Positions 1-42,792 of a stretch of DNA of 42,792 bases are shown here, in pieces. Where the stretch lies: IMG/VR virus record IMGVR_UViG_3300017658_000257, positions 1 through 42,792 of that record. The stretch is one strand, 5' to 3'. Numbering within the stretch: position 1 is the stretch's first letter; the number at the start of each line of letters is the position of its first letter. The position numbers and the translations under genes are program-made. This DNA comes from a virus (lineage: Duplodnaviria; Caudoviricetes). The notes under the pieces were generated by a model. That model was not told where the DNA came from. It did no database searches and saw nothing but the letters and a program-made list of their open reading frames with translations.

Positions 1-2106
1 CGGCACGGGCGCGAATTCCGGAAGGATGCCGACAGGCAGCTTGCCACGGCCGTTCGGCGAGCCGCTGCCACCCGGACGCAACGTATCCAACGCGACAGAT
101 GCATCGTAGGCCTCTTTGATCAATCCCCGGAAGCCGTCGATGATGCCCTGGAAGCTGGGGTTCGCCTGCTCCAGCTTGGCAAGCTGCAATATGATCTGCT
201 CGAGCGGCTCTTTACCCTCACGCGCCTTGTCGAAAATCTTCTGCAGTTCGTCGCGGATCGGCTTTGCCGACACGTCGTCGATCTGACGGTTGAATTGATC
301 GACGGTATCGACCACATCATCGATGCTCTTACCGAGTTCCGGCATTGCAGCGGCTGTTTCCATAGCCGGATTGAGCATTTTCAACAGCGCATCCCGAGTA
401 CGGTTCAACCCTTTCGGATCGGCCCTGGCGATGTCCGTAATCTCGTGGGCTACTGCCGCAAGATCGGGAACGGCCTTATGAGATTCTTCGGCGAGACGCT
501 TCAACGCATCGCTGAACGGCTCGAATTGCGAAACCATCACCGTCCGGAGCGGACCCTGATTGCCGCTACCCGCGCCGATCTGCTTGTAGACTTGATCGAA
601 GACAGCGCCGATCTGCACAGCGATCAAATTTTGCGCGTCCTTCAGCGCGCTTTCGTTGAGGGCGTTGATGGTGTTGGCGGTTGCAGACGCGTACTTGGCG
701 CGCTTGCCGTTCACCTCGTCGTAGGCATCCCCCAGCCGCTTGATGTTCGCTTCGTGCTCGGCAAGGATTTCATCCAGGTCCCTAATGCCGGAGCCGCCGA
801 GCGCCTGATAGGCGACAAAGGCCGCACCAGCCGCTGCAATAGCTGCCGTGACCAGAGGGAAGCGCGTAGCGAGTGAAAGAGCGCCTTCACCGATAGCCTT
901 CAGCGATCCCTTGATGCCGCCCGGCCCTTGTTCCAGCGCGTCATAGATTTGGCCGGCCTGCGACGCGAATATCTGCATCGGCGGCGCGCCCAGCGCAAAC
1001 ATGGTGATGACGTCGTTGCCCTGCCGAGACAGGTTGAGCATCTGGTTGGAGGTCAACTTGGCCGCGCCGGCCACCTTGCCGAACCCGACCGCGCTGGCCA
1101 CCGACGCCCGTCCCGCCTGCTCATAGCGGGCGTTCAATGCCCCCAGGGCCACGGCATGCTGGTCGGCGCTCACCACGCCGGCGGAAAGCGCCGAATTCAG
1201 CTCCAGAAGCTCGGCCTCGTATTGCTTCGACGCGGCATAGAGAGGCACCACTTTGGCCCGCAGCCGCTCCAACGCCGCCGCTTCTTCGTCGGCCGCGCGC
1301 GCCGCCGCTTCAAATGCCGCGGCCGACTCCCGCGCCGATCCAGCCGAAGTCGCATTCACGCCGAGAACGGCATTGAAATGGTTTTGGTTGGCCGCCGCTA
1401 TCTGCCTCGCATTTTCTGCATCCTGCGAAGCGCGGGCATTGGTTATAAATTCTCGCTGGGCATTAGCCGCAGATAGAGCTGCTGCGGCGGCGGCATCATA
1501 TTTTTGAATCAGCCGGTCAAGGGCGGCGGAATAGCCGCCGGTGATCTGAATCCCTAGCCGCTCGGCTTCGGCAAGTTCGTTCAGTTCTGCGTCCATTTTT
1601 GCCGCCGACGCATAGGTCGCGTCATAGCGCATCCGCAGTTCTTCGGTCCTTGCAGCCAGAGCAACGCTCGCCGAGACATTGTCGTTGGCGACGTTTGTGA
1701 TCGCGCGCATCTGGTCAGTATGCTTCCGCTCGAGGGCGGCAAGACGCGCGATCGCCTGCTCCTGATCCGCATAACCGAGCAGCACGGCATTCGACGCGAT
1801 CACTGCGGCGTTCGCTGCTTCTCTGCGCTGCCGTATCTCCAAGGCTGAAATCTTGTTCACTGACGCGCCAAGGTTTTCCCACTGGCGCTGTTCGCGCGAC
1901 ATCCGTTCAACACTTTGCGTCGTGACGGCCAGCCCCTTCTCCTGCGCCGCGGAGGCCTTCGCCATGGCGGCTCTATAGGCATCTACGGCACCAGTCGAAC
2001 GATCAGTTGCCGCGCCTGCCGCTTCCATCTTGTCTTCGAACCGATCGAGCGTGGCGATAGCACCGTCGCCGCGAACGATCAGTTCCGTAACAGCTTGTTG
2101 GACCAT
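1..2106 (-). CDS. Tail tape measure protein (3' part outside window)
   Basis: Not in the ORF track. ATG at 2106 with GAGG upstream; MVQQAVTELIVRGDGAIATLDRFEDKME...; Ala-rich; lambda-H-type motif TSNQMLNLSRQGNDVITMFALGAPPMQIFASQAGQIYDAL; lies downstream of the tail chaperone. Confidence 0.92.
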   Translation of the reverse strand, partial: MVQQAVTELIVRGDGAIATLDRFEDKMEAAGAATDRSTGAVDAYRAAMAKASAAQEKGLAVTTQSVERMSREQRQWENLGASVNKISALEIRQRREAANAAVIASNAVLLGYADQEQAIARLAALERKHTDQMRAITNVANDNVSASVALAARTEELRMRYDATYASAAKMDAELNELAEAERLGIQITGGYSAALDRLIQKYDAAAAAALSAANAQREFITNARASQDAENARQIAAANQNHFNAVLGVNATSAGSARESAAAFEAAARAADEEAAALERLRAKVVPLYAASKQYEAELLELNSALSAGVVSADQHAVALGALNARYEQAGRASVASAVGFGKVAGAAKLTSNQMLNLSRQGNDVITMFALGAPPMQIFASQAGQIYDALEQGPGGIKGSLKAIGEGALSLATRFPLVTAAIAAAGAAFVAYQALGGSGIRDLDEILAEHEANIKRLGDAYDEVNGKRAKYASATANTINALNESALKDAQNLIAVQIGAVFDQVYKQIGAGSGNQGPLRTVMVSQFEPFSDALKRLAEESHKAVPDLAAVAHEITDIARADPKGLNRTRDALLKMLNPAMETAAAMPELGKSIDDVVDTVDQFNRQIDDVSAKPIRDELQKIFDKAREGKEPLEQIILQLAKLEQANPSFQGIIDGFRGLIKEAYDASVALDTLRPGGSGSPNGRGKLPVGILPEFAPVP

Positions 2107-2175
2107 TCGATTGCCTCGAATCTGGACAGACGCCAGCGCCGATGCTTTGATGACATCGGGACGGAGGAAGTAGTT

Positions 2176-2424
2176 ATGGAAACTACACGCATTACTGCGC
2201 TGGTGCTGCTCGCGCTTCTATCTGGGTGCGAAACTCTCGCAGAAGAACAGGAGCGGCAATTCAAGCAGGACGTTGCTATATGCAGTCGATATGGCGCCGA
2301 ATACGGATCGCCAGCGCACTACCAATGCATGATGTTTCAACAGCAGCGTCGCGACTACAACAACGCCGTGATGGCAGCGAACGCGAACTATATGGCAGCG
2401 CAGATTAGAGCGCTCAGTTACTAA
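2176..2424 (+). CDS. Small lipoprotein (moron, opposite strand to tail genes)
   Basis: GGAGGAAG RBS; METTRITALVLLALLSG-C lipobox; 82 aa. Confidence 0.8.
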   Translation: METTRITALVLLALLSGCETLAEEQERQFKQDVAICSRYGAEYGSPAHYQCMMFQQQRRDYNNAVMAANANYMAAQIRALSY

Positions 2425-2453
2425 GAATGACGCGCATCGCATTCGGTAGCGCG

Positions 2454-2837
2454 TCAATTCCCGCTCTTTTCAGTGCTCTGCGCCGCCATCCACCGATCGT
2501 CCAGCGCTTCGATCACCTCAATCTCCCACGGTCTGAGCCGAGAGGCCGTGAGCCGATTGAAGGCATCGATCTCGCTCCAGCCCAGTCTTGCCGGGCCGAA
2601 GCCACTGGACTGACGACGTGCGGCGAGACGAAGGAAGGCGTTCCAAAGATATTGCAGGGCCGGCGGGACGGGCGGAACGGCAAGCTGATCTTCCAGTTCT
2701 GCCCGCCGTTCGTCGGTTCTGGCACGGGAGAGAAGGCCCTGTAGCGTCTCCCGTAGAGTGTCACCCTTCTCGTCACGCGCCAGAAGGGCGAACTCGCGCT
2801 CCGCGTGCTCGATCAGATCGGCGCGGAGCGCGGCGTA
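2454..2837 (-). CDS. Tail assembly chaperone, -1 frameshift (gpT-like) extension
   Basis: Open -1 frame YAALRADLIEHAEREF...PPALQYLWNAFLRLAARRQSSGFGPARLGWSEIDAFNRLTASRLRPWEIEVIEALDDRW...; no suitable start codon of its own; overlaps the chaperone 3' end. Confidence 0.8.
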   Translation of the reverse strand, partial: YAALRADLIEHAEREFALLARDEKGDTLRETLQGLLSRARTDERRAELEDQLAVPPVPPALQYLWNAFLRLAARRQSSGFGPARLGWSEIDAFNRLTASRLRPWEIEVIEALDDRWMAAQSTEKSGN

Positions 2838-3280
2838 AAAGACGCTTCGTCGGCGAGGAACTCGACCGCCTGAGCGAGGAAAGGCTTCTTCGGATCGAGC
2901 AGTAGGGCCTTAGCGTTGTCACGGCTGAACGGATAATCCTGACCGCCCAGCTTGACCGGAGACCAGCCGAGTAGGCGCGACAGAATCCATTCGACGTTGC
3001 GGGAACGCACCTCGTCCACGCTCTCTTCCGGCGCCTTCCACTTTTTGCCGTTGACCTGAGCCTGTTCCTGCATGGCGGAACGATGCAGGCGGTCACGCGC
3101 CATGCGTTCGTTGTATTCCACCGTCTTTTCATGACCGGGGCCGGCAAAACGCCAGGTCCAATTCGTCAGGCGTCCGCCAATGACCACGGTCATGTCCGCT
3201 TCGTCGCGGTAGTCGGCCGAGGTGATGTCAAATTCGTCGACAGCGGCCGTTGCGGTCGCATCGGTATCGTTCTTCGTCAT
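2813..3280 (-). CDS. Tail assembly chaperone (gpG-like)
   Basis: MTKNDTDATA... with AAGGA RBS; located between tail tube and tape measure. Confidence 0.8.
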   Translation of the reverse strand: MTKNDTDATATAAVDEFDITSADYRDEADMTVVIGGRLTNWTWRFAGPGHEKTVEYNERMARDRLHRSAMQEQAQVNGKKWKAPEESVDEVRSRNVEWILSRLLGWSPVKLGGQDYPFSRDNAKALLLDPKKPFLAQAVEFLADEASFTPRSAPI

Positions 3281-3450
3281 GATGATATTTCCTTTGTCGG
3301 AAGGGTGCGGCCCGCGCGCCGACACGCGCGAGCCGCTGTCACGTGACCTCGCCGAAGCGAGACGTTCCGCTGTCGGGCGGGTCTAAAGAAGGAGGCTCGA
3401 CTCAGTCGGGCCGGTGTAGTTTGCTGGCGTCGGGGAAAAGGGAGGGCGTT

Positions 3451-3732
3451 ATGCCGACGCTAAGGGTCGCTCACATTCGCCAGCAGGGGCAGGACATGAT
3501 TATTGCCCCGCTTGACCACTCATTCGAAGCCAAGAGCCAAGATGATCAGGATTCCGTCATTTCCGAGATTGAGGCTGCCGCACACAGTGCTGGCCTACGA
3601 GGCTCAGCGGTGGTGGTTTGGCAGTCTGGCGGAAGAATGAAATTCATCGCGCCAACGCCATGGCACCCCTTCTTTCGCTCCATCAGCTGGCAATGGGTGA
3701 TGGCGAACCTGAACCAGACCTTGACCTGGTAA
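3451..3732 (+). CDS. Hypothetical protein (moron, opposite strand)
   Basis: GGGAGGG RBS before ATG 3451; MPTLRVAHIRQQGQDMIIAPLD...; globular composition. Confidence 0.7.
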   Translation: MPTLRVAHIRQQGQDMIIAPLDHSFEAKSQDDQDSVISEIEAAAHSAGLRGSAVVVWQSGGRMKFIAPTPWHPFFRSISWQWVMANLNQTLTW

Positions 3733-4069
3733 GTAGGTCCTCAACTGCTTCAGAATTGCGCTTCGCAATCTCATCCGCATCAGCCAAAGCAATTGCCTTG
3801 GACGTTGCCGAGATGGTGATCCGGTCGAGATCATCGAGCCGGAACGGCGTGGTGATGACGAACCCGGCGGCACGAGCCGATAGGATCGCATCACGTAGGT
3901 TGCCGGCCTGCCAGCGGACTGCCTCGTCCGGTGACAGGATGGCATCGGCAACAGGCCGACTGATCTTTTCCGAGCCATCCGCAGGCGGAAGCGGCTCGAA
4001 AACGGCGGGGCCGGAAAGAGTCACCTGACCGGAACTCTCCCCGGCTACGATTTTAACGCGCCGGGCCAT
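3683..4069 (-). CDS. Hypothetical phage protein
   Basis: Start overlaps the tail tube stop (TAATG). Confidence 0.6.
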   Translation of the reverse strand: MARRVKIVAGESSGQVTLSGPAVFEPLPPADGSEKISRPVADAILSPDEAVRWQAGNLRDAILSARAAGFVITTPFRLDDLDRITISATSKAIALADADEIAKRNSEAVEDLLTRSRSGSGSPSPIAS

Positions 4070-5271
4070 TACGCTGCACTCGTCTGAAAACTGATCATGG
4101 TCGGATCGTAAGCCCCGCCACGAAGATCCTTGCCGACCATAAGCTGGAACGTCTGGGTGCGCGCGCCGTCCGAGCCGAGATCGGATTTCGTGGCGCTGGC
4201 CAGCGTCATGTTGCCGATGTGGAAGGCGCAGAAATCGGCCGCGCCCGTCTCGTTCTCCTCGAAAAGCAGATGCAGGCTCAGTTCGTCTTCGTCGAGATAC
4301 TGCGTGACGCGGGTCGCATCGGCCTTGAGCGCCGTGATCGAACCTTCCACGGTTGCGAGGTTCGTGAACACGTCCGGCGTCAGGTTCGATCCGACGACAG
4401 GGTTGCCGGCGGCGTTGAGATTGACGGTGAGGTCGATGGAACTGATGTCCATCACGTCGTCGGCACCGAGGCGGACTTTCGCCTCCACCGCCGTCAAGCC
4501 GATGGTGACGGTTTCAGCAGGACTTGTGAAATATGGACTGTCCGCCCCGGTCTTCTGCTCCATGTCCTGGCCGACCAGCGAGAAGGTCAGGATGCACATG
4601 CCGTTGGGCTGCATCTGCAACTGCATCTGCCCGACACGGACGCCCTTGAAGATTTCCGAGTTGTCGATGTCGATCTCGCGCTCTTCGAAGGAGAACGACC
4701 GGTTGGTCACACCCTGAATGACCTTCTTCGGACGCACGATCTCATAGGTGGAAAGCGGACCGGCTTCGACGGTCAGCGTTTCCGCCACTGTGATGACGGT
4801 TGCCGTCAGTCCGGTGATGCGGATGTTGCGGTTCAAGTTCGCGGTGAGGAAGCCGTCCGTCAGGCGAATGACATCGCCAACACGCAGGCCCGCCGTGATC
4901 CACGAACCGCCGGAAGCGGTGATGGTATGGGCCGCGACCGCAAGCGTGGCGCTCGACATGGCGGCGGTGTTTTCGTCGATCGTCACCGCACTGTCGAAGG
5001 TGCCGCGAAACACCGCCTCGATCATATCGTCGTAGCTACCTACCGACAGATCGCCGGAATACTGGCCGGTGACCGAACGCGTGCCGTGGCGGCCGCGCGT
5101 GGTCATGCCGTCGCGACGGTTTTCGTTGGAGCGGATTGGCTCGATACCAAGCGTGAGATTGCCGCTGTTCGGGCGAAAGACCTTCGCGCCGGAGGGGTCG
5201 GCCGGCAATTCGCCGTAGGTTGCTTCCGCCTTGTAGGCCACCTCGATCTGGCGGCCAGTCTGGTATGCCAT
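4069..5271 (-). CDS. Major tail tube protein
   Basis: 400 aa MAYQTGRQIEVAYKAEATYG...IRSNENRRDG; position after the tail terminator; AAAGGAG RBS. Confidence 0.88.
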   Translation of the reverse strand: MAYQTGRQIEVAYKAEATYGELPADPSGAKVFRPNSGNLTLGIEPIRSNENRRDGMTTRGRHGTRSVTGQYSGDLSVGSYDDMIEAVFRGTFDSAVTIDENTAAMSSATLAVAAHTITASGGSWITAGLRVGDVIRLTDGFLTANLNRNIRITGLTATVITVAETLTVEAGPLSTYEIVRPKKVIQGVTNRSFSFEEREIDIDNSEIFKGVRVGQMQLQMQPNGMCILTFSLVGQDMEQKTGADSPYFTSPAETVTIGLTAVEAKVRLGADDVMDISSIDLTVNLNAAGNPVVGSNLTPDVFTNLATVEGSITALKADATRVTQYLDEDELSLHLLFEENETGAADFCAFHIGNMTLASATKSDLGSDGARTQTFQLMVGKDLRGGAYDPTMISFQTSAA

Positions 5272-5347
5272 GACTATCTCCTTTCATGGATGATGGACGG
5301 CGCGCCGCCGTGGCGAACCGGGTAGAATTCGAACGGGAATGATCAGT

Positions 5348-5824
5348 TCAGCCGCGATGCCAGTATTCGAACGGCACCGTCATCGAGACGCGGAACCACG
5401 CGCCGTTGTTGGCCCACTCGATATCGCTTTCGGATTTGACCGGTCCGCCTTCGTCGACACGCGGCGCCCAGGTGCGGACGTAGCAGCCGTCGCCGTTGTT
5501 GTAGAATACCTTCGCACGGAAGATTTCGCCGATGGTGTTGGCGTATTCCGTCGCGGTCGCGTCTCCGTCGCCACTCGGAACAAAGACATGGACGATGATC
5601 AGGCCGTCGGTCACCCACACCTGCGAGCCGGGCTTGCCTGCGCCATGCATCTGGCTGTCCGACGAGGCGATCTCCAGATGCGCCCAGGGCACGAGGATAT
5701 TGTTGCCGTCCCGTGGCGGCCATGGGGCGACCGGCGGTTTATTCTGATAGGTGATGCGCGTCGTTGTCCAGTTGGCGGCAAGCCGCTCGGCGATCGCTTC
5801 CTTCGCCCCTGCATAGGTGCCCAT
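5348..5824 (-). CDS. Tail terminator-like protein
   Basis: Motifs GLIIVHVFVPSGDG and WFRVSMTVPFEY; immediately upstream of the tail tube. Confidence 0.75.
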   Translation of the reverse strand: MGTYAGAKEAIAERLAANWTTTRITYQNKPPVAPWPPRDGNNILVPWAHLEIASSDSQMHGAGKPGSQVWVTDGLIIVHVFVPSGDGDATATEYANTIGEIFRAKVFYNNGDGCYVRTWAPRVDEGGPVKSESDIEWANNGAWFRVSMTVPFEYWHRG

Positions 5825-6525
5825 CAGCGCCGCTCCGCAATAACCAACGCGGGATAGCGCGCGCCGGACTTGTTGTGCGCGGTCTTGCCGAACTTCTTCC
5901 CCAGCGCGGTCTCCAGCGTTCCGGATGCCGAGCGAGCGTCACCGCCGCCGAGCCACCATGGCTGGCCACTGGACGCCGCCTTGCCTTGGTTGACCGAGAA
6001 GCCACCGAGGATAGCCCGGAACGTGAAGCTGATCCTCGCCTGGTTCCCATACCTGCGCTTCACCGTCTGTTCCGCCTGCTGGTAAACCCGGTCCGAACCC
6101 GGCACGCGCATCGTCATGTTGCCGACCTCGATCTTGCGGGCATAAGGCACCGGATTGGTGATGACGATCTCACCAGACCCGTCCCAGTCCTTCAGATTGG
6201 CGGCTGCAACTCCGTCGATGAACAGCATGTGCGCGCTCCGGTATTCTCCCGAAAGCACCGGGGAAAGCTCGAAGAGCGTCTCCATGGCGAACTGAACGAC
6301 CTGGCCGAGCCTGTCGTAGCGGTAGCGGATGATGCCGCCAGCCTTGACCTGTTCCTCGCGCGCACCGGCAACGCCGTCGACTGCGCGCGTGAACCGCTGC
6401 GGCTTCGGGTCCGTCTGCATGATGCGGCCGTGCTCGCGTTTGGCAGTCGCGATCAGCGTCTTGCGCACCTCTTCGGCAGTGCCTTTTGTGGCAACACGGA
6501 AGACCTCGACGGCGCTACGAGCCAT
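5824..6525 (-). CDS. Neck/tail completion protein (HK97 gp10-like)
   Basis: SPVLSGEYRSAH and ITNPVPYARKIEVG motifs; synteny. Confidence 0.7.
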   Translation of the reverse strand: MARSAVEVFRVATKGTAEEVRKTLIATAKREHGRIMQTDPKPQRFTRAVDGVAGAREEQVKAGGIIRYRYDRLGQVVQFAMETLFELSPVLSGEYRSAHMLFIDGVAAANLKDWDGSGEIVITNPVPYARKIEVGNMTMRVPGSDRVYQQAEQTVKRRYGNQARISFTFRAILGGFSVNQGKAASSGQPWWLGGGDARSASGTLETALGKKFGKTAHNKSGARYPALVIAERR

Positions 6526-6814
6526 CGGCCAATCTCTTTTCCATCAGCGCCTTATGCACTCCCGAGACGGAGCGGAGCGCGTCGATGGCCGGGACGCCGA
6601 CGTAGTGGACGTAACGGCGACCGTCGAAGAAAGGATGGAAGCCGCCAGCGGAGCCGACAAAACTCTTTATTTCGCCAAGGATGGGCAACAAAGGCTTGGC
6701 ATCCAAGGCAAGCGAAAGCGTCTCCATCGCCGGAGCGGCTGCGGCTTCCTTGAGCGCTGCAGGGGCCGCCGCCACGGATGCGGCAGCTGCTCCGAAGAAT
6801 GATCGACGATTCAT
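6515..6814 (-). CDS. Hypothetical protein with twin-arginine-like N-terminus
   Basis: Translationally coupled to neighbours; MNRRSFFGAAAA. Confidence 0.6.
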   Translation of the reverse strand: MNRRSFFGAAAASVAAAPAALKEAAAAPAMETLSLALDAKPLLPILGEIKSFVGSAGGFHPFFDGRRYVHYVGVPAIDALRSVSGVHKALMEKRLADGS

Positions 6815-7155
6815 CAGCCTCTCACCGTCATGTTGATGCGAACCAGAACACTGTCGACGCGGATGAATTCCGGCTCCCCCTGAATGGCGCGGGGTTTCCC
6901 GTCGACCACGACGAACTGATTTTCGCGAGGCTCGCCGAAACCTCCCAATCCGGTCGGGGAAACGGTCACCTTCTTGTCACCCTGTTTGATAAGCCCGATC
7001 AGTTCGGACGGCTCGTAGCCGCGAACGAAGGCGCGGCACGGCTGCTGGCCGACCGTCGTGTTGCCGGAGCGGAGGATCACGTCCTGACCATGGCGCGCGA
7101 GAGAGGCATCGAGCCTGGCGATCATGCCTGCCGGCGTGTCGGAAAGATCGATCAT
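6814..7155 (-). CDS. Head closure/stopper protein
   Basis: MIDLSDTPAGMIARLDASLARHGQDVILR...; TGATG overlap with the upstream gene; synteny. Confidence 0.7.
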   Translation of the reverse strand: MIDLSDTPAGMIARLDASLARHGQDVILRSGNTTVGQQPCRAFVRGYEPSELIGLIKQGDKKVTVSPTGLGGFGEPRENQFVVVDGKPRAIQGEPEFIRVDSVLVRINMTVRG

Positions 7156-7793
7156 CACGACACCGAATAGTTCATGAATCGCGCCAGGCGGGCGGAATAT
7201 CCGGACGGCAATCCGCCGGCTTCCTGCGGCGAACCAAGCCCGCCGACCCACCGGTCCGTTTTCACCGAATCTATGCCTTCGACGTCAACGGTCACCGACT
7301 TCACCAGCGGATCGACTCCGCCTTCCGAAAGCCGGACACGGGCCAGATCCGTCACTACACCGACAAGTCCGGGAGGAACGGTCTCAAAGCCTGCGTCATA
7401 GACGACGACGATTTCATTCGCGTTCCAATGGGACTTCCTGCCGTCGATCCAGCGATAGAGCAGTCCGTCTTCCGACTTCAGCGACCGGGCGTCGAGCGTA
7501 ATGCTTGTGCCGTCCTGCGTTACGGAGACGATTTCGATATTATGCCTACGGCTGAGGATCAGCACTTCGTCGTGGCAACCCGAGAACGTCTCGGTAAGGC
7601 GCTCCTTTCTTAAGGTGGGTTCGGCGCCCTTGCCCACCGCAACGCCGCACGCGTCGACGATCTCTGCTGAGATGCGAAGGCAAAGGGCCGCCAGCTCGTC
7701 ATCCCTGCTGTCGTCAGCCACGCCGGCGGCCGCGCGCATTGCCTCGATCGGAGCCAAGGCGAGATCGTCGGCGGGCGTGGTGACGACAAGCAT
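7155..7793 (-). CDS. Head-tail connector/adaptor protein
   Basis: MLVVTTPADDLALAPIE..., IVVVYDAGFETVP; gp6-like position. Confidence 0.75.
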   Translation of the reverse strand: MLVVTTPADDLALAPIEAMRAAAGVADDSRDDELAALCLRISAEIVDACGVAVGKGAEPTLRKERLTETFSGCHDEVLILSRRHNIEIVSVTQDGTSITLDARSLKSEDGLLYRWIDGRKSHWNANEIVVVYDAGFETVPPGLVGVVTDLARVRLSEGGVDPLVKSVTVDVEGIDSVKTDRWVGGLGSPQEAGGLPSGYSARLARFMNYSVS

Positions 7794-7813
7794 GATATAG
7801 GCTCCGATCAGGC

Positions 7814-8284
7814 TTAGGACGCCGAGGCGCCCGCGACCAAGGCATCAACTATGTCGTCTTTCTTTGCATCGTCGGCGATCACGACCTTCATCCCTGCCGC
7901 CTTTTCGCGCAGCTGTGCCACCGTGAGCTTCGTCAGTTCGGCACGCAGTGCGTCGGCGGCCTTGGCGGCATCGTCGTCACCGCCGGCGTCTTTCTGTGCC
8001 ATGATGGCGGCCTCGATTTCCTCCGGCGTGCTGCGCGAGGCGTAACCCTCGGGCGGATAGTTGGCCGCGAGATAGCCGGCGGAGACATATTCGGCCACTG
8101 TGGGGCCATCATCGCGCAGGGTGTTGGTGCCCTTCGGTCTCGTCTTTCCGTCGATATCGCCGATGAGACCGGCTCTCTTCAGACCCGAGGCCATGGAGCC
8201 GAAATCGCGCTCGTCGCCGATGGCGAGGTCCTCGAAACGGATGCCGTCGAACGAGCAGGGGAATGCTTTCAGAACGGTGTGCAT
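7814..8284 (-). CDS. Hypothetical head-module protein with C-terminal Rho_N/HeH-like helices
   Basis: C-terminal LTKLTVAQLREKAAGMKVVIADDAKKDDIVDAL; AAAGGTG RBS. Confidence 0.65.
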   Translation of the reverse strand: MHTVLKAFPCSFDGIRFEDLAIGDERDFGSMASGLKRAGLIGDIDGKTRPKGTNTLRDDGPTVAEYVSAGYLAANYPPEGYASRSTPEEIEAAIMAQKDAGGDDDAAKAADALRAELTKLTVAQLREKAAGMKVVIADDAKKDDIVDALVAGASAS

Positions 8285-8323
8285 GGTTCACCTTTCGATG
8301 TTGGGAAAGCCCCGGTCGGCAGA

Positions 8324-8533
8324 TTACGGACCGGTGGCCAGCTTCAGGACGCCATTGTCGGCCCAGATAGTGACACCGTCGCCGGGATCGGTCGTCGGCA
8401 GCGCGCCAAGATCGACACCCTTGACAATAAGGGAGCCACCATCTTCGACGGTAATCTTGCCGCCGTCGGCGACGACGAACTCATCGCCACCTTGCTTTCG
8501 ATAGGTTTTCGGCTGGTAGCTGGAATCGGGCAT
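8324..8533 (-). CDS. Small hypothetical virion protein
   Basis: AAAGGAG RBS; 69 aa in the head module. Confidence 0.65.
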   Translation of the reverse strand: MPDSSYQPKTYRKQGGDEFVVADGGKITVEDGGSLIVKGVDLGALPTTDPGDGVTIWADNGVLKLATGP

Positions 8534-8595
8534 TGCATTCTCCTTTGCTACGAGGACGTCGATGCGCCTCTAGCGAACAGTCGCTTCGGAGGAAT

Positions 8596-8615
8596 GACGG
8601 GCCCGAAGGCCCGTC
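8596..8615 (-). terminator. GC-rich hairpin after the capsid-associated gene
   Basis: GACGGGCC-N4-GGCCCGTC, with a TTCG loop on the minus strand; weak U-tract. Confidence 0.4.
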
Positions 8616-8619
8616 TGGG

Positions 8620-9057
8620 TTAGTCGGAGACGAACACGCTGGCGCCGATGGTGGCGCCCTGGACAGCCTTCTTCTCGCGGGGTTTCAGGATGACGACCGT
8701 TTCGCCGAAGGCGATGTTCGCCGTGGCGCTGGTCCGCACCGCCTGGATGAAGCGAGTGGCCGGATTTCGGACTTCGACGATCAGCAGCTTGTTGTTGATG
8801 TCGTCGTTCGCGGCGCTGGCCAGCGTGACGCTGGCGCCATCGATGGCGACCATGCCGACGTCGGAATCGGCATCGTTCCCCTCGACCTTCAAGGTGGCGA
8901 CGCCGGTTGCAACGCTGTCGGTGATAGGGGCGATGAACATGGCGGATTCGTAGTCCTGCATGTCGATGCGGGACGAGTTGCTGTCCGTATTGCTGGCGGC
9001 AGCCACCGCAGCGGCGACCCAGCGCAGCTCAAGAGCCGCGAGCATGGTGTGGAACAT
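8620..9057 (-). CDS. Putative capsid decoration protein
   Basis: 145 aa Ala/Thr/Val-rich, directly after the major capsid gene; AGGAGG RBS. Confidence 0.6.
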   Translation of the reverse strand: MFHTMLAALELRWVAAAVAAASNTDSNSSRIDMQDYESAMFIAPITDSVATGVATLKVEGNDADSDVGMVAIDGASVTLASAANDDINNKLLIVEVRNPATRFIQAVRTSATANIAFGETVVILKPREKKAVQGATIGASVFVSD

Positions 9058-9094
9058 GGTGTCCTCCTGGGGACGGTTTTTCGGGATAGGTGAA

Positions 9095-9118
9095 GCCGGC
9101 GCCCGTCGGGGCGCCGGC
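9095..9118 (-). terminator. Stem-loop after the major capsid gene
   Basis: Perfect 10-bp stem GCCGGCGCCC-N4-GGGCGCCGGC. Confidence 0.5.
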
Positions 9119-9144
9119 GGAGTTTCGACCGACGAAGTTGCCGG

Positions 9145-10521
9145 TTACTCGGAAACCTTCAGCAGTTTGATGGCTTCGAAGGTCGTGACGTCGCCGCCGA
9201 CGCGCTTGCGCGTGTAGAATTCGACGAACGGCTTCGCGGAGTAGGGGTCGACCAGCGTGGTGACGCCGAGACGATCGGCGATGGTGTAGCCCGCATTGAA
9301 GTTACCGAAGGCGATCGGCAACGCGCCGGCGCCAACGGCAGGCATGTCGGCGGCTTCCCTCACCGAGTACCCGAGAAGCAGCGAAGGCTTGCCGGCCTCG
9401 ACATTCGGGCGCCAGATGTACTGGCCGTTGCCATCCTTCAAGAGAAGCACCGAACCGATCGACGCGCGCCGCATCAGGAAGACCGCACCGCCGGCGTAAT
9501 ATTCCTTCAGAGCGGTCACCAGCTTGATCAGACCGTCGAAGGTGACGCCGGTGGCGTTTCCACTCAGGATCTGCTCGATCTGGCGACGGTTCGTCCCCGC
9601 CGGGTAAGTCAGGAACCCGCGCGGCTTGCGCATGCCGTTGCCCAGCACGAAAGCGGATGCCTCCATGCGCCCGAACTTCTGGCCGATCTTGGTGCCAAGC
9701 CATCCCTCGACATTGATCGAGGCGTCCTCGAGCAGTTTCTGCGTCGCCTTGGGCTTCGCATACATCTCGAAGACCTCGATGGTCTGGGAGCCGACTTCGG
9801 GGGTGCCGGTTTCAGCTCTCGCCTGGGTCTCACCGACCCAACCGGCATCGGCTTCACCCTCGTCGATCGGCAACTCCAGCTTGTCGCTGGAGATCGTCTC
9901 GATATAGGCGAGCTCGCGGATCGGCGAGGACTCGTAGATCTTGGTCAGCATCCGCGACGAGATCGCCGGCGTCACCAGGAAGCCGCCATTCGGATCGTTA
10001 CCGACGGACATGGTCTTGACCTGCTCGTGGTCGAAGCCCTTGTTGTCCTTTCGGAGGTAGGTCGGGAACAGGTCCTGGTACGCCTTGAACTCGTCGACAT
10101 TGATCTTGTCGTCGGACAGAATCGTGCCAGCCTTGAGCTCGCCGCGCAGCGACATCATCGTGCGCTGGAAGTCGCGGGCCGACTTCATCTCGTCGCCGAC
10201 GTCACCCTGACCGCCGGTCAAGCGCATCTTGTTGAGCTTTCGCTCGAACTCGTCCATCCGGTCCTTGGCCGCCTTGATCGATTCCTCTTCGATCTTCTTG
10301 ACGGCGGCCTCGATGGCGGCATGCTTCTCGGCGACGCCCTTCGAAAGCACATCGACGGCGTTTTTCAGTTCGCCGTCGCCGCCCTTCTTCTGGGCCTCTT
10401 CGGCGAGCTTGCGGACATCGGAGAGGTCCTTCTCGAAAGAGGTCTTCAGGCCCTTGACGTCATCGCCAAGACCCTTCACCTCGCGCTGGACGCTGTCCAG
10501 CACTTCATTCAGTTCGGGCAT
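9145..10521 (-). CDS. Major capsid protein, HK97 fold
   Basis: N-terminal coiled-coil delta domain; GGFLVTP, AGWVGE, DGNGQYIW, DPYSAKPFVEFYTRKRVGG. Confidence 0.97.
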   Translation of the reverse strand: MPELNEVLDSVQREVKGLGDDVKGLKTSFEKDLSDVRKLAEEAQKKGGDGELKNAVDVLSKGVAEKHAAIEAAVKKIEEESIKAAKDRMDEFERKLNKMRLTGGQGDVGDEMKSARDFQRTMMSLRGELKAGTILSDDKINVDEFKAYQDLFPTYLRKDNKGFDHEQVKTMSVGNDPNGGFLVTPAISSRMLTKIYESSPIRELAYIETISSDKLELPIDEGEADAGWVGETQARAETGTPEVGSQTIEVFEMYAKPKATQKLLEDASINVEGWLGTKIGQKFGRMEASAFVLGNGMRKPRGFLTYPAGTNRRQIEQILSGNATGVTFDGLIKLVTALKEYYAGGAVFLMRRASIGSVLLLKDGNGQYIWRPNVEAGKPSLLLGYSVREAADMPAVGAGALPIAFGNFNAGYTIADRLGVTTLVDPYSAKPFVEFYTRKRVGGDVTTFEAIKLLKVSE

Positions 10522-10536
10522 CGTGCCCTCCTATAC

Positions 10537-11241
10537 TCAGTTGGGGGAAAGCAGCCGGCGGGCGGAGCGAATGCTCTCCAGCAGGTCTGCGGCTTTCTGA
10601 TCGTCCCCAGCCTCGCGCCGTGCGATCTTGGAAAGACGGCCCACGAAGTCGCGGGCAGTCTTCTTCGAGAAGCGACCGTCTGCCTCGCGCAGAAAGTCCT
10701 CGAAATCGGAAATTGAGTTGAGCGCGTCGATGTCAGCCGATTTTACCTGGCCGATCAGCGCCTTATCGTTCGATCCCCACGTCACGATGCTGACCTCACG
10801 GAGGTCGATGTCGTGCAATGTCCGTGTGGGATCCTGGGGCTTGGTGCCCATGGTGTATTTACGGGGGCGGTAGCCGATCGAGAGCCCATCGAGCTCGCCG
10901 CTTTTCAACCCTTCGTAGATCAGGGCGCCGCGATCGGTGTTGAGCGCGAAAAGTTCGCCTTCCACCTTGAGACCCTTGGAGTTCTCCTCCATCGAGGTCC
11001 ACTTCCCGATGGGCAGCATGTCGTCGACCGGGCCGAAGAAGCCGCCGTGCTGCAGCAGCATCTTCGGCAGCTTGCCCCTCCCCTCCCACTCCCGAAGGCT
11101 TTTCGCAAAGGCGCCCTTTTCGATGACGTCGCCATGCGAATCGATGTTGCCGAACACGGCGCCGTAGCCCGAGAACGTGCCATCCTTTGAGCCGCCGGAG
11201 CTGAATTTGACTTCAAGGATCTCGGAAATCAGGTGTTCCAT
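10537..11241 (-). CDS. HK97-family prohead protease
   Basis: FSGYGAVFGNIDSHGD, LLQH, GLSIGY, LREVSIVT motifs. Confidence 0.96.
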   Translation of the reverse strand: MEHLISEILEVKFSSGGSKDGTFSGYGAVFGNIDSHGDVIEKGAFAKSLREWEGRGKLPKMLLQHGGFFGPVDDMLPIGKWTSMEENSKGLKVEGELFALNTDRGALIYEGLKSGELDGLSIGYRPRKYTMGTKPQDPTRTLHDIDLREVSIVTWGSNDKALIGQVKSADIDALNSISDFEDFLREADGRFSKKTARDFVGRLSKIARREAGDDQKAADLLESIRSARRLLSPN

Positions 11242-11244
11242 CGC

Positions 11245-12522
11245 CTATTCTCCGGGTGGCGTTGACGGTTTGGGCTGACTGGCAATCGGTCGGGGGAAGC
11301 CATCGTCGCCGATCGGCGTGGTGTTGACGGGCACGTAGAGCCGATCCCCGCCCTTGATCGGAGGCATCTCGTCATGGGCCCGCGCTTCGTTGGGCGTCAT
11401 CCAGCCGGGATTTCCGCCACCGCCTAGCGCAACCTTTCGGTACTCGGCCTTGTCTTTCATCGCCGGCGAGAGGAATGCTTCCTCGGTGAAGACGAGATAG
11501 AGGCCGTTCTCCCATTCCTTCGGCGTGAACAGCCAGCGCTGCGCAGAGCCGGCGACCCTATCGTGCCACGGTCTCACTGTATGGACGAGATGAGCCAGAA
11601 ACATCTGTTCCGACGACGCATATGTAGGCGCTTTGTCACCTGAGTAGCCGACCATGATCGGCATCACGCACATTGCACGGCAGATTTCTTCAACCTGGAA
11701 TTGCCTGACATCGATATGCTGGGCGTCGACGCCGGTCATCGCCAAAGGTTCCCATTTCAGACCGCTGTCGAGAACCGCGGTGCGGAAGCGGTTCGCGAGA
11801 CCGACCTGATAAGCGCCCCATTGCGCCTTCAGACGGTCTCGAGCGGCCTTGGTCAGTTCCTTTTCCGTTGTGAGAATGCCGCCTGGTTGAGCACCATTGC
11901 TGAATAGGCGAGCGTGGGCTTCCTCGGTGGCCAGAGCGAGCCCAACAGCTTCTCTGATCAGTTTGAGTGCGTCCATGCCGATGCGGCCATCCCAGGACGG
12001 ACCTCGAACATGCCAGATTTCATCGGCCTCGAAGAGGGTGTAGCGACCTGGTAGAATCTGGGCGCGATACTTCAAACTGCCGTCGCTTTGAACCTCAGGC
12101 TTGCAGTCGGAGAGCGGGATCAGTTCGTCGATCCGGTTATCGACGCGGCCGATGTAGGAATAGTGATTGAACGTGAGAGCGAGATGCAGGCCGACCGTTT
12201 CTCTAAACTCGATGCCGCTCTGCCACTGGTTGGGCCGATAGTCGAAGACGCGATAGAGTGGATGATCCCGACGCTCGTTCCGTTTGGTCGAACGCGGGTC
12301 CCGCTGATAGACCTTGCAGGGCACCATGAGCGCCTCTGCGATGCGACGAGCGCAGGCAAGAATAGCAGTGCACTGGAACGCGGTGTTAGCGTTCACCGAC
12401 ACGCCTGATTTTGCCGGCCGACCGTCGAAGAGATCGGCCCATATCTGATCGATGGAACCGAGCCGATCTCCATTCGCCTTACGCTCGAAGCCGCCTGCGA
12501 TTGCCCCAAACAGGCCGCTCAT
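11245..12522 (-). CDS. HK97-family portal protein
   Basis: Start set to MSGLFG (ATGA overlap); IWHVRG, FSNGAQPGGIL, MTPNEARA motifs. Confidence 0.96.
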   Translation of the reverse strand: MSGLFGAIAGGFERKANGDRLGSIDQIWADLFDGRPAKSGVSVNANTAFQCTAILACARRIAEALMVPCKVYQRDPRSTKRNERRDHPLYRVFDYRPNQWQSGIEFRETVGLHLALTFNHYSYIGRVDNRIDELIPLSDCKPEVQSDGSLKYRAQILPGRYTLFEADEIWHVRGPSWDGRIGMDALKLIREAVGLALATEEAHARLFSNGAQPGGILTTEKELTKAARDRLKAQWGAYQVGLANRFRTAVLDSGLKWEPLAMTGVDAQHIDVRQFQVEEICRAMCVMPIMVGYSGDKAPTYASSEQMFLAHLVHTVRPWHDRVAGSAQRWLFTPKEWENGLYLVFTEEAFLSPAMKDKAEYRKVALGGGGNPGWMTPNEARAHDEMPPIKGGDRLYVPVNTTPIGDDGFPRPIASQPKPSTPPGE

Positions 12523-12722
12523 TCGGACCTCGCGGTCCCGCGAGCTGTAAGGATTGCGCCCGTAAGGATGAGAGCGCCCGCCACGATGAATCCGGCGGCG
12601 GGATGCAGCATCCACGCCCCATACGAAATGAGTGCAACACCTGACAATCCAGCCGCGTCGCGGAGCACGCCAGGGAGTCCGGCGCCGATCGCGGCCAACA
12701 CATATGCGATCTTCTTCATCAT
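12519..12722 (-). CDS. Small membrane protein between terL and portal
   Basis: 67 aa with hydrophobic segments; a common gene at this position. Confidence 0.7.
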   Translation of the reverse strand: MMKKIAYVLAAIGAGLPGVLRDAAGLSGVALISYGAWMLHPAAGFIVAGALILTGAILTARGTARSE

Positions 12723-12731
12723 GGAGATGCC

Positions 12732-14534
12732 TCACACTACGAGCAGGTCTTCTTCGTCGAGATAGGAGCCGTTAGCGTTCGCCGGCTCTGGATTTTTGAC
12801 CATCATGGTCACGGCATCGAACAGAGCCATGGCGGGGTCGATCTTCGCGTCGCCGGCAGTTTGTTTGGTGGCCCGTATCGCCGTCGCGGTCGGCTCTATC
12901 TTGAGGTTTGCAACGCACCACGCCATCAGTGGCCCGCCGGCGTGGCGAAGCATTCCATTCGACAAACGACGCTCGGCCGTCTTGATTGCATTCATCAGCG
13001 CGTAGCCCTGCGGAACACCGACCAGCAGGCCATTGTCTTGCGTTATGTCGACTTCTGGCGAAGCAAGCGCATCGACAAATTCACCGAGTCCGGCCGGATC
13101 GACCGCTACCGACGACAGAAGTCCCGATGCCTTGACCGTGGCAATCACGTCGACGATCGAGGCTAGATCCTCAAGCGCGGTATCGACGATAGTCAGATGG
13201 CCTGACTTTTCGAAGTCCAGTAGCGTCGGCGCGATCTTCTTGCGCCGCTTCAGAACATCCCGATGGCACCAAGCGTGCGACCAGGTGAGCCACCGCTTCA
13301 TTCTGACGATCGATTCCCGCCCGTTTACCACGGCGGGAGCTTCGATCTCCTCCGGCTCGCGACCAACCAGGGTTAAGCCGAAGAGATCGTCCAACCCGCC
13401 GCCGTCGACGCCGACAACGATCACCTCGCAGCGCTGAAGAAACCTATCCAGCGCCGCGAAATGGTTCAGGCTGATCAATTCCGGATCGCCCGCCCGATCC
13501 CAGTAATTCGCGCCTGGCCAGCGATTGCCGCGTTGGCGCATGCCGATCTCGACGTTGAGATGCTTGGCTAGGAAACTCTGGTAGGTATCACCTTCCTCGT
13601 CTTCGCCGCTCTGGATTTTAAGAAGCTTACGCTCCAGCCAATCCTTTCGAACCGAGCGTCCCATATTCGGATTGGTGACGTACCAGTTCTCGGGATTGAG
13701 ATAGGCCTCGCTCTCAATCATTGCATCCGGAAATTCATAGAGGACGCCCAAGCTGGAGGGATCGTCGATCTTTCCGTCGCGGACGTCGCGGAAATAATCC
13801 AGCTTCTCCTTAAAAACGCCCGCGGGCGGCTCGTCCGACTGGGTGGTGATGTAGATGACGAAGCCTTCAGGCCGCGATATCAGGCCGCCGGTCGCTTCCT
13901 GGAGCATGCCGGCGGCATCCTTCTTCTTGCCGAACAGCCATAGTTCCTCGATCAGGACAAATGCGGCCTTCTTGCCGGCGGCCGTATTCGAATCGGCGCT
14001 GACGATCTTCAGGACAGCCTTTGTCAGCGTGTGGGTGATTTCCTTCGTGTTCTTGTTGACGTGAAGAAGGATAACCAGTTCCGGATCTGCTGCGACCATC
14101 GCCGCGGCCGGATTGAAGGAATTGCCCGCCACCTCCTGCGTCGGGGCCAGGATCATGAGTTCCTGGTAATGCCGCCAATTGCGGATCAACGCAGTCAGCA
14201 TGATCCCAGCAGCGAGCGTCGATTTGATGTTCTTCTTGCTGATGAGCAGGAAGAACTCCTCGATTACGCGGCGAGCGCTATCTGGATCATAGGAACCGAA
14301 AACCGCCGAGACGAAATCGAATACGTATGGTTCGCAGGACTCGCCAAAAGTCGGATGACGGTGACGTCCCAGCTTCCGGTCGAATATCTGCGGCAGATCG
14401 GTGATCTGCAGGGACTTGAACACCTCCAGCGCAGCCTCGGCTTCACCGGGAAACAGCGGCTCGAAGGGAATCAAGCTCTCGCGCTTGACGATCCTGCTTT
14501 CCCAATCGATGCAAGCCGTATTGAATCGTCGCAC
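12732..14534 (-). CDS. terL: Terminase large subunit
   Basis: Walker A-like ISKKNIKST, Walker B-like VLIEELW, YITTQS, nuclease VGVDGGGLDDL, KIDPAMA. Confidence 0.95.
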   Translation of the reverse strand: MRRFNTACIDWESRIVKRESLIPFEPLFPGEAEAALEVFKSLQITDLPQIFDRKLGRHRHPTFGESCEPYVFDFVSAVFGSYDPDSARRVIEEFFLLISKKNIKSTLAAGIMLTALIRNWRHYQELMILAPTQEVAGNSFNPAAAMVAADPELVILLHVNKNTKEITHTLTKAVLKIVSADSNTAAGKKAAFVLIEELWLFGKKKDAAGMLQEATGGLISRPEGFVIYITTQSDEPPAGVFKEKLDYFRDVRDGKIDDPSSLGVLYEFPDAMIESEAYLNPENWYVTNPNMGRSVRKDWLERKLLKIQSGEDEEGDTYQSFLAKHLNVEIGMRQRGNRWPGANYWDRAGDPELISLNHFAALDRFLQRCEVIVVGVDGGGLDDLFGLTLVGREPEEIEAPAVVNGRESIVRMKRWLTWSHAWCHRDVLKRRKKIAPTLLDFEKSGHLTIVDTALEDLASIVDVIATVKASGLLSSVAVDPAGLGEFVDALASPEVDITQDNGLLVGVPQGYALMNAIKTAERRLSNGMLRHAGGPLMAWCVANLKIEPTATAIRATKQTAGDAKIDPAMALFDAVTMMVKNPEPANANGSYLDEEDLLVV

Positions 14535-14539
14535 AACAA

Positions 14540-15046
14540 CTATCCGTCGCCGTCGACTGACAACGCCTGACCGTTGCTGGCCACCAGCCGCGGCGCAGCC
14601 GGCACCGCATATTTCCCGCCGATCGCCTGGGCGCTTTCGAGACGCTGATCTTTCTTCGAGACGTAGCCGCGCGGCGCAGGCTGATTGGCCGCCTTGTCCC
14701 TGAGGTTGCGCGCCACACGCTCCGCGCTCACCGTGTCGAGCATTCGCAGCGACGCTGACAGCGCGGCAGCATTTCCCGCCAGACCCTGCTGGATTTGTGC
14801 GGTGCGAAGCTTCGCCTTCAACCGAGCAAGGAGCGCATCCTTGTTTTTCGTCAGATGCAAATAATGTTTGCGAAGCGTTGGCACCGAGATGCCTACAGTC
14901 TTCGCCACCTCGCGATTGGTCATGCCTGACGCCAGCAACACCATGATATTTATGATGCTTTCCTCGGTCGGCTTATGCTCCGGCCTTCCGGCCTGCCGTG
15001 GCCCGGCATCATAAGGGTTGCCGAAGAGGTCAAAATCCTGATCCAT
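14540..15046 (-). CDS. terS: Terminase small subunit
   Basis: GRPEHKPT plus HTH (MTNREVAKTVGISVPTLRKHY), immediately upstream of terL. Confidence 0.8.
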   Translation of the reverse strand: MDQDFDLFGNPYDAGPRQAGRPEHKPTEESIINIMVLLASGMTNREVAKTVGISVPTLRKHYLHLTKNKDALLARLKAKLRTAQIQQGLAGNAAALSASLRMLDTVSAERVARNLRDKAANQPAPRGYVSKKDQRLESAQAIGGKYAVPAAPRLVASNGQALSVDGDG

Positions 15047-15120
15047 GAGAAAAAAATCTCCGGATGTACCCCATGCGGTTCGGACCCCCGTCCGGCCCCA
15101 GAGATTGACCCGCCCCCCCC
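15047..15120 (-). other. Putative cos packaging site
   Basis: Between HNH and terS; G-run...ACCGCATGGGG...T-run layout typical of HK97-like 3'-cos phages. Confidence 0.5.
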
Positions 15121-15455
15121 TATCGAGCGGCGAGCCGAACCGCGCGCGTGGCGGTGGTCTTCAGCGTGTGATGCGATCCGCAAAGGCACTGACCGTTCGA
15201 CGGATCGAGAGGTGCGCCGCCGTCGCGGCGCTCGACGATATGATCTGCGAACATCCTGTGCCGCGGCGCGGCCTTCTCGCACCGCCTGCCCTTCTCGATG
15301 AATTCGCATCGGTATCCGGCGCGCGACAGAACCGCCTTGCGCCACTTCCTATGCTGTTCGGTCAAGAGCTCGGGATCAGCCCGCTTCGGCGGAGGTTTGA
15401 CCGTGCGCGTGTCGATAGCGCGCAGCCCGACCTGCATCGTTTTGATCTTCGCCAT
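15120..15455 (-). CDS. HNH endonuclease (terminase-associated, HK97 gp74-like)
   Basis: ADHIVERRDGG...NGQCLCGSHH; adjacent to terS. Confidence 0.9.
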   Translation of the reverse strand: MAKIKTMQVGLRAIDTRTVKPPPKRADPELLTEQHRKWRKAVLSRAGYRCEFIEKGRRCEKAAPRHRMFADHIVERRDGGAPLDPSNGQCLCGSHHTLKTTATRAVRLAAR

Positions 15456-15579
15456 TTCAGGAATGCTTCGCCGTTGCGGTGAAGCTGATCGGCCTTGCCT
15501 GATGCTTCACCTGGGGCCGATGGCGCTTCCAGCCTCGAATGAGGAGTGCGACACTTTCGGCTCGTCCTGATGCAAACGG

Positions 15580-16266
15580 CTAGTACGTTTTGCTGATCTG
15601 CGCAAGATCGAGGTCGACGGACACGATGCGCCCGAAGATCATCACCTCGACCTTCGCCCTGCCCTTGTCGCTGACCGTCTCGACCACGCCCGGGAACGAA
15701 GCGAACGGGCCATCGTCCACGCTCACCTTGTCGCCCGGGTTGATCTCGCGCAGCATCGCCCTGATCGCCTCCGGATCGTTCTCTACATCAGCCTGCATTT
15801 TCAATATCTTGGCATCGGGAACATGAGGCGGACGTTCAGCGCCGCCGATGACGCCGACAACGCCTTTCAGTCCCGAAAGGGCCTCCCAGCAAGGCGCGCA
15901 CCACACCACTTTGACGAAGATGTAACCCGGCAGGAAAGGCACCGTCTTCTCCTTCGGGCGCTCCATTCCGTAGCGCCCACGCCGCCTCACGATGATCGTC
16001 TGCTGCGCCATCCAGTGTTCGATCCGAGCCTTTTCGAGAAGCTTTTCCACAGCAATGTCGGCTGCGCGCTCGACCTGAAGCACGTACCAGCGCGCTGCCG
16101 GACCCGACTCACCGGCCGCCGCAAGCAAGGCTCGCTGCCTGCGCGAGATCGCGATTCGCTTGTCGCTGGCCTGCCAGGCGCGATCGATGTTGATGACCTC
16201 TCCCGTGGCAGGATCGGCCCAGCAGCGTTCCGCCTCATTCAGCCGCTTCACGTCCGCCCGCATCAT
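15580..16266 (-). CDS. NusG/RfaH-family transcription antiterminator (late regulator position)
   Basis: WYVLQV, PFLPGYIFV, KOW motif GDKVSVDDGPFASFPGVV, KVEVMIFGR. Confidence 0.9.
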   Translation of the reverse strand: MMRADVKRLNEAERCWADPATGEVINIDRAWQASDKRIAISRRQRALLAAAGESGPAARWYVLQVERAADIAVEKLLEKARIEHWMAQQTIIVRRRGRYGMERPKEKTVPFLPGYIFVKVVWCAPCWEALSGLKGVVGVIGGAERPPHVPDAKILKMQADVENDPEAIRAMLREINPGDKVSVDDGPFASFPGVVETVSDKGRAKVEVMIFGRIVSVDLDLAQISKTY

Positions 16267-17485
16267 CTTCGCCTCGCACCGCTGCCTCGAATTCGTCAAT
16301 CCGTTCCGGCCCGCCAGCCGGGAAATATGCACCGCGCGCGCCGTGCGGCGGCCACGGCCATGCCTCGTCATCGAAGCGACGTCGCCATGCCGCAAACATC
16401 TCCGTGCCTACAGGAACGAATTCGCACAGCGCGCCAACGCGGATGTCGTCTTCGGAGGGATTGGCGATGCCCGCTGATCGTTGCTCGGCATCGCGGTACA
16501 TGGCGTTCACCACAGGCCATCCACCACGCCGCCGCAGATCGCGCTCGACCTTGACCCTATCCAGCGTTCCGCTCGCGATAGCTTCCGTTTCCCATGCCTT
16601 CATGGGCGGATATGCCTTCTGCCCCGTCACCAGCTGGCGATGAATCCTGCCGAACCACACCGGCCCGAATGGGGGCTCGTAGGCCGGCTTTTCCGGCTTC
16701 AGCGGTGCGGCCAAGCGTTTTTCGGCCTTATCGAGTAGCGCAGGGTCGAGCCCAGTCCATGTGCGCCCGATGAGGAAGTTCCCAACAGCGACAGGATCTT
16801 TCTTCCGCTCGGCAACGTCGAAAAGGTAGGCGTCGCGCCAGCGTTCGGCCTCCCTGCGCTCATCGATGGTCAATGCAGCGAACTGCCGGCAAATCCACGG
16901 AAACGCAGCACCGGTGTCCCAGTTCTTCCACGCCCCGGAAGCAAAACCCTTCCCGTTGCAGAACCGCATCACCCGTTTCTGGAAATCAGCCCGGTCAGGC
17001 CGATCCGCCGCATCAACGTCTGCGGGCTCTCGCCCTTCCCGCTCGCTTTCGCGCTCCTCTCTCTCCCGTTTAACAGGGGTCGTTAACATTGGTGCCCGCG
17101 CATGGGCGGGCACCCCCTGCCCATCTATGGGCGGGCACCCCTGCCCATCTATGGGCACCCCCTCGACACCAGAATCCGACATAGCAGGCGCTTCGGGCGG
17201 ATCGATCACGACGCGATAGTCATGGGCGGCATCCGCTCCCGACTTGCGCTGGTTTGCACGATGTTCGAGATATCCGGCATCAACGAGACGCCCGAGCGAG
17301 CGCTGCACCGTGGCTCGACCACAGTTCAACTCCTTCGCCATCTTGACCTGACTACGGCAGCACCAGCCGAGATCGTCGGTGTGGCGGCCGAGCAGGCAGA
17401 GCACCTGCAAATCGCGCGGTTCCAGGCGCGAATCGGTCACAGCCGCAGCCGGAATGATGGAAAATCGCTGCCGGCCGCCACTCAC
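16235..17485 (-). CDS. Phage replication initiator (N-terminal HTH)
   Basis: GTG start by GTGA overlap; FSIIPAAAVTDSRL...SQVKMAKELNCGRATVQRSLGRLVDAGYL; internal iteron-like repeats. Confidence 0.8.
   Translation of the reverse strand: MSGGRQRFSIIPAAAVTDSRLEPRDLQVLCLLGRHTDDLGWCCRSQVKMAKELNCGRATVQRSLGRLVDAGYLEHRANQRKSGADAAHDYRVVIDPPEAPAMSDSGVEGVPIDGQGCPPIDGQGVPAHARAPMLTTPVKREREERESEREGREPADVDAADRPDRADFQKRVMRFCNGKGFASGAWKNWDTGAAFPWICRQFAALTIDERREAERWRDAYLFDVAERKKDPVAVGNFLIGRTWTGLDPALLDKAEKRLAAPLKPEKPAYEPPFGPVWFGRIHRQLVTGQKAYPPMKAWETEAIASGTLDRVKVERDLRRRGGWPVVNAMYRDAEQRSAGIANPSEDDIRVGALCEFVPVGTEMFAAWRRRFDDEAWPWPPHGARGAYFPAGGPERIDEFEAAVRGEDDAGGREAAE
17091..17162. repeat. Iteron-like repeats, putative replication origin
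   Basis: ATGGGCGGGCACCCCCTGCCCATCT (17102-17126), ATGGGCGGGCACCCCTGCCCATCT (17127-17150), partial third copy (17151-17162), near-palindrome 17091-17114. Confidence 0.7.
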
Positions 17486-18012
17486 CGCCCTGCCCTCCGC
17501 CATGCCTCGAACTCGCCGCGCAGCGCCTTCCAGCGCTCCGCCGCCTGCCCGCCGTCTTTGAGTTCCGCTCGCGAGGTGACGCCGAGCAGGCCGCGCACCT
17601 TCTGCACCACGCGCTCGACCGTCAGTGGCCGTTCCAGCCCGTGTTTCGCCTCCAGGAAGGCGCGGAAGGCCGGTTCCTCGCATTTCATCGCGCACTCGGC
17701 GGCATAGTCCTTCGGCGCGTCCTGCCGCTGCGGCTCATGCCGCTCGGGCGGTTTCAGCCGGGCAATCGCCCTATCGACGAGGCCGAGCAGGAACTGCACG
17801 TTCTCCGGCGCATCTACCACGAAGGCGATTTCCGCCTCGCTGGCGCCGGCATCGAAGCGCAGCACCGGCGACAACTCGCCCAGCGGCCCCAGCGCCTCGA
17901 CGAAGCAGCCGGCATCGACCGGGTTGCCGTCATGGACGCGCGACCAGGAAGCCGGCGCGATGGCGTGCAGCTGATCGCGGACGCGGGCGAGACGGGCGGA
18001 TTCCGAGATCAT
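17482..18012 (-). CDS. Hypothetical phage protein
   Basis: MISESARLARVRD... ATGA-coupled to the methyltransferase stop; C-terminal GVTSRAEL motif. Confidence 0.7.
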   Translation of the reverse strand: MISESARLARVRDQLHAIAPASWSRVHDGNPVDAGCFVEALGPLGELSPVLRFDAGASEAEIAFVVDAPENVQFLLGLVDRAIARLKPPERHEPQRQDAPKDYAAECAMKCEEPAFRAFLEAKHGLERPLTVERVVQKVRGLLGVTSRAELKDGGQAAERWKALRGEFEAWRRAGR

Positions 18013-20186
18013 TCCGCCGCCTCCCGCCATGCCGCCAGGTGGCTGCAGTTCGCCGCCACGAGCGCGGCGGCCATGGGCGGAGAGACGCTGTTGCCACAGC
18101 ACGATATCTGCGCGTCTTTCGGCAGCGGCCTTCCGTTGAATTCGAGATCGATGATGTAGCCCGGCGGGAAGCCTTGGGCCGAGAACAGCTCGCGCGGCGT
18201 GAGCATGCGCATGCCGATGTCGACGATGGTGAAGGTCTCGCCGTCGATCTCGACGGTGACGAACTCGCGCTCGTCCCAGAAGCCGTGCTCGCGCATGAAG
18301 ACGGCGACCTCGCGGGCGCGCGCGATCTGCGCTTCGGAAAGCTCCTCCGGCACGAGTTCGCCCTCGACATAGCCGAAGCGGTCCTTCACCGTGACGGTAT
18401 GGGCCGGCTCGTCGAGGCGCGCGCCGTCACCCGTCCCGTAGTATTTCGACATGAACGGAGCGACGACCGTCATCCCGGCGCCGCCCGCCGTCACAGTATG
18501 CGCGGGCTTGTCCGCCTCGTTGAACGGCTTGCCCGCATTGCGCATGGTCATCAGGTGCGGCGCGACCAGCATGGACTTGTTGACGCCCGCCGTCGCCGTA
18601 TGCGTCGGCTCGTCCACGCCGTGGCCGGTCGACGTGCCGAACTGGCGCGAGACGAAGGCTGAAATCACGCCCTGCTGCGGATTTGCCGTGATCGTCGAAA
18701 GCGGCTCGTCGGCCGGTCGACCGGGGTTGACCCCGCCCTCGCGCCGACTGTCGTTATTGTGCTGTGCAAGGAAGGCGGCTGTGACGCAGACATCGGCTTT
18801 GGCCGTCATGGTCGCGGCGGGCTCGTCGCCGCTACGCGGGCGGCTCTGCCCTGCCCGGCCGCCGCAGCCGACGAGGGTCGGCACGGCGAGCGCATGCTTT
18901 ACGCCGCCTGCAACGACTGTGCCGAGCGGCGCCTCTATGTCGAGCGAGCGTGGCGCCTGCCCTTCCCGTTCGCCATAGCCAGTCTGTACCAGCGTCGGCG
19001 CAATCAGCGCGTTCTGGTCTTTCGCGCTGGCGGTGATCGTGTGGTGCGGATCCTCGGCGCTGCGGTTGCCTCCGCCCTGCTGGCCATAGGTCAGCACCGG
19101 AGCTATGACGCCGAGCGGAGCCGCACCACCGGGCTTTTTATGGTAGCTGTTGGCGGTGACGGTATGCAGCGGTTCGTCGACGGCGTGGCCGGTAGAGCCG
19201 GTCTGGAATTTGACGATAGACGGGGCGATGATTGCCTTTTCGCCGCGGTGAGCGGCCGTAATCGTATTGAATGGCTGATCGACCGGTTCGATTCTCACGC
19301 CGTGTGTCAGGTTGACCAAGAACAGCTTTTTGGCTCGCAGGACATACCGATCGACCCCTCGGGCGATACGGCTCTGTGTCGCGGCAGCAGTCGGGCGGAC
19401 GGCGCGGAGGCCGAACTTCTCCCAGATTTCCTCTTTCGTGTCGAAGATCGACGGACATGGCTGCGTCCAGTCGATCACTTCTGCCGCTGTCCGCCACGGC
19501 AATTTGCGACTGGCCATCACCTCCGGATCATCGGGCTTTCCATGCGTCGGCTTCGGCCATACGATCGGTCGACCGTCGCACCGGGCGATCAGGAACAGGC
19601 GCTTGCGGATGGTCGGCGCACCGTAGTCGCAGGCGCGCAGTTCACGATGCTCCAGCTTGTACCCGAGCTTGCGCAACTGCTTCGCCCATTTGGCGAAGGT
19701 CGCGCCGCGCTTGTCGGGATCGGGCATCAGCACGAGTTTGTCGCCGCGTTTCTCCTCGCGCAGCGGACCCCAGTCGCGGAACTCCTCGACGTTTTCCAGC
19801 AGGATGACGTCGGGCCGCACGCGCTCGGCCCACAGCACCACCACCCATGCCAGGTCGCGGATGTTGCGTTCCACCGGCTTGCCGCCCTTGGCCTTCGAGA
19901 AGTGCTTGCAGTCCGGCGAGAACCACGCCAGCCCGACGTGACGGCCCTTCACGTAGTCGAGCGGATCGACATGCCAGACGTTTTCCGACAGGTGCAGCGT
20001 GTCCGGATGATTGGCGGCATGGAGCGCCAGCGCCGCCGGATTGTGGTTGATGGCGATGTCGGGAGAGCGGCCAAGCGCCATCTCTATGCCGGTCGACGCA
20101 CCGCCACCGCCGGCGAAGCTGTCGCAGATCATGGGCAAGTCGCTGGCGGAAGCGTCGCGATAGGCTTCCAGATCGAGCAGGTTCAT
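18009..20186 (-). CDS. DNA (cytosine-5) methyltransferase with repeated central domain
   Basis: Motif I FAGGGG, catalytic SPDC, ENV, R-x-R (RKRLF), C-terminal GNSVSP. Confidence 0.93.
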   Translation of the reverse strand: MNLLDLEAYRDASASDLPMICDSFAGGGGASTGIEMALGRSPDIAINHNPAALALHAANHPDTLHLSENVWHVDPLDYVKGRHVGLAWFSPDCKHFSKAKGGKPVERNIRDLAWVVVLWAERVRPDVILLENVEEFRDWGPLREEKRGDKLVLMPDPDKRGATFAKWAKQLRKLGYKLEHRELRACDYGAPTIRKRLFLIARCDGRPIVWPKPTHGKPDDPEVMASRKLPWRTAAEVIDWTQPCPSIFDTKEEIWEKFGLRAVRPTAAATQSRIARGVDRYVLRAKKLFLVNLTHGVRIEPVDQPFNTITAAHRGEKAIIAPSIVKFQTGSTGHAVDEPLHTVTANSYHKKPGGAAPLGVIAPVLTYGQQGGGNRSAEDPHHTITASAKDQNALIAPTLVQTGYGEREGQAPRSLDIEAPLGTVVAGGVKHALAVPTLVGCGGRAGQSRPRSGDEPAATMTAKADVCVTAAFLAQHNNDSRREGGVNPGRPADEPLSTITANPQQGVISAFVSRQFGTSTGHGVDEPTHTATAGVNKSMLVAPHLMTMRNAGKPFNEADKPAHTVTAGGAGMTVVAPFMSKYYGTGDGARLDEPAHTVTVKDRFGYVEGELVPEELSEAQIARAREVAVFMREHGFWDEREFVTVEIDGETFTIVDIGMRMLTPRELFSAQGFPPGYIIDLEFNGRPLPKDAQISCCGNSVSPPMAAALVAANCSHLAAWREAAE

Positions 20187-20482
20187 CGTCCCCCCTTCGG
20201 CATCCGGCCATGCCTGCGCATGACCTCGCCAAGATTTGCCGCCGCCTTGACCAGCCGGCCATGAGCGGTCGCCTCCGGCGCGCCGCTGAAGCGCGCCGAA
20301 ACGAACTGGTCGTATGCGCGTGCGACCGCTCGGCCGGCCTCGTTGATCTCGCGATCAATCTCGTCCTGCTCGGCTTTTCGCTCGGCGGCGGCATGCTGGC
20401 GGATTTCCTCCAACAGCAGTTCGCGTACGAGCGGCGTCAGCGCACGGGTGAGACCGTCGATCTTGCCGGACAGCGCCGTCAT
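20183..20482 (-). CDS. Hypothetical protein
   Basis: ATGA-coupled in the early operon. Confidence 0.65.
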   Translation of the reverse strand: MTALSGKIDGLTRALTPLVRELLLEEIRQHAAAERKAEQDEIDREINEAGRAVARAYDQFVSARFSGAPEATAHGRLVKAAANLGEVMRRHGRMPKGGR

Positions 20483-20772
20483 GATGCCCCCTCCCCGTTG
20501 GCGAAGGCCGCGAAAGCCGTTCGGTAGCTGTCGAAATCGTCTGCCAGCACGGCGGGAATCCGGCCCTGCCTGTCGCGCGTGGCGCGCATCAGTGTCACCC
20601 GGCGCAGCACGTATTCGGCCCCGGCATGGAAGCCGGCGCGCTGGCAGGCATCGCCGATGGTGCCGGCGAACTTCAAAAGCAGGGAATCCGGCATGACGAG
20701 CAGCAGGCGCGCTCGCGCCTGGTCGCCGTCTGCATCGTGCAACTGCCGGATGATGGGGATCATGGCGTCCAT
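20479..20772 (-). CDS. Hypothetical protein
   Basis: Coupled ORF in the operon. Confidence 0.65.
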   Translation of the reverse strand: MDAMIPIIRQLHDADGDQARARLLLVMPDSLLLKFAGTIGDACQRAGFHAGAEYVLRRVTLMRATRDRQGRIPAVLADDFDSYRTAFAAFANGEGAS

Positions 20773-21200
20773 CAGGAACCTACTGTTTCAGTGGTGGTCA
20801 CGTGAAACACACGTGCGCGGCGCGCCGTCGGGCGCGGGCGTTTGCGCGGTTTCGGTGCATTGAGGGGCGGAAGGTAGAAGGCGTCGGGATCGAGCCCGGC
20901 CCAGCCGCAGATCGCCCGGACCTTCGGATAGGCAAGCTGCTGCGAGGCCATCACGCGCGAGAGGTCGGACGAAGTGACGCCCATCTCTTCGGCGAGCGCG
21001 CGCCAACCCCGACCGTCATATTCCAGCATCGGCCGCAAGCGACGCGCCAGCGCCCGCATGTCGAAGTCGGCGAGATGACCGGCCCGTGGCCGCTGCTCCC
21101 GCCGCGCCAGTTCCTCGGCGCGATCGTCCATGGCCATGCGCTTTTCCAGCGCCCTACGCAGGCGGGCCATGGCGCGCAGGATGGAGGGATCGGACGTCAT
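20772..21200 (-). CDS. HTH-containing protein
   Basis: WRALAEEMGVTSSDLSRVMA is XRE-like; ATGA coupling. Confidence 0.65.
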   Translation of the reverse strand: MTSDPSILRAMARLRRALEKRMAMDDRAEELARREQRPRAGHLADFDMRALARRLRPMLEYDGRGWRALAEEMGVTSSDLSRVMASQQLAYPKVRAICGWAGLDPDAFYLPPLNAPKPRKRPRPTARRARVFHVTTTETVGS

Positions 21201-23827
21201 TCCGCCGCCTCCATCGTGTCGTTCAGTCCCATGAGGCCGAACATCGAAGGCACAGCGATCTTCCGCTCAGCCGCCTGGCAGTAGCGCAGGCCGTCGGCGA
21301 AATAGGTTTCCGACAGTTCGGACGCCTGCCCGCGGCGCCCTTTGAGGATCGCGCGGTACGGAACCGTCATCAGGCCACCGAACGGATCGTAGATGATGTC
21401 GCCGCGGCTTGAATATCGGTCGATCAACCTATCGACGATATCGAACTGAAGCGGGCAGACATGCTTTTCGAGGTTCTTCTGCGCCTGCTCGCCGTTCAAT
21501 GTCCGCATGCGAACCACGTCGTGCCATACGTCCGGATCGCCGGACGCGGCGTCGAGCAGCATGAATGTTTTCGGCAGCGCCTTCTTCGCCGCAAGCTCCT
21601 CGGCCAGCTTTAGGTGCTGCTCGAAATCGTAGATTTTTGCCTCGCAGAGCTCATGAAACAGCTTACGCACGGCCTGAGGGCCGAGCTGAATGATCTCGTC
21701 AAGCGTCAGCAGCCTGTCGCCCGAAGAAAGCCAGAAAGCGTGCGCGTCAAGCTGCCAGCGCGCCAGCGTATAGCCGCTGCCAGGAACCTGCGGTCGGCGA
21801 TCGCCGTCGCTCCAGCGCACGAGGTCGCCGTCTTCGGCATAGACAAGCGGCTTGTCGTGGATCACCGGCCGGTCGGCATAGCCTCTGGATTGATCGCTCT
21901 GCGGTTTGCGGAACAGCAGGATGTATTCCGGACAGCCGACGCCCATCTTCGTGGCGTCCTTCATCATCTCGGAATAGGACAGACGATAGGTCTGGTTGTT
22001 CTCGCGCACGACGTCGGTGACGACGGTGATCATGCCGAAATACTGAAACCCGTGCTTCAGGTAGTGCATGATCCCTTCGGCATGAAAGGGCGAGACGGTC
22101 GGCACGCCCTCGCCCGTCACGTTGCCGAACAGGATCCTGTCCTTGACGTGGATACAGGCGAGCCGGCCGGGTTCGAGAATGCGCAGCAGCTCCGGCGTCA
22201 GGAAATCCATCTGACGCCAGAAGTGGCCGTTGTCGTCGGTGTGGCCGAAGTCGTTGTAGCTGGCCGTATACTCGTAATGGTTTGAGAACGGAATCGAGGT
22301 GACGATCTGGCCGATGCTGTTGGGAGCGGTTCGCCGCGCCTCCTCGACGGCATCGTTGTTGGCGATGATGAAGTTCTCGCCCCGCTCCTCTCGGCGGATG
22401 ATGCCGATGGAGCGCTGCAGCACATCGTCAACCGGCAGGCCGTCCAATCCGTACCTGCGGATGATCTCGGCCATGCGGGCCATCATCCGGTCATGCTCGG
22501 CCCATTTTCCTTCGAGGTTGCGGCGCACCTCGCGCTCGGCCTCGGAATAGATGATGTCGATGCGACAGGCCTGCTTCTGTCCGAAGCGGACGATGCGGTG
22601 ATAGGCCTGGATGAAGTCATGGAACTTGAAGCCGATGCCGACGAAGATCGCCCAATGGCAATGCTTCTGGAAATTGCAGCCGGCACCGGACATTTCCGGT
22701 TTGGTGGCGAGGTCGCGAAAACGCCCCTCCTTGAAGCCGATGGCGTTTCGCTCATTGGTGTCCAAGTCCTGCGAGCCGTAGATGGAGCGGACGCCCGGCA
22801 CCGCCGTCTCGATGGCGCGACGCTCATCCTCGAGGTCGTGCCATAGGATCCTGTGTGCCTCTGGATCGGATGCGATCAGGTCCTGCATCATGGCGATGCG
22901 CGCCGGCAGGCTGTCGCGCTTGGCGGCCGACGCCTGGCCGACGCCGAGCGCGGCGTTACGCAGCAACAGGCCCTGCCCGTCGCGGTCGACGCCGGCGGCG
23001 GAATGATCGGTCGGCACCTCGTGCCACGTCACCGTCACCGGCGGCAGCACATAGCCCGTATCGTCGAAACCGAGATCGGCCGGGCTTTGCAGGAAGACGG
23101 CCCATGAATGGACCCACAGCCAGAATTCGTCTTCCTTGTGCGGAAAGAGCGTCAGTTCGCCGGCCTTTTCCGAATTGCGCTGGAAGAACCGCGTCAGCGC
23201 CTGGCCTGTGTCCATCACGCCGAGGAAGCCGGCATAGTGGATGAGTTCCTTGGTGCGGTTCGGCGACGGCGTCGCGGTGGCGACGAACTTGAACTCGACA
23301 TCATGGAACAGCGGCAGGAACGTCTGGAAGGTTTTCGTGCCGTAGCCGCGCAGCACGGCCGCCTCGTCGAGCGAGACGGCGCGGAAGCGCGAGACGGTGA
23401 TCTTGCCCTCGCGCACGCTCTCGTAGTTGGTGACGTAGACGACGTCGCCGTCTCGCTCCGGATCGATCTGGCTGTCGCGCTGGACGAATTTCAGGCGGAC
23501 CGCGAACGATCCGGTAAACCATTCTTCGGCATCGGCGAAGAATTCCTGCCGCACGCCGAGCGGGATGACGATCAGGCGCAGTCCCGGCCGGTGGACACCG
23601 ATCAGACGCATGATCTCCAGTTGCATTGCGGTCTTGTGTAGGCCGAAGGATGCGAAGATGGCGCGCTGTCCGCCGCGCAGCGCCCACGGCACGATCGCGC
23701 GGCAGTGCGGCGCCAGCGCCGGATTGATCTCGACGGCGTCGACCTGGAAGCCGCCCGTCTCGGCAACGCGCATCTTGGCCGACAGGAAATCGCGATAGGT
23801 GTCGCTATGGACAAGCGGCGCATTCAT
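21197..23827 (-). CDS. SF2/SNF2-like helicase domain fused to an N4/N6 DNA methyltransferase
   Basis: N-half FGLHKT, LDEA, TATPSPN, RIVRFGQ; C-half TSIPF, HVCPLQ, YDPFGGLMT (beta-class order). Confidence 0.88.
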   Translation of the reverse strand: MNAPLVHSDTYRDFLSAKMRVAETGGFQVDAVEINPALAPHCRAIVPWALRGGQRAIFASFGLHKTAMQLEIMRLIGVHRPGLRLIVIPLGVRQEFFADAEEWFTGSFAVRLKFVQRDSQIDPERDGDVVYVTNYESVREGKITVSRFRAVSLDEAAVLRGYGTKTFQTFLPLFHDVEFKFVATATPSPNRTKELIHYAGFLGVMDTGQALTRFFQRNSEKAGELTLFPHKEDEFWLWVHSWAVFLQSPADLGFDDTGYVLPPVTVTWHEVPTDHSAAGVDRDGQGLLLRNAALGVGQASAAKRDSLPARIAMMQDLIASDPEAHRILWHDLEDERRAIETAVPGVRSIYGSQDLDTNERNAIGFKEGRFRDLATKPEMSGAGCNFQKHCHWAIFVGIGFKFHDFIQAYHRIVRFGQKQACRIDIIYSEAEREVRRNLEGKWAEHDRMMARMAEIIRRYGLDGLPVDDVLQRSIGIIRREERGENFIIANNDAVEEARRTAPNSIGQIVTSIPFSNHYEYTASYNDFGHTDDNGHFWRQMDFLTPELLRILEPGRLACIHVKDRILFGNVTGEGVPTVSPFHAEGIMHYLKHGFQYFGMITVVTDVVRENNQTYRLSYSEMMKDATKMGVGCPEYILLFRKPQSDQSRGYADRPVIHDKPLVYAEDGDLVRWSDGDRRPQVPGSGYTLARWQLDAHAFWLSSGDRLLTLDEIIQLGPQAVRKLFHELCEAKIYDFEQHLKLAEELAAKKALPKTFMLLDAASGDPDVWHDVVRMRTLNGEQAQKNLEKHVCPLQFDIVDRLIDRYSSRGDIIYDPFGGLMTVPYRAILKGRRGQASELSETYFADGLRYCQAAERKIAVPSMFGLMGLNDTMEAAE

Positions 23828-25113
23828 GCCGGCACCGCCTCGGGCGCTTCCAGCCCCCATGCATCCCAGCCCGGCCGCGCGCGGCGGGCATTCAGTTCAA
23901 CCTTTGGCGTGTTCGGCCAATTGGCGTCGATCCATGCCAGGAAGTCTTCCGGCTTGGTCGAATGATCGGTGGCGTCGGCGGCGTGCGCGATGCCGTCGAA
24001 ATCGCTCTTGAGCTGCGCCCCTTGAGCGGGTGCGACGGGATTGCCGCGCGTCGCGACCAGCAGCAGCTCGTGCTTGCCGCGGTTCCAGTAGCCGCCGGCC
24101 ATCTTCTGCTTGATCCAGCAGAAATTCGTCACGTATCGGGCGTGCGCCTTGTTCGGCGAGAGGAAACCTGTGGAGGCGTCGCGCTCGATCCATGCAAAGC
24201 CCCATGCGTCGAGAACGCAGATGGCTTCGATGAGCATCGGAGCCGTCGCCCAAAGGAACAGCACGCAGTCCTTTGCGGCGAGCGCGCCGATGTCGCGCCG
24301 CATGATGGTCAGCAGGTCGGAGGTCGGATAATGGTTGTCAGCCGCCCGGTCCATGCCGGTCTCGGCGGAATAGGGCTCGAACCGCCATTCAGGATCGGCG
24401 ACAATGACGCCGTATTTCTTCTCCGGCAGCGCAACCTGGCGTGCGCCGAGCTCGACTTCGCGGGCCTGCCGGCGCTCTTTCTTAATCGCCTGCTCGTCGG
24501 CACGGATGGATTTGATCGCCGGCTGGATGGCGCGCTTCAGCGCCGCGCGCGTCGGCTCGTCGCCTTCGGCGAGCAGCTGGTCGAGCGCCTCGCGCACGAT
24601 TCCGGGCCGCGCAGCTATGGCGTCGCGCAACTGCCGCGATTCATGGATGTCCTTCCGGTCGAGGCCGATATCGGCAGCAGTTGCTGGGCGTTCTCCTGTG
24701 GAACGCCCACGGCTGCCGTCCTTCGCGGTCGCGAGTTCCCCCCGCTCCTGCGCGGCGTCGTATTCGTCGGCAAGCCGGCGCTTGGCAGCCGCCTCGATTT
24801 CCAGTGCATCCGCCTGGGCACGATGCGTGGCCGCGACCACGTCGTCATGTGCGCGCTTCGCCTTCTGGATGCGTGCCGCGCGTTTGGCGGCGTCGTAGGC
24901 CAGCCCCGCCTTGTCGCGCGCATCCAGCACCGCCGCTGCCGTCGTGGCACCGGCAAGAGCACGGGCTGCGCTGGAGATCATCGCAGGCAGGCTCGAGGCC
25001 GGCGACGCATTCACGTCGCCGGCCACCGCGCTTTCATCGGACATGCGTGCGGCGGGCATGCTTCCACCGGGAGTTCGTTTACCGGCCGATTCTTGTGCGC
25101 AAACGCCGGACAT
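23824..25113 (-). CDS. MT-A70-family methyltransferase with N-terminal helical extension
   Basis: YGVIVADPEW, DCVLFLWAT, HELLLVATRG, HSTKP, ELNAR..RPGWDAWG; start uncertain. Confidence 0.85.
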   Translation of the reverse strand: MSGVCAQESAGKRTPGGSMPAARMSDESAVAGDVNASPASSLPAMISSAARALAGATTAAAVLDARDKAGLAYDAAKRAARIQKAKRAHDDVVAATHRAQADALEIEAAAKRRLADEYDAAQERGELATAKDGSRGRSTGERPATAADIGLDRKDIHESRQLRDAIAARPGIVREALDQLLAEGDEPTRAALKRAIQPAIKSIRADEQAIKKERRQAREVELGARQVALPEKKYGVIVADPEWRFEPYSAETGMDRAADNHYPTSDLLTIMRRDIGALAAKDCVLFLWATAPMLIEAICVLDAWGFAWIERDASTGFLSPNKAHARYVTNFCWIKQKMAGGYWNRGKHELLLVATRGNPVAPAQGAQLKSDFDGIAHAADATDHSTKPEDFLAWIDANWPNTPKVELNARRARPGWDAWGLEAPEAVPA

Positions 25114-26036
25114 CAGGCCTCCGGCGCGCCTTCGAAGGACGGAAGTTCCGTCGCCAGCGCCGCCGCCTCGAGGTCACGCTCCACCTGCTCGCGCAGGAAG
25201 AACTCCCAGCGGTAGAGCTGGTAGAACCACTTGATGTCACCGGACACGATGCGATAGCGCAGCCGGGCCGGGATGCGCACGGCGTCGCCGTCGACGAAGG
25301 CGGGCACCGAAACCATGAAGATGCCGGGAATGACGACGGCGTCCCCCTTGGCGTCCTGATGTTCCTCCTTGAACTCGACCGTGCGCTCGCCGGTCTGGAG
25401 GCGGATGCCGTTCTTGACGCGGGCCGCGACATGAACTTCCAGATGACGCGACAGCGCAACCACTTCCGACGGCGTCGCCATCTTCTCGTTGAACAGCCGC
25501 TCGTATTCGCTGAGCTCGCCGTCCATCGGCGAGGCGAGCTCGGCGGCATGCTCTTCGAGGAACGCGGCGAAGACGTCCTGCAGCATGGGCTTGGCGTTCA
25601 TCTCCACCCATGTCTTGAATTCTTCCGTCAGCGGGAAGGTGTAGACGACACGGTGCTGGCGGTTGCGCGCCGCTCCGGTGGCATCATCATAATCGATGAC
25701 GGCCGTCAGCTTCGGATCGGGCCAGATGCAGCGTCCGAACAGCGCCGAGCGATCATCCTTGTGGCGGTTGACCAGGCTGATGAAGCTTTCCAGCGTGTCG
25801 GCCGTGGCCGTACCCTTGCGGCGCGCCGGCATCAGCCGGTTCTCCTCCAGAAGCGAACGCACCGAGCGGAACGTCTGCTCCTTGCGATCGAAGGCCACCG
25901 GCACCGAAGCCGGCAGGCCGTCGCCGAGGCCGGACGTGGTGATGTTGAGGATCGTCGGCGACGCCGCCGCGGTTGCGAGCGCGTTGACGACGTCGATGGC
26001 GTGGGAATCGAGAGGCACTTGCTGCTTGTCGGCCAT
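25113..26036 (-). CDS. DUF2303 (YfdQ-like) phage protein
   Basis: RRKGTATADTLESFI, LTAVIDY, QDVFAAFLEE, PARLRYRI. Confidence 0.8.
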   Translation of the reverse strand: MADKQQVPLDSHAIDVVNALATAAASPTILNITTSGLGDGLPASVPVAFDRKEQTFRSVRSLLEENRLMPARRKGTATADTLESFISLVNRHKDDRSALFGRCIWPDPKLTAVIDYDDATGAARNRQHRVVYTFPLTEEFKTWVEMNAKPMLQDVFAAFLEEHAAELASPMDGELSEYERLFNEKMATPSEVVALSRHLEVHVAARVKNGIRLQTGERTVEFKEEHQDAKGDAVVIPGIFMVSVPAFVDGDAVRIPARLRYRIVSGDIKWFYQLYRWEFFLREQVERDLEAAALATELPSFEGAPEA

Positions 26037-26068
26037 GGCCGTTTCCTTTCAGGGCTGGGGGAAGCTGA

Positions 26069-26422
26069 TCAGGCCGTTTCGGCCTGCTCGGAATCGTCCT
26101 CGACGCGGCCGGTGCTGCGCGGCGGGAACATGTCGATCTGGTTCGGATGCTCGACCGAGAGCTGCCCGTCGATCGCCCAGAACGGCGTCTTCATGAACTT
26201 GACGGTGTCCGGCAGCTTCGACTTGGCGTCGGCCTTGATGTCGATGCGGCCGAGCTCGTATTCGAGCGTGATCTTGACGGTGATCTCGGCCTTGCACTTG
26301 TCGGCCGGCGACTGTTCGAGCGCGTCGATCGCCTCGTTCATCAGCTGGTCGCAGTGGCGAGAGAAATCCCCGCGCGACAAGAGACCCATCATTTCACGGA
26401 AGGTGCGCAGCACGCGGCTCAT
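26069..26422 (-). CDS. Conserved phage protein, usual partner of DUF2303
   Basis: KAEITVKITL...KSKLP...PNQIDMF. Confidence 0.7.
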   Translation of the reverse strand: MSRVLRTFREMMGLLSRGDFSRHCDQLMNEAIDALEQSPADKCKAEITVKITLEYELGRIDIKADAKSKLPDTVKFMKTPFWAIDGQLSVEHPNQIDMFPPRSTGRVEDDSEQAETA

Positions 26423-26628
26423 GGGAGTGTCCTTTCAGGTTGGAGAGGCGCGCGCAGCCGGATCTGGCGCGTGTCATAGATGTGGACGAGATTGAGGAAT
26501 TCCGGATGGACCGCCTTCACGTCGGCGCGCCATTCGCCCGGTTCGATCTGGTAAAGGGCGACGATCTCACCCCAGAAGCGGGCGCGGCCACCGACCTTTT
26601 CCACAGTGTCGCCGACCTTGAATGCCAT
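26419..26628 (-). CDS. Small SH3-fold protein resembling DfrB/R67 type II dihydrofolate reductase
   Basis: FKVGDTVEKVGG-RARFWGEIVALY...LVHIY versus the R67 pattern [23 protein letters not shown]...VQIY. Confidence 0.55.
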   Translation of the reverse strand: MAFKVGDTVEKVGGRARFWGEIVALYQIEPGEWRADVKAVHPEFLNLVHIYDTRQIRLRAPLQPERTLP

Positions 26629-26642
26629 GGCATCGCCGCCCA

Positions 26643-27266
26643 TCACGACACCTTCCCGATCTCGCGCTCGATGCGCTTGGCGAGCCGCTCAAGCGGTTCG
26701 ATCCGCTCCGCGATCCTGCGCGCTTCTTCCAGCTGCGCCGTACAGGAGCGATGCAGATTCTTCAGGTCGGCGATGACGGGCGCGGCCTGTTCGAGGAATT
26801 CGTCGAACTCGGCGTTCGAGCCTTCCGGACCGAACAGGTCTTCCCGCACCTGACTGACCCATGCGCGCGGCACGCCGAGATCGCGCGCAACGGCGGAATC
26901 GGTCCAGGGCGGCGAATAGCCTGTCTTGTCGGACAGGTAGAGTTCGTCGATCTTGGCGAAGATGATACGGCGGTCCTCGCGGCTCATCTCGCGCGGCGTG
27001 TCGGCCGCCATGGTCTTGTCGGGCATCGGAGAGACCGTCTTTGCTGTCTGACGCTGCTGGCAATCCGGACAGCGGTCGTGGCGCGCTCCGTTGCCGACCT
27101 CCCATCCGTGCGCGCGGAACCATCGGGCAGCATGCTCCATGGAGATCGACCGGCCCGTACTGGCGAATTTCGCCGTCACGTTGCAGGTCGCGCATTCGAT
27201 CTGCGCGGCCTGCCGCACCTGGCCCTCGCGTTCGACCTTGACGATGGGGAAGCTGCGGGAACTCAC
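26643..27266 (-). CDS. Hypothetical protein with Zn-finger (CxxC...CPDC)
   Basis: GTG start by GTGA overlap; C-terminal WTDSAVARDLGVPRAWV HTH-like segment. Confidence 0.7.
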   Translation of the reverse strand: MSSRSFPIVKVEREGQVRQAAQIECATCNVTAKFASTGRSISMEHAARWFRAHGWEVGNGARHDRCPDCQQRQTAKTVSPMPDKTMAADTPREMSREDRRIIFAKIDELYLSDKTGYSPPWTDSAVARDLGVPRAWVSQVREDLFGPEGSNAEFDEFLEQAAPVIADLKNLHRSCTAQLEEARRIAERIEPLERLAKRIEREIGKVS

Positions 27267-27583
27267 GACACACCCCTTCGTCCAGCTTCGCGCAGCGCAT
27301 GCAGAATCCGCTCGACCCTCGCTTCCGGCATGCCGGTCGCCTTGGCGATGGCCGCCGTGTCGCCCTGCCCCGCGCAGGCGAAGACAAGCCGAACCTGCTG
27401 ATCCAGTTCGGCATCCGTGACCGGATCGCCGCGTTCCTGGCCGATGCGCGCGGCGAAGGCGGCTTCGAACAGCAGATGCGCATAGCCGGTGGCGGAATAG
27501 CCGCGCTGCCTGGCCATCTGCCCGAGCCGCTGGTAGGCCTTGCCTGTCACTCGCAGCGTGATCGTCATCGGCGCCGCAGCCAT
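27263..27583 (-). CDS. Putative DNA-binding protein (RHH-like N-terminus)
   Basis: MAAAPMTITLRVTGKAYQRLGQMARQRGYS. Confidence 0.6.
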   Translation of the reverse strand: MAAAPMTITLRVTGKAYQRLGQMARQRGYSATGYAHLLFEAAFAARIGQERGDPVTDAELDQQVRLVFACAGQGDTAAIAKATGMPEARVERILHALREAGRRGVS

Positions 27584-27867
27584 CAGCGTGCCGCCTTTGC
27601 GAGAACGCGAAGCGCGGCGCGCTCGCCTTCGGTGCCGCGGCCGACGACGACAAGGCGATGGTGGCGGCAATACATTCCGCCGGATGCACCCGGCATCCAT
27701 TCGCCGGGAGCGATCTCGACGGCGCAGAAGCGCGTGGCCGCGCCCTCCCCGCGCAGCGGGAACCGGCATTCATGGCTGGAAAGATCGGCGAGCACCCGGC
27801 CGAGGCTGTTGCAGCCCGGCGCCAGCGGCGCATCCTGTCCGGCAAGCGCGGCTGCGAGCGTGCGCAT
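27583..27867 (-). CDS. GcrA C-terminal-like protein
   Basis: LADLSSHECRFP...RFC...YCRHH matches the GcrA C-terminal Cys/His pattern. Confidence 0.7.
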   Translation of the reverse strand: MRTLAAALAGQDAPLAPGCNSLGRVLADLSSHECRFPLRGEGAATRFCAVEIAPGEWMPGASGGMYCRHHRLVVVGRGTEGERAALRVLAKAAR

Positions 27868-28346
27868 CAGCCGACCACCTTCAGCCCACCGGCCGCGCGA
27901 CCACCGGCGAGGATCTTGCGGTATTCGGAAACCGCATCGTTGACCTTGGAGAGCGCGCGGTCGATCTGCGCGCTTTCGGCCGGCGTGATCTGGCCGTCGG
28001 CGAACGCCAGGGCGCCTTCGGTCATCAACTCGCCCATGCGAACGACGGCTTCGGCGTGCGCGCTCATCACGCAGCCGTTGGCGGCAACGGATTCCGTTTC
28101 GGTGAAGCGGCGGCCACGGGCAGCGGCGATTGCCGTGCTGACGTCGTAGCGGCACGTCTCCTCCTCCAGCGCGAACACTGCCTCCAACGGCATCAGTTCG
28201 GGGCTTTCGCCGTTGGCCCAGCGACCGACGGTCGACTTGCCGTAGGAACAGACGGCGGCGGCGCGCTCGATGCCGCCGGCTGCCGCGATCAGATCGCGCT
28301 GCGCGGCCTTGAGCATGAAATGGCGGGCATTGGCGTTGGGAACCAT
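27867..28346 (-). CDS. CII-like phage regulatory protein
   Basis: LKAAQRDLIAAAGGIERAA...KSTVGRW...DGQITPAE; downstream of cro. Confidence 0.7.
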   Translation of the reverse strand: MVPNANARHFMLKAAQRDLIAAAGGIERAAAVCSYGKSTVGRWANGESPELMPLEAVFALEEETCRYDVSTAIAAARGRRFTETESVAANGCVMSAHAEAVVRMGELMTEGALAFADGQITPAESAQIDRALSKVNDAVSEYRKILAGGRAAGGLKVVG

Positions 28347-28376
28347 GGCGGCGGCGCTCCTCGAATGCGCAAAAGC

Positions 28377-28421
28377 TTTCCCGCGCCGGGAAAACCCGGC
28401 GTCGTTTCCCGTGGCGGGAAT
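28377..28421. promoter_or_regulatory. Two 17-bp palindromic boxes upstream of the cII-like gene
   Basis: TTTCCC-GCGCC-GGGAAA (28377-28393) and TTTCCC-GTGGC-GGGAAT (28405-28421). Confidence 0.5.
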
Positions 28422-28481
28422 GTAAGGTTTGATTCAGTGTGCGGGCGTCAGATCACGTCGGAGGCCCGCAGATTGATGCGC

Positions 28482-29252
28482 TCATGGTCCGCCACCTCGA
28501 AAACGGTTCGCAGCGCGCCGCGCGAAGTCCGGCAGTTCCGCCAGGTCGACCTCGTGCGCGTCGCGCATGATCAGGGAATGGATGCCGATGGCCTCGGCGG
28601 CGCCCGCGATCAGCAGCGCCAGGACATCGCCGGCCGGCTTGCCCTCATGGGCGGCGACCAGCGACAGGATGAAGGCCGAAGCCTCGGAAAGGGTGATGAC
28701 GGACGCTGCTCCACCAGAGGCTTCAACATCCCGTCCGTCATCTTCGCCAGTGAAGCCGGGCAGCGCGGACCGCTGGCGATCAGCCGCATCGTCGCCCCTA
28801 CTCACCTCTCCCGCCGTCGGGGCGCCTGTCGCGGCGCCGGTCCGACCGTTGTCCTCGGAGGTTTTCGCTCGGGATTGAATGACCGCACCGGCCTGGGCGG
28901 GGGGCTTGGGTTGATCGGCCGGTGCGGTCTCTCGCGCAGCGCTCCCAACGCCGCCCGCGCGAAGACTGGTTGCAGGAGCCGGACTCGCACCGGCGGTCTC
29001 CTGGGTATGAACCAGGCGAGATGCTGCTTCTCCATCCTGCAGGAAAGGGACATCCGCGCCGGATGCGTGCGGGAGAACATCCGGCGCGGTCTCGAGCGCG
29101 GCCCCGGCAACAAGGGACGTGCGGGAGATGACTGCCGCGCCGGACGCGTGACCGGTCGGCGCGGCTTCGCGGTCAGGCGCTTGGGCAGCCGTCGCGAAAC
29201 ATGGACGCGGCACGAGCCGCTTGTGGAAGGAAGACGGCGCGAGGCTGTTCAT
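28482..29252 (-). CDS. Hypothetical low-complexity protein
   Basis: ATGA-coupled to cro; Ala/Pro-rich. Confidence 0.5.
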   Translation of the reverse strand: MNSLAPSSFHKRLVPRPCFATAAQAPDREAAPTGHASGAAVISRTSLVAGAALETAPDVLPHASGADVPFLQDGEAASRLVHTQETAGASPAPATSLRAGGVGSAARETAPADQPKPPAQAGAVIQSRAKTSEDNGRTGAATGAPTAGEVSRGDDAADRQRSALPGFTGEDDGRDVEASGGAASVITLSEASAFILSLVAAHEGKPAGDVLALLIAGAAEAIGIHSLIMRDAHEVDLAELPDFARRAANRFRGGGP

Positions 29253-29455
29253 TCGGCTGCCTCACTCGGACGATTTTGATTGCGCTCGGCGATGAAGGCC
29301 CTGACACGCTCCGCCGTAACTAGCGTGACGGTCTTCCCCTTCTCAAGCCGGTCGACAAGCTCCGAATTCCCGCAAGACGCCTTACCGAAATACGTCGGAC
29401 CCATGCCCGACGCAGCAAGGAACTCACGGATGTCTGAAAGCAAATCGCTAGCCAT
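29249..29455 (-). CDS. Cro-like repressor
   Basis: MASDLLSDIREFLAASGMGPTYFGKASCGNSELVDRLEKGK; divergent from the XRE repressor. Confidence 0.85.
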   Translation of the reverse strand: MASDLLSDIREFLAASGMGPTYFGKASCGNSELVDRLEKGKTVTLVTAERVRAFIAERNQNRPSEAAE

Positions 29456-29462
29456 GCGGCGC

Positions 29463-29535
29463 AACGTATCCTCTAAAGCGGATATGTCAAGCATCCTCTA
29501 TGAAGGACGTGCGCCAGTATCCGAAATAGCGGATA
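29463..29535. promoter_or_regulatory. OR-like region: three 18-bp operators and a PR-like promoter
   Basis: TATCCTCTAAAGCGGATA (29467-84), CATCCTCTATGAAGGACG (29492-509), TATCCGAAATAGCGGATA (29518-35); minus-strand TTGACA (29490-85) and TACGTT (29468-63). Confidence 0.8.
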
Positions 29536-29543
29536 TTCCGGCC

Positions 29544-29867
29544 ATGAAAGATGAAGGTTGGAAGAAGCGTCTGGCTGACGGAATCGAGGCCAAAGGCCTG
29601 TCGCAGCGCGAAGTGTCACTCGCTGCCGGCAAAGGCCCAGGCTACGTCAATTCGCTCTTGAACGAAGGGAAAGACCCTACCATTAACAATCTTCTGGTTG
29701 TCTGCAAAGCTGCCGGTCTCAGCCTGTATTCCGTCCTTTATGGGATCGAGATGAGTCGCGAGACGGAGGAGATTGTTCGGAAGCTTGAGACGTCATCAGA
29801 AGCGAAGCGGCGCGGCCTCCTCCAAATCCTTCAGGATGAAGATGGCGCCGAAGGGCCCTCTGTTTAG
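29544..29867 (+). CDS. CI-like XRE repressor without peptidase domain
   Basis: MKDEGWKKRLADGIEAKGLSQREVSLAAGKGPGYVNSLLNEGKDPT; 107 aa; divergent from cro. Confidence 0.88.
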   Translation: MKDEGWKKRLADGIEAKGLSQREVSLAAGKGPGYVNSLLNEGKDPTINNLLVVCKAAGLSLYSVLYGIEMSRETEEIVRKLETSSEAKRRGLLQILQDEDGAEGPSV

Positions 29868-29916
29868 CAGCAGGTCCAAGGCGCGACATAAGCGCAAGAA
29901 ATTCCGATACTCGCAT
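29719..29916 (-). CDS. Possible small antisense ORF overlapping the repressor 3' end
   Basis: GGGAGGG RBS before ATG 29916; MRVSEFLALMSRLGPAAKQRALRRHL. Confidence 0.35.
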   Translation of the reverse strand: MRVSEFLALMSRLGPAAKQRALRRHLHPEGFGGGRAASLLMTSQASEQSPPSRDSSRSHKGRNTG

Positions 29917-29973
29917 AAAACCCTCCCAGCCGGCCGCTGTTGCAACCGGCAAAACCAAACTCCTAAATATGAA

Positions 29974-30256
29974 ACGCATCCCCCGATGCGACTAGTGAGT
30001 ATTTCAATGCTTGTTTCAGCTGCGGCACTGCTCTGGCGCCAAGCCGGGGGTTAGCAATCCGTCACGAGTACGGACCGATGGTTTTTAGCCTGAGCCTGGA
30101 CATGACACATCGCCCCCGGCCGAAAGCCAGGTTTGATGCGCGACGCCAGTCGCCGCATCGGTTCAGCACTTTGGGTAGCGCCTACTCGTGATCCGGGTTG
30201 CTAAGCCCACCCGAAAATGGACTGGTTTACACTCACTGGCAATCGATGAGGGGCGT
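29974..30256 (+). ncRNA. Candidate rod-like structured RNA
   Basis: Nested inverted repeats; 30047-30070 pairs with 30183-30208 at 23 of 24 positions; G-U wobbles fit the plus strand. Confidence 0.4.
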
Positions 30257-30293
30257 CACCGCTAATCATCCGTAAAGCGACCGTCGTTCCGGA

Positions 30294-30345
30294 TATCCTT
30301 TTTAGCGGATATCTGTCTTGACATATCCTCTATTGCGGATATTTT
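30294..30345 (+). promoter_or_regulatory. OL-like region: two operators and a PL-like promoter
   Basis: TATCCTTTTTAGCGGATA (30294-311), TTGACA (30318-23), TATCCTCTATTGCGGATA (30324-41), TATTTT (30340-45). Confidence 0.8.
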
Positions 30346-30379
30346 CACATCCATCGCAATCACGCGGTGGAGCAAGCCT

Positions 30380-30958
30380 GTGGCCGAGAGCCCCGACAAC
30401 GATCACTACCCGGCCACGAAGATCGACGACATGCTCGTCGTCACGATCCGGATCAGGGTCGCGGCCGTTCCGACTTTCCATAAACGGGAAGCGAATGGAG
30501 GGGGGTACACCCTCGACAATATGCTGGCTCGCGAAGTGTGCGAGCAGGAAATGGAAATCAACCTCGGCGCCGATGAAGACCTGATCGACGTTCTCGGCGA
30601 GATGATGGAAGCCACACAAGCGGAACGGCTGTACGGGTGGATGGCACAGTTCCGCGCCGGCCTTGCACTGGATGCTGATGAGATCGCTCCGGAAAGCGAG
30701 GCCCACCTTTACCCGTCGCCTGATCTATCGGCTATTTCTTCCGCGCAGCAAGCAGCGAGCCGAGCCGATCGCGGGAATCCCCGGCGAGCCGGAGGAGATC
30801 TTCGGCAAGGCCGAGCGCCTGATGGGGGAGCATCGTCAGCCAAAGTTCGTGATGTGGCCCGAAAAGCAGATCGCCGTCTGTCACGTAGTCCAGCCGAACT
30901 TGAGGCAACCCCTCAGGCGAAAGCTCGCAGCGGTAAGACGCAAGCTGGGGGCGCGTGA
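30380..30958 (+). CDS. First gene of the PL-like operon, hypothetical
   Basis: GTG with GGAG upstream; the acidic N-terminal half looks coding; the C-terminal part overlaps an antisense gene. Confidence 0.5.
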   Translation: MAESPDNDHYPATKIDDMLVVTIRIRVAAVPTFHKREANGGGYTLDNMLAREVCEQEMEINLGADEDLIDVLGEMMEATQAERLYGWMAQFRAGLALDADEIAPESEAHLYPSPDLSAISSAQQAASRADRGNPRRAGGDLRQGRAPDGGASSAKVRDVARKADRRLSRSPAELEATPQAKARSGKTQAGGA

Positions 30959-30983
30959 TGGTTGTCTTTGCTTTCTTCGCCAT
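30732..30983 (-). CDS. Hypothetical protein (antisense moron)
   Basis: GAGGG RBS; MAKKAKTTITRPQL... Confidence 0.6.
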   Translation of the reverse strand: MAKKAKTTITRPQLASYRCELSPEGLPQVRLDYVTDGDLLFGPHHELWLTMLPHQALGLAEDLLRLAGDSRDRLGSLLAARKK

Positions 30984-31010
30984 TGGAAATCCCTCGGATC
31001 GTGCGCGCCG

Positions 31011-31292
31011 TCAATCCCGCCCGAGCGCGTTGAGGCGTTCGGCCGCTGCACGGATCGGCGACATCCGATCCTCGGAATGCTCATCCAAAGCAACCATCCG
31101 CTGCTCGATGCGCAGCAGCGAGTCGATGGCCGCGCCCGCCTGGCGGGACAATTCCCCAATGGCGAAAGTCAACGCGCCGCCGATCAGAAACATGAAGCTC
31201 GCAAGCTCTTGCGTGATCGTCGGTGCCGCCGCCAGTCCCATTGCCCCGAAAAGCATCTCGATGGCACCGGCAGCGAAAAACAATACGAACAT
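31011..31292 (-). CDS. Two-TM membrane protein (antisense moron)
   Basis: GGGGAGGG RBS; MFVLFFAAGAIEMLFGAMGLA...FMFLIGGALTFAIG. Confidence 0.65.
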   Translation of the reverse strand: MFVLFFAAGAIEMLFGAMGLAAAPTITQELASFMFLIGGALTFAIGELSRQAGAAIDSLLRIEQRMVALDEHSEDRMSPIRAAAERLNALGRD

Positions 31293-31371
31293 GGTGAGCC
31301 CTCCCCTTTGCCATCTTGGCACATTCATTCGGGTGCGCAAGTCGCGCACCTTCGGCATCTGAGGCGCGACT

Positions 31372-31677
31372 ATGCTGACCGCAGCAATCCACCTCACCTT
31401 CTCCGATCCCGGCGATTTCGTCGCCGAGAGCCGGGCTGTCGCCGCTCTTGAGGATTGCGGCTTCTCTGTCGGTCGCATGCAGGCCCACGCTCCGCGTGGA
31501 ATCCTGTTCGGCGTCTATGACATCCAGAAGTGGAAGAATCTGAACGGCGAGCATCGCCGGGCACTGCATGGCGTGATGAACGGCGACTATCGCAATGGGC
31601 CGGTCACCGTCGAGATATTCGACAGCGCGCCCGAGAGGGGCGTCGCTGCGCTTCGTAAATGGGAGGCGCTGTCGTGA
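31372..31677 (+). CDS. Hypothetical phage protein
   Basis: GAGG RBS; GFSVGRMQAHAPRGIL...IQKWKNL...GDYRNGPV. Confidence 0.7.
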   Translation: MLTAAIHLTFSDPGDFVAESRAVAALEDCGFSVGRMQAHAPRGILFGVYDIQKWKNLNGEHRRALHGVMNGDYRNGPVTVEIFDSAPERGVAALRKWEALS

Positions 31678-31685
31678 GCCTTGGG

Positions 31686-32222
31686 TCAGCCCGCCTTTCC
31701 TGGCAGCTCGCAGAGTTTCCGATAGGTGTATCCCTCGAAGGACACCCAGTTCTGCAAGAGCCGATGCAGCAACGGGATATGCAGGCGTTCCTGCTGATCC
31801 ATTTCCATGGCCCCTATTGCGTCGTTGTAGGCCTTTGCGTCGACGGCGCGCATGACCGGCGGCTCATCCCCGGCGATGCGGACCATGCGGCTATACCATG
31901 CGGCGCACTGATCCGCCGTGGGCTCGGTGACCTCCTCGATATCCGCCAGCAAATTGTAGTAGTCGCGCTGGAGCGTTCGGTGTTCACGAGCCGAGCCGGC
32001 GGGGTCGAACACCAATTGTATCGCGCCGAGGAGAGCAGCGAACGCCCCTGCAAGAAACTGCGGCCAACCGAGGTAGCCGAGAACACCGCCCATTGCCGAG
32101 GCGCCGGCGACAATCACTCCGAAGTTGAGCCAACGCGTCCGACGCTCGAACTTGAGACGTTGGGCGGTGTGATAGAGCGCATTGCGCAGAACGTTGAAGC
32201 GGATGTTCTCGGTGGCGCTCAT
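31686..32222 (-). CDS. SLATT-like two-TM effector protein
   Basis: ALYH helix, two TM segments, then AREHRTLQRDYYNL; AAAGGA RBS. Confidence 0.6.
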   Translation of the reverse strand: MSATENIRFNVLRNALYHTAQRLKFERRTRWLNFGVIVAGASAMGGVLGYLGWPQFLAGAFAALLGAIQLVFDPAGSAREHRTLQRDYYNLLADIEEVTEPTADQCAAWYSRMVRIAGDEPPVMRAVDAKAYNDAIGAMEMDQQERLHIPLLHRLLQNWVSFEGYTYRKLCELPGKAG

Positions 32223-32224
32223 CT

Positions 32225-32359
32225 TTATTTTCCTTTCTGCGGCGGCGGTGGTGGAGGCGGCGCCGGCTGCCTTGGACCGATGCTCCCTTCCTTGTCTCCG
32301 GAGGTGCGGGGCTGCCTGATCCCTAGCGATCTTTCCTCGTACTCGTATTCGTTCGACAT
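32225..32359 (-). CDS. 44-aa Pro-rich peptide
   Basis: AGAGGAG RBS; MSNEYEYEERSLGIRQPRTSGDKEGSIGPRQPAPPPPPPPQKGK; ends 2 nt before the SLATT-like start. Confidence 0.6.
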   Translation of the reverse strand: MSNEYEYEERSLGIRQPRTSGDKEGSIGPRQPAPPPPPPPQKGK

Positions 32360-32399
32360 GATATTCATCTCCTCTTGTCTTTGCCTTGAGGGGTTGACA

Positions 32400-32433
32400 G
32401 GGGCCGGGTCGCGTTGCTGCGCGACTCGGCTCC
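32400..32433. promoter_or_regulatory. 14-bp imperfect stem-loop between divergent genes
   Basis: GGGGCCGGGTCGCG-TTGCTG-CGCGACTCGGCTCC. Confidence 0.4.
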
Positions 32434-32530
32434 GCTCATCAGTGCACGGCGCGTTGATTCGTGAACGGCGAAATCGACCTGCGCTTCGCGCCGGCGGCGG
32501 TTTTACCCGCGATCCACAGGCCGGGAGCGC

Positions 32531-32878
32531 ATGATGGCCTCCCGCAAGCGCTTCACCCGCAAGGACCGCGAGCGCATCCTCGATGCGAATGACCATCGCT
32601 GTCATATCTGCAAGGGCAGGATCGCGGACGATCAGGCATGGGAGATCGAGCACGTCATTCCGTGGAAGCTGACGCGCGACGATGGCGACAACAACCTTCG
32701 CCCAGCCCACAAGAAATGCCACTCGCGCAAGACGCACAAGTTCGACCGCCCCGCGATCAGCAAGGCCGAGCGCATGCGCGCCAAGCATCGCGGCTGCTGG
32801 CCGAGGCCGGCCGGCAACGCCCGTCTCGGCTCCCGCCCTTTCCAGTCAACCCGGTTCATCTCGCATCCGCGCCGCTAA
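32531..32878 (+). CDS. HNH endonuclease (early region)
   Basis: CHIC...WEIEHVIP...NLRPAHKKCH. Confidence 0.85.
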   Translation: MMASRKRFTRKDRERILDANDHRCHICKGRIADDQAWEIEHVIPWKLTRDDGDNNLRPAHKKCHSRKTHKFDRPAISKAERMRAKHRGCWPRPAGNARLGSRPFQSTRFISHPRR

Positions 32879-32913
32879 ACGAGCGCCACGCATCAACCCG
32901 AAAGGAGATTTCA

Positions 32914-33801
32914 ATGGCAACCGCCCCTTCCTCCGCCTCCACCATCCAGCGTTCCGATCCCGGCGCATCGATCTTCGCCGTTACCGGCGCTTCCTCTGTC
33001 GCCATTCGCGCCGGCACCACCATCGGCGCCGTCGACTTCATGGAAGACACGCCGCTTGCCCTCCCCGAACTGACGGCCGGTACGGACTATGCCGTGCGCC
33101 TCGTCGACGGCTCGCCCGTCATCGGGAATTGCTCGGACGGCGTGCCGACGGATGCCGTCGGCGGTTTCCATTTCGCACCGGGCGGCAATGCCGCCGCGGC
33201 GGCCGGGGGCGACACCGTTGCAGCCATCAATCCCTTTTCCTGCTGGGATGCAGGTTTCCGGCCGGCCTGCCCCGATCCGCGCGGCATGGCGCTGATCGAC
33301 CGCCACGGCGCGCGCTTCTGGTGCGATATCTATCTGCTCGGCGTCGATCATCTGACGGCAGGCACGTCGCGCTTTGGCCAGACGATCGCCGACGGGAAGT
33401 CGCTGCCGCAGGCGACGGACGGCAAGGGGCGGACCAAAAAGCTCGACTATGCCGCCGCCGCCTCGATCTACGCCCACCACGGCAAGCGGTTGCTGACCGT
33501 CGAGGAATTCTTCGCGGCAGCCTACGGCGTGAGCGAGCGCACCGCCGCCGACAACGATCCGGACAGGACCGGGCTCGATGCGCCGCGCACCAGCCGCTTC
33601 GGCCTGATGCAGGCGACCGGAAACATGTGGGTGTGGGGCAACGACGGCCACCCCGACATCCCGCGTGCCTCCATCTTCGGCGGCAGCTGGTGGGACGGCG
33701 GCAACGCCGGTTCCCGCTACGCGAGCCTGGACGGCTGGGCCGGGAACTCGCTCGGGGGCATCTCGGCGCGCGGGGCCTGCGACCACCTGAGCCCTGCATA
33801 G
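32914..33801 (+). CDS. DGR target protein 1, Mtd-like C-type lectin fold
   Basis: AAAGGAG RBS; Mtd-like motifs LTAGTDYA, GGFHFAPG, FRPACPDPRGM, HGKRL, C-terminal ARGACDHL; carries VR1. Confidence 0.93.
   Translation: MATAPSSASTIQRSDPGASIFAVTGASSVAIRAGTTIGAVDFMEDTPLALPELTAGTDYAVRLVDGSPVIGNCSDGVPTDAVGGFHFAPGGNAAAAAGGDTVAAINPFSCWDAGFRPACPDPRGMALIDRHGARFWCDIYLLGVDHLTAGTSRFGQTIADGKSLPQATDGKGRTKKLDYAAAASIYAHHGKRLLTVEEFFAAAYGVSERTAADNDPDRTGLDAPRTSRFGLMQATGNMWVWGNDGHPDIPRASIFGGSWWDGGNAGSRYASLDGWAGNSLGGISARGACDHLSPA
33658..33783 (+). repeat. DGR variable repeat VR1
   Basis: 126-bp ungapped match to TR with 11 mismatches, all at TR adenines (9 A>G, 1 A>C, 1 A>T). Confidence 0.97.
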
Positions 33802-33820
33802 CCTGCGCGAAAGCGCAGGC
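33764..33820 (+). promoter_or_regulatory. G/C element, IMH and GAAA hairpin of target 1
   Basis: 14-nt G/C run CGGCGCGCGGGGCC, TGCGACCACCTGAGCCCTG, hairpin GCCTGCGC-GAAA-GCGCAGGC (33801-33820). Confidence 0.88.
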
Positions 33821-33881
33821 GCCTCCCCCTCTCCCATAAACAGACCGCGCCGGATCGGCGCCCGCAGGACAGGAGTCCGAC

Positions 33882-33968
33882 ATGGAGACATTCAAGGATA
33901 TTCTCGCCGGTTTGGCGATGACGGCCTTCATGCTGTCCGCCGTCATCTGGCTGGGTGTGCTCGCATGA
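33882..33968 (+). CDS. 28-aa hydrophobic peptide
   Basis: AGGAG RBS; METFKDILAGLAMTAFMLSAVIWLGVLA; ATGA-coupled to the next ORF; below the ORF-track cutoff. Confidence 0.65.
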   Translation: METFKDILAGLAMTAFMLSAVIWLGVLA

Positions 33969-34219
33969 TCGCCCAGCGCAACCCGCAGCCCTACGGCGCC
34001 GAGCTGATCGACGGCCTCGACCCCGTCTATGGCGACGTCACGATCCCGCCCGGCAACCGCACGGTGCGCGTCTGCGCCGGCTGGCCCGAATGCAATTGCG
34101 ACGGCGATTGCGAAACCATCGTGCTCGGGCCGACGCCGGCCGAGCGCCGCGTCCTGTTCGTCCTCCTCATCGTCGTGGCGGCAGTCGGATGCGGCCTCAT
34201 CTGGATTGGGCTGCGGTGA
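33965..34219 (+). CDS. Small Cys-rich protein with C-terminal TM anchor
   Basis: CAGWPECNCDGDC, then VLFVLLIVVAAVGCGLIWIGL. Confidence 0.65.
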   Translation: MIAQRNPQPYGAELIDGLDPVYGDVTIPPGNRTVRVCAGWPECNCDGDCETIVLGPTPAERRVLFVLLIVVAAVGCGLIWIGLR

Positions 34220-34509
34220 TGGCCTCCGACCGAGACATCATTCGCGCCATCGCTGAACTGCTCGACCAGGAGCTGTTCGGCATCAGCATGCTGATCGCCG
34301 ATACCGTCTGCTATGGCGGCCGTCTCGAAGAAGAAAAACGGCACGAGCGCAGCCTTGAGAAAATCAAGGCTCTCATCCCTGCCAGCCTGCAAGCCGAATT
34401 CGAATTGGACAGGCGACGCGCCAAGGCCGCGTCCCTTCGCGCGCAAGCCGATGCGCTGCTGGCGGTCGACGCCGCCGCATCTCCCCAACAGATGAAAGGG
34501 TCCGGCTGA
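34219..34509 (+). CDS. Hypothetical protein
   Basis: MASDRDIIRAIAELLD...; TGATG coupling at both ends. Confidence 0.65.
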   Translation: MASDRDIIRAIAELLDQELFGISMLIADTVCYGGRLEEEKRHERSLEKIKALIPASLQAEFELDRRRAKAASLRAQADALLAVDAAASPQQMKGSG

Positions 34510-34730
34510 TGTCGACTTTCCACCACTACCGCCGTGCCGTCGACTCAATCGGCGCCCTGCAGGTCGCAATCGAGGAAGCCGACCGGGAACTGGCCGATCT
34601 GGACCGCGAGATTTCCCGACTGTCGGCGCGGCGTGAAGACGTACTGCGCGAACGCGCGGCCCTGACCGCAGGCGCAGCCAACATCGGCCAGCGTGTCGGC
34701 CTCATGTCCTTCCGCCAGGCGGCGGAATAG
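34509..34730 (+). CDS. Small coiled-coil protein
   Basis: Heptad pattern LQVAIEEADRELADLDREISRL. Confidence 0.65.
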   Translation: MSTFHHYRRAVDSIGALQVAIEEADRELADLDREISRLSARREDVLRERAALTAGAANIGQRVGLMSFRQAAE

Positions 34731-34760
34731 CTCCCCACAATCTCAAAACGGAGAACCAGC

Positions 34761-35651
34761 ATGGATATCGCCACACAAGCCCGCTGCCTGACGAGCGACC
34801 GCGCGTCGCCGGGCAAATGCATCTTCGCCGCAGTCGGCCGCGAGACGCTCAGCGTCCGCGCCGGCGCGACCATCGGCGACGTCGCCTTCCGCGAGGATAC
34901 CCCGGTCGCCCTGCCCGCCCTGGTGGCCGGCTGCGATTACTACATCGGCCTCGACGGCGCGAACCTTGTGGCGATCGCGGCGGACGGCTTGCCCGGCAAC
35001 GGCATCGTCGGCGGCTTCCACTACGCACCCGGCGGCAACGCTCCGGCGCGCGCAGGCGGCGACGCCGTGCCGGCCATCAATCCCCTTTCCTGCTGGGGTG
35101 CGGGCTTCCGCCCTGCCTGTCCCGATCCGCGCGGGATGACCTTCGTCGACCATGACGGCCTGCTCTTCTGGTGCGACATCTACAAGCTCGGCATCGACCA
35201 TCTCGACCAGGGCACCAGCCGCCACGGCGTCGTCATCGCCGACGGCAGCGATCTGCCGCAGGCTGTTTCCGGCAAGGGCCGGACCAAAAAGCTTGATTAC
35301 GCCACGGCCGTCGAGATCTACGCGCATCACGGCAAGCGGCTGCTTTCATACGACGAGTTCCGCGTCGCCGCTTTCGGCGTCATGGAAAAGACCGCCGTTT
35401 CGCGCGATCCGGTCAGGACCGGACTGGACGCGGAACGGACTTCCCGTTTCGGCTTGATGCAGGCCACCGGCAATCTCTGGGACTGGGGCACCGACGGCGA
35501 TCCCGATCGCCCGCGTGCCTCCCTCTTCGGCGGCTGCTGGTGGCGCGGCGGCGACGCCGGTTCCCGCTGCGCGGGCCTGGGCGCCTGGGCCGTGTTCTCG
35601 TACGAGAGCTTCTCGGCGCGCGGGGCCTGCGACCACCTGAGCCCTGCATAG
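34761..35651 (+). CDS. DGR target protein 2, Mtd-like C-type lectin fold
   Basis: GGAG RBS; paralog of target 1 (GGFHYAPG, FRPACPDPRGM, HGKRL, ARGACDHL); carries VR2. Confidence 0.93.
   Translation: MDIATQARCLTSDRASPGKCIFAAVGRETLSVRAGATIGDVAFREDTPVALPALVAGCDYYIGLDGANLVAIAADGLPGNGIVGGFHYAPGGNAPARAGGDAVPAINPLSCWGAGFRPACPDPRGMTFVDHDGLLFWCDIYKLGIDHLDQGTSRHGVVIADGSDLPQAVSGKGRTKKLDYATAVEIYAHHGKRLLSYDEFRVAAFGVMEKTAVSRDPVRTGLDAERTSRFGLMQATGNLWDWGTDGDPDRPRASLFGGCWWRGGDAGSRCAGLGAWAVFSYESFSARGACDHLSPA
35510..35633 (+). repeat. DGR variable repeat VR2
   Basis: 124-bp ungapped match to TR 36072-36195 with 18 mismatches, all at TR adenines. Confidence 0.97.
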
Positions 35652-35670
35652 CCTGCGCGAAAGCGCAGGC
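35614..35670 (+). promoter_or_regulatory. G/C element, IMH and GAAA hairpin of target 2
   Basis: Identical to the target 1 cassette; hairpin at 35651-35670. Confidence 0.88.
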
Positions 35671-35686
35671 GTGACCGACGGCCGAC

Positions 35687-36058
35687 GTGACCATCATCCG
35701 CGACGAGAACAGCGCCAGCAAGGGTCTGGCGATCATCGACAGGTACGAAGAAACCGTGACCTATCTCTATCCGATCCTGCAACGCTGCCCGCGCGCGCAC
35801 CGCAACGTGCGCGACGCGATGATGGCGGTGCTGTTCGATCAGGTCGGCCTCTTCTACCAGGCGGCGAAGTCGCGTCAGCCTTCACGCCTTTACGCAGCCG
35901 ACGCCAACCTGGCGACGCTGCGTTTCTGGTTGCGCTTCGCGGTCAATCCCAGGCTCAGGATCATCACGCCGCATCAGCATCGCATTGCGCTCGGCCATCT
36001 GGCCGAGGTCGGCGCGATGCTTGGCCAATGGATCAAGACCGCGAGGGGCAACGGATGA
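35687..36058 (+). CDS. avd: DGR accessory variability determinant
   Basis: 123 aa; YLYPI, SRLYAADANLATLRFWLRF, TPHQ, AEVGAMLGQWI align with BPP-1 Avd motifs; GTG start uncertain. Confidence 0.93.
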   Translation: MTIIRDENSASKGLAIIDRYEETVTYLYPILQRCPRAHRNVRDAMMAVLFDQVGLFYQAAKSRQPSRLYAADANLATLRFWLRFAVNPRLRIITPHQHRIALGHLAEVGAMLGQWIKTARGNG

Positions 36059-36069
36059 TCGGGGAAACG

Positions 36070-36195
36070 ATCCCGCGTGCCTCCATCTTCGGCGGCAGCT
36101 GGTGGAACGGCGACAACGCCGGTTCCCGCTACGCGAACCTGGACAACTGGGCCGAGAACTCGAACGAGAACATCTCGGCGCGCGGGGCCTGCGAC
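36070..36195 (+). ncRNA. DGR template repeat (TR), followed by IMH* and a spacer to 36435
   Basis: Seven AAC codons in VR frame; between avd and RT; diverges from the VRs after TGCGAC (GATCCCTTACC versus CACCTGAGCCC); no GAAA hairpin. Confidence 0.96.
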
Positions 36196-36435
36196 GATCC
36201 CTTACCAGCTCGGCGTCGGTCACGGCCGCGCCGGCTCTCCGCTTGCTGCGCCGTGCCCTACGCGAGGCGCAGGGGTGGTCGGCCTGATCATCCGGCTTCG
36301 GCGAAGACACTTCAAGGTCCGGCAGAGCGGGGAGTAGCGGGCACCGCCCGTCGAAACCCGCGGTCGGCAAATGGCCGCGTCGCCGGTGAGCGATCCAGTG
36401 CGAAGCTCACGGACGTGGCTCGGAAGGAGGCCGGC

Positions 36436-37422
36436 ATGGGCAAGAAACACCGCAACTTGATCGACCGCATCACCGCCGATGCGAACATGATGGAGGCCTT
36501 TCGTCTCACTTCGCGCGGCAAGCGTCTGTCTCCCGCTAGGCTGGAGTTCAAGGAATTCTCCGCTCTCAACCTCGAACGCCTCGCCGCGGCGATGAGAGAC
36601 GGCAGTTATGTCCAGGGCGAGCCGGCGGAATTCACCATCTACGATCCGAAACTGCGCGTCATCTCGGCTCTCCCGTTCCGCGACCGCATCGTCCAGCACG
36701 CCGTGTTCCGGATCCTCGGGCCAATCTTCGACGCCGGCCTGCTGCCGCGGTGCTTTGCGTGCCGGCCGGGCTTCGGGACGCACAGGGCGGCAGTCACGCT
36801 TCAGGCCGATCTGAGGCGCCTGACCAAAGACGGCGCGCCGGTCTATGCGCTGAAGACCGATTTCTCCCGGTACTTCGCCTCGATCGACAGGGCGGTGCTG
36901 TGGCGGCTCGTCGAGGCGAAGGTTTCCTGCCGCGCCACGTTGCGCCTTATCGAGGCGATGCTGCCCCGCCAGGGCATCGGCCTGCAGATCGGCAGCCTGC
37001 TCAGCCAGATATTCGCCAACGTCTACGGCGGCATCCTCGACCGGCACCTGCAACAGGACCTCGGCGAGCGGTACTGGTATCGCTATATGGACGACCTGGT
37101 CGTTCTCGGCGGATCGAGCGCGCATCTGCGCGCCGTGAAGACCGACATCGAGGCGCTGTCGCGCGAGCGGCTCAGGCTCCGCTTTTCCAAATGGTCGATC
37201 CAGCCTGTCGGACGCGGCGTGAACTTCGTGGGCTACCGCATCTGGCCCACGCACAAGCTGCTGCGCCGTTCGAGCGTCACCCGTGCCCGCCGCAAGATCG
37301 CCCGCTATCGCGCTGCCGGCGACTTCGACCGGCTGGAAAGGTTCCTTGCCGCATGGACGGGCCACGCCCGATGGGCCGACACGCGCAACCTCCTCAAAAG
37401 CCTCGGAGTCGACAATGGCTGA
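36436..37422 (+). CDS. brt: DGR reverse transcriptase (328 aa)
   Basis: AAGGAGG RBS; MGKKHRNLI, FRDRIVQHA, LKTDFSRYFASI, IGSLLSQ (DGR SQ motif), YMDD, NFVGYRIWPTHKLLR. Confidence 0.96.
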   Translation: MGKKHRNLIDRITADANMMEAFRLTSRGKRLSPARLEFKEFSALNLERLAAAMRDGSYVQGEPAEFTIYDPKLRVISALPFRDRIVQHAVFRILGPIFDAGLLPRCFACRPGFGTHRAAVTLQADLRRLTKDGAPVYALKTDFSRYFASIDRAVLWRLVEAKVSCRATLRLIEAMLPRQGIGLQIGSLLSQIFANVYGGILDRHLQQDLGERYWYRYMDDLVVLGGSSAHLRAVKTDIEALSRERLRLRFSKWSIQPVGRGVNFVGYRIWPTHKLLRRSSVTRARRKIARYRAAGDFDRLERFLAAWTGHARWADTRNLLKSLGVDNG

Positions 37423-38101
37423 TCTCCCCATCCTGTTCTCTGCCAGCATGGTCCGCGCCATCCTGCGGGAGATCGAGAAGCCCGGCACCGGCAAGACGCA
37501 GACGCGGCGGGTGCTTGACGCGTGGTGCGACGAGCCGCCCGCATTCGTCGATGACGGCGTCATCACCGCCTATGATGAGAACGACAGTCCCTATCGGTGG
37601 CCAAACACGAAGGCCGTCGGCGACCGCCTCTATGTGCGCGAGGCGTGGCGGACGGAAAGCCGCGCCTATGACGATCTGTCGCCGTCCGCCATGGGCGGCG
37701 AGGAAACAATACTTTTCGAAGCTGACGCAGACTGGAAGCTGAACAAGTCTGTCGGCCGCCTTCGTCAGGGCATGCACATGCCGCGCTGGGCCAGCCGCAT
37801 CACTTTGACCGTGACCGACGTGCGCGTGCAGCGGTTGCAGGCGATCAACGATGCGGACGCCATCGCAGAAGGCCTGGAGCACGATATGGACGGCGACGTC
37901 GATGGCGTCGGCCGCCACATTGTCATCGAAAGCTGGCGCGCCGCAGATTTTCTGCCTTGGAACCGCGATCCGATCGAAGCCTACGCCGACCTGTGGGACC
38001 AGTTGAACAGTGCGCGCGGTTACGGCTGGGACGCGAACCCCTGGGTCGCCGCCTATACCTTCCGGCCGATCTTCGCCAACATCGATCAGGTGCAGCCATG
38101 A
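37415..38101 (+). CDS. Conserved phage early protein (ASCH/PUA-like)
   Basis: PILFSASMVRAIL, KTQTRR, GDRLYVREAW, HMPRWASRITL, WDANPWV. Confidence 0.8.
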   Translation: MADLPILFSASMVRAILREIEKPGTGKTQTRRVLDAWCDEPPAFVDDGVITAYDENDSPYRWPNTKAVGDRLYVREAWRTESRAYDDLSPSAMGGEETILFEADADWKLNKSVGRLRQGMHMPRWASRITLTVTDVRVQRLQAINDADAIAEGLEHDMDGDVDGVGRHIVIESWRAADFLPWNRDPIEAYADLWDQLNSARGYGWDANPWVAAYTFRPIFANIDQVQP

Positions 38102-38340
38102 TCAAGGGAAAAGGCGACCTCAAGCCCACCGCCGAAATGATCGAGGCCAAGGCCATCATCCTGTTCTATCAGGACGAGCTCCAGAACCTCGAATGGATCG
38201 CCGCAAACGACGCCAAGGGCAACACCCGGATCGGCGACGAGGTAGGCCGCGAACTGGACAGGTGGGAAAAGCATCCCGACCACGTGCAGGAGCGCTTCCG
38301 CAAGCGCGCCCGTCAGGCGCTGGGGGCGGCCGATGGCTGA
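38098..38340 (+). CDS. Hypothetical protein
   Basis: ATGA-coupled; MIKGKGDLKPTAEMIEAKAII. Confidence 0.6.
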   Translation: MIKGKGDLKPTAEMIEAKAIILFYQDELQNLEWIAANDAKGNTRIGDEVGRELDRWEKHPDHVQERFRKRARQALGAADG

Positions 38341-38572
38341 ATTCTCAAAGATGTCCGGCGCACTGCCGGCGAAGCTCTGCAACGACATTTCGAACGCCAT
38401 CCATGCCGCGATCGAGAAAGGCATGGAGATGGACGAAGCCTGCTGCGCTGCCATCGCGGTGATCGCCGACTACGCCCGCGGCGAGTACGGGCCGGACTAT
38501 CTCGCCGACCTGTCAGACGTCCTTATCGCCCGCGCCCTTGCCCCTATGCCGAAGGATGTCAGCCATGGCTGA
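38333..38572 (+). CDS. Hypothetical protein
   Basis: Overlapping coupled ORF. Confidence 0.6.
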   Translation: MAEFSKMSGALPAKLCNDISNAIHAAIEKGMEMDEACCAAIAVIADYARGEYGPDYLADLSDVLIARALAPMPKDVSHG

Positions 38573-39644
38573 CAACACCGCCATCGAATGGACGGACGCC
38601 ACGTGGAATCCGATCGGAGGCTGTTCGATCACTTCACCGGGCTGCGCCCCCTGCTATGCCCAGCAACTCGCCGGCACTCGCCTGAAGCACCATCCGCTCT
38701 ATGCCGGCACCACGACTACGGTGAAGGGAAAGCCGGTCTTCAACGGCCGTCTTACCGCCGCGCCGGTCGATCATCCTGTCTGGAGCTTTCCCTTGTCGTG
38801 GCGCGGTGCGAAAAACCCCGTCATGGGGTCCAGAGCCCGATCGCTGATCTTCGTCGGCGATATGAGCGACCTGTTCCATGAGGATCGTTCGCTGGGCTAC
38901 GCCATGCGCGTCTTCGAGATCGGCATGCGGTCGCGCCACATTCTCCAGCTTCTCACCAAGCGGCCCGGCCGGATGCTGGAGTTCCTGAAACTCTGGCATG
39001 ATATCGGCGACGGTCCCGAGGAATGGGAACCGAAGCTGGCGCGCGGCCCCGAGGCTGTCAGAGCCTCTCACAACACCGGTCGGGCGCGACTGTTCGCCGA
39101 CATGCTCGACACTATGGGCGAACCGCCTCCAGGCTGCGCATACCCTCTCTATGACTGGGCGGGAGGAATGGCCGGCTGGTCCGGACCGTTCAACATCTGG
39201 TTCGGCTTTTCCGCCGAGCGGCAGCGTGAATTCGATGAGCGGTGGCCGGCGATGCGAGAGATCGCAGTAATGGGCCATACGATTTTCTGCTCTTATGAGC
39301 CCGCTATCGAGCCGCTGACGTTGCCGGAGGACTTTCTCGCCCTCGGTCGCAAGGCCTGGCTGATCGCGGGCGGCGTTTCCGGTCGATACGCCGACGCGCC
39401 GCCCCACCCGCGATGGTTCCGCGACGTCCGCGACCAGTGCGCCGGCGCCGGCATCCCCTTCTTCTTCAAGCAGTGGGGCGCTTTCCGTCCACTTACCAAA
39501 GCCGAGCATGGCCAGGCCTGCGGCGCTATCCGGGCCGGCAGCGATCCCTACGACCCGGAGGGGCTGATGCTGCCTTCCACCAAGAAAGTGGCGGGACGGC
39601 TTCTCGACGGCGTTGAACACAACGAATTTCCGAGGGGCGCGTGA
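38565..39644 (+). CDS. DUF5131 / phage Gp37Gp68 family protein
   Basis: IEWTDATWNP, GCSITSPGCAPCYA, MSDLFH, LLTKRP, FFFKQWG, AGRLLDG. Confidence 0.9.
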   Translation: MADNTAIEWTDATWNPIGGCSITSPGCAPCYAQQLAGTRLKHHPLYAGTTTTVKGKPVFNGRLTAAPVDHPVWSFPLSWRGAKNPVMGSRARSLIFVGDMSDLFHEDRSLGYAMRVFEIGMRSRHILQLLTKRPGRMLEFLKLWHDIGDGPEEWEPKLARGPEAVRASHNTGRARLFADMLDTMGEPPPGCAYPLYDWAGGMAGWSGPFNIWFGFSAERQREFDERWPAMREIAVMGHTIFCSYEPAIEPLTLPEDFLALGRKAWLIAGGVSGRYADAPPHPRWFRDVRDQCAGAGIPFFFKQWGAFRPLTKAEHGQACGAIRAGSDPYDPEGLMLPSTKKVAGRLLDGVEHNEFPRGA

Positions 39645-39961
39645 TGGACAGCCCCTTTGGCCGCTTCACTGATCGAGAGGTCTTGGACATGCTGCGCGAC
39701 GTCGGCCTGCCGGAGGAGCTGAGCGACGAGAACGTCTCAAGGATCGGTCTACGCAAGCTGCGCACGAACACGCAACGCGAAACCGTGCTGGCACTCTATG
39801 TCAAGCTCGGCAGCGTCGACGCAGTGTTCGACGAGCTCGGCGGCGAAGTTCCGAAATCCAGCATCCGCTCGATCCTCAGCCGTGCAACCGATGCCGGGCT
39901 GATCGCCCGTGATTGGGCGGTACGCCGCAGACGTCCTCGCTTCCGGAGGGTGCGGCCATGA
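39641..39961 (+). CDS. Hypothetical, possible HTH protein
   Basis: Coupled ORF. Confidence 0.55.
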   Translation: MMDSPFGRFTDREVLDMLRDVGLPEELSDENVSRIGLRKLRTNTQRETVLALYVKLGSVDAVFDELGGEVPKSSIRSILSRATDAGLIARDWAVRRRRPRFRRVRP

Positions 39962-40269
39962 CTTATGCTCAAATCCTGCGCCTCATCTGGATCGACATGT
40001 TCGTCGCGAACGGCGACACGCCGCTCCAGCGCGAGCACATCTGCGTGACGTTCGATATTTCCGTTCCGCAAGCCAGCTTGGACATCAAGAGGTTTATCAG
40101 CCTGTTCCCTGCTCGCCTCGCCTACGACAGGTCACGAAAGGGATACACGGCGGCAGAGAGAAGCGAGCCGGCATTCGATGGCGCATCGCATTCCGCTGTC
40201 GCGTTGGCGTGCTCTGCTGCGGCGAAACACGCGGCGAGGCTCGAACTTTTGTCGAGGTCAGCGGCATGA
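39958..40269 (+). CDS. Stand-alone CapW/BrxR-type winged HTH
   Basis: RLIWID...LQREHICVTFDISVPQASLDIKRFISLFPARLAYDRSRKGY; no WYL domain. Confidence 0.65.
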   Translation: MTYAQILRLIWIDMFVANGDTPLQREHICVTFDISVPQASLDIKRFISLFPARLAYDRSRKGYTAAERSEPAFDGASHSAVALACSAAAKHAARLELLSRSAA

Positions 40270-40697
40270 GTAGCAGCAATCCACCCGTCAACCGCTACCT
40301 CGCCGACAAGGCCATGGATCGCATCGACCACGCGCTCGGCCGGCCGATCTGGCCGCTGCGCGAGACCTATCGCAATCACTATGCCACCGATGCGACCGGC
40401 ACATTGGCGATCGACTTCGCCTACTCCGCGCATTGGGAGCAGATCGGCCAGTCGGGCACCATGGCGTTCTTCGCCGTGACCGAGCTCGGCAGAAAGGCGC
40501 TCGCTGCCTATCTTGAGACGCTGGACGCGAAGGAACGTTTCCGTCCCTACGTCGTCGCCTACGAGGGGCATGAACGCATCGTTCCCGCCAAAAGCGCCGG
40601 CAACGCTCGATACTCGGAATTCCTCACCGTCCGGGACTGCTTTTCCAAACTGACATTCGCAGAATTTATCAGAGCATCCAGTGTGAGGGCGGCATGA
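40266..40697 (+). CDS. Hypothetical phage protein
   Basis: ATGA-coupled; DHALGRP...YRNHY. Confidence 0.7.
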   Translation: MSSSNPPVNRYLADKAMDRIDHALGRPIWPLRETYRNHYATDATGTLAIDFAYSAHWEQIGQSGTMAFFAVTELGRKALAAYLETLDAKERFRPYVVAYEGHERIVPAKSAGNARYSEFLTVRDCFSKLTFAEFIRASSVRAA

Positions 40698-41044
40698 GCG
40701 TCTACGTCGACAACATGCGCGCCCGGTTCGGCCGTATGAAGATGTGCCACATGATCGCCGACAGCACCGATGAGCTGCTGGCAATGGCCGACAGGATCGA
40801 CGTCGACCGCAAGTGGCTTCAGAAGGCAGGCACACCACACGAGCATTTCGACATCGCGCTTTCCAAGCGGGCGTTGGCCGTGGCGGCCGGCGCCGTCGAA
40901 ATCTCAACGATGGACATCGGCCGTATCATCCGCGCCCGCCGGAAGGAGCCGCGGCGCTGCGAAACCAATCTCGTCGGCGCTGCCGGCGAATGCCTGGCTT
41001 GCGACGCGGACCAGGGCGAAGCGTGCCGGGGATCATCACAATGA
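40694..41044 (+). CDS. DUF4031-family protein
   Basis: MSVYVD...MCHMIADSTDEL...HFDI. Confidence 0.8.
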   Translation: MSVYVDNMRARFGRMKMCHMIADSTDELLAMADRIDVDRKWLQKAGTPHEHFDIALSKRALAVAAGAVEISTMDIGRIIRARRKEPRRCETNLVGAAGECLACDADQGEACRGSSQ

Positions 41045-41298
41045 CCGCGCCCGGCTACTGGATGAACGAGACCAGCGGAGTGCTTCGCCCGGCCGTACAG
41101 GCTTATCTCGCGGGCGCCGAGATGAGCGATGAACAGATCGCCGCCATGCGGGCGTATCTGCGCCAGTGGATCGAGAGCGGCCTCTGGTTTGGTCCGGCCG
41201 TTCCCGGCTTGCGGGCTACCGTCGACGATCTCATAAGCCGCGAAACGATCCGCATGTGGCTGCGCATCGCCGAGCGCGAAGGGATCGACCCGCTATGA
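41041..41298 (+). CDS. Hypothetical phage protein
   Basis: MTAPGYWMNETSGVLRPAV...GIDPL; ATGA-coupled. Confidence 0.7.
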   Translation: MTAPGYWMNETSGVLRPAVQAYLAGAEMSDEQIAAMRAYLRQWIESGLWFGPAVPGLRATVDDLISRETIRMWLRIAEREGIDPL

Positions 41299-41498
41299 TC
41301 GAGCGCCATTCCGGCCAGATGCAGATTGTCTGCGAATGCGGCACTTCCCAGCGGCGTATCTATCAGGTCGACGAGTTCGACGTGATGGTGTCCGACGCCC
41401 GCGCCGAGGGTTTCGTCATAACCAAGGTCGCCGGAGAGTGGCAGCATGCATGTCAAGACTGCGCGCGGCCAGGCCAGAAGCAGCGGAGGCTGTTGTGA
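41295..41498 (+). CDS. Small Zn-ribbon protein
   Basis: VCEC...HACQDC. Confidence 0.7.
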   Translation: MIERHSGQMQIVCECGTSQRRIYQVDEFDVMVSDARAEGFVITKVAGEWQHACQDCARPGQKQRRLL

Positions 41499-41890
41499 CA
41501 GCCGCCCCCAGCGCCATACTTGAAACTGGCAAGACACCTGAGGAATGGGTTGATGTCTTCGCCGCGCGCGGTATCCACCTGTCCGCCAGGACGATCCGGG
41601 CGGACGCCCGCCGGCTCGGCGCTTGCAAAATTCTCGGGAGGGTAATGATATTGCTGCCCGAACATATCGACCGTCTGTTTCAGGAACCTGAAAAGTGCCA
41701 CTCACACTCTACGAACGAGACGGATGGTGGTGGTTCAAAGGCCGCATCGACCGAATACCGTCCGGTAAATACTACCGACAAAGCCTTGGAATACCTGCGA
41801 CAGCGCCAGAAAGGGACGCCGAAGTCGCGCTCGCCGGGTTCGAAAGGAAGGAAATCAAACGTGATATCGTTGGGGAAGAGAAAGCCCTGA
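41495..41890 (+). CDS. Putative excisionase/recombination directionality factor
   Basis: GTG start by GTGA overlap; TPEEWV...LSARTIRADARRLGAC; overlaps the 5' end of int. Confidence 0.6.
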   Translation: MTAAPSAILETGKTPEEWVDVFAARGIHLSARTIRADARRLGACKILGRVMILLPEHIDRLFQEPEKCHSHSTNETDGGGSKAASTEYRPVNTTDKALEYLRQRQKGTPKSRSPGSKGRKSNVISLGKRKP

Positions 41891-42792
41891 CGTTCGACGA
41901 GGCCGTGATGCTCTATCCGGCCAACCCGATGGAAGCGAAGGATCTCGAAACGATCCTGCCCCACTTAAAAGACCGCATCGTCGCATCGATCACGCCGCAG
42001 GAAGTGCGCAACCTTGGGCCGATCCTCTACCCGAAAGGCGCCACCGATTCATGGCAGCGCCACGTCGTCACGCCGATCCGCGCCGTCATCAATAATGCGC
42101 ACGACCTCGGCAAATGCCCGCCGATCCGGGTCAAGGCATACACCAAAGCCGAGCGCCTGAAGCAGGATCGCGAGCGCGGCAAGCAAAGCCGCGTGGAGAA
42201 GACACCCGGATCCTGGGAATGGCTTCTGGCCTTCCGGACGAAGGCCAATCCCTATCTGAGAGCCATGGCCTATTTCATGTTCGTGACCGGCGCCCGCATC
42301 AGCCAGGCGACGGCGCTGATACCCGACGACTTCGATCTCCAGAATGCGCGCGTCTGGATGCCCGAGGCAAAAGGCACCGAGGCGCAGTGGGTTGACTTGC
42401 CGATGGACCTTGTCGTGGAACTGGCGAACCTTCATCCGCGCCGGCCGCGCAAGGGGCCTCATGGCAAGACCCGGATGAAGCAGGCGAAGATGTTCGGCTA
42501 TGCGAGCAAGAACGGCTGCTACAAAGCGTGGAAGACCGCATGCAAGAATGCCGGCATCGAGGAGATCATGCCGCACGCCGCCGGCCGTCACGGCTTTGCG
42601 ACCGAACTGCTCGTCAGGCGCAAACTCGATGCCCGCACGGTGGCCAAGGCAGGGCGCTGGGCAGACCTGACCTTGATGCAGAAAACCTACACCCACGCTG
42701 AGGATACAAAGAAGAAGGTACAGAGCGCGCTTCGTACAGGATTCGTACAAGCCTCCGCGCCGACCCCCAGCAAGAAGCGGAAAACGCAGTAG
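41695..42792 (+). CDS. int: Tyrosine recombinase/integrase
   Basis: TGARISQ (R), AKG (K), PHAAGRH, GRW, KTYTH (Y). Confidence 0.93.
   Translation: MPLTLYERDGWWWFKGRIDRIPSGKYYRQSLGIPATAPERDAEVALAGFERKEIKRDIVGEEKALTFDEAVMLYPANPMEAKDLETILPHLKDRIVASITPQEVRNLGPILYPKGATDSWQRHVVTPIRAVINNAHDLGKCPPIRVKAYTKAERLKQDRERGKQSRVEKTPGSWEWLLAFRTKANPYLRAMAYFMFVTGARISQATALIPDDFDLQNARVWMPEAKGTEAQWVDLPMDLVVELANLHPRRPRKGPHGKTRMKQAKMFGYASKNGCYKAWKTACKNAGIEEIMPHAAGRHGFATELLVRRKLDARTVAKAGRWADLTLMQKTYTHAEDTKKKVQSALRTGFVQASAPTPSKKRKTQ
42731..42749 (+). repeat. Direct repeat TTCGTACA x2, possible integrase arm-type sites
   Basis: 42731-42738 and 42742-42749 at the int 3' end. Confidence 0.35.

Follow-up and report, generated by a model that had tools for sequence, protein, structure and literature searches.

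Shortened Mtd-like targets of an early-arm phage DGR may bind inside the host cell

Introduction

Mtd-like targets of phage DGRs are usually read as host-range switches; databases label the family 'tail' or 'major tropism determinant', and viral DGR targets have been described as mostly tail proteins (Roux 2021, PMC8144416). The virus record IMGVR_UViG_3300017658_000257, whose entire length of 42,792 bases we analyzed (the window), encodes two such targets far from its tail genes. Do these proteins choose hosts from the tail tip, or do they work elsewhere? Here, we favor, at just short of an even chance, the reading that they are made early and, as soluble proteins inside the cell, bind a host protein that changes fast, and that they are not tail-tip receptors.

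Results

The minus strand of the window carries a non-contractile virion module running from terminase to the tape-measure gene, which is cut off at base 1. As the record terminates within this gene, the phage's own tail tip lies beyond inspection; a longer record of identical sequence (L471) has its first base no more than one base away from that of the window, and the record of the closest tail relative (L352) stops after a distal-tail-sized gene. The other minus-strand genes are NusG-like, replication, methyltransferase, cII-like and cro-like genes. The plus strand bears cI (HTH_3, Pfam) and then an arm with the integrase at its end. Because this layout appears lambdoid, matching the established lambdoid organisation, the plus arm can be read by analogy as a pL-type early arm. 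A plasmid search gave no match. The palindrome TATCC-N8-GGATA, a pattern picked after inspection of the sequence, occurs in four perfect copies against 0.3 expected, and these flank cI and the head of the plus arm:

29467..29535 (29467-29484 and 29518-29535), no strand: two operator-like palindromes between the cro-like and cI-like genes
30294..30345, plus strand: head of the early arm, with two operator-like sites, one of them overlapped by a promoter-like site (TTGACA-16-TATTTT); putative activity

The promoter-like site (30318-30345), which one palindrome overlaps, is the sole one in 29200-37600, where 1.6 would be expected by chance; antisense ORFs (31011-31292 and 31686-32362) lie between it and the targets. 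An earlier note on this DNA had placed an operator-bearing PL-like promoter upstream of the targets, and its sequence elements are indeed present, with activity presumed. The note's description of the targets also agrees with our analysis: they are plus-strand ORFs of 295 aa (32914-33801) and 296 aa (34761-35651), opposite to and more than 25 kb from the tail genes (tail terminator and tube, 4069-5824, minus strand, 27 kb away), and have no signal-peptide-like stretch as judged by a hydrophobicity heuristic. Among the neighbors that it had named, HNH, DUF5131, DUF4031 and integrase genes were recovered by family match, whereas 'xis' had no family match and is assigned by position only.

The window carries an intact, complete BPP-1-type DGR (target 1, target 2, avd, TR and YMDD RT), with the following features:

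32914..33801, plus strand: target 1, 295 aa; β-sandwich and CLec, no β-prism, short β2–β3 loop
33658..33783, plus strand: VR1; 11/11 mismatches to TR at adenines
33801..33820, plus strand: 8-bp GC-rich stem with GAAA loop, 3' of the target 1 IMH
33965..34730, plus strand: three small genes between the targets; no significant family match
34761..35651, plus strand: target 2, 296 aa, a paralogue with 64% identity to target 1 outside the VR
35510..35633, plus strand: VR2; 18/18 mismatches to TR at adenines
35651..35670, plus strand: stem-loop identical to that of target 1, 3' of the target 2 IMH
35687..36058, plus strand: Avd accessory protein (NF033474 above cut-off; PF22296)
36070..36195, plus strand: TR, AAC-rich, followed by IMH*, which differs from IMH
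36436..37422, plus strand: DGR RT, 328 aa, YMDD intact (PF00078, phrog_1423)

The template has rewritten both VRs, and it has done so adenine-specifically. Across 55 distinct cassettes, window included, 935 of 956 VR mismatches fall at A and YMDD is present in 54 of the 55 RTs; two targets occur in 29 of these cassettes, one in 23, three in 1 and none in 2. An identical IMH and 8-bp GAAA stem-loop close both window targets; the end of the TR is different. In an RT tree, the window RT clusters with BPP-1-type RTs. The cassette resembles the BPP-1 DGR (mtd-avd-TR-brt; Mtd PDB 1YU0-1YU4) in the order target-avd-TR-RT, the adenine-specific C-terminal VR, the GC-rich element with stem-loop, and a predicted β-sandwich and CLec fold. 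However, mtd of BPP-1 lies directly 3' of a tail-fibre gene, whereas the window has two targets in the early arm, 27 kb from the tail genes and devoid of the β-prism and of Mtd's β2–β3 loop. In contigs of one sample, breaks were seen at the VRs, which repeats can explain. Cultured lysogens, among them Mesorhizobium sp. B2-3-4 and Bradyrhizobium sp. YR681, carry such cassettes.

Residues 13-292 of target 1 align to Mtd residues 59-378 (phmmer, E 7e-55) at about 40% identity. Because the alignment starts at Mtd residue 59, some 46 N-terminal residues are absent, which bears out the claim that similarity begins only at the β-sandwich with about 50 residues missing. A GGAG site and the alignment of the family both back the start at 32914; a longer, 387-aa target 1 from the ATG at 32638 was rejected, as it would overlap the HNH gene and the family start corresponds to 32914. 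A Pfam search of the targets found mtd_2nd but not Mtd_N. The AlphaFold2 model of target 1 (pLDDT 89) matched Mtd with a TM of 0.86-0.87, and the targets are accordingly predicted to be an Mtd β-sandwich plus CLec domain with a C-terminal VR. This likeness, together with the 'tail' PHROG class of the targets and the treatment of Mtd homologues as tail proteins in surveys (PMC5758913, PMC8144416), speaks for the main alternative, which we consider unlikely: the targets may be virion receptor-binding or adhesion proteins that remain present after early synthesis and attach non-covalently to fibres, neck or capsid via the β-sandwich.

We next placed the targets among their homologues, of which 1,416 were found; the best 120 of the 1,416 are 270-329 aa long. 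Close homologues come from Mesorhizobium, Bradyrhizobium, Afipia and Rhizomicrobium. Among longer homologues, identity is 36-46%, one likely frameshift artefact excepted, and all six that were inspected have long fibre-like N-terminal extensions. In a tree of 149 dereplicated rows, 93 short proteins are separated from 56 others by a branch with SH-aLRT 99 and length 0.74 (three of the 93 are labelled long, the script having found no strong ribosome site for them). We refer to the former, proteins of about 300 aa from phages of Hyphomicrobiales-type hosts, as the clade, and to the latter as the outgroup.

Likewise, 38 clade RTs lie on one side of a branch with SH-aLRT 99. With midpoint rooting, they are nested among virion-type DGR RTs, and their sister is the RT of a 702-aa fibre-fused target. 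On this topology, midpoint-rooted and with outgroup contexts checked in part, the cassette was probably redeployed only once from a tail-fibre DGR. In an RT-anchored sample, 65 of 69 loci whose RT is at least 64% identical had a clade target, three others being truncated and one collapsed. At L427, a clade-type RT near a fibre gene had looked like an exception to placement; this locus proved to be what is left of a collapsed target-RT pair, and it lies on the strand opposite to the fibre gene.

Could the cassette simply hitchhike, tolerated by a permissive accessory region and of no benefit to the phage? Its distribution is patchy (in a sample of the order, 3 of 401 genomes), some loci lack the RT and one is collapsed, as such a module would allow. 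However, reading frames are intact in all 93 divergent clade rows, whose median identity is 53%, and the catalytic motif is intact in nearly every RT, as counted above. Furthermore, paralogue pairs are 45-74% identical outside the VR, and for only 5 of 58 targets is the own paralogue the closest relative, so that the pairs appear old and retained. We regard hitchhiking as very improbable; clade cassettes look like one maintained, working lineage.

The clade differs from Mtd in more than its N-terminus. Neither target has an N-terminal β-prism or fibre-anchoring extension, and in 91 clade proteins only 3-19 residues precede the sandwich. Moreover, the β2–β3 loop has 13 residues in the target against 31 in Mtd; its length is 12-14 residues in 93/93 clade rows and 28-55 in 56/56 outgroup rows, although a few non-clade proteins of unknown context also have short loops. 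In Mtd, this loop braces the binding site of the neighboring protomer (PMC2408619), prism and sandwich promote an obligatory trimer (PMC6328139), and the passage from micromolar to picomolar binding requires avidity (PMC2408619). Because both the bracing loop and the trimer-promoting prism are lost, low valency of the clade targets is plausible. Remodelling beyond the prism supports a non-virion role.

No lipobox and no Tat motif was found in the 91 clade proteins, and a hydrophobic stretch occurred in 3; this want of an export signal favors the intracellular reading. Two proteins considered as clues to an intracellular role were set aside: P0121, a ParB fusion, has a seemingly frameshifted junction, and an RBS supports a start where the family normally begins; P0244, in which an HTH replaces half of the VR, is a singleton. 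The targets might instead be soluble lectin-like proteins freed at lysis, masking receptors on debris or neighboring cells. Neither an anchor nor a signal peptide would then be necessary, the ancestral ligand class (a cell-surface receptor) would be kept, and independence from tail type would be accommodated. However, the gene for a protein set free at lysis should sit with the late or lysis genes, and low valency would make for weak surface binding (PMC2408619); we consider this explanation quite improbable. In VR residue spectra the clade closely resembles tail-type DGRs, a point in favor of the virion alternative, and these spectra do not tell clade from outgroup.

The earlier note had also argued from placement, and a survey of relatives supports this. 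We read 18 of 42 records searched, namely 17 of the 18 that are at least 90% complete (one near-duplicate was left out) and the closest relative; in three, reading stopped before the end of the record. None of these 18 near-whole relatives has its targets in the late operon, whatever the tail type: 8 encode them opposite to the virion genes, and 10 upstream of the terminase on the virion-gene strand. Placement was resolved by script in 14 of the 18 and by hand in G443, G424, G430 and G445, and a NusG-like gene lies between targets and terminase in 8 of the 9 same-strand cases resolved by script. Wider sampling agrees: a tail-gene match occurred at none of 67 non-redundant clade loci, and 59 of them lacked any late-gene match, counts weakened by the short flanks of many loci and by a 390-protein query set that could miss unrelated tail genes. 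The remaining loci had a terminase 5.4-9.1 kb away (5) or small unannotated lysis-end genes (3). Under the same limits, 50 clade loci were recovered from a metagenome sample, 32 of them new by sequence, and in one of the 50 a late gene lay within 5 kb (terminase, 4,965 bp). Early-arm placement is thus clade-wide, and the failure to find a single clade target in a late operon counts against the virion alternative.

By contrast, virion genes adjoin 24 of the 29 Mtd loci of the outgroup, the other 5 having no annotated neighbor. Because of those 24, gene position separates clade from outgroup. Prism loss, however, does not: among outgroup loci whose N-terminus is cut to 16-35 residues, 7 of 8 sit among head, neck, fibre or tail genes, so that loss of the prism is not by itself diagnostic of a non-virion role. 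The missing N-terminus, which the earlier note had used as an argument, therefore proves nothing alone, and its non-tail reading stands on conserved early placement and on remodelling beyond the prism. For the same reason, docking on a virion without a prism is probably possible, which favors the virion alternative and weighs against the intracellular reading. Nevertheless, these virion-module homologues (L199, L210, L158, L194 and others), some with Avd and RT, fall outside the clade, adjoin head, neck or fibre genes, and keep the long, trimer-bracing β2–β3 loop that the clade has lost.

The cassette also appears independent of the tail. Seven of the 18 carriers are contractile, 10 non-contractile and one untyped, and both contractile and non-contractile carriers have fibre genes of their own. 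Target, Avd and RT are the only families common to 16 of 19 genomes, and no tail family occurs in more than 6. Unrelated tail types hence share the cassette without a common docking gene, which again argues against docking on the virion. A search of the relatives' records for a homologue of the prism found none (best E 0.35). The TR was located in 13 of the 18, and there it matched nothing outside the short targets, neither a remote VR nor one in the tail. No Mtd homologue turned up in 12 records whose tail tube resembles that of the window, a weak point against the virion alternative, since these are mostly fragments and only one is at least 90% complete.

A weak SLATT-like gene lies near the cassette. 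The early neighbors carry no defence or anti-defence annotation bearing on the targets, and no conserved partner gene flanks the cassette. Location in an accessory region of temperate phages, beside inserts such as the SLATT-like gene, and the proposal of CLec 'antigen sensor' DGR targets in bacteria (PMC10907252) would suit targets that guard a lysogen or infected cell against competing phages, whose proteins they would bind in the manner of a variable sensor or exclusion factor. Several observations oppose this: the targets have no effector domain, no conserved partner and no PADLOC match, and the arm is likely silent in the lysogen because in the window it follows operator-overlapped promoter-like DNA. 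Such a protective role seems improbable to us.

Discussion

How much of this was already known? A very likely clade member has been listed before, as a tail protein: the DGR of Bradyrhizobium sp. YR681 (Wu 2018, PMC5758913, Table S1 row 220) has an 894-bp 'Mtd homolog' and, like the window, the order TG-AVD-TR-RT. Because the YR681 protein P0104 (297 aa) is 55% identical to the target, it very likely belongs to the same clade. Its table row gives no phage structural homologue within 20 kb, it was filed under tail proteins, and the accessible part of PMC5758913 offers no early-gene or non-virion reading of it. The idea of a non-structural phage target is not new either. The second DGR target of Quimbyvirus (Benler 2021, PMC8008677), a CLec protein encoded among methyltransferases, remote from the structural module and in the opposite orientation, was proposed to be non-structural and conflict-related. 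However, Quimbyvirus is a Bacteroidetes phage whose remote second target accompanies a tail-module target and, in the accessible part of that paper, is not described as an Mtd homologue, whereas in the window every cassette target lies in the early arm. Prism-less phage targets also appear in the tentaclin paper, with receptor binding assumed, and the accessible parts of PMC11792537, PMC11661182 and PMC6199706 contain nothing on this clade. The claim of an undescribed system is accordingly narrowed to the clade's early placement, of which no description was found in titles and abstracts, a coverage outside which most subscription papers fall; the supplements of Roux 2021 and Benler 2018 may list members. 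The DGR itself is ordinary; what is unusual is a remodelled, early-arm, tail-independent clade of targets, the function of which we infer.

Because early-gene placement recurs in dozens of differently tailed relatives, the targets likely bind inside the cell and do not serve host choice. In the intracellular reading, a cassette that may descend from a tail-fibre DGR uses its template to rewrite the binding sites of two shortened Mtd-like proteins. These would be made early in infection or induction, from an arm presumably repressed in the lysogen, and would stay cytoplasmic and of low valency. Their partner would be a host protein; judged from gene position only, it may be a defence protein or a takeover target, and a counter-defence role would be likely on that basis.

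Some observations sit uneasily with this reading. Mtd's need for avidity is awkward for a free binder of low valency, and the closeness of the VR spectra to tail-type DGRs and the want of a conserved partner gene and of a relevant defence annotation nearby also count against it. Detection within capsids would be ambiguous: T4 internal proteins are early-encoded anti-restriction factors that are packaged and injected, so that finding a target inside capsids would not alone restore the tropism reading.

More speculatively, and as a possibility that we hold only tentatively, temperate phages of an entire lineage may have converted a switch of tail-tip tropism into a repertoire of antibody-like binders that work inside the cell. 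An early, de-trimerised Mtd scaffold would, on this same tentative footing, be continually re-randomised, so as to neutralise host immunity or takeover targets as these change, and the cassette would move between myo- and siphophages independently of their tails.

The small, possibly monomeric Mtd scaffold may suit binder evolution, and the existence of cultured lysogens with the cassette makes the question of non-structural phage DGR targets directly testable. If the clade does act inside the cell, the current label is wrong for many phages of Mesorhizobium- and Bradyrhizobium-type hosts, and programmed hypermutation would serve an intracellular step of phage–host conflict.

Rearrangement and neighbourhood of the cassette

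Relative to the order in the window, the two paralogue lineages of targets appear to occupy swapped positions with respect to avd in the related loci L001 and L005, and target 1 of the window groups with the avd-proximal targets of both. A collapsed cassette was found in another locus (L427:5366-6636), where avd and TR have been deleted and a truncated target is joined directly to a truncated RT.

Two features of the window also recur around related cassettes:

31686-32362, minus strand: antisense insert within the early arm, encoding a 178-aa protein with weak, sub-cut-off matches to SLATT
18009-25113, minus strand: three methyltransferase-type genes of the replication arm, one with a helicase fusion

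A 45-aa proline-rich ORF lies upstream of the 178-aa protein, and homologues of the insert are located close to the cassette in L005, L043, L063, L065, and L068. Many clade cassettes are flanked by genes resembling the three methyltransferase-type genes.

VR2 of the window (35510-35633) has acquired two cysteines; cysteine is rare at AAY codons in the clade (4 of 534). This allele may function poorly or form a disulphide.

Prism-less Mtd homologues outside the clade

Prism-less Mtd homologues belong to virion modules in the DGRs of L199, where the gene follows Mu-like head and neck genes, and L194, where a tandem pair lies 3' of a fibre gene. Non-clade prism-less homologues were also identified in two Mu-like phages:

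L440:7983-8921: Mtd homologue placed after the transposase, B, and Gam genes
L441:49-960: Mtd homologue with a head morphogenesis gene downstream

Both have a beta2-beta3 loop of intermediate length and no RT, and they possibly represent a second, ambiguous shift of Mtd homologues towards early genes.
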